From assembly GCF_036588685.1 (NCBI RefSeq), contig NC_086373.1, forward strand, positions 76,260,001 through 76,324,000: 64,000 bases of DNA. Reading direction: 5' to 3'. Source of the DNA: Mytilus trossulus (lineage: Eukaryota). Within the stretch, counting starts at the first letter, position 1; the number at the start of each line of letters is the position of its first letter. The notes under the pieces are model-generated. The model was given only the letters and a program-made list of their open reading frames with translations, searched no databases and was not told where the DNA came from. Positions 1 to 64,000 of the stretch are shown piece after piece. Position numbers and translations under genes: made by a program.

Positions 1-969
1 TTGTTTTCATTTCTTCTTAAGTAATGTTTCTGTTAATAAACAAAATTAAGTGCTCTTCTTAGGTAAAGATTGCATGTAAGCAACCAAAACATCATCAGAT
101 TGACTTGTTATCTAAATGTTCCGAGGCTTATCACTACCGTTTTTGATAATAAAATATAGTGCATTCATCATAACACTCTATACATCCTATCCATAAGCAC
201 TTCCATAAACTTATCAATGTAATATATGCTCAGATATTTAAGGCACAAAAAGATGTAAGTCTTGTCAAGAAAATAACATAAATTTTGCAAGGTGCAGGAA
301 TTTAATATCTAATCTAAAAAAAAAAATAATGTCATTGTTAACCTCATCTTAAAAAAATTGGAGTTATCTTCCTTTGTCTAGAATAGCTGTTAAATAAACT
401 ACAACCAAATGCTATATTTAATAGTATTACTTCCCACTGGTGAATTGAAACAATCTTTACTGCTTAGTATTTTCATGCACTTGGATTTACTGTTGTCTGC
501 AATATATTGTTATGGAAGCAAGAAACAACAATCTTAAATTCAGTCATAGTTGGCATCAACATTTAGGTTCTGAACTTCTGACTATAGTTATGTTTTTTCG
601 ACATCAAAATCTTGGTGAAAATGAAAAACTGAGAACCTAAAATCTTCCGGTTGATATTTAAAAAAAAATATACTGTGTTTGGAAGGTTGAAAGAGATGAG
701 AATTATTGAAAGGAAGATACCTCAACAACTGTATATTTAATTATCCTTTTTATAGAAGAAAAACCATTATGAAATGTTTGATAGCACAGAAATTATAACA
801 TCTAAAACATGAACATCAAAATTGGCATAAATATACCATTTCCACCAAATTCAATGAAAAGATGGCCTTTTCCATTGATTTTTAGGACTGAAGCATTCAA
901 AGTATGTATACTTATTAAGTTATAATATCATGTTACTTTTGTTGAAACGTCACATCTTTCTTTTTTCAG

Positions 970-3900
970 GCTGAACGGTTGAGGATTGAGTTTGATAAAG
1001 AAAGCAATTTAAAGAAAAACTCCACAGATACTAATTTCTTGTTGAAGTTGACTAGCAAACTAGGTTACTTTTGTGATGTGAAGAAAGATGGCCAAAGACT
1101 GGTAGTTATTAGTTATGTTCTCTTGTATTAATTAAAACAAGTACATAATGTAACAACTTTGAACAAACCTTTTTCACTGCAGCATGATGCACCTTTAAAT
1201 CCTCTTAACTGATATACTGTATACCAGGTTATTTTTGCAGATTTGTAAAATTTCACTAATTTCATTGAATAAGGTATACAAAATATTTTGGCAGTTACTA
1301 TTTTGGCGGATTTATCAATAAATTTGCATGTGCACTATTGAATTGGCAGAATTTATTATGGCGATTTTGTATTATCCTGGAATATTTGCACCCCATGAAA
1401 ATAACCCTCTGTACTGTATTTCTTGCGATATGACCATGGTTTATGACTGAAGAACACATTATACTAAATAATTTTTGTTCAAACGTGAAGTTCACTTCCA
1501 TAAAATTTATGATTATAATGATTATCAAAGGAAAAATATTCGAACCTAATGGTTGGTAGGTTGAGAAACATTACTACACTAATGAAATTGAGAATGGAAA
1601 TGGGGAATGTGTCAAAGTGACAACAACCTGATCAAAGAGCAGGCAACAGCCGAAAACTATAAGCTTCCAATTATCAAACTAAGGAAAGCTGTTTTCAATG
1701 TAAACTAAAATTCTTACCTATGGTTGGTAGGTTGAGAAACATTACTACACTAATGAAATTGAGAATGGAAATGGGGAATGTGTCAAAGTGACAACAACCT
1801 GATCAAAGAGCAGGCAACAGCCGAAAACTATAAGCTTCCAATTATCAAACTAAGGAAAGCTGTTTTCAATGTAAACTAAAATTCTTACCTATGCTGAGGT
1901 AAATAATTGTTACGTTAAGAATAATTTATATATTATATAGTACTGAACATAATACATGTGATGATACATGTTCACTCTATAACACAAAACCCTGTTCTTC
2001 TGATTGTTTATAAATCATTTTTTCATTACGAAAGTTTGTTAATTTCATACTAAATCGGATACTAGTATTTTGTAATTAAAATCATTGAAAATAGGAAACT
2101 CAATTTTTTTTTTAATAACAGAAATTGATTGCCGTTTCATATTTGAAGAAAATATCTTACTAATGTAATATGATATGATTTCTATTACAGATTTGGCTTT
2201 GTCAGAATATAATGAAGTCAAAAGAAAATATTATTGCTGTGTTATATAGTCAAAAACCACAAAGATCATTTCTCATCAACAGATTGTTGGTTCTTTGCTT
2301 AAGGTATTTATATGAAATATTTATATCAGGCATATAATTAGAACCTATAGTTCAAGAATGAACTACATATACAAGACCTAAATAAATGTAGATATTTGTT
2401 TCTGACTGCTTCATTTGTAATGATTTTGACTATTTTATTGTTACTTAATTGATTTAAAAAGAAGACAAAATTCAGAAACATATTTGTTTTTAGTTTAAAA
2501 AAAAAATAGCAGTTATTTTTTTCTCATTTGATTTGTTTCATATTTTTCATATCAGAGCCTTTTATAGCTGACTATATGGTATAGGTTTTTCTGATTTTGA
2601 AAGGCTGTAGGATTGCCTATAATTGCTAAATTGCACTTCATTTGAACATGGGCAAATGTTTGTACATCTCACAATTATGTTTTGAATGTTACATTCAATC
2701 CTTTCAAGATTTAATTATACTCCCGCTTTAAAAAAGGGGGGGGGGTATACTGTTTTACCTCTGTCAGTCCGTCCGTCCTTCAGTCCGTCCGTCTGTCAGT
2801 CAGTCAGTCCCATGAAACTTTCGTCACATTTTTCTCAGGAACTACAATACAAGGATTTCTGAAATTTGGTTTCAGGATTTATCTAAGTCAGCTATACCGT
2901 GTGATGCGTTTTCAGATTGATCACTTGACAACTTCCTGTTTACCGAACACTTGTATGATTTTACACATGATAGCCAAGTTGAAAATTCGTCACATTTTTC
3001 TCAGGAACTACAATACAAGGATTTCTGAAATTTGGTTTCAGGATTTATATAAGTCAGCTATACCGTGTGATGCGTTTTCAGATTCATCACTCGACAACTT
3101 CCTGTTTACCGAACACTTGCATATTTTTACACTATTAATATTATCCACTTGCGGCGGGGGTATCATCAGTGAGCAGTAGCTCGCAGTTTTACTTGTTTAT
3201 TTATGCACTGAATAAATAGTATAATTAAAAAAAAATTACGTCAATATTTAAGTTCACATTAGTAAGATTATAATGTTTTGTTACATGTTGGTAACAATTT
3301 CTTTTTTTTTTAACAGATACTTGGTATCCATAGCTGATACATCACAACCTATAGCAGTACCAATGAGAATGTTGGAAACATTTACATCACAGACTCTGTA
3401 CAAAAATCACAGTCATTTGTCAGTTATTTGGTCCCACCTGATTGAAAAGGGTAAACAATATAGAATAGATACAATTAATTATCCATTTGCTGGACTGATG
3501 TTATTCAATCTTTAACCCATCAGCACAAACCAAAAAAGACATATAGCAAGCAGTACATAAATTATCTTCAATGAAGGATAAGTCAATAACGTATATATCA
3601 TGTGCAGACAAGTTGTAAATGAATTGAACAGAGATTGAGCTCAATATGTTGAAATGTCACAGAATCTGAAATACACAACCTGTCTATTCTCCTGTGCATT
3701 CTTCTAGCAGTTTCACGTTATGGTATGTTTTGTCTCTTAGGAGCAAACCACTAACAGTACCTGTACCTTTAATAATTGTGACTGGCAATTCTTGATATGA
3801 ATATTTCAAATCAGAAAATAGAACAAAAGAGTTCCATTTTGATATTATACAATTAAAGAAATGTAATTTTTCTGTTGTGTTAAATATTTTAAAAAGATAG

Positions 3901-6900
3901 AACCTAGAGTACTACTTTAATTTGTACATTTTCAGGTTACTTTGAGTATATGAGGACAATATTTGAAGCTAAAGTACCCTCTAACTTAGAGAAATCCACT
4001 GTACCACCAACACCACAGGCAGGCAGTATATTCTCCCTCATTATGTCACCTATTGTATTTGCTACAGAGGCGAAGAACAAAGTATTCAGGTCAGTATATT
4101 TGTGAAAGTACTTATACCTATATGTTTAGTTATCATGTTTGAATTATTTTTTGACTCCCTTATACTGTTAAAATTAAAAATATTTGATTATTCAAAAGAA
4201 CAAATAGAGTGGACACAAGTTTTGCATCTAAGTAACACTGATATAGTAGGATCATTAGATGTTTATTTGTTCAGGAACAGCACCTTTCACAGTTGTGTTA
4301 ATATGTAGTTCATTGCTTTACAGATTTATGTAAACTACACCATAAACCATTTATCTGTTTCCTTTTAATTTATGATTTTATCATTTCTATTAAGATTGTC
4401 TAACAATATTTTTAAAATTATAAAGTTTTCAAAATGGCTAAAGAAAAAATTGCTTGATAACTGCAATTTATCTTTGATTTACCAAACTTATAATTGATTT
4501 TTTTATTTTTATAGTCAGTTTATCCTGAAGTCCTTGTGTAGATCCTTCTTCTGTCCAGCCTTCAGTGAACAGATTGAACAATTTCTTCTACCAGCAATGG
4601 CTTACAATAAATTTCCATTCCCACTTGTTGAGCTCATACAAGCACTTCTTCAACAGACAAGTGATACCTCAAAGGTGAAATATCAAAGATGTGATGATAT
4701 GGAAGATATACCAAAGACGCAATGGTTATTAACTGCAGTAGTGACATTTGCTGAAAGATATTTGGGTAAACATTTGTTTGCTTTAGCCATTATTTTTATG
4801 GAATTACATGTACAATTGCTAGAATAAACTGAATAGTTATTGGAATGTCCAGTCCATCTATTTGATGTTTGGTGAAGGTTAAGAGTTCTTTTTCGATTAT
4901 TGAAAATGAATTGAGGTTGAAGAGATTGATTGTGTAAATAAAAATAAAGACTAAAAGAGTTATTTCTCTTTTAAGTTGCCCTTGTCATTGATCTATTATT
5001 TTAAACATATACTAAAACTGAAAACTGCAAAAATGATCTTGAATACAGGATCGATAAAAAAAAACAATGTTGGGTATATATGCAGCTGTCTTATTGACAT
5101 AACACCATTTCTCTACATTACATTTTATATGCATTATTGTGAAGTTTCTGTATTAATATCAGATTTATGTTAAAATAAAAGGGTTGCTATAATCATGGCC
5201 ATGATGTATATTGTATTTTTTGTAGATATTATGTCTACCCCAGATGTACTGAACTTACTGTTAGTTCTCAAACAACTTTTACCCTGTGTTGCTGTTCACA
5301 GTAAGTTTGGTTCTCATGAAGATTCTGATTCAGAAGAGGAGGAAATGGAAACAGATTCAAATATTGTAAGTTATTCTCAGCAAAGATTTTAAAATTCTAA
5401 AAGCATTAATGATGATAAAGCAATAGAGCTTCCACATGTATATATATTAGGAAGTATCAATTATGAGTCATAATGAAAAGTTTTCTGTCTCGCCTGTGAC
5501 AAATGTAGCAGGATATTTGTTCCAATTAGGCAAAGACATTTACTTTTTGTATAGTATAAAGTTTTATATTTTAGAAGGTAAAAGAACTGGTTACTTCATA
5601 GTTATTTGAGAAACCTTGTAAAATGTCAATAAAATATCATAATTTTATCACATAAAAAAGTCAGAATTAAAATAAAAACAACACAATAAACTCATTTCGT
5701 AGATCAGTTATAAACATTAAGTTTTCATAGTTAGGTCCAATTCTCAGAAACAAGGAGGCTATGAGCAACATGTCAACAGAATTTAATAAATTAAGTGATT
5801 TTATGTTGAACATACTGCCTTTCTGGGTTAATCTGGTCAATACATCATTTGCATGCTTCATTGCTTAACATTAAAGTTTCATGATTGGGTCCTTTTCTGA
5901 GATACTTTAAGCAATAAGTGGAATATATTTGTTATATATGTACAAAATGTAACAAATTTTAAAGGTGTAAAAATATCAGTTCCTTTACAAGGCAGTTAAT
6001 ATAACAGAGGACTAAAGTTACCTAGTGATTGGTAACTTTACATTCTTAATTGTGCTTTTTTTTAGGACAGTCATACCTTATATAAGATAAGAATTATTTC
6101 AGACTTTTTCCATGGATTACAATATGAAATGCTTTTAACTTTAAAATAAATCTTTTATAGAACTTCAAAAGTCAGCATGAAGATATTGTGGCATTTCTGA
6201 ATTCTCAGAAGTTTGTACATGCTGTTGTTAGATGTCTCAGTCAAAATAGAAAGTTAGATGAGCAAGACGTTTCATGTGTGTGTGTTATATGTTATTCTCT
6301 TATGTCACAGTTTAATCTATCCATCCATAAACAAAGGTAATTTATGATAGATTTATGAGTTAGACATCTTGAAACGACAACAAATCATATAAAATACCTA
6401 TATTCGGTACATGTTTGGGGATGATCGGCAGAACAAGGATTTCCTTTAGAATTGTCTGAAATGAATAAAAAAAACTAGCAGATATAACTAATCATTTAGT
6501 TTACAGAAAGAAACATGTTTTAAAAAAGTGTTCTAGTAAAATAATTACACCATAAACCATGCAATTATCAACTTTTTACCTTGCAGCTTTCAGTCCCACA
6601 AAGATTGTGCTAAACACCAACAACAGAATTGTTGAAATCAAAATTACTTTAGTGTATTAAGTTGATATTGCAAATTTACCATAGATTTATCAGAGTTTTA
6701 CAGGGACATTTTTAATAGCTGACCTTTTTTATAAAGTAAAAAATATTTCAACCATATGTCCTTAACAGTTTATTATTTAGACATGTAGGTTTTGAATGTG
6801 TTGTTTTTTTCAGACTTTTATACAGTTTAGCATTCAACAGAGAGTTCATGGTGAAGTTATGGTATACCTGTGTATCTATGTCTATCGTATCTGTTACAAG

Positions 6901-9900
6901 GTATAGTATAATATATTAAGCTTTCTGACTTAAAATATGTATATGTTTTTAAAATAGGAAAGTGCTGGTGAGATAGTTAGTCTTAACCAATAAAATTTCA
7001 ATTGTCACATGAGAAAGATACATATTAATTATTGATAACTGCTGCAGTTCAGCTCTTGTTTGACATTGTTAAAATTCTTGGCTAGTCATGTTGATATGAC
7101 CTTCATGGAATTAATGGTATGACAGATAAAAATTTGGAGTAATAATAGATTTTAAAGGGAGAAATAAGTTTTTGAAATTTTATGAATAATTTTTGAGTAA
7201 TTTTGTACACTTCAAAAATTTAGAAAGTGTAGTCATAAATAAACAAAAAAAAAAGATTTATTTTAAATGTGAGTGTGTATATTACAGAACTGAAACAACG
7301 TTATTACAAACATTATCTCGAGGATTACAGATGTCAGAGGAAGATATAAATCGTATTGTTCCAATGTTGTCCGTGTTTTGTGCCATGTTTAGTCATTCTC
7401 TGTATACATTACATGATGCTGATTTCTATGGAGAAACATTCAATGGTAAGTTAAATATAAAAAAGAGATGTGAGATATATTTCAAAGAGACAGCAATACA
7501 ACAATAGCAAATAAGACATCTAGGGGTCTTCAACTGTAGGCTATACTGTGTTTGAACCATTTCAATATGGCTATCTCTAAATAGTTTATTATAAAGGTTT
7601 CGTGTGGTGAATTTAAAAACAATAAATACTAACAACTCAGGTTTAAAATTTAGAGAAACACTGCCTTCTTTATCTTGATTCAGTGGCTTTGCCTGTAGTG
7701 GAGCAGATAGGTTGTTCAAACATCAGCCAGGGACAAAAGTTGCTGTATAGGCATTCAAAATGAAGGAATATGAACAAAAAGGAGCATTATTAGAGTTAAA
7801 ATATTGTACTCATGTAGTGTCAAATGTCTTCCTGCAGCCTTGCATGTTGTAAAACTTAGTTATTAGTAGCAAGTCTAAAAAAACAAACATTGTTCTTTGA
7901 CTATTTGAATAAAGTTGAACTAAGAAAATGGTGTTTAAAGATTAAAAAAAATCTCAGTTTTTTTTGTTGTTTTTTTTATTTTCAGATAAAACCAATAGTA
8001 TGCCCTTTTCTCTGGATGAGTTAGTACCAATGATATTGATGTTACGAGATTCCTGTCTAGGAATTATAGAACTAGCCCATCCTGATGCCAAACCAATGAT
8101 CACTGATGATTATAAAGAAGCTTTAAGAATCACTGGTGTCAGAGATGTAACCAAACAATCCAGAGATGAAGAAACAAGAAGATGGGCTTATTTATTCAAG
8201 GTGAAAAGATATATGTAGATATAGGAAGATGTGGTATGAGTGCCAATGGGCAACTCTCCATGGAAGTCGCACTTTAAAAAAGTAAACCATTATAGGTCAA
8301 GGTACAGTCTTCAACATGAAGCCTTGGCTCTCACTGAACAGCAAGCTATAAAGGGCTCTAAAAAATTACTAGTGTAAAACCACTCAAATGGGATAAAAAC
8401 GGGATACTCTATATAAAAAACTAGAAACACTTATAAACCACATCAACAAACCACAACTACTGAACATCAGATTCCTGACTTAGGACAGGTGCAAACAAAT
8501 GCAGCAAGTTTAAACATTTTAATGGTACCAAACCTTCACCCTTGTCTGAAATAATATGTACATGTATGTAACTATGTGTGAATGATTTTATTTTATATAT
8601 ATGATTTGGTAGGAAACAAATCAATTAATGAATGCTTTGTTAATATATCCAATAACAGGTTTTAAGACAGCATTCCATCATTAGTAAGGAGTCATATAGA
8701 TGTAATTAGGGCCCCGACTAAAAGTCGGGTCGCCCTATAGTGATCAGTCTGTCCGTCCGTCTGTCTGTCCGTCCGTAACACTTTAACTTTGTGTCCGCTC
8801 CATATCTAGAAAACCGTTATGATTTCATACTTTATACTTTACATGTTTATTAACCACCACCAGAGGGCGTGTCATGATGTATGTACAACTTTCTAGGTCA
8901 AAGGTCAAGGTAAAAAAACTTTGGTTTCAGTTGACAACCCTGTGTCCTGTGGTGATGATCGTGTCCGCTCTATATCTTGAGAACCCTTATGATTTCAAAG
9001 TTTATACTTGACATCCATTTTAACCAACACCAGAGGGTGTGTCATGATGTATGTACAACTTCCTAGGTCAAAGGTCAAGGTCAAAAACTTTGGTTTCAGT
9101 TGACAACCCCGTGTCCTGTGATGAAGATCATTTCCGCTACATATCTAGATAACCGTTCTGATTTTATACTTAATACTTAATATGTTTATTAACCAACACC
9201 AGAGGGTGTGTCATGATGTATGTACAACTGCCTAGGTCAAAGGTTAAGGTCAAAAACTTTGGTTTCAGTTGACAACCCTGTGTCCTGTGGTAAAGATCGT
9301 GTCCGCTCCATATCTGGATAACCTTTATGATTTCAAAGTTTATACTTGACATCCATTTTAACCACCATCAGATGGCGTGTCATGATGTATGTACAACTTC
9401 CTAGGTCAAAGGTCAAGGTAAAAAAAACTTTGGTTTTAGTTGACAACCCTGTGTCCTGAGTTGAAGATTGTGTCCGCTCTATATCTTGGGAACCGTTTTG
9501 ATTTCAAATATTATACTTGACATCCATTTTAACCAACACCAGAGGGTGTGTCATGATGTATGTACAACTTCCTAGGTCAAAGGTCTGTCTATCTGTTGGT
9601 CTGTCCATCGCTTACAATTTTGATTCACACTATATTTATTTACCCAACGTTATTGACAGCGGGGCCCACAGAGATGGCTTCCATCTCAATGATATCTAGT
9701 TATCTGAATTTGTCCTTATATAGTTCATTTAAGATCACAAAGTAAAACAATCTTATTGTTGTGAACCGTTTCATGTCAATATTTTCAGAGAATGTTTACA
9801 ATAAAATGAAAAATTATGTATAGTTGGAAAAAATTTAAAAGACAAAGATTTTAAGATGGCCTTTTAACCTAAAAATAGTCTCCTTAATGAGTTGTAGATC

Positions 9901-12900
9901 ACATAATATTTCAGTTTTAAACTATTTTAAGTAAGATACTTGATTATTAAGGCAAAGTCGATATTTCACTGTTCAAAACTGTAATACAAGTAATATCTCT
10001 TAAAGATAAGTTTTTTAATGTAATTCTGAAACAATATAGAAATCAAGGCTGTTAGTCTACCATTTGTTTTTCTAATGTAAACTTTTAAAGAATGAACATT
10101 TTTATTATCTGTAAATGTGAAATATATTCATTTATGTTATAGGTGATAGCAACATTAGTAAGACAGATCTATATCAGAGATGCCAGACGATCTTTTTGTC
10201 CTAGACAAATGTGGTTATCTGATAGAGTACATATACAGGCTGATAAGGTAAGATATTTTTATGACGGAACTGTAGTGGAAGGGATATTAAGTTTTACCCT
10301 TGTTCGTCTACAGGTCAGTCAAAGCGTACTTGCTTCCCAAAGTATGTTTTCCTTCCCTCTAGTTTGTCTCAACCAATTGTTATGAAACTTATTCACAATG
10401 ATTAAAACAACAAAACACAGATTAAGTTTGAATTTTGGTGGCATCATTATCATTACTTTAAAGCAGTTGTAGAGTTATGTTCCTTTACAAGTGGAAAAAT
10501 TGCTGAGTTTGTTGTTTCTGTTCTCCAACTTTATTTTGCCTCAACCAAATGTTATGAAACTTTTACACAATGCTTATTACTACAAAATACAGATTGAGTT
10601 TGAGTTACTTTTAACCATTGTAGGGTTATAACTTGCATCTTTAACAAATAGAACAAATTGCTATTTTTTTTAGTTTCAGTTCTCTTACTTTGGTTTGAAT
10701 TTGGGTAGCATCACTTTCACACCGTTCTTGAGGTCTTTTTAACGTAATATGCCAGTGGGGCAATATCTGTGTCAAATAGACACATTCTGCATTAATCAAT
10801 TTATTATTTTATTTTTCTTGAAGATTACTTTTATTTCTGTTCAACATTTTTAGCTCACCTGGCCCAAAGGGCCAAGTGAGCTTTTCTCATCACTTAGCGT
10901 CCGGCGTCCGGCTTTAGCTTTTACAAAAATCTTCTCCTCTGAAACTACTAGGCCAAATCAAACCAAACTTGGCCACAATCATCATTGGGATATCTAGTTT
11001 AAAAATTGTGTTTTGTGACCGGGCAAACAACCAAGATGGCCGCCACGGCTAAAAATAGAACATATGGTAAAATGCAGTTTTTGGCTTATAACTCAAAAAC
11101 CAAAGCATTTAGAGCAAATCTGACATGGAGTAAAAATGTTTATCAGGTCAAGATCTATCTGCCCTGTAATTTTCAGATGAATCGGTCAATCGGTTGTTGG
11201 GTTGCTGCCCCTGAATTGGTAATTTTGAGGAAATTTTGCTTTTTTTGGTTATTATCTTGAATATTATTATAGATAGAGATAAACTGTAAACAGCAATAAT
11301 GTTCAGCAAAGTTAGATCTTCAAATAAGTCAACATGACCAAAATGGTCAGTTGACCCGTTTAGGAGTTATTGCCCTTTATAGTCAATTTTTAACCATTTT
11401 TCATAAATTAAAGTTATCTTTTACAAAAATCTTCTCCTCTGAAACTACTGATCCAAATTAATCCAAACTTGGCCACAATCATCTTTTGGGTATCTAGTTT
11501 AAAAAATGTGTGGCGTGACCTGGTCAACCAACCAAGATGGCCGCCACGGCTAAAAATAGAACATAGGGGTAAAATGCAGTTTTTAGCTTATAACTCAAAA
11601 ACCAAAGCATTTTGAGGAAATCTGACAGGGATAAAAATGTTTATCAGGTCAAGATCTATCTGCCCTGAAATTTTCAGATGAATCGGTCAATTGGTTGTTG
11701 GGTTGCTGTCCCTGAATTGGTAATTTTGAGGAAATTTTGCTGTTTTTGGTTATTATCTTGAATATTATTATAGATAAAGATAAACTGTAAACAGCAATAA
11801 TGTTCAGCAAAGTAAGATCTACAAATAAGTCAACATGACCAAAATGGTCAGTTGACCCGTTTAGGAGTTATTGCCCTTTATAGTCAATTTTGAACCATTT
11901 TTCGTAAATTAATGTTATCTTTTGCAAAAATCTTCTCCTCTGAAACTACTGATCCAAATTAATTCAAACTTGGCCACAATCATCTTTGGGGTATATAGTT
12001 TGAAAAATGTGTCCAATGACCTGGCCATTCAACCAAGATGGGGCCACGGCTAAAAATAGAACATAGGGGTAAAATGCAGTTTTTGGCTTATAACTCAAAA
12101 ACCAAAGCATTTTGAGGAAATCTGACATGGGATAAAAATGTTTATCAGGTCAAGGTCTATATGCCCTGAAATTTTCAGATGAATTGGACAACTGGTTGTT
12201 GGGTTGCTGCCCTCCAATTGGTAATTTTTAAAGAAATTTTGACGTTTTTGGTTATCTTGAATACTATTATAGATAGCGATCTACAAATAAGTCAACATGA
12301 CCTAAATGGTCAATTGACCCCTTAAGGAGTTATTGCCCTTTATAGTCAATTTTTAACAATTTTCATTAATTTGGTAAATTTTTGTAAATTTTTTACCAAA
12401 TATAGTTCTCTGTTTCTAATGGGCAAAGTTCATTATAGATATAATTGTAAAAAGCAAAATTGTCTGTAAAGTAAGAACTTCAAACACATCACCATCACCA
12501 AAATACAATTTTGTCATGAATCCATTTGTGTCCTTTGTTATAAAATATGCACATAGACCAAGGTGAGCGACACAGGCTCTTTAGAGCCTCTAGTTTATTG
12601 GATTTCAAGGCTAAATATCACCAAAGAAGGAATACAAATTGGTTCTAGTATTATTTTTCAATGAACATCTTGTATAGTATTATTTTTTTGCATGTAACAT
12701 TTAATGTTAGAGTTGTTTATCTTTTCAGCCATCTCAAATTTACAGAGCACAAGGTTCAGTCTTCACAAGAAGACCTTTTGGTACAATGAGATCATTGACA
12801 AAAGTTAAAATTGGTAAGTCATGAAAGATTGGTGCTGTCTCTTTTAAAGTTTGCCCCACTTTCTCTTTAGTTATATCAAAAGATTATGAATGCAATTTTT

Positions 12901-15900
12901 TTCATTTTATAGTTGTGTCAATTCAAAGACTGCAACTGTTATTAATTAAGAAATGACTTAATATTATTTTTGCCTATGTAGGAATAACACAAAATACCAT
13001 AAAAGATGTTGTGCACAGTGAATATCCTGAGAAGCTGATTATTTTAAAGTGTGCACTACATGTTTTATAGTATTTCCAATAGGCAGAAAAAAAAAATTTC
13101 ATTATCTTTTGAGGCGATATGTATAGGGGACACAGCCACGTTTACTTTTATTTCTATAGAAGTCGCTCTTCACTATACTACTACCTGTCGATACATTTAT
13201 TTTTGGCATTGCACAAGTCATGTCTTCTTTGACTATTAATGACGTTAAAATACTAAATCCCTGTGATGTGTTTTAGTCGATTTTAGTCTCTGATGCATGA
13301 TTTTTTACTATTAATTGGTTTTGGCTTTTAACTAGCTGTCAGTAACTGCGAGTACTCTCAAATCGTATTTTCTTGTTAATTCGACCTGTTGATACTGTTT
13401 ATAATGCTTTTTTGTCATTTTTTATTTATATGGATCTTTGCTGTATACCAGCTTTGATTATTTGTAATATCTTCAATTTTTCACTTATTCTTACAACATT
13501 TGTATAAACTTCAAGGTTATAAAAAAAAACGTTTTTTTTCTAAAGTGAACATTGATTGGTCAAATATTTCTCAGTGTGTTTGAATTTGTTTGTTAGCCTT
13601 TTGGTCATGAATGTTTGTCTCTAATATTTAATTAACTGTGCATTTGTATTCAGATATCGCAGATCAAATTTATTCGTTCATTGTGTAATCATACTTTTTT
13701 TGATTGAGTTAAGTCTGCCAATTGATATTTTATCGTATGTTTTTATATGTTGTGATGTTATGCTATTGTTTCAGAAAAAGGGAGAAGGTTTGGGCCCATT
13801 AAAACGTTTAATCCCGCTGCAAATGTTTGCACCTGTCCTAAGTCAGGAATCTGATGTACAGTAGTTATCGTTTGTTTATGTAATATATACGTGTTTCTCG
13901 TTTCTCGTTTTGTTTATATAGATTAGACCGTTGGTTTTCCAGTTTGAATGGTTTTACACTAGTTATTTTGGGGCCCTTTATAGCTTGTTGTTCGGTGTGA
14001 GCCAAGGCTCCGTGTTGAAGGCCGTACTTTAACCTATAATGGTTTAATTTTTGAATTGTTGTTTGGATGGAGAGTTGTCTCATTGGCACTCACACCACAT
14101 CTTCCTATATCTAATTACAGTTATTCCTTATAATTAAATTGTAAATTCCATTTAAAACAGTAGTAAATCATAAAAAAAAAATGATGACATCACGGTCACA
14201 TGACAAAATTATTTCTATCAGCTGATAGACAAAACACTGTCTGTCAATCAGAAGATCTGTTACATACAAAGTTAAATTATTTATTTATATAGTTTTCCTA
14301 GATGCTAGTTTGAATTTAAAATAAAATGAATGTGATTAACTTAGTATTTACAACACTATTCATTTCAATTCTCTGTAAAGGGGATTGACCAAAATAAAAA
14401 AGCTTATTATATGAAATGTCCTTTTCAAATACATACTTTCAAAAGAAATACCCATCATATATGTGTTATTCAAGATTCTGATTTATCATTGCTTACTTTT
14501 GCTATTATTTTTTTACATATTTTTAACCTTGTTTTTAGATGATGATGGACCCCCACTATCTAATACTGATGTTAAGAACCTTGTCATACTTACAGAATTA
14601 CCATTTGTTGTCTCCTTTGCAGAACGTGTCAAGGTATAATAAACTCATCATAGATACCAGGACTAAATTTAGTATATACGCCAGACGCGTGTTTCGTCTA
14701 CAAAAGAATCATCAGTGACGCTCGAATCCAAAAAGGTTAAAAAGGCCAAATAAAGTACAAACTTGAAGAGCATTGTGTCATTGCTGCTTTTTTGTCTCGC
14801 CTTGACGGAGTCAAAAAGTGAGACATAGGTATGCTGTTTCCGGCGTCGGCGACGGCGTCAACAATGTATTAGTTTGTGATTAGCTCAGTTTTATGGGGAA
14901 CCACTAGTGGTATGTCAATGATAATTGGTATGCAGATGTATTACCATAGCCACATCTCATTGCCATGGAGATTTTTTGGCTTCGCCCCCTCAGTCATGAT
15001 CTATTGACTTTGAATGGTTTGCTTACTTTACATGTATTAGTTTGTGATTAGGTCAGTTTATGGGGATCCACTTGTGGTACATCAATGATAATTGGTATGC
15101 AGATGTATTAGCATTGTCACATCTCATTGCCATGGAGATTATTTGGCTCCGCCCCCTCAGTCATGGTCTATTGACTTTGATTGGTTTGCTTACATTACAT
15201 GTATTAGTTTGTGATTAGGTCAATTTATGGGGATCCACTTGTGGTAGGTCATTGATATTTGGTTTGCAATTGTATTAGCATTAATTGGCACAATTCATTG
15301 CCAAAATTACAAAAAGGCGAGACATATCTCTGTGATAACAGTTTATTATTTATATGAAAAAAAGATGAAACAAATGTTTTAAAAGCCTATTACTTTTACT
15401 TTTCTTGAGACTATTTGTTTCATTTGGTTGATTCATGTTTAGGAAGTAAAAAAATTCTTGTAGAAAATGTGAAAATATTTAATCATTATTCAAATGCATT
15501 TTCAAAGTAACATGTAGTGTCATAACTGATATTTCCTATCACAGATATTACAGAAGTTGATTCAGAATGACAGAGAAGAAAACCAAGGAGATACACACCA
15601 CTTCTTGTCTGGTCCTGCAATCAGTGTTATGATCAGGAGAAACTATATCTATGAAGATGCATTTGATAAACTCTCACCTGAAAATGGTTGGTTCTCTTTA
15701 GTTTAAAAGTTGTGGTTCAACTGAACATTAAAAAATAAAGCCTTATCTATCAATTTATCATTGATCCTGTAACACAATTTATATTCAGCATTTGCCTAAT
15801 CCTTCCCTCCATGGTTAAGGTATAATACAGTCAACCTTTACACAGTATATATACAGTCTTTGAAACTGAAAATTACGTGAATTTGAACTTGAATAAAATT

Positions 15901-18900
15901 GAGCGGTCACACTTAGCGCAATTTAGAAGTGGAATTTTACCATTAAGAGTGGAAACTAGTAGATACTCAAACGAAAGTGTGGAAGAAAGACTATGTATAT
16001 TTTGTAAAAAAACTAGAAACTGAAACTGAGTTCCATTTCATGTTTGATTGTCCATTGTATATTGAATGTCGAGTTAACTTTTTTGGTAAACTTTTAATTG
16101 AGGAAAATTTCACAGATTTGAATCATGCTGACAAATTGAACATTTTAATGTCTTTCCACATAAGAAAATAAGCAAAATATATAGTTCGTGCATTTCATAT
16201 CAGACGTCAGTTGTTATATAACACTTAATTATTTTTTTTTACATATTTAAAGCTTAAATTTTTGTTTACAAATATTTTTATGTCTATATATTTTTGAAAC
16301 TTTTACGTCAACGAAAGATTAGAACGTGATATAATTGTTACATAATTGTTTTACTTTATTTGAGGTGACTTATAGGTCCATTGGGCTGGGTGTATTACTA
16401 TTTATCATATATTATATGTTTATAATCTGTGCACATGCCACTATAATAAATAATTTACTTACTATACAGTCTCTGTCCATACTTACAGTAAAGTTTTCAT
16501 CATTTCAAAATCTCAAAGATTGTGGGTATTTCATATTGCCACTGGTTGAATATCAATTGTATAGGACAATGTTAAGCAATCACTATGTTATGTATATACT
16601 TTTGAAACAATTACAAAGAATTCATTAAATTCTGAACGCTGAAGTATAATATTATATTGCAGAACCAAATCTAAAGTTGAAGATGAGAGTACAGTTAGTA
16701 AATGCTGCTGGACTAGATGAGGCTGGTATTGATGGTGGAGGTATATTTAGGGAGTTTTTATCAGAGTTGTTAAAGACAGGGTTTGATCCTAACAGAGGAC
16801 TATTCCTGAGTACGACAGACAGATTGTTATACCCTAATCCACAAGCTGCTCTGTTGATGGATAACTTCACACAGCATTATTTTTTCCTAGGAAGGATGTT
16901 AGGAAAGGTATTTTTAACGAGATATTTGCCATTGTACTATTTTTTTGTCACCAACTTAACAATGACTTTGAATAAAATCATATGAGTTTAGAGCATCTTT
17001 AAGACCATTATAAACTCAGATAGCTAATTAGTTTTATCAAAATCTATTGTTAACATTATAAGAAAAGACTTTAAAAAAAAGTTTGATTTAAGATATTTGT
17101 TTACTGAAAACCAAGGTAAAAATATTTTTGTATTTCTAAGATTGTGTTTTTTCTAAAGCTCTCTTAATTTTTGTTCCAGGCTATTTATGAAAACATGTTA
17201 GTAGAGATTCCATTTGCCAGTTTCTTTCTGTCCAAGATTTTAAGCCGACATGGTGGTGACCTTGACATACATCATCTAGCGTCATTAGATCCAGAAATGT
17301 ACAAGTATGTAGTGTATTATTAGCATTGAGCTATTGAAAACTCTTATTAAAAGAAAAATGGGTTTTATGGGGCAAAATATTTTACCCTGTATGGTAGAAA
17401 AAGAACCAAGGACTCCACAAATCGTACTCAAATTCCAAAACCTCATCTAAGTGCATCCTTGAGTATTGATTCTTCAGTACTCAATATATATCTTATATCT
17501 TGAGAACTTTGTCTTCCATGCCTTAAACATTTGTTTATCAAGTCTTAACAGAAAAACAATTATTATTTGTATATTGGTAATTTCTTACTTGATCAGTCTT
17601 GTGGTTAAATAACATACAACATTGTTTTAAGATGCAGGTAGTCCAAAATTTGATCTAATATCTTTTTTTTTATATCATTTCTTTTCTAACAATGTATTCA
17701 TATATTTTACAGAAATTTGTTATCGCTGAAGACTTATGATGGTGATGTATCAGACTTGGGCTTGGATTTTTCAGTGGTCAACAATGACTTTGGCCAAACT
17801 AAAGTGAGTGTTTCTTCCATTGATTATGTTCTGTTTCATGAATTTTAAGTCTAGAAATCATAGAGTTCATACTTGATTTAGATACATGTAGTATAACAAA
17901 CTTGACAGCCTGAACTTAGCTTTCATGATCAGTGAAACTTAAAAGATCTTTTTCTTGAAAATAATTCAATCAATAAATTTCTATAACATATACATGTAAT
18001 ACATAGGAATATAAGTAAGGAAAGGTAATGAAAAAATTTGCTTGTAGAAAGAGGGGAAAGAAGTGAAAAAAAATGTGATGATCTAGAAAATAACTATATT
18101 TTTAAAGTGTAAAACTGGTATTGCTATCAATATCTTTGATACTCGCTGGTAGATTTGATAGAAAACAAAAAGTAGGAGACCTCCCTATGAGGAAGGTTTG
18201 AAAAGTTATTTGAAAAACACACTAAAAATGTCCTGATATATGTAAAAAAATGTATGATTTTGATTTAATGAATCATGTATTTGTGAATTACAGATAGAAG
18301 AATTAAAACCGGGTGGACGTGATATTGCTGTAAACAACAGCAACAAAATTGAATACATTCATTTAATGGCAGATTATAAAATTAACAAACAGGTAATGTA
18401 CATTTACAATGTAGCTTATGTTAACTATTTTACATGATTCTTAATTCAAAATATTAAGGCAAATTACTTTAGTCTTCAGGTTTTCTTTTTCATTCAGTGA
18501 AAATCTATCAAATAAAACTTGACATCAATTGATGACGAAGATTATATTGAGTTTATATCTGGATTTTATTGTAATGTGCATTATAAAAAGTGACAAAAAT
18601 GTTGATGCAGACCTTAAAAATACGTAAGTTTCAATGAATTTTCAAAGTATACTAATTATTTGTGAGGTATCAATTTTCTTAATTTTATTGATAATAATTA
18701 AAAAAAGATGTAATACTGTGTGGGTTCTGCTTATATTTAAAGGACTTACAGTGATCTATAAATGTTAACTTCTGTGCCATTTTGTCTCTGGTGGATAGTT
18801 GTCCCATTGCAACCCACATCACATCTTAATTTTTTTTTTATATTAAATACCTAACAAAATGCAAGTCCTTACCTATTAAATGCATAATTCAAACCAGGTG

Positions 18901-21900
18901 TCTTTAAATTTTTCATAAGGATTGAAAACACATCTGCAAACAAAATTTAAACAGCATAACTTTGTTTATATTTAGATAAGACAGCACTGTACAGCATTCA
19001 GACAGGGAATGGCTGATCTCATTAACTTGGAATGGTTGAGAATGTTTGACCATCAAGAACTACAAGTTCTTATATCTGGTGCCCTGGTTCCTGTTGATAT
19101 AGCAGATCTCAAACACCACACAAACTATTCAGGTAAATATTCACTAATGGGATACAACTCATATCTTATATCTGGACCCCTTGTTCCTGTTGATATAGCA
19201 GATCTTAAACACCACACAAACTATTCAGGTAAGTATTCACTAATGGGAGACAACTCATATCTTATATCTGGTGCCCTGGTTCCTGTTGATATAGCAGATC
19301 TTAAACAGCACGCAAACTATTCAGGTAAATATTCACTAATGGGAGACAACTCATATCTTATATCTGGACCCCTTGTTCCTGTTGATATAGCAGATCTTAA
19401 ACACCACACAAACTATTCAGGTAAATATTCACTAATGGGAGACAACTCATATCTTATATCTGGTGCCCTGGTTCCTGTTGATATAGCAGATCTTAAACAC
19501 CACACAAACTATTCAGGTAAATATTCACTAATGGGAGACAACTCATATCTTATATCTGGTGCCCTGGTTCCTGTTGATATAGCAGATCTTAAACACCACA
19601 CAAACTATTCAGGTAAATATTCACTAATGGGAGACAACTCATATCTTATATCTGGTGCCCTGGTTCCTGTTGATATAGCAGATCTTAAACAGCACGCAAA
19701 CTATGCAGGTAAATATTCACTAATGGGAGACAACTCATATCTTATATCTGGTGCCCTGGTTCCTGTTGATATAGCAGATCTTAAACACCACACAAACTAT
19801 TCAGGTAAATATTCACTAATGGGAGACAACTCATATCTTATATCTGGTGCCCTGGTTCCTGTTGATATAGCAGATCTTAAACACCACACAAACTATTCAG
19901 GTAAATATTCACTAATGGGAGACAACTCATATCTTATATCTGGTGCCCTGGTTCCTGTTGATATAGCAGATCTTAAATAGCAAGCAAACTATTCAGGTAA
20001 ATATTCACTAATGGGAGACAACTCATATCTTATATCTGGACCCCTTGTTCCTGTTGATATAGCAGATCTTAAACACCACACAAACTATTCAGGTAAATAT
20101 TCACTAATGGGAGACAACTCATATCTTATATCTGGTGCCCTGGTTCCTGTTGATATAGCAGATCTTAAACACCACACAAACTATTCAGGTAAATATTCAC
20201 TAATGGGAGACAACTCATATCTTATATCTGGTGCCCTGGTTCCTGTTGATATAGCAGATCTTAAACAGCAAACAAACTATTCAGGTAAATATTCACTAAT
20301 GGGAGACAACTCATATCTTATATCTGGACCCCTTGTTCCTGTTGATATAGCAGATCTTAAACACCACACAAACTATTCAGGTAAATATTCACTAATGGGA
20401 GACAACTCATATCTTATATCTGGTGCCCTGGTTCCTGTTGATATAGCAGATCTTAAACACCACACAAACTATTCAGGTAAATTTTCACTAATGGGAGACA
20501 ACTCATATATTATATCTGGTGCCCTGTTCCTGTTGATATAGCAGATCTTAAACACCACACAAACTATACAGGTAAATATTCACTAATGGGAGACAACTCA
20601 TATCTTATATCTGGTGCCCTGGTTCCTGTTGATATAGCAGATCTTAAACACCACACAAACTATTCAGGTAAATATTCACTAATGGGAGACAACTCATATC
20701 TTATATCTGAACCCCTTGTTCCTGTTGATATAGCAGATCTTAAACACCACACAAACTATTCAGGTAAATATTCACTAATGGGAGACAACTCATATCTTAT
20801 ATCTGGTGCCCTGGTTCCTGTTGATATAGCAGATCTTAAACAGCACACAAACTATTCAGGTAAATATTCACTAATGGGAGACAACTCATATCTTATATCT
20901 GGTGCCCTGGTTCCTGTTGATATAGCAGATCTTAAACACCACACAAACTATAGAGGTAAATATTCACTAATGGGAGACAACTCATATCTTATATCTGGTG
21001 CCCTGGTTCCTGTTGATATAGCAGATCTTAAACACCACACAAACTATTCAGGTAAATATTCACTAATGGGAGACAACTCATATCTTATATCTGGACCCCT
21101 TGTTCCTGTTGATATAGCAGATCTTAAACACCACACAAACTATTCAGGTAAATATTCACTAATGGGAGACAACTCATATCTTATATCTGGTGCCCTGGTT
21201 CCTGTTGATATAGCAGATCTTAAACACCACACAAACTATTCAGGTAAATATTCACTAATGGGAGACAACTTATATCTGGTGCCCTGGTTCCTGTTGATAT
21301 AGCAGATCTTAAACACCACACAAACTATACAGGTAAATATTCACTAATGGGAGACAACTCATATCTTATATCTGGTGCCCTGGTTCCTGTTGATATAGCA
21401 GATCTTAAACACCACACAAACTATTCAGGTAAATATTCACTAATGGGAGACAACTCATATCTTATATCTGGACCCCTTGTTCCCGTTGATATAGCAGATC
21501 TTAAACACCACACAAACTATTCAGGTAAATATTCACTAATGGAAGACAACTCATATCTTATATATGGTGCCCTGGTTCCTGTTGATATAGCAGATCTTAA
21601 ACAGCACACAAACTATTCAGGTAAATATTCACTAATGGGAGACAACTCATATCTTATATCTGGTGCCCTGGTTCCTGTTGATATAGCAGATCTTAAACAC
21701 CACACAAACTATACAGGTAAATATTCACTAATGGCAGATCTCAAACACCACACAAACTATTCAGGTAAATATTCACTAATGGCAGATCTCAAACACCACA
21801 CAAACTATTCAGGGAAATATTCACTAATAGCAGATCTCAAACACCACACAAACTATACAGGTAAATATTCACTAATGGCAGATCTCAAACACCACACAAA

Positions 21901-24879
21901 CTATTCAGGTAAATATTTACTAATGACAGATCTCAAACACCACACAAACTATTCAGGTAAATATTCACTAATGGCAGATCTCAAACACCACACAAACTAT
22001 TCAGGGAAATATTCAATAAGGGGAGACAGCTTGTATTTAAAACACAACATTTTTAGACACATGCTTAAAATTATGATACTATATGTAAAGTTAATTTAAA
22101 ATATGCTGCTCTATCAGGTTTTCTGTATAAATTGAATGGAATTGACTTAGTCAAGCAATAATAAATGAAAACTAATAAGTATAATCATTTTAAAACAGTT
22201 ATTATTGTATTTAGTAGATTTTGTTTTGTTTTTGTTTTGTTTGTATGAATGATCAGGGTTTCCCCTGGGTCAATTATTATTTTCGCCACCTCTTTAGCCA
22301 AAACAATATATTTTTCGCCACTTTATTATTTTTTTCGCCAAGTAACACAGATATATTTTTCTTTTAAAATTGACCTTTTTTCCAGCCCCCTCCCCCCCTA
22401 AATAAGAAGTAGTTTTTACAACAAAACGAAGCATCTAATCACTTGGAATTGATCCCTCGTGTAAGGTGTAGTCATTACATTGAAAGTTTACTCTCATGCC
22501 AACCTTTTGAATATATTTCTTCATTACGACAGTTTTCTTTTCTAGACCATCGTAAATAAGTTAAACTATATGCTTGAAACACGTGTATAAGTGAAATGAA
22601 TTTGAAGTACCCACTCAAATCAATGATCTATATGAAAGTTAAATGATAAAGTTTTAAATCAGAGACCTTTCTTGCTTTTGAACATTTTTCGTCATAACAA
22701 CAATTTTCTTTTCTAGACTATCATTTAAAGAAGGAGAAGAAGCGTAAAAATTCTGCTGTAAACACGTGCGTCACAAAGTGGTTAATAAATCCCTTTTGTG
22801 ACATGAGACAGAAGCCATTTAACCATATCATTTTGTTATATCATACAATCAACACCTTTATTAATTAGTCCTTTGATGTCGATAGCTATGAATGCAATCA
22901 GCAGATTATTGATTTTCTGTCAAAATCTTAACGAGTTTAAGGTGAAATCCGAGTATTGTCTGATCGGTAAAGTCAGAGAAACCCGAAAAAAGTAAGTAAA
23001 CAAGATGGCTGAAAATAAATCGTTAACATATAATTCTTTCTCCAAATTCTTTTCCCAATGACGAATTTTAATCGCCACAATTATTATTTTTTCGCAAATT
23101 GCGAAAATGGCGCCAGCGGAAACCCTGAATGATCAATTGATATAAGAGTGACTGCATCAAATGTTGTACAATATTAACCCAAATTGAGTCCTATAAATGA
23201 TCAACGAATTTGACTTGAATTTCAAATATATTAAGCAAGTAATAATCAATCATTAAGTTATGAATGTTTAATTTCAGGAGGCTACACATCAGATCACAGA
23301 ATTATAAAGTGGTTTTGGGAAGCAGTAGAAAGTTTTACAGACCATCAAAAGAGACAACTATTAAAGTTTGTGACTAGTTGTTCAAGACCACCACTGTTAG
23401 GATTTAAAGTAAGTGTGAAATAGTTCAGGTAAAGTACAGTTACTGCTTATATTTATCAGTTAAGACAATTACGGCCTTTATACAATAGGAATGATAGTAG
23501 AAAATCATCATAGTTTTGATTTGATAGTGTGCTGAAACAGACATGTAAGTTGAATATATGCCAATGAGACAGCAACCAACCACACAAAGAAGGGAAACCA
23601 AGATAGAATTCAAGAGGTGTCTTGCAGAACTTTGTTACAAATTTTTTAATGTTTTTATTGTTTGTTGTAAATGAAATTATATAGATAAAAAAAATATTTA
23701 AAAGCTTGCAATAGCTAATAATTACATTACATGTATGTTTCATTATACTTCTTTATTCTGATTGGCTAACTGCACATCACATGTTATTCCTTAAGCAATT
23801 GCACTACTCAATAAAACTTTTCATTCATGATAACACATGGTCCCACAATAAAGTGCACAGGTGACTTAAACAAAGAAATCATAAAATTAATGTTTTCATG
23901 ATCATAGCTGAAAAATGTAATTATAAGTATTGAAATCTTCTTTTTGTAACTTTATAGGGTTGTCAAAGCTTTGACCGTGCGCACATTTTTCATACAAAAT
24001 GTACTTCGGTCAACGCTTTTACACCCCGATGAATTCACAAAAAGAAGCATTCAATTCTTAAAGAGATAGGCTTAAAGTCATATGAAACCAGTGAGTGGTG
24101 AAAAATAATGTTTATCCAATTCTTGACCCAATGCATGTATATATCATAAACTTGGAACTCTGTGCACGATTATGTCATTTTTTTACGCAAATATATCGTA
24201 TAATCGTCAAATTTTTTTCTCTCTCTCTGTTATGATTTAACAAATATGGCTGCTCATTAAATGCTGTGTTGTTTTAAAGCCGAAGTTTACCAATGGTCAC
24301 CTTAAGGTAAATAAATAACAAAAAGCATGGGTATTGAGTACGTGTTTAACATGTACAATCAGATGATTGTTTATTTTAATGAAAGATCCTTGCGTATTGC
24401 GATCGCCGGATTTTTACAAGGAGGGTTATGTTCAGGTCAATATGCATACGGAAAATATGTCCACGAATTGCTTCCTGGAAGTAAGCAATTAAAAATAAAT
24501 AAACTTCTTCTAAATGTGGACAAATTAAAGAATTTTCCTCAGAAAAAAGTATATGTACATAAGTTGTATAATGAAAACTATCCATTTAGTTATAAAAAAC
24601 ATATTCATGTTTTTTTTTAATTTGAGGTTTCTTATGACTTTAAGTTCATTAAGCTTTCATTGTAAAATTGTCCACAGTATATTTAAAAAAAATATATTAT
24701 ATATTTTTTAGGATCTGTACCCAGCATTCTGTGTTCATCATGGTGGAAGTGAAGAACGTCTTCCTACAGCAAGTACCTGCATGAATCTCCTAAAACTTCC
24801 AGAATTTGGCAATGAAGAAACACTAAAAAATAAACTGTTATATGCCATTGAATCAGGTGCTGGTTTTGAATTGAGTTGA
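970..24879 (+). CDS. UBE3C: Ubiquitin-protein ligase E3C (HECT E3), 5'-partial, 21 exons in window
   Basis: GT-AG exons with consistent phases: 970-1101, 2191-2303, 3317-3450, 3936-4089, 4515-4765, 5226-5365, 6161-6336, 6814-6900, 7288-7445, 7986-8200, 10143-10247, 12729-12813, 14539-14633, 15545-15686, 16663-16907, 17180-17304, 17713-17803, 18294-18392, 18976-19132, 23278-23408, 24712-24879 (TGA). Motifs: [42 protein letters not shown], catalytic [14 protein letters not shown] and C-terminal GAGFELS*. Confidence 0.95.
1549..1893. repeat. Perfect 171-bp tandem duplication (2 copies)
   Basis: ATGGTTGGTAGGTTGAGAAAC... starts at 1549 and at 1720 with identical sequence. Confidence 0.92.
2715..3197 (+). 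mobile_element. HINE-like non-autonomous Helentron element with 2 x ~166-bp internal repeats
   Basis: 5' TTATACTCCCGC with inverted copy GCGGGGGTAT near the 3' end; GTCC/GTCA microsatellite; 3' hairpin GAGC..GCTC; inserted in a T-rich site. Confidence 0.75.
8215..8550 (-). repeat. Copy of the dispersed SINE-like repeat
   Basis: Reverse complement of 13780-14113. Confidence 0.7.
8706..9701 (+). mobile_element. HINE-like element with ~5 x 170-bp internal repeats
   Basis: 5' GGGCCCCG with 3' inverted CGGGGCCC; 5' hairpin CCGACT-AAA-AGTCGG; GTCC/GTCT microsatellite; 3' hairpin GAGATGG-CTT-CCATCTC; ends CTAGTT. Confidence 0.8.
10849..12595 (+). mobile_element. HINE-like element family A, copy 1 (~3 x 500-bp internal repeats)
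   Basis: 5' TTAGCTCACCTGGCCC-AAA-GGGCCAAGTGAGC; 3' AGGTGAGC inverted repeat followed by hairpin GGCTCT-TT-AGAGCC and CTAGTTT; internal units start near 10921, 11421 and 11921. Confidence 0.85.
13760..14113 (+). repeat. Abundant dispersed SINE-like repeat (3' end TTGTCTCATTGGCA..CACCACATCTTC)
   Basis: Related copies at ~8215-8550 (-), 28265-28542 (-), 29900-30210 (+), 39185-39525 (+), 51372-51597 (-) and 61130-61330 (-). They share one end and are variably truncated at the other. This copy may extend upstream to ~13120. Confidence 0.7.
14678..14721 (-). ncRNA. Minimal type I hammerhead ribozyme motif within a dispersed repeat (~14640-14775)
   Basis: Minus strand: GCGTCA-CTGATGA-TTCT TTTGT AGAC-GAAAC-ACGC-GTC-TGGCGT. 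Core boxes, GUC triplet and stem I are present; the first stem II pair is mismatched. Confidence 0.7.
14791..15343 (+). mobile_element. HINE-like element with ~2.6 x 168-bp repeats
   Basis: 5' TGTCTCGCCTT with 3' inverted AAGGCGAGACA; (GGCGTC)-type microsatellite; units TGTATTAGTTTGTGATTAG at ~14865, 15033 and 15200. Confidence 0.75.
15858..16462 (+). mobile_element. 5'-truncated LINE fragment (ORF2 C-terminal CCHC region, 3'UTR and tail)
   Basis: Reads [22 protein letters not shown]...ERLCIFC, then after a frameshift [13 protein letters not shown]; ends AATAAA...TTACTTAC. Confidence 0.75.
19068..22030 (+). repeat. Minisatellite made of the UBE3C exon 19 / intron junction: 28 x 96-bp units then 6 x 48-bp units
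   Basis: Unit = last ~65 nt of the exon plus first ~31 nt of the intron, reading [32 protein letters not shown]. Donors at 19133+96n, with a 1-bp deletion (~20526) and a 7-bp deletion (~21270). Confidence 0.97.
22254..23127. mobile_element. Non-autonomous DNA transposon, hAT-like termini, 6-bp TSD
   Basis: 15-bp TIR CAGGGTTTCCCCTGG / CCAGCGGAAACCCTG with one mismatch; AATGAT on both flanks; subterminal TTTTCGCCA repeats. Confidence 0.8.
24076..24639. mobile_element. TTAA-flanked MITE (Kolobok-like RR...YY termini)
   Basis: TTAA|AGTCATATGAAACC ... GGTTTCTTATGACT|TTAA. Confidence 0.78.
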
Positions 24880-25807
24880 TTGACAGCACACAGTTTAGAA
24901 ACATTATTTATGAATTCTGTAATGAGATAACTTCATATCTTGTTGTTTTTTGTCCATATTAGGGATGTTGTTTCTTAAAAATACCTTACTTTTAAAGGAG
25001 TAAAAACAAATCTTGGTATTCTGTGAATTCACTTTTCTTTGTATTATAAGCATTCAGGTGTCTTTTTTGCACCCAAAGTAATTTTAACTCATTACTACAC
25101 AGAGTTAAGATAGATGATTGGATAAATTCATGATAAATCGCAGGTTCATTCATTGTTACTTTTGATAAAGTTCAACAAGGAGGTTATGTTTCAAAAGTGA
25201 AAAAACATTTTCTGCATTGTTTTTGGAATAGATGTATGATATTACAGCTTTTCTAGAAAAATTATTGTTATTGTTGCAGAGTAAAAAAAAATCAAGGATT
25301 ATAGAACTTAACATTGAAATAAGCTTGTTTACAAGATCAGAAAGTTTAAACAGTTACACTGTTGAATGAGATCTTGTTGAACAGTTAATATGGTTATATC
25401 AGTATTATTCTCAATATTTTTTGCTTCACCCATTTCATGCAGACAGAAGGAAAATGTGTATCAATTATAACATAATGAAAGTATCTATGAACAAAATAAC
25501 ATGTATATATGTATCTTGGCCTGTGATAGTTATATGTAATAACCAACTCATTACAGTTATATCAGCCATTTATGAATCTATTGAAACTACATAATTATGG
25601 ATATAGATGATACCATGATACATTGTTTAGTAATTTATTCATTACTGTAAATTTAACAAATGTCATCCTTTTCTTTAAGATTTGTGTAATGTATATTGAC
25701 GTTAAGTCTTTCAGTATTTATAAAGTTAAAGTTTTTTTCTTTTTTTTATTTAATAAATAGCTTCATGTAACAATGTCAGACTTGTACTACATTATATGCA
25801 TAACGTG

Positions 25808-27571
25808 ACGGTACCCAAATTGCACCTTTTTTGACAGTTTTTTCACCTACGTTTTTTTATGATCAAGAAAAAAATTTCCATACTGTGTTTATTGTGTAGC
25901 CCTATCCTTCTTTAATGTATAGGTACACCAATTTGTTTTTAGCTCACCTGGCCCGAAGGGCCAAGTGAGCTTTTCTCATCACTTGGCGTCCGGCGTCCGG
26001 CGTCGTCCGTCGTCGTCGTCGTCGTCCGTCGTCGTCCTGCGTCCGGCGTTAACTTTTACAAAAATCTTCTCCTCTGAAACTACTTGGCCAAATTTAACCA
26101 AACTTGGCCACAATCATCATTGGGGTATCTAGTTTAAAAATTGTGTCCGGTGACCCCGCCAACTAACCAAGATGGCCGCCATGGCTATAAATAGAACATA
26201 GGGGTAAAATGCAGTTTTTGGCTTATAACTCAAAAACCAAAGCATTTAGGGCAAATCTGACATGGGGTAATATTGTTAATCAGGTTAAGATCTATCTGCC
26301 CTGAAATTTTCAGATGAATCTGACATTCCGTTGTTAGGTTGCTGCCCCTGAATTGGTAATTTTAAGGAAATTTTGTTGTTTTTGGTTATTATCTTGAATA
26401 TTATTTTAGATAGAGATAAACTGTAAAAAGCAATAATGTTCAGCAAAGTAAGATCTACAAAAAAGTCAACATGACCAAAATGATCAGTTGACCACTTTAG
26501 GAGTTATTGCCCTTTATAGTCAATTTTTAACCATTTTTCGTAAATCTTAGTAATCTTTTAGAAAAATCTTCTCCCCTGAAACTGCTGGGCCAAATTATTT
26601 GAAACTTGGCCACAATCATCATTGGGGTATCTAGTTTAAAAATTGTGTCCAGTGACCTGGCCATCAAACCAAGATGGCCGCCACGGCTAAAAATAGAACA
26701 TAGGGGTAAAATGCAGTTTTTGGCTTATAACTCAAAAACCAAATAATTTAGAGAAAATCTGACATGAAGTAAAATTGTTAATCAGGTCAAGATCTATCTG
26801 CCCTGAAATTTTCAGATGAATTGGACAACCTGTTTTGGGGTTGCGGCCCCTGAATTGGTAATTTTAAGGAAATTTTGCTGTTTTTGGTAATTATATTGAA
26901 TATTATTATAGATATAGGTAAACTGTAAAAAGCAATAATGTTCAGCAAAGTAAGATCTACAAATAAGTCAACATGAACGAAATGGTCAATTGACCCCTGT
27001 AGGAGTTATTGACCTTTGTAGTCAATTTTCAATCTGCTTCCTTTGTTTAATATTCACATAGACCAAGGTGAGCGACACAGGCTCTTTAGAGCCTCTAGTT
27101 TAATCCATATTGAGTCCCAAAAAATGGGTTTGAATCAACCTCCAAACTATCCATCATTCTGTAATGAGGAGTACCTGAATTGCGTCCATGCTTAAATTCA
27201 CATCTTCAAAAGTCTAATAACAGAGCTTCTGTTTAATTTCTTCAAATATTTTGAACAATTGGATATAAGTCCATGCTTACTCTTCATATTTTACGAAATG
27301 GATACTTATAATATATTGTATTTGCTAATTTTAAAAAGATGACGTTTTGATGACGTTGCATGGTGACGTTTTCGTACATTTTGCTTTTTCAGTTAACAGT
27401 CCATCTGTTGATAAATACTGTGAACGTTTTGTGTATATCTAAATATGTTTACCTATGTTGAAAGACGCCCATAGTTTCAAATCATAAAAATTCAAATTGT
27501 TTAGTCTCTAGGAAATCTTGTAAGATTTCTGTTGCTATTTTTTCTAAATAGGTGCAATTTGGGTACTCCGT
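25808..27571. mobile_element. TIR DNA element hosting HINE copy 2
   Basis: Inverted repeat GTACCCAAATTGCACCT (~25812) / AGGTGCAATTTGGGTAC (~27550); exact termini and TSD unclear. Confidence 0.6.
25939..27100 (+). mobile_element. HINE-like element family A, copy 2
   Basis: Same termini as copy 1, (CGT)n microsatellite and two ~500-bp units; nested inside a TIR element. Confidence 0.85.
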
Positions 27572-29425
27572 GCAATTTATACTTAAACTCTTCATGTATG
27601 AAAATATCTACTGCTGAAAAAACATAGGGGATTAAATCTCTGTAAAAATTGGTGCAAATAAATATTTATTCTAGCTTGGGTATATCTTTCCTTATATTTT
27701 TTTTTATCTCTTGAACATTGATCTGATTGATCTTTAGAAGTCTAAGTGACTTTTATGCCACATCTCTTTTTATTCATTTTGAGGTGATAACATTTTCTTG
27801 TTCATAACATACTTTAAAGAGAAACTGTGATATTTTGTTTTAACATGATGATTTATATATTGTGTAGTTATCCTCACTTTGACAGATACAGAGTAAATGT
27901 GAACTTTTGTTTGCAATACCCCTGCATTATTCCTATCAAAATCAATGCACTCCAAGAAATGTCCAGACAGGAAGTCGAAATTGATTAAATTGTTTTTAAA
28001 TGTTATTAAAGATGTTTTATTGTACAGATAAATGTAAGCAAATTAATTACATTTAAAGAGTACTGTACGAAACTAGTTTTGACATTTCTGTCAGATAGTT
28101 ATTACAAGAAAATATTACCACACAGTTAAGAATCATCTCTTTTTATTATGTTTTAAGACTATTATTTGTGTATTTTGTTGGATGGATTTTAAATATGTTC
28201 AATAAAGTAAAAGAACAAAATACTTTTGAAGGTTTTTTTTAACTTTAATTGAATAATGTACTTATAAAAAAGAAGATTTGGTATGATTGCAAATGAGACA
28301 ACTCTCAACAAGGGACCAAATATCACATAGATTAACATCATTAGGTAAACCTATCTTTTGAAACAATGAGCAAATCCCATACCACATAGTCAGCCATAAA
28401 AGGCCCCAAAATGACAAATTTTATACAATTCAAACATAAAAAATATAATTGCATAATTTATGTACAAAATAATGAATGAAAAACAAATATGTAGCACAGC
28501 AACAAACCACACCCACTGAATTACAGGCTCCTGACTTGGGACTGTTTATAATAGAACAATATTGTATGTGTTCAATGAACCAGAACCAAGCAAATATTTC
28601 AATCAATTAAAGTGTCTAATTGCAACCAAACTTTGAATAACAAATGAAAATTATTATAAATACCGGTAACTACCAATCTTCATGAAATTTATCCAATATG
28701 GGACAAATTGGAGTCCTCAATTCCTTACTGAATATCAAAGATTTCAGGCACCACTGAGAATCAGTTACTTGTATGCAACAACATCCAGTACTTGTACCTT
28801 GATTACAAAGTCAAAGGTCAAGGTCTCTCAAAACCTTTATCCTATTCAAACGCAAGGTCAAATATCAAGGTCACAAGCCTATTATGGAAAACATAAATTA
28901 AAATTTGGGGATAGTGAACAAACATTCAGGTTTGCAGTAATCAAGAGATAGAACAAATACAGCAGTAAAATAATTTGGAAAACACAGCTGTTTTTATTCT
29001 ATGGGAATTTGAGGAGTAACGTATCTTGTTCTAAATTGTTGATGTTGTATGCACAGCAATTGAAACACTTAACTGTTTGAAGAAGGTAAGGTAATGGAAC
29101 CAAAATAGAATGTTTGGTTCAGATTTGCAGTAATGATGAATGTTTTAAATGAATATCTACTGGTACTTTTCTTTTAAAAAAACACAAGAGAACTCTTTTT
29201 GTCAGGAAACACCGTCAAACATCCAAACATACTATCCACATTGATCTGTGTCCACACTTGTACTTTTCTTTTAAAAAAAAATGCTACATATCTTCTTTAT
29301 TGAAAAAAAAACAACAAACAAATCATATAAAACAATCTTTAATATTTTTTAACATTGCACTCTATATATTATATAACAAAATTTTGGCAAGCAAACACCA
29401 TAGTGCAAATAAACTTATCTGAGGC

Positions 29426-32400
29426 TCAGACAGGACCAGTGACCCCATTAGAGTCTCCTCCTGTTATTTTTCTTATCTCACTGAAGGCCAGAACGGCTGA
29501 CACAGTTGTCATGACAACAGAGATCAGTGCTAAACCAAAGGACCATGACATAGATGAACTATGTTGAGAGAAGTTCATTCTGATTACATCGATAATACTA
29601 TCTTTGACCTTGATGGCATACACTATCATTGTCATCATCTGTAAACAGGCTGAAATGTAAAGGTTGTAGGGTTATATGTTAGATGATTATAAAATAATGG
29701 GGAAGTGGAAAAGGAAACAGGTGAAGTTTAACTATAGCTCTTCACGTTTCCATGTATTTGTTTCACTGGCTCTCAAATGGTTGAATTTGAGCATTGATAT
29801 CCGATGAATGTAAGTCCAGAAAAAAAACGTTTTAGGCGCACACAATTGAGTCAATGTTGTTTGCATAATTATTAAAAAAGAATCCAAGTACTGTAAAACG
29901 GTTAAGGGAGGGTTCTGTATGTATGTGCCTGTCCCAAGTCAGGAGCCTGCAATTCAGTGGTTGTCGTTTGTTTATAAGTGTTGCATATTTGTTTTTGTTC
30001 AATTTTTACATAAACTAGACCGTTAGTTTTCTCATTTGGATTGTTTTACATTGTCATTTCGGGGCCTTTTATAATTGACTATGTGATATGGGCTTTGTTC
30101 ATTGTTGAAGGTCGTACGGTGACCTATAATTGTTTGAAATTTCTGTTATATTTTGATCTCTTGTTGGGAGTTGTCTCATTGGCAATCATACCATATCTTT
30201 CTTTTTTCATAGTATGTCATTTTTAGCTCACCTGACCAAAGGGCTAAGTGAGCTTTTTTCATCACTTGGCGTCCGTCGTCGTCTGTCGTCATTCGTCGTC
30301 GTTAACTTTTACAAACATTTTCTCCTCTGAAACTACTGGACCAAAGCTAACCAAAACTTGGCCACAATCATTATTGAGGTATCTAGTTTAAAAAAAAATG
30401 CGTCCGATGACCCGGCCAACCAACCAAGATGGTCGCCATGATTAAAAATAGAACATAGGGGTAAAATAGAGATTTTGGCTTATAATTTTAAAACCAAAGC
30501 ATAAAGAGCATAATTGACATGGGATAAAATTGTTAATCAAGTCAAGATCTATCTGCCCTGAGATTTTCAGATGAATCGGACAACCGGTTGTTAGGTTGCT
30601 GCCCTGAACTGGTAATTTTAAGAAAATTTTGCCGTTTTTGGTTATTATCTTGAATATTATTATAGATAGAGATAAACTATAAACAACAATAATGTTCAGC
30701 AAAGTAAGATCTACAAATAAGCTAACATGACCAAAATGGTCAGTTGACCGCTCAATGAGTAATTGCCCTTTATAGTCATTTTTTACCAATTTTTCGTAAA
30801 TTTTTGTAATCTTGTACAAAAAATCTTCTTTTCTGAAACTACTGGGCCAAATTTAACCAAACTTAGCCACTACCATTATTAGGGTATGTAGTTTTAAAAA
30901 TGTGTGCGATGACCCAGCCAACCAACCAAGATGGGGCAGCCATGGCTAAAAATAGAACATATGGATAAAATGTAGATTTTGGCTTATAACTCTGAAACCA
31001 AAGCATTTAGAGTAAATCTCACAAGGGCTTAAGTTGTTTTCAAGTCAATATCTATCTGCCCTGTAATTTTCATATGAATTGGAATTGGGATTTTGCGTTG
31101 CTGCGCCCCAATTGGTATTTTTAAAGAAATTTTGTCGTTTTGGATTATTTTCTTGAGTTGTTAATTTTATCAAAATATTATCCTCTGTAACTAAAGGGCC
31201 AAGTGTATTATAGATAGAGAAAATTGTAAGTAGCAAGAATGTTCAGTAAAGTAAGATCTACAAACACATCACCATCACCAAAACACAATGTTGCCATGAA
31301 TCCATCTGTGTCCTTTGTATAATATACATACAGACCAAGGTGAGCGACACAGGCTCTTTATAAGAGCCTCTTGTTTTTGCTGTCAATGATGTCTCCTTTG
31401 AGCATAATTATTTCCTGTTGACAAAACTTTAAATTTTTCAAAAAACTAAGGATTTTCTTATCGCAAGAATAGATTACCTTCGCCGCATTTGGCACAACTT
31501 CTTGGAATTATTGAGTACTTAATGCTCTTTAACTTTGAACTTGTTTTGCTTTATAACTATTTTGATCTGAGCACCACTGATTTGTCTAGTGTCGAAGAAA
31601 CGCGCGTCTGACGTATTAAATTATAATCCTGATACCTTTGGTAACTATGTCACATCTTAAATTTATCGTGTTTAAATTTATTGATTTAGAAAGACTTCTT
31701 AGACTACAATATTCAGCTTTTTTAATATATACTTCAAAGTGTTTGTTGCCAGAAAACAGTGTATGTAAAGTGCGGATCCTAAAATATCATTTTCACTGTA
31801 TATGCCAGAAATTTCTAATGTAGAATGATAAATAAACAGACGACTTTTTTTTTTATTTTTGAAGAAAATGATAAGTTAAAATGTACATGCTAAGAAACAC
31901 ATAATACTAATAAAACAAAGAAAAGATCAAATCAGCTCTATCAAAACAGATGTTACTATACTTATAAAACTAAGAAGATGTGCTAATGATACAACAATCA
32001 AAGTGATGAAGATATCATAAGCCTTATGTAGAGTCGCATTAAAGCTAGAAACTCTGCACTTCATGCAAACATAATATCTGTCTTTCCACGTTCTATAAAT
32101 ATATAACATTGAATTACATACCTATACTCAAACACAACAAACATAACGACAATGTAAGAGAGAACATTGTAGACGACGAGGTCGGACATTTTATAAAGAT
32201 GATCAGAAATACTACAGTCAGAACATATCCAAAAATACACATCACCGAAAATGCTTGAACAGCCACTGCAAAATCTGGAGAGAGAGAAAAAAAACAAATA
32301 TTATCATTGCCTTTCGTTCATTAGGTTGTAAATACTATGTAAATGCCCGCTTTTCTCTTGCAATCTTAGAATTTAAGCAATAAGTTGCTTAAAATGTTTA

Positions 32401-33486
32401 AGATATATATGTTTTTGATAACGTCTCTGTGAGCTTCAATTAAAGCACAAAAACACAGGTTGTGATTGGGTAATTGAACAAAGAAAAATTGGTAAATCCA
32501 AGATTTTCTTTGAAAATGTCGAAGTTAACTACATAACAATATTATGACATAACATTTTTGGTAGAATGCTGTGTGTGATCATTCCTGTGTGGTCGCTCTT
32601 ATAGTGCTTAATTATTGATAAGTTTGTAATGAAGCGATGTATTTTGTGTTTGCCAACTTATAATATCATATTGAGCGTTCTGAATGAATTCGAAGTTAAA
32701 TAATATTAAAAAAAACAACGCTTTAGATGCACCAAATGTATAATGTTTTATATTTCTAATTTTATGACGGTTTCTATATCGCTGTTAGTCACCGAAAATC
32801 TACCATCAACTCAAAAGTCAGTTTTTCCGTACTTACAAGAATATCTATAACATGTACAATTGCTTTAATTCTCCGTTAAAAGATTTTATAAACTAATAAA
32901 AAAAACTTCGCTTCCAACTACCTTTAGTCAATGTTGACCATAGGATGATTTTGGCAAAGTCTCGTTGTGTCTTATAGTTCATCGTTAAGTATTTCTACAT
33001 CCTTGGCTGATTTTTGTTTTTTTTGTTTTGTTTGAGTGGGTTTTTTTTGGGGGAGGAGAGAGGGGTTGAGAGTTGCTTATGTCTGATAAAGGTAAATCCA
33101 GAAAAGCGCTACAGACGCATAAAGGGTCAATCTATACTTATAATGTAATTCTCCAGTTATGTTAATATATCTGGCATACCTTATTTTCTTGATAGTTCTA
33201 TTTGCATTTCATTTTCTTATTTCTTTCTAACAGATTTTTTCATTTTATTTCTTTTCTTACCAGATTTAAAGGAATCACATTTCCAGTGGTTCGATGCGGG
33301 TTGGAAGAGACATATATTCCATATGCCCGTTTTCACTTTGGTTCCACATAAAAACCATTCATTTGTAGATACTGCTATCACAAACATTAAAGCTGATACA
33401 TAAAGAGTTAGAAATGTCTGTATTCTGCAGGAAACCTTTTCTATTAATTTTGAAAGGAAAGGACTGCATTTTAACGTCCACGGCAT
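29426..33486 (-). CDS. Claudin/PMP22/EMP/MP20-family tetraspan membrane protein (~200 aa)
   Basis: Exons 33486-33261, 32274-32122 and 29649-29426 join in frame through phase-1 GT-AG introns. Family signature STNEW...GIWNIC...C, four hydrophobic segments and SWSFGLA before TM4. The ATG at 33486 directly follows an AG acceptor; a possible upstream mini-exon (ATG ACA TCG|GTAAG, 33916-33908) would be in frame. Confidence 0.8.
29900..30210 (+). repeat. Copy of the dispersed SINE-like repeat
   Basis: GCCTGTCCCAAGTCAGGAGCCTG...TTGTCTCATTGGCAATCATACC. Confidence 0.7.
30223..31375 (+). mobile_element. HINE-like element family A, copy 3
   Basis: Same termini and internal units as copy 1; lies in an intron of the claudin-like gene. 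Confidence 0.85.
31425..31645 (+). mobile_element. Longer, decayed copy of the hammerhead-bearing repeat (retrozyme / Penelope-LTR-like)
   Basis: Shares flanks with the copies at 14640 and 56850; core decayed to CTGATTT...GAAACGCGCGTCTGACGT at 31571-31614. Confidence 0.6.
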
Positions 33487-35494
33487 CTAAATTGTAATGG
33501 AAATTACAAATTTACCAAAAACATTATAATAGTTTTATTTCAGCATAACCACAATGTATATAAACAAAAGCAGATGTGAGGTAAACATAAACGACGCAGC
33601 AACAAAATATAAACACAATTATGCAACGAAAACATTAGTTTGGAGGTAAACAACAATAAACGATTTGCTATGCCATAAATGCATGAAATGCCTTTGAACA
33701 ACTAGATCACGCTAATAAAAGTTCATTCGAGTCGCCAGAAAAATTAGTTTAGTACTCAATTTACCATTGCATGTGTAGTTTCCATTTAGTAAAATGTCGC
33801 ATAATATTTTTTTTTTAAATAGAGGAACAGAGAAGAAAGAAAGATAAACGTGCAACTTGTATATTCCTTAGGATGTGTTCCAGGCTCTGTAGAATTTGGA
33901 AACTTACCGATGTCATTGTTCTTTTCTCTTTTAAAGGGACACTCTAGCTACGAGATATATAAAAACAAATCTGAAGTATGATTTTTTTTTAGTTCAATCA
34001 TTGATGAAAGTGAAATAGTGAAATATTAATTCTCTTTTAAGGTTCAGCCAGTATGATTCAATGTTGTCAAATTAAGTTAAGAAACAATAATGATGTATAA
34101 TTCGCTTGCAAGTGAACAATTCGACCCCATTGCATCCGTATTCATGTGAACTTCAATGTAGCTCTTTAGCTAGAGCTGTATAACGCATATACACTGTGCG
34201 TGTTTGATTATTTATAGTAAAATAATGTCAACAATGAAAGTGTAAAAAGGTAAATCATTTGATTGACTGATTCAATCCACAAAAAAATGATTCTTATACA
34301 GGTAAAAACGATCATTAACATATATTTCTAATTTATAATATGAAACGAAACAGACATAGAAAAATCCAATTGCATAAGTTTAATTTCTATTTATATTAAT
34401 TATAGTTATGTCTATATTGCGGATATTTCGGAGGTCAACTCGATAATTATTACATGGCAACTAGACTCAAATACACACGAAACGAAGCTACATATTATCG
34501 AGCCAATGCACTGTAAATTGTTTATTTTAGTCTTTGTTTAAAATTTTGGTAAATGTTTTGGATGGTTATAAATAAAATAAAATAATTTGAGTCAAATCGG
34601 TAAACATGAATTTGACAGCTAGAGTCGCTAAGTTAAAGTTTTTTTTAATAATCAATTTGTTTAGCCAATCATGTAGATTTTTTCTTTTTCTTTTAAATAA
34701 AATACCTGGACAAATAGAAAGAAGAAACACACAATTGTTCCTACCTTCAAAAGAAAATTCCTTAAAATTTTATTCTAATATTGTTTCCACGAACGGAATA
34801 ACAAGTATAGCTCATAAGAGAAGCGATATATGTCAGATATACAATTATTGAATGGTATAAATATTAAAGTTTATGAGAAACAGTTTATGTTGATGTAATT
34901 TTCTGGTATACAAATAATTATTTTTCAAACAGAGATGAAATGCTGGGACTCGCCAATTAATTATTTCGTAATTTTATAATCAGATGTTATTGTGATTATA
35001 GAGAAGGAAGTCGGGCGAAATCTTATTTAAAAAGATATTAAACGCTCTAATATATATAACAGCAACACTATTCAAATAATCATTAGACTTTGATAATTAA
35101 GTTCATTCAGTAAGTAAAATAGGAATTTATTGAAAATTGATATTATAAGAATAAGAAGAAAAAGAATAAGAATATTTTATTATTCCAATCAAGGGCCCTT
35201 GATGGGCAGCATAACATGTACACATAGAACAATACATCATGATTTGTAACAGAAAAACATTTTTATATAATAAAATGAAATATTAAAAAAAGTTCAGACA
35301 GGTGTTATTATCTTCTATTATATGTAAACTTCTGATGAATGGTCATTTGACCTGTGTTCTAATGAAATGGAAACGTGATGCTGCTGTGCAAAACTTTATA
35401 TCCTTATATGATTTCCCAGCACATGTATATATGAGAACATAAGCATCACAGTCATTCTAATGTTAAATGAGAATTTCGCCTATTAACAAAATAA

Positions 35495-35775
35495 GAATTG
35501 AATTGCAAAAGCATTGCATTGACATTGGCATTGACATTGACATTTGCATTGTAGTTGTAATTGTAATGCATTGCATTGAATTGAATTATAATTGCAATCG
35601 TTATTGTATTGCAATATGTTATTGTATTGCTATTGTAATTTCGATGTCATCATTCCATTTTAATTGTATTGCTATTATAATTGTATTGCTGTTGTAGTTG
35701 TATTGCTATTGTAATTAAATTGCATTGCATTGTAATTGTTTTGCTATTGTTATTGCAATGTATTGCATCGTAACT
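35495..35775. repeat. Degenerate (ATTGC/ATTGT)n simple repeat
   Basis: Low-complexity 5-6-mer periodicity. Confidence 0.85.
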
Positions 35776-36317
35776 ATAAATTAGAGTCATTAAAAGTGAA
35801 CATTACATCATCCGTGTAATTGTAAGAAAAGAAAAAGAGCTAATTTGCTAAAAAAAAATAACAAAAGTTTTTTGTCTTGCTTTCAATCTTATAGTAGCAG
35901 TATTTTATTCCCTGAATATAATTGCATTAGAGCACACTAGCTGGGATTAAAAACCCTAAAATAGAGTGTTCTTAAATGAAAGGAAAAAAGCTTGACGCAA
36001 AATATTCACCGTTTCCGATTTCATTATTATTGTACAACATCCGTTTTTCTACTTTCACTTTCTGTTTCTGCACTGATTGAGGATAGGATTGCACTGGTTT
36101 CCGTCAGCTGAGTGGTCACTGTGTTGTGTTGTGCAGTATTTAGACAAAGAGTACTGTCCAAAGGTATATGTTACCAAATATAAATATACGATTCATCTTG
36201 TGACTAGATCTATCCAGAAACGATCTTGATGTAACAAAAGTTTTTATTCTGTGTTATTTTTTTTTAATCTAGATGGGTCTTTATTTACAAAATAATTATA
36301 AAGTCCCACCTATTTAA

Positions 36318-36973
36318 GGTTTATGTGGACCCTATGGCTAAAATGGCCGTATTTTCACCTCAGAATTTACTATGAGTACAGACAAACCTGAGCATCTGTA
36401 AAAAAATTCAGGCATAGCATGCCCTAGATAAATGAATTTTAAGTATGTTTATGTTTTAGAAAGAAAAAAAAATTACCAGCATTTTGCCGTTCACTTTTTT
36501 TCATTCCTCCAGAATCTGGAGGAATGAAAAAAAGTGAATTCTGGAGGAATGAAAAAAAGTGAACGGCAAAATGCTGGTAATTTGAGAAGATGCCAAAATA
36601 AACTAAGTTAGGAAACAGGTTTGAGAACTTCCCCACAGGTAAAAATTAAAGTGAGCATTTTTAATTGACATGGACATTAGATGGACAATAGGTACCTGAC
36701 AATAATTGGTAAATTAAACTGTGTACCTGAGTGGACCATATCAAGGTAAACTCAACTGTTTGTTAATTTTATCATCTTCTGCAGAGACGAAAAAAAGTGT
36801 ACGGCAAAATCCAGTTAATTTATGAATTTTCTAAATCATACAATGCATTTGAATTCTATTTATCTAGGGCATGCTATGCCTTAAAACTTTTCAAAATGCA
36901 CAGGTTTGTCTGTACTCAGAGAAAATTTTGAGGTGAAAATACAGCCATTTTAGCCATAGGGTCCACATGAACC
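36318..36973. mobile_element. TTAA-flanked MITE with long (~125 bp) TIRs, Kolobok-like, in the presumed first intron of NitFhit
   Basis: TTAA|GGTTTATGTGGACCCTATGGCTAAAATGGC ... GCCATTTTAGCCATAGGGTCCACATGAACC|TTAA. Confidence 0.85.
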
Positions 36974-37738
36974 TTAATTTTAAATCCATATATATTGAAT
37001 AACCCCTTGAATCATATATGTAGACAAATGGAGTTAAACCAACCTTAAAAAACACCCACGATTCTGTTCAGAGGAGTGAGTACCCTGATAAATTTGCATT
37101 CAACTCCATAAAAATCAAATAGTTGATGTTTTGTTTTATTTCTTCTAATAATTAGAACAATTCGAATCCATTACTTGTGTTTTAAATGGATACTTGCTAC
37201 ATTTTTTAATTGCTTATTTTGCAAAGTTTACCTTTATGTGGATGTTGCATAGCGACATACTGTCCCTTTTATTTTTTTGTTAGAGTAAATTGTTAATTTG
37301 TTGGTATTGTAAATGTTTTATGCATATTTAAATATAATTATTTAGCTATGCAGACATAGTAGAAAGACTTGTTAATTTATGATATTGTCAAATGATAAAA
37401 ATACAAATTGTTATTCTCTAAGAAAACATGTCAGACTTTTAATTTTTGCTGATGTCACAGATTTTGGTCATGCATCAGTGTCATTGGCATTTTTTTTAAT
37501 GATTTTCAGTTATACATAGGTCCAAGAACAAAAATTGTATGCACAATTTTACCAAAATCTATGACATAGGTCATTTTACTTGACCTCCATCTTTCACAGC
37601 TGTATCTTAAAATACTTATCATGATAAAATTATCCTCATGTAACAAATAATTCAGTTATGTTTTAAGTACTTTAATATGATAAATTTAAGATATTCTGTC
37701 TTGAGAGCACTTTATGTTTTACAGTAGATGTACCACAG

Positions 37739-40700
37739 ATGAAGATTGTTTATCATAGTATAAGAACATTGTGGAGATCTCATAGTTTAACATTTGCTCG
37801 TTATAAATACCTGTCAACAATGTCTTCCATTGATGTCAGTAAGGTAGAACAGCTCAATCCTATTATTGGAGTATGTCAATTGACCTGCACAGTGGATAAG
37901 GACAAAAATTTCCAGATTTCTAAAAGTTTGATAGAAAGGGCAAAGAACAAAGGTGCAAAGGTTTGTATTTACCAATTGCGATAAGTATAAGGTGCTATAA
38001 CACCAGTACTCAAAGGTAGCTACATTGAAAACCCATTGGTGGCCTTCAGCTGTTGTCTGCTCTATGGTTGGGTTGTTGTCGCTTTGGCACATTCCCCATT
38101 TCCGTTATCAATTTTTATTTTATTATTCCTAAGGCTCAATAATCCTAAACTGAAGTGTAAGAACCATGCTTTTACTTTTAAAATACAGTCTAGTCAGTCT
38201 GGATTTGACTAAGCACCATACAATCTTTCTTAATGTACTGCAAAATAAGGGCAAAACATGCTGCTATAGGTTAAAATGTCAAACGGAATATATATTGAAA
38301 AGCTTTCATTTATTTCAGTATAGATAAACCTTGCAATCATTAATGCTTTAGGCAAAAGACATTCAGAAACAATATTTTTTTATAGAAAAATAGAAAAACA
38401 GAAAACCACAATAAAAAAAGAACAAATCTAGAAAACACAGAAAGGTCAAGAATGAGCAACATGAACACACCAAGTATATTGAGTATAAATAAAAGAGGAT
38501 ATGAGATGTATATTAATGAGCAAGATACTCAATATCAATACAAAAAAACCTCCATAAAATAAAACATTTCTTTAATTTTAGATGGTATTTCTACCAGAAG
38601 CAGTAGATTATATTGGGGAATCTAAACAACAGAGTATAGACATGGCAGAGGATCTTAATGGTATAACTATATCTAAATATCAAGATTTAGCAAAGCAGCT
38701 AGGAGTATGGATATCTGTTGGGGGATTCCATCAGAAGGTAAACAAGAATTTTCAGTAGATTGTTACTAAATTTTCATCCAACTTTATTTTAAATATATTT
38801 CAAACCTCATTGACGTTAATTAAGTTTAAAGTCAGGTGAGCTGATATCTAGATAAATGTAATTTTATAGGAGCATAATGAATTGTGTAAATACATATATG
38901 TAGAGTAGGTGAGCATTCAATCAAGAGTTGGACACCATGACTTTCATTTCATGTTTCATTGACATAAATTGAGTTGTTGTATATAGTATGTATGTGAATA
39001 TAAGTAAAAAGGACTTCTTTTTTGACAAGGGTTAACATTAGGGCAGAGTTTTGACATTGGTTAAGTTGAATGTTCTTATTCTTTTCTCAGTACTTATAAG
39101 ACTCAGTGTATTCAAACTTGTGAAGAGATCAATAGGTTATTTTCACCAAGTTATATTTTTTTTTACATTTATTCAATTAAACACTGTCCCAGGTTAGGGG
39201 GAGGTTTGGGATCCCGCTAACATGTGTAACCCCGCAACATTATTTATGTATGTGCCTGTCCAGGAGCCTGTAATTCAGTGGTTGTCGTTTGTTTTTGTGT
39301 TACATATTTGTTTTTCGTTCATTTTTTTTATATAAATGAGGCCGTTAGTTTTCTCGTTTGAATTGTTTTACATTGTCATATCAGGGCCTTTTATAGCTGA
39401 CTATGCGGTATCAGCTTTTCTCATTTATGAAGGACGTACGGTGACCTATAGTTGTAAAAGTTTGTCATTTTGGTCTGCTGTGGACAGTTGTCTCATTGGC
39501 AATCATACCACATCTTCATTTATATTTATTGTGCATAACAAGAAAACCTATGTGCTTGTAAATAACCTTAGTTTTAAAGCATGTCTATGCCTGATATGCA
39601 GTTTATAAAAAAGGATAACTTAAATTAAGAATAATCATCTCATGAAAACTGGCATATATATATATATAAGATAGAAAATTAATCTAAAACACAATAAAAT
39701 GTCTTTGCATCCCTACAGTGTATTAGAAGGGGTGTCAGGAGGATGCACATGAGACAACATTCAGGACAAATTCCATACATCTGTCACCGGAGTTATAGCC
39801 CTTTATTAGTTATAAGCAGAGAAAAAGTGTTCTTAGTTTTATACATACATCAATATTTCAGGTTAAAGAAGAAAAAAGATTGCTGAACACACATGTGTTG
39901 ATAGATAACAATGGAGAGATACAATCTACCTACAGTAAAGCTCATTTATTTGACCTTGACATACCAGAGAAGGTCAGACTATGTGAGAGTGATTATACTG
40001 TTCCAGGGGACAGAATGGTATCACCAGTGGAAACACCTGTTGGCAAAGTTGGACTTTCTATTGTATCTTTTCTGTCTCGTATATTAAGATGATGAGGCCA
40101 ATTTTGTTGGTCTATTTTATGGAACTTTATGTCAGTTTCTGAAAATTTGACAAATAATTATACCATTTTAAATGATATAGAAAACCTAAAAAGTATTGTA
40201 GTTCTGTTAATCAAAGACAAAAATCTCTTGATTACTTGTCTTTGTCTTAATAGTTACTCAATGAGGAAAATCAAACCAGCTCTTTACAGTTTGTGATTTT
40301 AGCCAGAACTGACATTATTTTTTTCCTTAACTCAATTAGTGTTATGATTTAAGATTTCCAGAAATGTCTACTGCCTTAGCTAAGGAAGGAGCAGATATAT
40401 TGACATATCCCTCAGCGTTCACAGTACCAACAGGGATGGCTCATTGGGAAGTAGGTAATAAAACAGTATCCCTCTTCTTTCACAATCCCTACAGAGATAT
40501 CTCCCTAAGAAATAGGTAATATATAGGAATCCCTTAGGACTCTATAGTCCTTAAAGTGATTGTTTACTTTATGAAAATGTATCATATCAAATTACTCCTA
40601 TGATCTTAGACAACAACACCTAAGATTTTAAAGAAAGCAAAAGGCAAAATATAATGTGACAAACATATTTTCTAATGATAATGTTGACTGAGGGACTAAC

Positions 40701-43700
40701 GACTAAGCAATTTTCTTCATATTTTATATCTTCAGATGGAAATCAACATTAAACAATAAATTTATATTTGGAATTGATTTTTTTTATTAAAAAAAAACAA
40801 CACGTAAGTGTGATCTTATGGTAATATTACATATCAATCAAGATGTTTTAGGTTTTATTACGAAGTAGAGCTATAGAGACACAGTGTTATGTGGTAGCAG
40901 CAGCTCAGACTGGTAAACATAATGAAAAAAGACAATCCTATGGTCATGCTATGGTAACCTATTTATATCTAATAAGGAGATGTGGTATACTATATACCTA
41001 GTATCATATGAATACACAGTATTATAAATATGGAAAATGCAATAATGAGACTGTGACTCAATAAAAAAAAGATTTTATAATAAAATGAAACGACATTTGG
41101 AGATGGACAAGCTTGACATTAACCTATCTGATAAAGTTGTGAATAAATTTGACTGAGACTAGAAAAAATAAGCCATCAACACTAAATTCCTTAGAGTCAA
41201 AACTAGAGAAAACCACAAAGATTATCAGTTTTCTTTAGTTATACCAATAAGTTCACCTAAGTAAAAACAAATCAATATGATAAATGTGTGCAAACATTGA
41301 TAGATTTTACTTTTTAATTCATATAAAGACTATGAAGACAGACTAGAGCAAGAAAACACATGAATAACAAAAGATTTGCTGGTTTTCTGAAAGTTAAGAT
41401 AACTGTAAATCTGTTAAAGTTATACATATGTAATAAGGAACATTATCTTTTATTGTGCTTATTGTTTTCTTGTTCCTTCTGTTCATTGAATAACACATTT
41501 GTCCTTTAGAATTGTCAATAAAAGAATCATCCTAAATATACATGAAATACTTGCCACTGGACATAAAGCAACCAATTACAAATCAATCATGATTTAGAAC
41601 CATTTCATATTATTTGAACTACCTGTAAATGTTCATACAGCTTCATTAGCAGAATTGATATTTTACTAATACAGGTAGTAGATCCCTGGGGAGCAGTAAT
41701 TGCACAGTGTAGAGAAGGTACAGATGTATGTGTAGCAGAAATAGATCTTTCCTATCTCAAAAGTGTCAGGACCAACATGCCAATATGGAGTCATAGAAGA
41801 CCAGACTTGTATGGAGAAATACAAAATTTATCAAAAAGTAATTTAACTTAACATTTTTATGATTCTTAAATGGCACTGGGATATCTTAAATAATAAACTA
41901 TTATTACATTATATTACTGGTAAATTAAAGTTGACGTATTAAAAAATACAAGATGAAAGAAGATGCATTTATTGCTCTTGGTACAATTCAGATTCTCAAT
42001 CTCAAGTTTCTATTTAATGTTATATGGACTATTGTTTTGCTGAGCATCATTTGTCATGTTTGTATGATTTCTTTAATTTTTGTTTTCACTTGTCAGAAAA
42101 GTGAATATATAAATAAATTGTAGATATTACTAGGAATACAGTGATTTCCTTGGTAACTTCATTTTACCAATATATTTCTTTTCAGGTTCAGGCTGTGATA
42201 TTGATAGTGAAGAGAAGTATCAGTTTGGACATTGTTGGATTAAAAACACTCAGGTTTTCTATAAAACCAAATTAAGTTATGCTTTTGTGAATATTAAACC
42301 AGTTTTTCCTGGTCATATCCTTTTAAAAAAAATTACATAAAAGTGTTCGTTTAGTGGAGGTTGTGAAATTGACAAAACATTAGTAACATAAACAATAGAC
42401 AACTTTCGAGTTCGATGCATTTCATCAAAACTCTGGTTTTAGTGAATATCATTGGTGCTTTTAGGGCCATTGTCACTTCCTTTCTAATGTTGAGCTAGTG
42501 GTTGGAAAACTATAATGCTTTATTGCAAGAATTATTCTGCAAAATAAATTCTCATAATTGACAATCAGCACTGCTGTCATTAGGGAATTGTGATTAGGTA
42601 CTTACAAAACAAACATCATTTCTAGTTGATCCTGCACAATGATGATCACTTAGATGCTTGATGAATGTTAATAGTGCAGAGATACAGGCGATCCCCTTGG
42701 TCTGGAAAATGATGTCATAAAGGCGTGCATAATTGACGATTTTTTCCTGTGACGGGTGAACTCGAAAGTGGTCTATTGAATTATCACATTCTAAACAATT
42801 TTAAGATCTCTGCTGTAATAAATTGAGAGAATACAGTTAAAATTGTGCTCATTTTCAATTTTGCAATTATTTATATTTTTCATTGGTAAAGCACAAGCAG
42901 AAAATTGAGTGCTCAATAAAATACAAAATTGTAGGTAGTTGTGATGACAGAGATGAACAAATATCAATGTAAGGTACTCATTGAAAAACTAATATTTGTC
43001 ATATTTACAGTTTTATTACCACAGTAAATCATATACTTTCTTTGCTGTGAATAAGTCAGTTTTATATTCTGTATACCTTTTTTCCCAAAACAACGATTGC
43101 AATTCAATATCCTTAACGTCAATGTACATGTATTAGTTGCCTCTTTACGACCAGCAGAGAGACTTAGTGACTTGTCACCTACAGAAATATCAGATTTGTT
43201 CAACACAGTTCAGACTGTATCCAATGTAATACAGAAGCATTTCAAGGGGACATCACTTACAGTTGCTGTTCAGGATGGCAAAGAGGCTGGACAAACAGTT
43301 AAGGTAACTTTACTATGTATTTACTAAAAGCTATGGATAGATAAAACTATATTTGTGTGACAAAATTGTACAAAGATAGCAGTTCAGTTTAAAGAAAAGT
43401 TTAAAGTCATTTTCATTTTCTTATCAGCAAAATTTCATTGAAATATAATTGAAGAAAAAAGGTTTATTGTTGTGTCCAATCATGATAACTCTACATCAGT
43501 AATTACAACCGATTTATTTTTTCAGCATGTTCATGTACACATTCTGCCAAGAAGAGAGCAAGATATACCAAATAATGATGATATATATCATGAGGTATGC
43601 ATACTTAACTGTTTGTGTTCTTTTCTAAATACACAGTTAGAATCGCAATATCAAAGAACCTCAATAATTGAATTTTGATGAAATCAAACAAAGTGTAATT

Positions 43701-44656
43701 TTAGACCCTTTGGACCTCATGTGATCCAATTTAAAATGGAGACAAAATTCCAAAAACTTAACACACGGTAGGATTCAGCATATTTAAGTACCCCAGGAAT
43801 TCAAGACGGAAACCCCATTGAAATTGGTCAAGAAATTAGCTATTTATACAAAGTATGAGAAAAGTATTGTTTTTGGCCCCTTTTTTGTCCCTTATTCCTT
43901 AACAGTTTGCGCCATAACCTCCAAATTCAATCCCAACCTTCCTTTTTACAAATGGAACCTTGTGGTACAATTTCAGAAAGATCCATACTCTAACACATAA
44001 GTAATTGCCTCGAAACAAGAAAAATACTTATTTTGACCCCTTTTGGGCCCTTTGTTCCTAAACTGTTGAGACCAAAAAAAAAAAAAATCAATCCCAACCT
44101 TCCTTTATTGGTTAAAATAAAACCTTATGTTAAAATTTAATTGATTTCTATTTACTTCTACTAAGGTTATTATCAGGAAACCATCCGTCCTCGGACAACA
44201 ACGTTGACGATGAGGACAACGTGATACCAATATACGACCAATCATTTTTTATTTTTTTTGTGGTCGTATAAAAATGATATAGGTAGGCCTTATAGGGTAA
44301 ACATAGAAAAGTAAAATACAATATAGCATAAGAAGGTCCTTTACTTTTATAATGTTGAGGTCGGTTGATTTTACATCATACAGAAAGCCCAAGGAGCCAT
44401 ACTTAGATTGTTATTCAGAAAATGAGATCATTAATTGAAATGTAAACTTTTATAAATACTGTGTTTAATAGTTCCAGTTATCATTTCAGCTACTAAAAAA
44501 ATATTTGAAAAGATTATTTATGAATATTATATTATGGTTTTTAAATTTTATTTACAGCTTGAGAAGCACGATAAAGAAATGTTACAGTCTGATATGAGAC
44601 CTGAAGAAGAGATGGAGAAAGAATCTAGAGAATTACGAAAGTATTTTAACCCATAG
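37739..44656 (+). CDS. NitFhit: Nitrilase and fragile histidine triad fusion protein NitFhit (NIT1-like amidase + FHIT-like Ap3A hydrolase)
   Basis: Exons 37739-37960, 38582-38737, 39862-40062, 40340-40450, 40852-40953, 41675-41837, 42186-42314, 43128-43303, 43526-43594, 44558-44656 (TAG). Nitrilase triad FLPE / YSKAHLFD / ICYDLRFPE, plus RAIETQCYV and VDPWG. FHIT motifs [22 protein letters not shown] and HVHVHILPR. Probable non-coding first exon ends at 36163 (AAG|GTATAT). Confidence 0.93.
39185..39525 (+). repeat. Copy of the dispersed SINE-like repeat
   Basis: Colinear with 29900-30210. Confidence 0.7.
40063..40339 (+). other. U12-type (minor spliceosome) GT-AG intron in NitFhit
   Basis: 5' site GTATCTTTT; branch TTTTCCTTAAC at 40321-40331, 8 nt before the exon with no polypyrimidine tract. 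Splicing restores GLSI|CYDLRF. Confidence 0.85.
42315..43127 (+). other. U12-type AT-AC intron in NitFhit
   Basis: 5' site ATATCCTTTT; branch TCCTTAAC at 43110-43117; 3' end GTAC. Splicing restores PG-H(C|AT)-VLV of FHIT in frame. Confidence 0.92.
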
Positions 44657-45927
44657 ACTGAATTGAAATGGAAAAGCCAATGGACACTTGTTGCAATACA
44701 TTTAGTGTTACTTTGTCAATCTCAGTTATTCAGATCTTCTTTTATTAAACAGAAATGCATAGTATCTCATCAAAATGAACATTGCAATGAAAAGCACTGT
44801 TGCCCTCTTTAACTGAAGGAACCCCATCACTTTCAGAATGTATATTTTTGTGGTTAGATTTAATTAGACTAACTTTGACAAAAAGGTGGTGGTTGACTTA
44901 CTATAAGTCACCCCTGGTTTTGATACTAATTAGGAATAGAAATAGTTAAGGTTCATGTTTTTACTGAAGCAAGGAGAGATTAGTAATTGGGTTGTCACTC
45001 AGTTGTTAAGGAGTGGGGCCTCCCCTCCACCCAACAAAGCTGAAAACAGTAAAGAACAAAAACATCAGTTGCATGTTATAGTTAATAAGCAGATATCATG
45101 AACATTCTCATTAAAAAAATAATTTACAGTACATAAATTTAATATAACTCAAGAATTTCCTTAATTTTAACAAGTACAACAAAGATTTCAAAATGATTTT
45201 TGATTGTAATCAGATTTTATTTTAAGTATTGCATTATAAAAGTGGATACTTATAACAGATTTTTTTGTTAAAGGGAAACTTCGCAAAAAAATCAAAAATT
45301 GATATTATGTCCGTCCATTCTGTATAAAAATGCTCAAATTTATAAATATTAAAGTTTTATTCCGCTAGATAAGAGATCACCATCGATTTTAAATTTTGAG
45401 TATCAGTTCTCTGCCTTCCGCCATTTTGTTATCTTGTTCAAATAAAAATCACGATATGTCTATAAACCACAAAGAAACAAAACTACAGTAACCGATGTAG
45501 TCTTAATTACGTGTCGATATCTTGTCAATCGTACGGTTGTTTTATCTGACTAACTAACTTGATACGGAAAATGTTCTTATTTTTTTAATAACCATATAGT
45601 CTGTTATTTTTAAACTGTTAATATTGGAATTAGTTAAAAAGTCAAAGTTCAAATCATAAATAAGTGTTCTGTTAGGCAGAGTTTTGTTTTATAAGGAGGT
45701 TTTTAAGATTTTTTAATTCTGGTTATATTCTTTTAAAAGGTGTACATGAGAATATTTCATTTTGCTATTGCTTTAGCAATAAAAATATTGAATGCTGTAT
45801 AAGTGTTTATTCCTTCATTATTGCATTTATATTATGAGTAGACATATGTTAACACAATTGTCAGTAGAAGTAGGTATTAAAGTAGATTTTATATAGGAAT
45901 CCAAAAAAAACTGAAAATATTGCTTTT

Positions 45928-47105
45928 TTAGCTTACCTGGCCCAAAGGACCAAGTGAGCTTTTCTCATCACTTAGGGTCCATCGTTGTTAACTTTTATAA
46001 AAATGGCCACAACCATTATTGGGGTATCTAGTTACAAAAATGTGTCCAGTGATCGGGCCAAACAACCAAGATGACCACCATGGCTCAAAATAGAACGTAG
46101 GGTTAAAATACAGTTTTTGGCTTATATCTCTGAAACCTAAGCAAATCTGACATGGGGTGAAATTGTTTTTAAGGTCAAGATCTATCTGCCCTGAAATTTT
46201 CAGATGAAACGGACAACCTGCTGTTGGGTTGCTGCCCCAGAATTGGTCATTTTAAGGAAATTTTGCCGTTTTTGGTTATTATCTTGAATATTATTATAGA
46301 TAGAGGTAAACTGTAAACAGCAATAATGTTCAGCAAAGTAAGATCTACAAATAAGTCAACAAAACCAAAATGATCAGTTGACCCCTTTAGTAGTTATTGC
46401 CCTTTATAGTCAATTTTTAACCATTTTTCGTAAATCTTGGTTAATATCTTTTACAAAAAACTTCTCCACTGAAACTACAGGGCCAAATTAAACCAAACTT
46501 AGCCACAATCATTATTGGGGTATTTAGTTTAAAAAAATACCCTGCCAACCAACCAAGATAGCTGCCATTGCTAAACATAGAACATAGGGGTAAAATGCAA
46601 TTTCTGGCTTATAATTCAAAAACCAAAGCATTTAGAGCAAATCTGACAGGCAGTGAAATTGTTTATTAGGTCAAGAAATATCTGCTCTAAAATTTTCAGA
46701 TGAATTGGACAACTAGTTGTTAGGTTGCTACCCCTGAATTTGTAATTTTAAGGAAATTTTGCCGTTTTTTGTTATTATCTTGAATATTATTATAGATGGA
46801 GATGAACTGTAAACAGCAATAATTTACAAAAAGTAAGACCTAAAAATAAGTCAACATGACCAAAATGGTCAAATGCCCCCCTAAGGATTTATAGCCCTTT
46901 ATAGTCAATTTTTAACAATTTTCATAAAATTTGTAAATTTTTACTAACATTTTCCACTGAAACTACTGAGCCAATCATTATAGATAGAGATAATTGTAAG
47001 CAGCAAGAATGTTCAGTAAAGTAAGATCTACAAACGCATCACCATCACCAAAACACATGAATCCATCTTTGTCCTTTGTTGAATATTCACATAGAGCCTC
47101 TAGTT
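45928..47105 (+). mobile_element. HINE-like element family A, copy 4 (3' inverted repeat deleted)
   Basis: 5' TTAGCTTACCTGGCCCAAAGGACCAAGTGAGC; two ~500-bp units; ends AGAGCCTCTAGTTT. Confidence 0.82.
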
Positions 47106-47998
47106 TATCTTTCATGTTGTTTAGGTTATAACTTGTAAGGCTTCTTTGAAATAGATGTAAAACAAGTTTTCTTTATATGGTACATGTCTCTGGACAAATG
47201 AACTATTGGAGTTAGGTCAGGGTCAGATGAACTTGACAGATGTGTGCACCTCTGAATAATTTCAATCACACCAATCATTCCATAAACCAAATATAGTGAA
47301 AATGATGTCAAGGGCAATGGTCATTATTGACATAAGACTCACTGAAACTTTATATTATAAGGCATTTGTCTGCATGGTGGGAAGCATCCAGGTCTTCTAT
47401 CCACTTGTCAATGGTGATAAAAACTACATTGACCAATGAATCATGAAAATTTGGTCAAGGTCAGATGAGACCTGCCAGACACACATGTGCACCATACAAT
47501 TAATTTGTATACCAAGTGAAATTGACAATAGTCTTATAGTACTAGAGGATTAGACCTTACAATTAAAACTTTACATTGACCAATGAACCATGAAAATGAG
47601 GTCAAGGTCAGATGAGCTAGACAGAATTTTTCATCTTTATACAATCATTCCATACATCAAAATATAGTTGAACTACTGCTTATAGTTGTGGATACACAGA
47701 TTTAAATACAAGAGTGCACACGCTGAAATGTCTCGCCTTCCTTTCTAACCATTGATATTATGTTGATAGTCATAAATAGAAAGCTTTACTACAACTATTA
47801 CATAAACTTAACATGATCTTAGAAAATGAGGTCAAGGTCATATAAAAACAACAGCAAATACATGTACATCTTACAATCATGCAATGCACTAAATATAGTT
47901 ACTGCTTATAGTTTCAAAGAACAGACTGGACCAAGAAAACTAAACATTCAACACTGAAAATGAGGTCAAGATCAGATGAACCAGGCAGACAGTTACAG

Positions 47999-48485
47999 TT
48001 ACGATATTCCCGTGCTTGCATTTCCTATCATGATTTTCTTGATAGAGGGTTACTGCTCACAAGGAAGCTATTAAACCAAGAGTTCCAAATGGTGAAGTTT
48101 AATTCATCCCTTCGTAAATTTTACGAACGCCATCACGAGTTGGTTGACCGTTATGGAATAACCGTTTCACAAATAATATCGGATATGTTCCTTACGTCGT
48201 AACTACAATCCCCTTCCCTTTCATGAATTTGACCTACCGGATTTGTAATCACATAGTGGCAACACGACGGGTGCCGCATGTGGAGCAGGATCTGCTTACC
48301 CTTCCAGAGCACCTGAGATCACCCCTAGTTTTTGGTGGGGTTTGTGTTGTTTATTCTTTAGTTTTCTATGTTGTGTCATGTGTACTATTGTTTTTCTGTT
48401 TGTCTTTTTCATTTTTAGCCATGGCGTTGTCAGTTTGTTTGAGATTTCTGAGTTTGACTGTCCCTTGGTATCTTTCGTCCCTCTT
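47999..48485 (+). mobile_element. 3' fragment of a Penelope-like retroelement (RT C-terminal/thumb region plus trailer)
   Basis: Translation LRYSRACISYHDFLDRGLLLTRKLLNQEF...LRKFYERH resembles the PLE RT C-terminus (recalled, not searched). Interrupts a satellite unit with TTACAG at both junctions. A related trailer remnant lies at ~62970-63175. Confidence 0.65.
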
Positions 48486-48977
48486 TTACAGCCTACAATT
48501 CTTCCATACAACAAATATAGTTGACCTAATACCTATATATTATAGTTTAAGAAAAACAGAGCACAACACATAAACTTAACACCGAGCAATGAACCATAAA
48601 AAAATGTTGAGGTCAAATAAAACCTATGAGACAGACATATGCATCATAACATATTTCCATACACCAAATATAGTTGACCTATTGCATATAGTATTAAAAA
48701 AAAGATCAAAATTCAAAAACTTAACTTTGACTACTGAATCATGAAAGTTATGTCAAGGTCAGATGACATCTGCCAGTGGGACATGTACACCTTACAATCA
48801 TTCCATACACCAAAGTTGATAAACCTATGGAGAAACAGTTTAAGAAAATAAGACCAAAATACAAAAACTTAACCATAACCATTGAACCCTGAAAATTAGG
48901 TCTGACAAGGTCGATGACACCTGCGTGTTTTACACTCCTTCCATACACAAAATATACTCTAGATCTATTGCTTATAG

Positions 48978-49013
48978 CAGAGACATATAATACAATTGTA
49001 TTATATGTCTCTG
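48978..49013. mobile_element. 36-bp perfect palindrome with 7-bp TSD (P-element-like footprint or micro-element)
   Basis: CTTATAG|CAGAGACATATAATACAA TTGTATTATATGTCTCTG|CTTATAG. Confidence 0.8.
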
Positions 49014-50196
49014 CTTATAGTATCTGAGATATGTACTTGACCACCAAAACTTAACCTTGTTAACTCATCCATGAAATGAGGTCGAGGTCAGGTGAAAACT
49101 GTGTGATAGGTATGAGGACCTTGCAAGGTAGGCACATACCTGTCCAAATATATTTATCCTGCTAATATTACCTATAATAAGAGAAATAAACATTACAAAA
49201 ACACTTTTTGATTCAATTAGTCACTGAACCATGAAAATGAGGTCAATGACAATGGACATGTGACAGACGGAAACTTCGTAACATAAAGCATCGGTATCGA
49301 GTCAAAATATGAAGCATCCAGGTCTTCCACATTCTAAAATATTAAGCTTTTAACAAGTTAGCAAATGCCGCCGGATCGCTATCCCTACATCGAGCCTGCG
49401 ACAACGAAAGACTTACTATTGGCCAATGAACTATCAAAGACAAGACCATCTTACAATCAATCCATAAATCAAATATAAAGTTGACATACTGCTCAAAGTA
49501 TCTGAGAGATAGACCTGTTTACGAAAATTAGTGTTGCTCGCTGATCCATAAAATAAAGTCGAGGTCAGGTGTGCCTTAATTGTTTCACGGACACCTAGAC
49601 CTCGCAAGAAAGGTCTTTACAAAATATTATTTATCCGGATTCCCAGTTCCCATTAGTGAGAAATTTACACGACAAAAAGTATAAGAATTTTAAAGTTTGT
49701 TCTTATGTTTGTGCTGTTACAACAATGTCACAGGTTAACATTCGGTATGTGCAAATCCAATGTCAGGAGCATAGATAATTTAGAGATCGTTGTTTGTTGA
49801 TGTATTAATTTTAGTTTCTCGTTTGTTTGACTTTTAAACTCAAATCAGATCAGACTGTTGGTTTTCTCGTTTGCTAAGTTTTAGTAATACATTTGTCGAA
49901 CCCTTTATAGATCTTTATAGCATGCTATGAGGTATGGGCTCTGTTCATTGTTATAGTTCGTATGGTGACTTGAGTTGCTCATATCTATACGTTTACTTAT
50001 TTCGTCTCTGGTAAATCGAAATCCGTATGTGTCACATACTGCCTCTTTCATCTAAAACCTTCTTATATTTTTAAAAAGAGGAATTTGCTAGCTATACTTT
50101 CTTTTACTGTGATTAGATGGTTGAAGCTTTGATCTTATCAGTTAATTTTGAATTCACAAACATGTGTAGACATTACTCTACTTGACTTTTCGTGAT

Positions 50197-52195
50197 TTAT
50201 TCCAAAAAACCAAAAGAGCTTTTTAACTCTTCATCGAATGGCATAAATCCTGTGCAAACATTTGAATTACAGTAACATGTTGTGCCTCTTTTCTGGTCTG
50301 GCCTTAACGTCCCATAAACAAATGATAGCTCTTCAAGAGGTTCAATGTCTCTATTTGCAAATAAGCAAACTTTTGGAACCATAGTGTCTACTCTAATGGG
50401 AACCATTGATAAATTAGGAGAACAACTGTGATTTATATATCTCCCAATATTTCCTAACTTATCTGGATCAACATAGGTTTTAAGTATGCCAGTTTTACAA
50501 TGCTCCTTTACAGTGAGTATATAATTCATGTCCGTATCTTTCTGTTTGATACATCTGCTTTGTGCCTCTTGTAAGGATATAATTTCTCCTGCATATTCAC
50601 ATACAAACGTTCCTCTTTGTATGTTCTCCACAGTCTGAAGACCAAGACCTTTCTTGCCCGTATTGAATATTTGTAATTGTACACTGATACCGTGCTGGAC
50701 TACCCTGTTTTGACACTGCGAAGGACATGCACAGTTAGAATTGCATTCAAATACAGGTGTTACACTGGACCCCAAAAGGCTAACGTCTATTTTCTTGTCA
50801 GTGTATGCATTTCCATAGCGAGCAGTACATGTACAGTCTCTATCACAAGCTAGGCATTGACAGCCGAGAAGTTTCTCTTCAAAATCATCCATTTCACATC
50901 CTGGACCAGGAATGTTTTGTGTGACATACTAAAATGAAAATTCACAAGATAAGAAAGTATAAGCAACAATGTCAGGTTAATGGTATTGTTAAAAAAAAAA
51001 AGAATGCCGAATCCTTGTTAATATACTAAAATATGAATAACTGACCTGATATAAAAATTATTTGGTCACCAAAAAAGTAAACATTATTCTTTAATTATTA
51101 TATGTGTTTCGTAAAAATAAAATAAAGATCTAGCTCAATACATATGTCTACCATAGACAGACGTTATTAACCAATTGCTCCTGAATTTTGAGAGACACGT
51201 ATTTGGGATTTTATAATATGGTATGAATCGTACTATGATTAAAACAATACTTCGATGTCAGTCGGAGAGATGTCGAGTTGGGATTCATAACCCACTGGCT
51301 CACGTGGTTAGACTCGACAGGAGTACATAACATCCTACCGGTACCCGGATACATTTTCAGACTCTAATTGTAAAAAAAAAAAGATGTGGTTGGATTGCCA
51401 AAGAGACAACTCTTCAAAAGAGACCAAATGAAACAGAAATTAATAACATAGGTCACCGTATGGTCTTCAACAATGAACAAAGACCATACCACAAAGTCAG
51501 CCATAAAAGACCCCGAAAATGACGAATGTAAATCAATCCAAAAGACAAAACTAACGGCCTAATTTTTTTACGACAAAAAATGAACGAAAAACAAAAAGTT
51601 TTGGATCCGCTACTGGTGTCGTTACACAGGAACTCGTCTTAGAAAAAAAATCCTATTTACCATTTTTACCTTTATAAAATGGTATATAGGAAATTGTTTT
51701 CTGAGACGAGTGCCTCAGGCTCATGTTACATTTACGCTCTATTAGCAAGTTTGCAAACATGCAGTCTTATACACAATGAAATAATTGTGTGACAATCTTT
51801 TGACATGTTTTGACAAAAATTACAATAAGGATATTATTTGACAATGTCGCTAAGGTAATTATTTTTCTAATTGTGTCTGGTGAGGAATCAAAAATTCAAG
51901 AAAGTAACACGATGGCAGCATCTGTCATCATCTATTGATCCTGGGTCTACTATAACACACTGTTATAGTAGTCATAGTAGATCACACAATACAAAATAAA
52001 AATACTAATCAAGTCCGAAATGTTATACGTAGTGTACATAAAATCAACACTTTATAGATATACTGATTTCCGACACCAAATAAGAACCTCGGACCATACC
52101 TTCGATTTCTTCAGCTTGAAGATAAGAACTTTGTCATTGCTGAATATTGCTTTGTTTTCAAGTCCTTCAGTCCAGTCAAACTTGTTAATATCCAT
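50197..52195 (-). CDS. SETMAR: SETMAR-like histone-lysine N-methyltransferase (pre-SET/SET/post-SET only, ~275 aa)
   Basis: Exon 1 52195-52100 (MDINKFDWTEGLEN...KSK|GT) and exon 2 50928-50197 (YVTQNIPGPGC...). Motifs: pre-SET cysteines, PVFECN..C.C...CQNRVVQ, FVCEYAGE, GNIGRYINHSCSPN and post-SET CYCNSNVC. No mariner transposase follows the stop. Confidence 0.88.
51628..51715. mobile_element. ~88-bp imperfect palindromic mini-element in the SETMAR-like intron
   Basis: AGGAACTCGTCTTAGAAAA...TCCTATTTACCATTTT / AAAATGGTATATAGGA...TTTTCTGAGACGAGTGCCT. Confidence 0.6.
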
Positions 52196-52328
52196 ATTTT
52201 AATTTTCCGGAAGTCACTATTCTAAATGGTGGTTCGTATTCGGATACACTTATCAAAAACCGCGTTTTTAGTCGAGAAACTACTTAGGTGAGCAAAGAAA
52301 AATATTGCCAAACCGTATTAAAGAAAAA

Positions 52329-52490
52329 CAGTGGCGGATCCAGGAATTTTCATAAGTGGGGGCCCACTGACTGACCTAAGAGGGGCCCCACTTCAGTCAC
52401 GCTTTAGTGATTCCCTATATAAGCAACAAAAAAAATTCCCAAAAAGGGGGGGGGGGCGGGCCCCCGCCCCCCCCCTTAATCCGCCTATGA
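52329..52490. mobile_element. Small MITE (CAGTGGCGGATCC termini); related copy at ~63728-63872
   Basis: CAGTGGCGGATCC ... AATCCGCCTATG with GC-rich G/C runs. Confidence 0.6.
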
Positions 52491-53336
52491 AAAAGCACTG
52501 TTAAACTGAACCCCAATATAGAACTTTGAAATGCTCCTCTTTATACTTATAGACGGATGATTTTTCTCATGATATTTTCCTGAAATCTTGCTAATGGAAA
52601 AATCAAACAAAATTAAAATGACAAACTTTATCACTTTAATTTTTAATGTATACCATATTCCTATAAGTTGTAGATACAGTTTGTCCCAGTGTGTTGCGTT
52701 TACGTATCTCAGATTAATCACATCATATTTCAATGATTGCTACTTTTTTTTACAATTATTTTCCTTGACTCAGAAGATTATACATGCTATAGTGTATTAA
52801 ACTTTTTTATGATCATATATATCAACAGAAGTATACCTTCTCTATAATTGGTTAAGAGGGAGCATAGCTTGGATTACTGCTTCACTATTTCTCCTATCAT
52901 GTCGACATGACAGTCATGAGTGCTGTTACTGGATGCTGGATAAGACGCGGAGTCCCCATCTCTGATTTATGTGACCATTATTCGGTGCTTTCATTCTTAT
53001 GTTTGTCGGTTTATACCTGGACTTGTGATCATTTGATCTGTATACCACATCCATTTTTGCTTTGAAATAAAAATTTTGAGTCAGCATCCGGGTGAAGTTA
53101 TTTTTTATCAACAATGAAGTGCTGGTTTTATATTGGATTAAAAAAAAAAAGTAAAAGCAATTGTTCTGATAAGATGTAATTTTATTTTACATTGAAGCAC
53201 TAATAAATATGATAGCGGTTATATACAAAAATATACAATTATTAATAGAAGTACATGTACATTTTGAAATGCAGTTCTTAATTCTTAATGTTTTATGTTG
53301 GCACTTGGTTGGTATTGCATCTCTGTTTTAATTTCC

Positions 53337-54757
53337 TCAGCACATGATTTCTCTATCGTCTTCTATGTCCAGCTGTGGCATGTCCAAATGTGGCATGTCC
53401 AACTGAGGTGACCGGTATAACATTGGTGTCCTTGATCTTGGAGTTTGCATGACTTTCTGTAGTTGCTGGGGAACATTCCTGAAAAACTGCGAAATCGGAG
53501 ATCGAGAGGTGGGTTTAACCATGGCAACAGGTTTGTTTTTAGTTGTCGATGGAGGAAAATTCCATTGCCTCTGTTCTGATTGGGTTTTGGCTGTACAACA
53601 CTTCTCGTCGACTTTGCTCACCACGATATCTGGAAGAGGTCTCCTTTCTGGTAAAATGACGTCACTGCTCCCGCTACTTTGTCTATGGCGGGGTGAAAAC
53701 AAACCACTCTTCCTTCTTTTATCTGGTGAAATTCCTAAGTCGATGACATGAACAAGAGATCGTCTTCCTGTCTTCTTTTTTGGAGTTAGTTTAGGCGATT
53801 CTGTCAACACACTGTCATCTAACGTTTTCAGTGGCCGATTCTTTTTTGTAACACTTTGGAGATACAAATGATTAGGAATTTCCATCTCTTTCCAAAAACT
53901 TGACACTTCTTCAGCAAGATCTTGTGGAATTTTGAACAAATTGTTTCCAGATTCAATCATAAATGCAACCAGGTGACAAAATGTCTTAGTAGTTGTTTGC
54001 AGTTCAGTACCGCTAGACGATTTATTGCAGAGAAAATGAGGAGTAAATATAATAGCCAGTGAATCCGCTGTCATGAGATTTTCCGGTGTTTTTGACGTAC
54101 GATGTAGCAGTGTAATCAATGGTCTCAGTAAGCAATAGTTGTCGCTTGGCATCAGTAACATCAGCAGTTGTAGAGCTTTTAAAGTTGTTGGTTTGGTTTT
54201 ATCTTCGGTTGTCAGTAGTGATGCTAATCTAGTATACACATTATGGAATCTGTTTGTTAGTAGAGGTTCACGGAGGTCTCGTATGAAGTTCTTTAGCACG
54301 TTAGCTCCATCATGGGACGAAATAAGTTCCAAATCAATCATGGAACACTCCAGGAGTTGTTTTCTAACAGTTTTCTGGCGGCTTATGTTACCTGTTTTAC
54401 GGAACAGTCCTTCATCTTTGATGTTGTAGCTTTTTCCAATGAATTCCATCAAGACTGTGAGAGCAGAAATGGAATCTGGTGTCAGCTGTGTAAATTCTTT
54501 CTTTTTAATAGACTTTCTGTAGAATGAGAGTCCGGAGCTTTTGCGTTTGAGAGTAACCTTCTCGGGAGTCTTTCTGTTCACTTGCGAGTCTATTTCTTGT
54601 GTTGGCATAGTGACTGTTTTACCAAGACTACTAAGCACCATTTCTTCGAATTTGTTGGGCATGCTATTTTTTAATCTGAAGACATTCCGTTCTGCCTGTT
54701 GCTGGCATCTGTTACGTCTTAGTGAGGATGTAGACATTGTTTGTCGTCTTTTAATCG
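53337..54757 (-). CDS. ARHGAP19-like Rho GTPase-activating protein, copy 1 (single large coding exon)
   Basis: Uninterrupted ORF 53337-54797 with RhoGAP motifs EGLFRKTGN (Arg finger), ANVLKNFIRDLREPLLT and NLMTADSLAIIFTP. Likely acceptor CAG at 54760-54758, first in-exon Met at 54737. ARHGAP19 affinity is from recalled similarity of the N-terminal RL...P..F.E.V segment. Confidence 0.85.
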
Positions 54758-55938
54758 CTGTGAATGTGTAAGAATAATTGAAGTATGAATAACTCATTTA
54801 ATCTTCGATTTTTATATGCTAGAAATTTTACTCTATTATGACATGACTCGTTGTGGTGGACGTATTGAGGGATAGTTGAGATGAGCTGTCATTAAGTTAT
54901 GGAGTCATTAATGAGGTGGTCTATTTTTGTTTTGATAATTTACTCTGTTACCTATTTCATGCATATACCAAAAAGAAATTAAAGACTTTACAGAAAAATT
55001 TGTAAGTAAATATATATATGGTTTTAAATTAGATAAATGCATGAATGTTAAGATGAAATATTTTACATTCTATCAAAAAAAATTAAGTAAACAGCTTTTA
55101 CTTCCTATGTTTTGTTCAATAAATTACAATTTAAAATGTTTTATATTATTCCAGTAAATATTTTCGACATCTTCAATCTATTGTTATATAAAATTACCTG
55201 AATGTTTTTTAGCTTTAAAACTTCTGTATTTATTTATTTCTCTTGACAATTCCATTTTTCTTTTCTTTTTGTTATTTAGTAAACTCAGAAGGTGGAAGCT
55301 TGTTTGAATGAATCTCAGAACTTCATGCTTTTATATAAAGTTAGTGTAGAAATACTTCATTTTATCAGATTCAAAATAATAATTAATTCCTAAAGTCTAT
55401 TAATTATTTTTCTATTTTAATTCAAAAAAGATGAATATCTAATCATTCAGTAGTAACTTGGGGCAAAGTTTAAGGATCAATTAATTAATGAAGATTAAGA
55501 ATAATTAATTAAACAATATTTTTATTTCACACCCTTTTAATAACTCGCACCTCTGGTATTAGCGCGTGCTTTTTCCACACCTTGACAGATATTGGTATTA
55601 TAGCTGTTAGCAATACACACTTCTGCTAAAGACAGCAAGTGCATCTTTTCATAAACAAATAACAATTCATTTAACGATGAAACGTCACAACGCATACATA
55701 AAAGGCTTGTCATACATAAAAAAAAATTGGAATGTGATCTTGAGAAATAAAAATTGCCTCCCCATCCTATTAATGCATCTTTGATAAGGTTTCAAGTAAC
55801 GGTATAAATATCTATATTTATATATGTTAAGAACGAAAGGTTCCAAACGACGATATCTTTTCTCATATTAAACTAAAGCTTCCATCACAATTTTGAGATT
55901 TTATTTTGTATTTCAACATCGACAGTATATGGGTACAG

Positions 55939-55972
55939 CAGAGGCATAATACAATTGTATTATATGTCTCTG
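55939..55972. mobile_element. 34-bp member of the same palindrome family, decayed TSD
   Basis: GGTACAG|CAGAGGCATAATACAATTGTATTATATGTCTCTG|GGTATGC. Confidence 0.65.
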
Positions 55973-56113
55973 GGTATGCCTTCTTATAAATAATGACTAG
56001 TTTCAAAAACCTTTCAAACTCTAAGTCATTTATTTTTCAGAGCCATATATTTACTGCATATATATCTAAGATTTTTCTGTACGTATACCGCATCGTTGCA
56101 ATCTTTCGTTTCT

Positions 56114-56382
56114 ATGAAGTCGAAATATCGACATATTATTCTTGCGAACTGTAGTCTCTTTCTCCAATAACAAAGTATATTTGGGTTTCACTAACAATGT
56201 ATAACTTTAGGTTTATTCATTCTGATAGCAAAACTGTAGCAAACAAATGAAGTCGAAATATCGACATATTATTCTTGCGAACTGTAGTCTCTTTCTCCAA
56301 TTACAAAGTCTATTTGGGTTTCACTAACAATGTATAACTTTAGGTTTATTCATTCTGATAGCAAAACTGTAGCAAACAAATG
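56114..56382. repeat. 133-bp tandem duplication (2 copies, 2 differences)
   Basis: ATGAAGTCGAAATATCGAC... starts at 56114 and at 56247. Confidence 0.92.
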
Positions 56383-56621
56383 GATGTTCTTAACATCTTG
56401 TACTTAGTTTACAAAATATCTTTTGGTCCTAACTTACAGACGATTGGATCAATTTTTCAACTAAAATTGAAATAGATGTGAAGAGAAAAATCTTCATTCG
56501 GGTCACCCACTACTCATATGTCTTGTGTATCAGTATTGGGATCTAGTGCAAATAAAAGTTTTGTATTTTATTCTTAACAAGTATATTGAATTCTTATAGT
56601 GGATTGTCATTCGTGTATTGT

Positions 56622-56654
56622 CAGAGACATATAATATTTTATTTTATGTCTCTG
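56622..56654. mobile_element. 33-bp member of the same palindrome family with 7-bp TSD
   Basis: GTATTGT|CAGAGACATATAATATTTTATTTTATGTCTCTG|GTATTGT. Confidence 0.75.
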
Positions 56655-56872
56655 GTATTGTGAACTTTATAAATAATGTATCATGTTGCCATCGTTATCA
56701 AAATTAAGAATGAAATTAGTATGTATTCAGAGTAATACTATATTATATAAGGTCTTTATAAAACAAGGAATTGGACCTTCAAATTTTTTTTTAACAATTA
56801 TCTTCAAAATAAATAATTTCATATTTTTCACCACATAAAAAGTTATAAATGGTACCAAAATTATAATTTAAT

Positions 56873-56917
56873 ACGCCACATGCGCGTTTCGTCTACTGAA
56901 AGACTCATCAGTGACGC
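56873..56917 (-). ncRNA. Minimal type I hammerhead motif, cleavage triplet mutated
   Basis: Minus strand: GCGTCA-CTGATGA-GTCT TTCAGT AGAC-GAAAC-GCGC-ATG-TGGCGT. Confidence 0.65.
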
Positions 56918-59487
56918 TCATATCGAAATAGTTATAATAAAATGATGTGTATCTAATCCTCAATTATTTCTACCAATTTCACTTGTTTATTTGTATATAC
57001 AAACTTATTATTTTAAGGCTGCCGTGTCATAAAATTACAATTAACATGACTATGGGACCCCGTCCCTTTTTCACCTAACACTAATATAGGTGTCATAATC
57101 GTCCCCGAACCTGTTAAATGTGATTGTTCATGTCCCGCAAGGGTGTGAAATCTGATAACGGGGTTGACACGTGAAAAGACCACTATATTTATTAGTGTAT
57201 TATCATTATACCCCATCTCTGTTGATTGGGACAATGACAGAAATCTATTCACTTCATTATACATAATTAATCATAACAGTATAAAAAGAAATCGCATTAA
57301 ACAAAAAAATCATAAACTCTTGTTTTGTGAATGAAGACAACATCTTCTATATATTGTCATTATGGATTATAAAGATATTCAAGCTATGAAGTACAGAAGT
57401 TTTAGAGTTACAAGAAATACAGGTATAAATTCTTCTAAACTTTAAAAAATTAAAACAGAAACAATTTTTATTTATTAATATACGCAATATCATCATCAGT
57501 TTTCCATATTTATTGTTACATCCGAATTTACTTTACCAAAATATGTGTTTTATTCGTTCACTTCTGTCATAGATGTTGGGTTTTTTAATAAGAACGTTTA
57601 TATTTGGATTTTTCCGTAAATATTATAAATAGTCTTACTTTTTGTGTTTGCCTTATAATAAAATATTACAATTTTCAATTCACTTCAATATTTTAACATC
57701 TAAAATATATTGGAGGATTTGGATATTATTCTCTTATTCATGATCATTCATCAAATATGCATACATATATATATAATCAAAGTAAATTTATGCATTTCGA
57801 AACATACACTTTCATTTATAATCTATAGAATTTATTTGAATAACAGTTGAGTAGTAAGAGAACCTTTTTTTTCAAGTTGATTTTAAAACATTCCGATCTC
57901 GCACATTTTTTATTTTTATATAAATAGTTTTTACTATGATGTCATCAATTAAATTATCGACCCCCCCCCCCCCCCCCAAAAAAAAAAAATATGAAAAAGA
58001 AGTTTTTCTAAATAACGAATACAAAATGTTTTAAAAAGTTATGAAAACAAGAAATTAAACGTTTGTATCTTTGGTGCGAAAATGCATTAAATATAAAATA
58101 ACTGCAAGTAAAATATTATATTAAACTTTTGAGACAAAATAATATTTTATTTTCAGTTCATTTGAATGCTGTCTACATCATATTATAGTTAATTGACTAA
58201 AACACTCTATATTTACTTAATGTAATTTAGTTTAACACTTGAAGGTATGGGGTCATTACAAACACACGAGAACTGTTAACCCCTCCCGGTCACGGACATG
58301 ACATTTTGACACTCATTATTATATATCATATTTCATGTTTAACTTTTTATTATCATATGAAATTTTAACAAGGAAGGATTATAACTTATTGGGATGTTTT
58401 CAAACCGGTCTTCATGTAAGTCCTCATATTTACCATATATATCCATGTACTGAGGTTATTAAATTGTTCATTTTATTAATAAGACAATAGTTTCCAAAAT
58501 GAATGAAAAAAATGAATTATAACAGTATAATTTCGTATTATCGATCCAGAATTTTCAGTAAAACATTTATATGAAATTCATTGATTTTATAAAAGCATTT
58601 GTCATCGAGAAGAAATCTTCTATTTTGTCAACAAATATTAAACACAAACCAATAAGTTTATGATGACTGTGCAAATGCCTTCCTTTAAATACCGTATGGA
58701 CTGACTCTCCCTTTATCAATGAACAAATATTGTCTAATATCATGGAAGTATTATATTCACAGGAACTTATATATATGTTATCAATAAAAATTATATAATT
58801 TTGTATGTATTTCACGTAACCAAGGAGTTCATATAACCTCCTTTACGTAACTTTGATATGCTCGCAATAATTTCTATGATTAGGAAAATAAGGACATTAA
58901 TATATTAAGATAATTAGTATTAGTGTGCGGATATTCAAGAATCAGAGTCCAAATACACTTTGAATATCAAAAAGCGATAGAGCAATTGCATGATTTAACA
59001 TTTGCTACAATAACCCAGTCACATATCGTTGGAACCCTCCAAATAAAAAGCCACTAAGCAACGCACTACCCTTATAAAAATTGAGAATTCAAAGTTATAT
59101 TTTAACTGGGACTATATACTAACTAGTATACTAGTCCCAGATTTCAAACTAAAGATAATGAATGAAGCAAGTTAAAAGTGCATTTTGGGTAACATCAAAG
59201 CACCGAACTCCGTTAAACATAATTGTCAGCTTATGATATATATCTTAATTTACAAAGACCGATATGAATAATTCATCCATACCAATAACACTGAAAGAGT
59301 ATCACGTATATAATACATATATAAGGAGATTATTTTACATTAATGAGACAGCATCTCATCAAGACATAAAACAATTTGTTGTTTCAATCATTTATGGCTC
59401 ATGATTCTATAATATATTAGCTTTATTGTGGATCTTTATTGAATCTTTAGTACTAGTTATTATATTTTTATATTACATTTCTTTCAG

Positions 59488-60842
59488 GGTCTCCAGCACA
59501 GTCCGCCAGTAGACTAACACTTCCTGCAAATAGAAGAACCCGTTTTCAACCATCAGAAAAGCACGTTTGTCGACTTCAGAACTGCATGCCTCTGAAGTTT
59601 AAAGAGTTCGTAAAGTCACACTTATCAACAATCCTTGAAATACCACAAGATGACTTTGAGACATTGATGATATTACCTGCTGCACCAGTTCCACAACACA
59701 AGACGCCTCTGTCGTTTAGTAAGAGAAAAGCTCAGAAAAAGTCCATGTTTGGCTCCGACCTTTCACCAGAGAATATTGCATCAGTGCTTCAGTTGATCAA
59801 CTACCTATCCCAAGATGACGTCATATCAACAGAAGGTATATTCCGTAAAACAGGCAACATATGCAGACAGAAACAGTTGAAATCAAAGCTAGACTCAGCA
59901 ACACTTACCGAGAAATACCTGTCTTCGTTATCTCCACACGACAGTGCCAACGTCCTCAAACGCTACATTCACAATCTACCAGAACCTCTTCTAACTCAAA
60001 AGTTCTTCAATGTATATGTTCAGATTACCAACATCACCAAGTCAACAAAAGAAGAAACAAAGTCTGCCAAGATCCAAGCTATGCAACTTGTTCTCCATCT
60101 TTTACCATCCGACAACCTCAACTTATTGAAGCCATTGATGACACTCCTCAACAAAGCCGCATCCATCTCTAGTAACCTGATGACAGCTTATTCTTTAGGT
60201 ATTTTATTCGCACCTCATCTCCTCTGTGATCGTCATTCGTCAGCTGACAACCTTCACTCTGTTCTACCGAAAGTTTCCGATTTGGTTTCCATAATGATAG
60301 AGAATGGTCCACAGATATTCAGCATACCAAAAGACTTGTCTCGATCCGTAGCTAACTTCTGGCGAGAGATGGAGGTACCAAACCAGCTTTATTACAGAAC
60401 AGTTCAAGAAACTACAGACTTAGCTGTTACAGACCGTACGTCACCGAAAGTTCACGTCGTAGACCTCTGTGACAAGCCAAAAGCCACCAGTACACTCACA
60501 GTGCCCTTTACACCTCCAACACAATCACGTAAGAGACTTAGTAGTGACACAAGTGATGGTATCCCAGAGAAGAGACCTACACCAGAGATGTTCCTTTCAC
60601 CAGTATGTAATGTACTCGACTTTAAGCCGAAACTCAGTAAGCAGACTAATTCCATCATCTTCAGTACAGCACCTGGGTCTTCCTCCAAGAAACCAGTAGC
60701 ACGTGTAAAACCAATTCAACATTCACCCATATCACAGTTCTTCAAGAGTGTGCCACTAAAGCTTCAGCGGGTTATGTCAACACCGAGATCTCGTGCTCCG
60801 ATGGCTTTGTTCCAGTCACCTAGTTATAGTGTGAAGTTTTAA
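59488..60842 (+). CDS. ARHGAP19-like Rho GTPase-activating protein, copy 2 (single large coding exon)
   Basis: The frame is open from acceptor TTTCAG|59488 through Met 59586 to the stop at 60842. Motifs EGIFRKTGN, ANVLKRYIHNLPEPLLT and NLMTAYSLGILFAP. Similarity to copy 1 extends upstream of Met 59586, so an upstream exon is likely (not located). Confidence 0.85.
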
Positions 60843-62238
60843 GACATTGATGAAAACACTATAAATTATTATGTGCAGATATTGTTATGTTTTACAGAGT
60901 AATATATTGTTGTTATTAATTTATTAAACTATGAAAACGAAAGACATTATTATTTGTTCTGGTATTTTCATGCATACATTTGAACTTTTATAGTCGTTTC
61001 AAAATATACACTTTCAGGTCAAACGATGTAAAAGTTATTAACTATACAGAAGGCCAACATACAACCTTTAACATAACATGAATACCTCATTTCAAGCTCT
61101 AATAAAAGTGACAACTGTAAATCTATTCATAAAAAAAGCAGCGACCCAATGTTCATAAACGAAACAAATCAAAAAGCTAAAAACAAAAAAAAAACGACAA
61201 ACAATGAATTAGTGGCTTCTGACTTAGGACATGCACATACAAATGTGACGGGGTTAAACATGTTTGCCAGCGCCCAACACCCCCTAACCTAGTATGGGTG
61301 GTGTTACAGCATAACATAAGAACAAACTATATGTTCATTAAAACTGTATTTTTTCTCTCAAAAAGACAATGATTCAAACATGACTTATACAGAAGTAGCA
61401 AATTAGTATGGCAAGTCGTTCTCGTCAAAACTATATGGATTTTGATATAAACATAAGGAGATGTGATATGATTGCCAATGAGACAACTATCATTTATATT
61501 AGTTAGAACACTTCTGGAAGGAGTAATGACCTTATTAGACAAATTTTACACATTTTTTGTCTATAATTTAAAAAAACAAAACTGGAAGTGATACAGTAGA
61601 GATCGAAACACTGAATCCATTAAAATGACCAGCATTCCACATACACAAAACCAAAAAAGGTATTTTAGTACACCAAAAGCATTAGAAATGACAAAAGAAA
61701 TGCACTTCTGAAAATAGAAGGAATCTAGAAACCGATACTTCTGAAAAAGCAGACATTCTAAACCAACAAATACATTAAGTACTCAATAATAAACCATCGT
61801 ATTCTTCATAAAGGCCTAATTCCATACAAAAATATGCCAGAAATAAAAATCACATGATCAAGGATGCGTGGCTTATGAACTTCAAATCTGATATATGCAA
61901 TGTTCTTACCATCACATAGAAAAAGTAACAATTCAAACAAGGTTATATCCTTAATAAACATACTCTAAAATCAGTAAAACCTGCAAAATTACTTCATATA
62001 ACCTTAGAGTCAAATTTAAAATGAAACAATTACTACAACTGTATGGTATAAAGTACATACAAATCTCCCTTTGCTTTCTGAAGAGCAACTTTAAAATACC
62101 AAACACCAACATCAATTCCCTGATAATAATTCTAGAAAACACCAATCCGGCACAAAAAGTAACAACTCTTTACTGACATCGATAGCATTAATATGTACCA
62201 TGAAATAACATGCTAACAAGATTGCAGAAAACTACAGA

Positions 62239-62463
62239 CATATATGAGGGTTTGGATGGGGTTAAATGATTAAAGAATAATGCCCTTAAAAAATGAAGAT
62301 TAGAGAATAATGAGCCAAAAAATAGAAGATTAGAGAATAAAAGGGTTAATTTTTGGAAGATTAGAGAAAAAAGGGGTTAATTTTTTAAAGATTAGAGAAA
62401 AATGGGGTGAAAATTAAATGTTTACAGAATAACAGACCCCCCCATCCAGATCCTCATATATGT
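62239..62463. mobile_element. MITE with ~23-bp TIRs and internal GAAGATTAGAGAA repeats
   Basis: CATATATGAGGGTTTGGATGGGG / CCCCATCCAGATCCTCATATATG. Confidence 0.65.
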
Positions 62464-64000
62464 TGATAACCATCGTTTTTTACTACCTTCATGGCAAATA
62501 TATTGTTTATTTCCAACATAATAAAACACAAAAAAAACCAACATGGAATTTAACCAAAGATGGAGAACAGGGTCTTCTTTTATTTATTGGATACCTAAAT
62601 TTCATAAGTGCCAGTATAAACAACGATACATTAAATCATAATGCTAAGTCTTCCAAGTATACTCGAAACCAAACATCTTTCTGAATTATTAACATCAAGT
62701 GTAGCAAAAAACAGCTGGGCGGTTTGAATTGATTGTAGATACTTAAAAATACAAAGATCTCCCAGATTTCATACCAACTAACTCCCTTTCCTCTTGCAAT
62801 ATAGTATTAAGACAACGACTTTTCTACTATTTACAAAGGTATTTGCCATTCCAAACTCAAATACAAGAATTAACCCTGCTATATTTTCATGCTGCATTTC
62901 TTGATTGATAAGATATTTGTTACAAGATATTATAATCGAACTGTAAATAAAGGATGCGCCAGATACATATGTGGTGCATGATCTGCGTACCGTTCTGGAT
63001 CACACGAGACCACCCCCAGTTTTTTCGTGCTAGTTTATAGTTAACCCTGATGTGTTGTGTAAACTATTGTTTATCTTTTATTTTATTTTTGCATTGACAT
63101 CGTCATTTCTTTTTCGGCGTATGAGTTTGAAGAGGCTTTGAATGTCCCTATGGTATCTTTTGTCTCTCTTTTACCTTCAGATGAAAGTTTCAAACTGTAA
63201 ACCGAAAAATGACTACAAGATAATATCTATTAAATGTTAACGGGGCCAAAATTGCCAGTCCGCTTCTTGTAGAAGAAAGAAACTAGATTAATGTCAAAAG
63301 ATATTGTGTGTCAAAAAATACAAAAATGCCTTACAAGTGTTGCTTATATTAGACGAAAATTAACACTTTACCTGTGAAGGCTAATGTAATATTAAAACTT
63401 ACTTCGGAGAAATGTTTCCGTGTCAACTTGTAAAGAAGTTCAGCAAAATGTAATAATATTAATACTAGACAATATTATACATCATGTACATAGAGATATA
63501 AATCATAAGATCGAGTATCAATAATTCACCATTTTAATGAATTTTATGAGGGTAGCATACTCAATTTGCATGAATCTAACTGTCAGATTACAAAAATCAA
63601 GGATTTGTAAAGTAAAATCCTTGCAAAAATGCAGCTGGTCTTTGAGTTGAAGCTTTTAACAACCTTTAAAACCTCTCTTAATATAAAACTATCATTATAT
63701 AACCCTTTAGCTTTGGAATATCACTTGCAGTGGCGGATCCGGAAGGGGGGTCCAGGGGTTGGAACCCCTTTTTTTTGGGAAGATCTATGCATTTAAATGG
63801 GAGCATATAGTTGGAACCTCTGCTTTACTCTGAGTTGGGACCCCCTTTTTAAAATGGCTAGATCTGCCCCTAACTTAAAAAGCAGACCTTTTTTGACAAT
63901 ATTAGAATTTGTTATACAGTTCTTTTTTTTTCAGTTTGAAAAATATGCCACTTGCAGGTTTTTTTCATGCATACATATGAGAGTCATAATGGTGGCGGTA

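Follow-up and report, generated by a model that had tools for sequence, protein, structure and literature searches.

Introduction

What left a perfect 36-bp palindrome between two copies of one 7-bp sequence in a single unit of a repeat array of Mytilus trossulus? The palindrome lies in the 64,000-nucleotide stretch of DNA analysed here (contig NC_086373.1, positions 76,260,001 to 76,324,000; hereafter the window, whose own numbering is used throughout), and a sequence-only reading of that stretch had proposed either a P-type excision footprint or a transposon of minimal size. P transposases are distinguished by the long stagger of their cut, which, in the literature cited here, has been measured only for the fly enzyme: the two strand cuts of the Drosophila P transposase lie 17 nt apart, so that the donor site is left with 3' tails of 17 nt (PMC7776569). 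When P breaks are repaired in Rad51-mutant flies, the sequenced junctions retain both 8-bp target duplications around the joined tails. Among 68 fly junctions, the commonest short-microhomology joins formed perfect palindromes, 30 bp long in 14 isolates and 32 bp long in 5, 20 junctions used long microhomologies that removed most of the ends, and the tables contain one 17+2+17 junction (PMC2895639). Galileo and 1360, which also belong to the P superfamily, make 7-bp duplications (PMC3698922, PMC4168063).

The palindrome and its empty sites

The palindrome that we call copy 1 occupies 48978..49013 (unstranded; two 18-bp arms, spacer 0) and lies between exact CTTATAG repeats at 48971..48977 and 49014..49020 (both on the + strand, from the sequence read-out and the sister-unit alignment), just as the sequence-only reading had described; it likely consists of two joined transposon end tails. 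Because the target CTTATAG is itself partly palindromic, the perfect palindrome extends to 40 bp (48976-49015) with 20-bp arms; in 30 Markov simulations, no-spacer arms reached a maximum of 7-11 bases. Letting the direct repeat overlap the last two bases of the element would lengthen it to 9 bp, but duplications of 8 or 9 bp are ruled out by two further copies described below, copy 3 and L004, which set the boundary at 7 bp.

The host of copy 1 is an array (47560..49560, approximate limits, + strand; defined by alignment and contig depth) whose repeat units have diverged and occur in very high copy number, each with a single target and thus representing an empty site. The claim that sister units carry CTTATAG only once was borne out, and the units named for it lie at 47676-47687 and 47902-47913. 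When copy 1 was aligned with five sister units, four showed a clean gap of 43 columns (36+7), and the fifth had a local AT-rich change instead. In four public sequencing runs, 30, 40, 52 and 50 contigs had a loose end before 49012 whose letters belong to the unit's upstream part, so that paralogous units continue across a single target without interruption. The empty sites seen for copy 1 are paralogous units, and no locus with alleles for the full element, the scar and the empty site turned up in the contigs listed.

Further copies in the window and elsewhere

The 18-base arm has five matches in the window against 0.21 expected, and none of 100 shuffles reached five. The window contains two copies that were absent from the earlier reading. 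Copy 2 (55939..55972, unstranded) is 34 bp long and has the same centre as copy 1; its left arm has lost two bases and changed one, and its flanking 7-mers agree at only 4/7 positions, a decayed duplication. Copy 3 (56622..56654, unstranded) is 33 bp long, has a centre unlike that of copy 1 and is flanked by an exact 7-bp duplication (56615-56621 and 56655-56661). Listed contigs of runs X1, X4 and X12 bridge copy 2 without a large gap, and one listed X1 contig bridges copy 3; since both are spanned by contigs, they are not assembly errors. No contig bridging copy 1 occurs among those listed, with 39,090 further pieces outside that listing. Run X1 may come from the source of the window itself.

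A fourth copy, 31 bp long and with an exact 7-bp duplication, was found in L004, animal-like DNA among 17 metagenome matches, which shares with the window a 133-bp repeat at 95% identity (window 45540-45672). The L004 record (1-2682) comes from a metagenome collection, resembles DNA of the host animal and has no frame of 150 aa. The four sequenced copies thus measure 36, 34, 33 and 31 bp, retain the outer ends of the arms and all start with CAGAG (4/4). Exact 7-bp duplications that differ in sequence flank three of the four (copy 1, copy 3 and L004), and the insert is alike at different targets and unrelated to the sequence around it. The 36-mer is one member of a family whose palindromic insertions are dispersed, measure 31-38 bp and lie between 7-bp target duplications.

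Depth and length variants in public sequencing runs

Twenty of the 21 listed runs match part of 48700-56900, four of them labelled mollusc metagenome and five being coded organisms. Depth was analysed on contigs of four of the 21 runs (X1, X2, X4 and X12), placed at 90% likeness; runs X13-X19 and X21, which have a small share of matching words, were left out. Summed depth at the palindrome centre was 64,800 in X1, 4,355 in X2, 30,600 in X4 and 26,500 in X12, against 29-39, 4-14, 22-39 and 9-20, respectively, for the listed long contigs. As summed depth is no copy number, these values can be read only as presence of the palindrome at hundreds to thousands of loci.

Among the 12 indel rows listed of 76, five fall at 48993-48996, the central four bases, one falls at the centre of copy 3, and none lies elsewhere in the 36-mer. 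The listed indels reduce to forms of 35, 34 and 38 bp, which jointly make up 13-30% of the depth at the centre. The 36-bp form appears dominant in contigs, which drop rare variants, and under a 90% cut-off that favours 36-like forms.

Other elements of similar size

The window was scanned for elements of 20-45 bp whose 9-bp arms are perfect and whose 7-bp duplication has at most one mismatch, settings chosen after a looser scan had been seen. Five elements of 26-36 bp were returned, namely copies 1 and 3 and the three described below, and four of the five start with CA. The same scan in 150 simulations gave a mean of 0.093 and none starting with CA, and the looser settings gave 18 matches in the window versus 4-8 in simulations. 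A 26-bp element starting with CAAGG (63598..63623, unstranded; perfect 9-bp arms, exact 7-bp duplication) is a candidate scar of a second family, and a 33-bp element starting with CAAAG (40212..40244, unstranded; perfect 9-bp arms, 7-bp duplication with one mismatch) is a candidate scar of a third; both are single copies. A 35-bp element at 59106-59140 starts with CTGGG and not with CA; its 9-bp arms are perfect, its 7-bp duplication contains one mismatch, and it falls in the scar size class. One size class across several unrelated ends is what a fixed cut depth predicts.

Three related hairpin elements of 23-30 bp (10856-10878, 25945-25967 and 30225-30254) lie between AGCT and T runs; they either form a small repeat family of their own or belong to the end of some larger repeat. 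At 36314-36977 there are nested inverted repeats with 129-nt arms at 87%, including a near-perfect palindrome of 49 bp at 36490-36538.

Search for a parent element and transposase

If the palindromes are remnants of a longer transposon, elements with the same ends and a THAP domain or P transposase might be found, as the sequence-only reading had anticipated; the window and 29 loci matching the arm yielded none. Apart from L004, no arm-match locus (0/29; 2 viral, 17 metagenome and 10 genome) has an inward-facing partner with a duplication, and the other 28 were treated as chance matches, with only the short copy in L004 retained. The paired-end pattern was found in 0 viral contigs. Among 418 end pairs in the window there was no long element, only short ones and one weak pair spanning 19 kb; an outward-facing pair at 2393-2484 was dropped. 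A Pfam search of 95 window frames of at least 68 aa, a set that leaves out most frames inside a 96-bp array, detected neither THAP nor any transposase family.

In a curated bivalve DDE library, searched over about the initial 400 characters of every record, the first 10 bases of the element have no match; the accompanying LINE file has one internal match, which was judged to be chance (PMC10294476). The library lists no P family, and its text counts 133 hAT families (PMC10294476). An arm search in 12 other supplements was likewise without a match. The sources searched for a parent contain little animal DNA, which makes these negatives weak.

Other features of the window

The window is AT-rich, and its coding pieces, as recognized by Pfam, are HECT, SET, RhoGAP, nitrilase and HIT. 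At 19068-22026, about 28 repeats of a 96-bp unit (95% alike) precede seven of a 48-bp unit, in frame with a HECT-domain exon; either the exon end has been amplified in tandem or the assembly is at fault. An uninterrupted frame of 243 aa with Pre-SET and SET lies at 50197-50928 (-). Two long uninterrupted RhoGAP frames, at 53337-54797 (-) and 59457-60842 (+), face apart and share similar C-terminal words, and they probably represent an inverted gene duplication; copies 2 and 3 sit between them. Short repeats of very high depth occur at 51203-51736 and 52271-52537, with bins above 150,000 in run X1 and many loose ends, and unrelated tandem arrays of 2-5 units of 166-171 bp occur at 1544-1893, 2820-3132, 8791-9585 and 14864-15282.

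Discussion

The copies have the build of a P-type scar, with both duplications kept, two end remnants between them and a variable join (seen in the 12 indel rows listed of 76). They combine a 7-bp target duplication with inverted ends that start with CA, as in the P superfamily, whose inverted-end consensus is CANRG. The case for membership of the parent in that superfamily consists of the CA ends and the 7-bp duplication, of which the CA start would by itself be a weak sign. We consider it probable that the 36-mer family consists of P-type excision scars, that is, works like the P footprint. In favour of the excision-scar interpretation put forward in the earlier reading are the 7-bp duplications at different targets, the 31-38-bp range, the variation of length at the centre and the likeness to fly junctions; against it stands the failure to find a long parent. 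Two further observations weigh on the negative side: dominance of the 36-bp form would also be given by a mobile element, and the indel in copy 2 lies in the arm and not at the centre. Palindrome centres, moreover, can mutate independently of excision.

The mollusc copies and the fly P repair junctions both keep the two target copies, join two tails head to head, form short perfect palindromes through a self-complementary tip, and show small insertions or losses at the centre (PMC2895639, PMC7776569). They differ in that the mollusc elements have a 7-bp and fly P an 8-bp duplication, and in that the dominant mollusc form of 36 bp exceeds two 17-nt tails, in contrast to the 30-32 bp of fly P. 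The fly junctions were induced, whereas the mollusc elements are natural, abundant in several mollusc-associated organisms and known from short forms alone. Galileo and 1360/Hoppel have 7-bp duplications as observed here; the target of copy 3 agrees with the Galileo consensus at 5/7 positions, whereas those of copy 1 and L004 depart from it (PMC4168063). PMC3698922, PMC4168063 and PMC2775673 describe no footprints for these elements. Our literature search, mostly of papers available without subscription, returned no description of natural P-type scars.

Under the excision-scar interpretation, a long element would have inserted and created the 7-bp duplication. Its transposase would then have made widely staggered cuts at both ends, so that each broken chromosome end carried end sequence of the element as a single-stranded tail, and end joining would have fused the tails, mostly via their self-complementary tip to give 36 bp and otherwise to give the 31-38-bp forms; the resulting scars would be inert. 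The tails may have been 18 nt long (blunt join) or, more probably, 19-21 nt (annealing of 2-6 bases), and not 17 nt as in the fly. The earlier statement that an 18+18 geometry fits a 17-nt cut is roughly right, but 36 bp from 17-nt tails requires a 2-base insertion, identical each time; tails of 18 nt need only a blunt join, and tails of 19-21 nt anneal by 2-6 bases. Tails of 19-21 nt have lengths of 36 and 31 bp for their two longest microhomology products, and both lengths were observed, whereas 17-18-nt tails give 28 bp. These considerations suggest that the mollusc cut is deeper than the 17 nt of the fly enzyme, with 18-21-nt tails fitting better; the estimate of 19-21 nt involves some circularity, since the scar itself supplies bases 19-21. 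Against a deeper cut, the 31-mer can also arise from the 36-mer by slippage, and a 17+2+17 junction occurs once in the fly tables.

Could the same palindrome arise without a transposase? A long fold-back element might pair its ends during replication, and slippage between palindromic words 15 bases inside would leave a 36-bp remnant. The centre is a 6-base palindromic word and hence a direct repeat between the two ends (a 6-base microhomology at 21 nt), such collapse predicts one dominant product, as observed, and nearly precise excision is known for Tn10-related elements (PMC12524634); elements of the Galileo type have long internal inverted repeats and 7-bp duplications. Collapse alone, however, does not yield the 34-, 35-, 38- and 33-bp forms and leaves unexplained the 26-36-bp class shared by elements with unrelated ends, and we give it a small chance of being correct, though it is a real rival. 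The very high depth and the seemingly dominant exact length in four runs, together with the failure to find a parent in the window, the 29 loci and the record starts of the curated library, would also suit a minimal non-autonomous transposon moved by a transposase in trans, the alternative raised in the sequence-only reading. Yet only 2 bp of duplex would remain after a 17-nt stagger and none after one of at least 18 nt, the P transposase makes contacts in the inner half of a 31-bp end and requires pairing with the non-transferred strand (PMC7776569), and the listed length variants concentrate at the centre. P-derived MITEs resemble the 36-mer in being non-coding and in having inverted ends, a target duplication and many copies (Anopheles P-MITEs, PMC1562414; BuT5, PMC3698922). 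They measure, however, from about 200 bp to more than 2 kb and have sub-terminal sequence, and those of Anopheles retain about 100 bp per end (PMC1562414), whereas the 36-mer has no interior; identity with such a MITE was rejected, as the 18-bp arms abut and the sub-terminal transposase-binding region is absent. With at most 2 bp of duplex after excision and no inner end sequence, a mobile 36-mer is disfavoured and, under P chemistry, unlikely; a different enzyme could move it, and overall we regard mobility as rather improbable.

The parent may instead lie outside the P superfamily, for example in the hAT group, the short forms being either extreme deletions left when gap repair aborted or scars of a long-stagger chemistry not yet described. 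The hATw group of hAT makes 7-bp duplications, and aborted gap repair is expected to give a broad range of lengths, which argues against that origin. The P assignment draws on just the CA ends and the 7-bp duplication, the 95 window frames contain no transposase, and hAT elements are abundant in bivalves, where no P family was curated (PMC10294476). On the other hand, the first 10 bases are unmatched in the record starts of the same library, with its 133 hAT families, and hAT, like MULE and Transib, hairpins the flank on excision (PMC5499845) and would be expected to leave no element ends. A hAT, MULE or Transib footprint was rejected because different targets contain one and the same insert, unrelated to the flank, and we judge a parent of another superfamily unlikely.

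The end-joining mechanism is already known; what is new here are the mollusc families and a hint of an 18-21-nt cut. As a broader and tentative proposal, which we hold to be possible but not probable, several mollusc P-like families cut 19-21 nt inside their ends, and their scars, present in the germline by the thousand, preserve a record of the cut depth of each family and of the end-joining habits of their hosts. Insertions of 30-40 bp with such a build may go missed or be mislabelled as MITEs in repeat libraries. Natural scars would show the long stagger outside insects together with the cut depth of each family, and would supply a large sample of germline end-joining outcomes. If the proposal is true, transposase chemistry would be readable from genome sequence alone.
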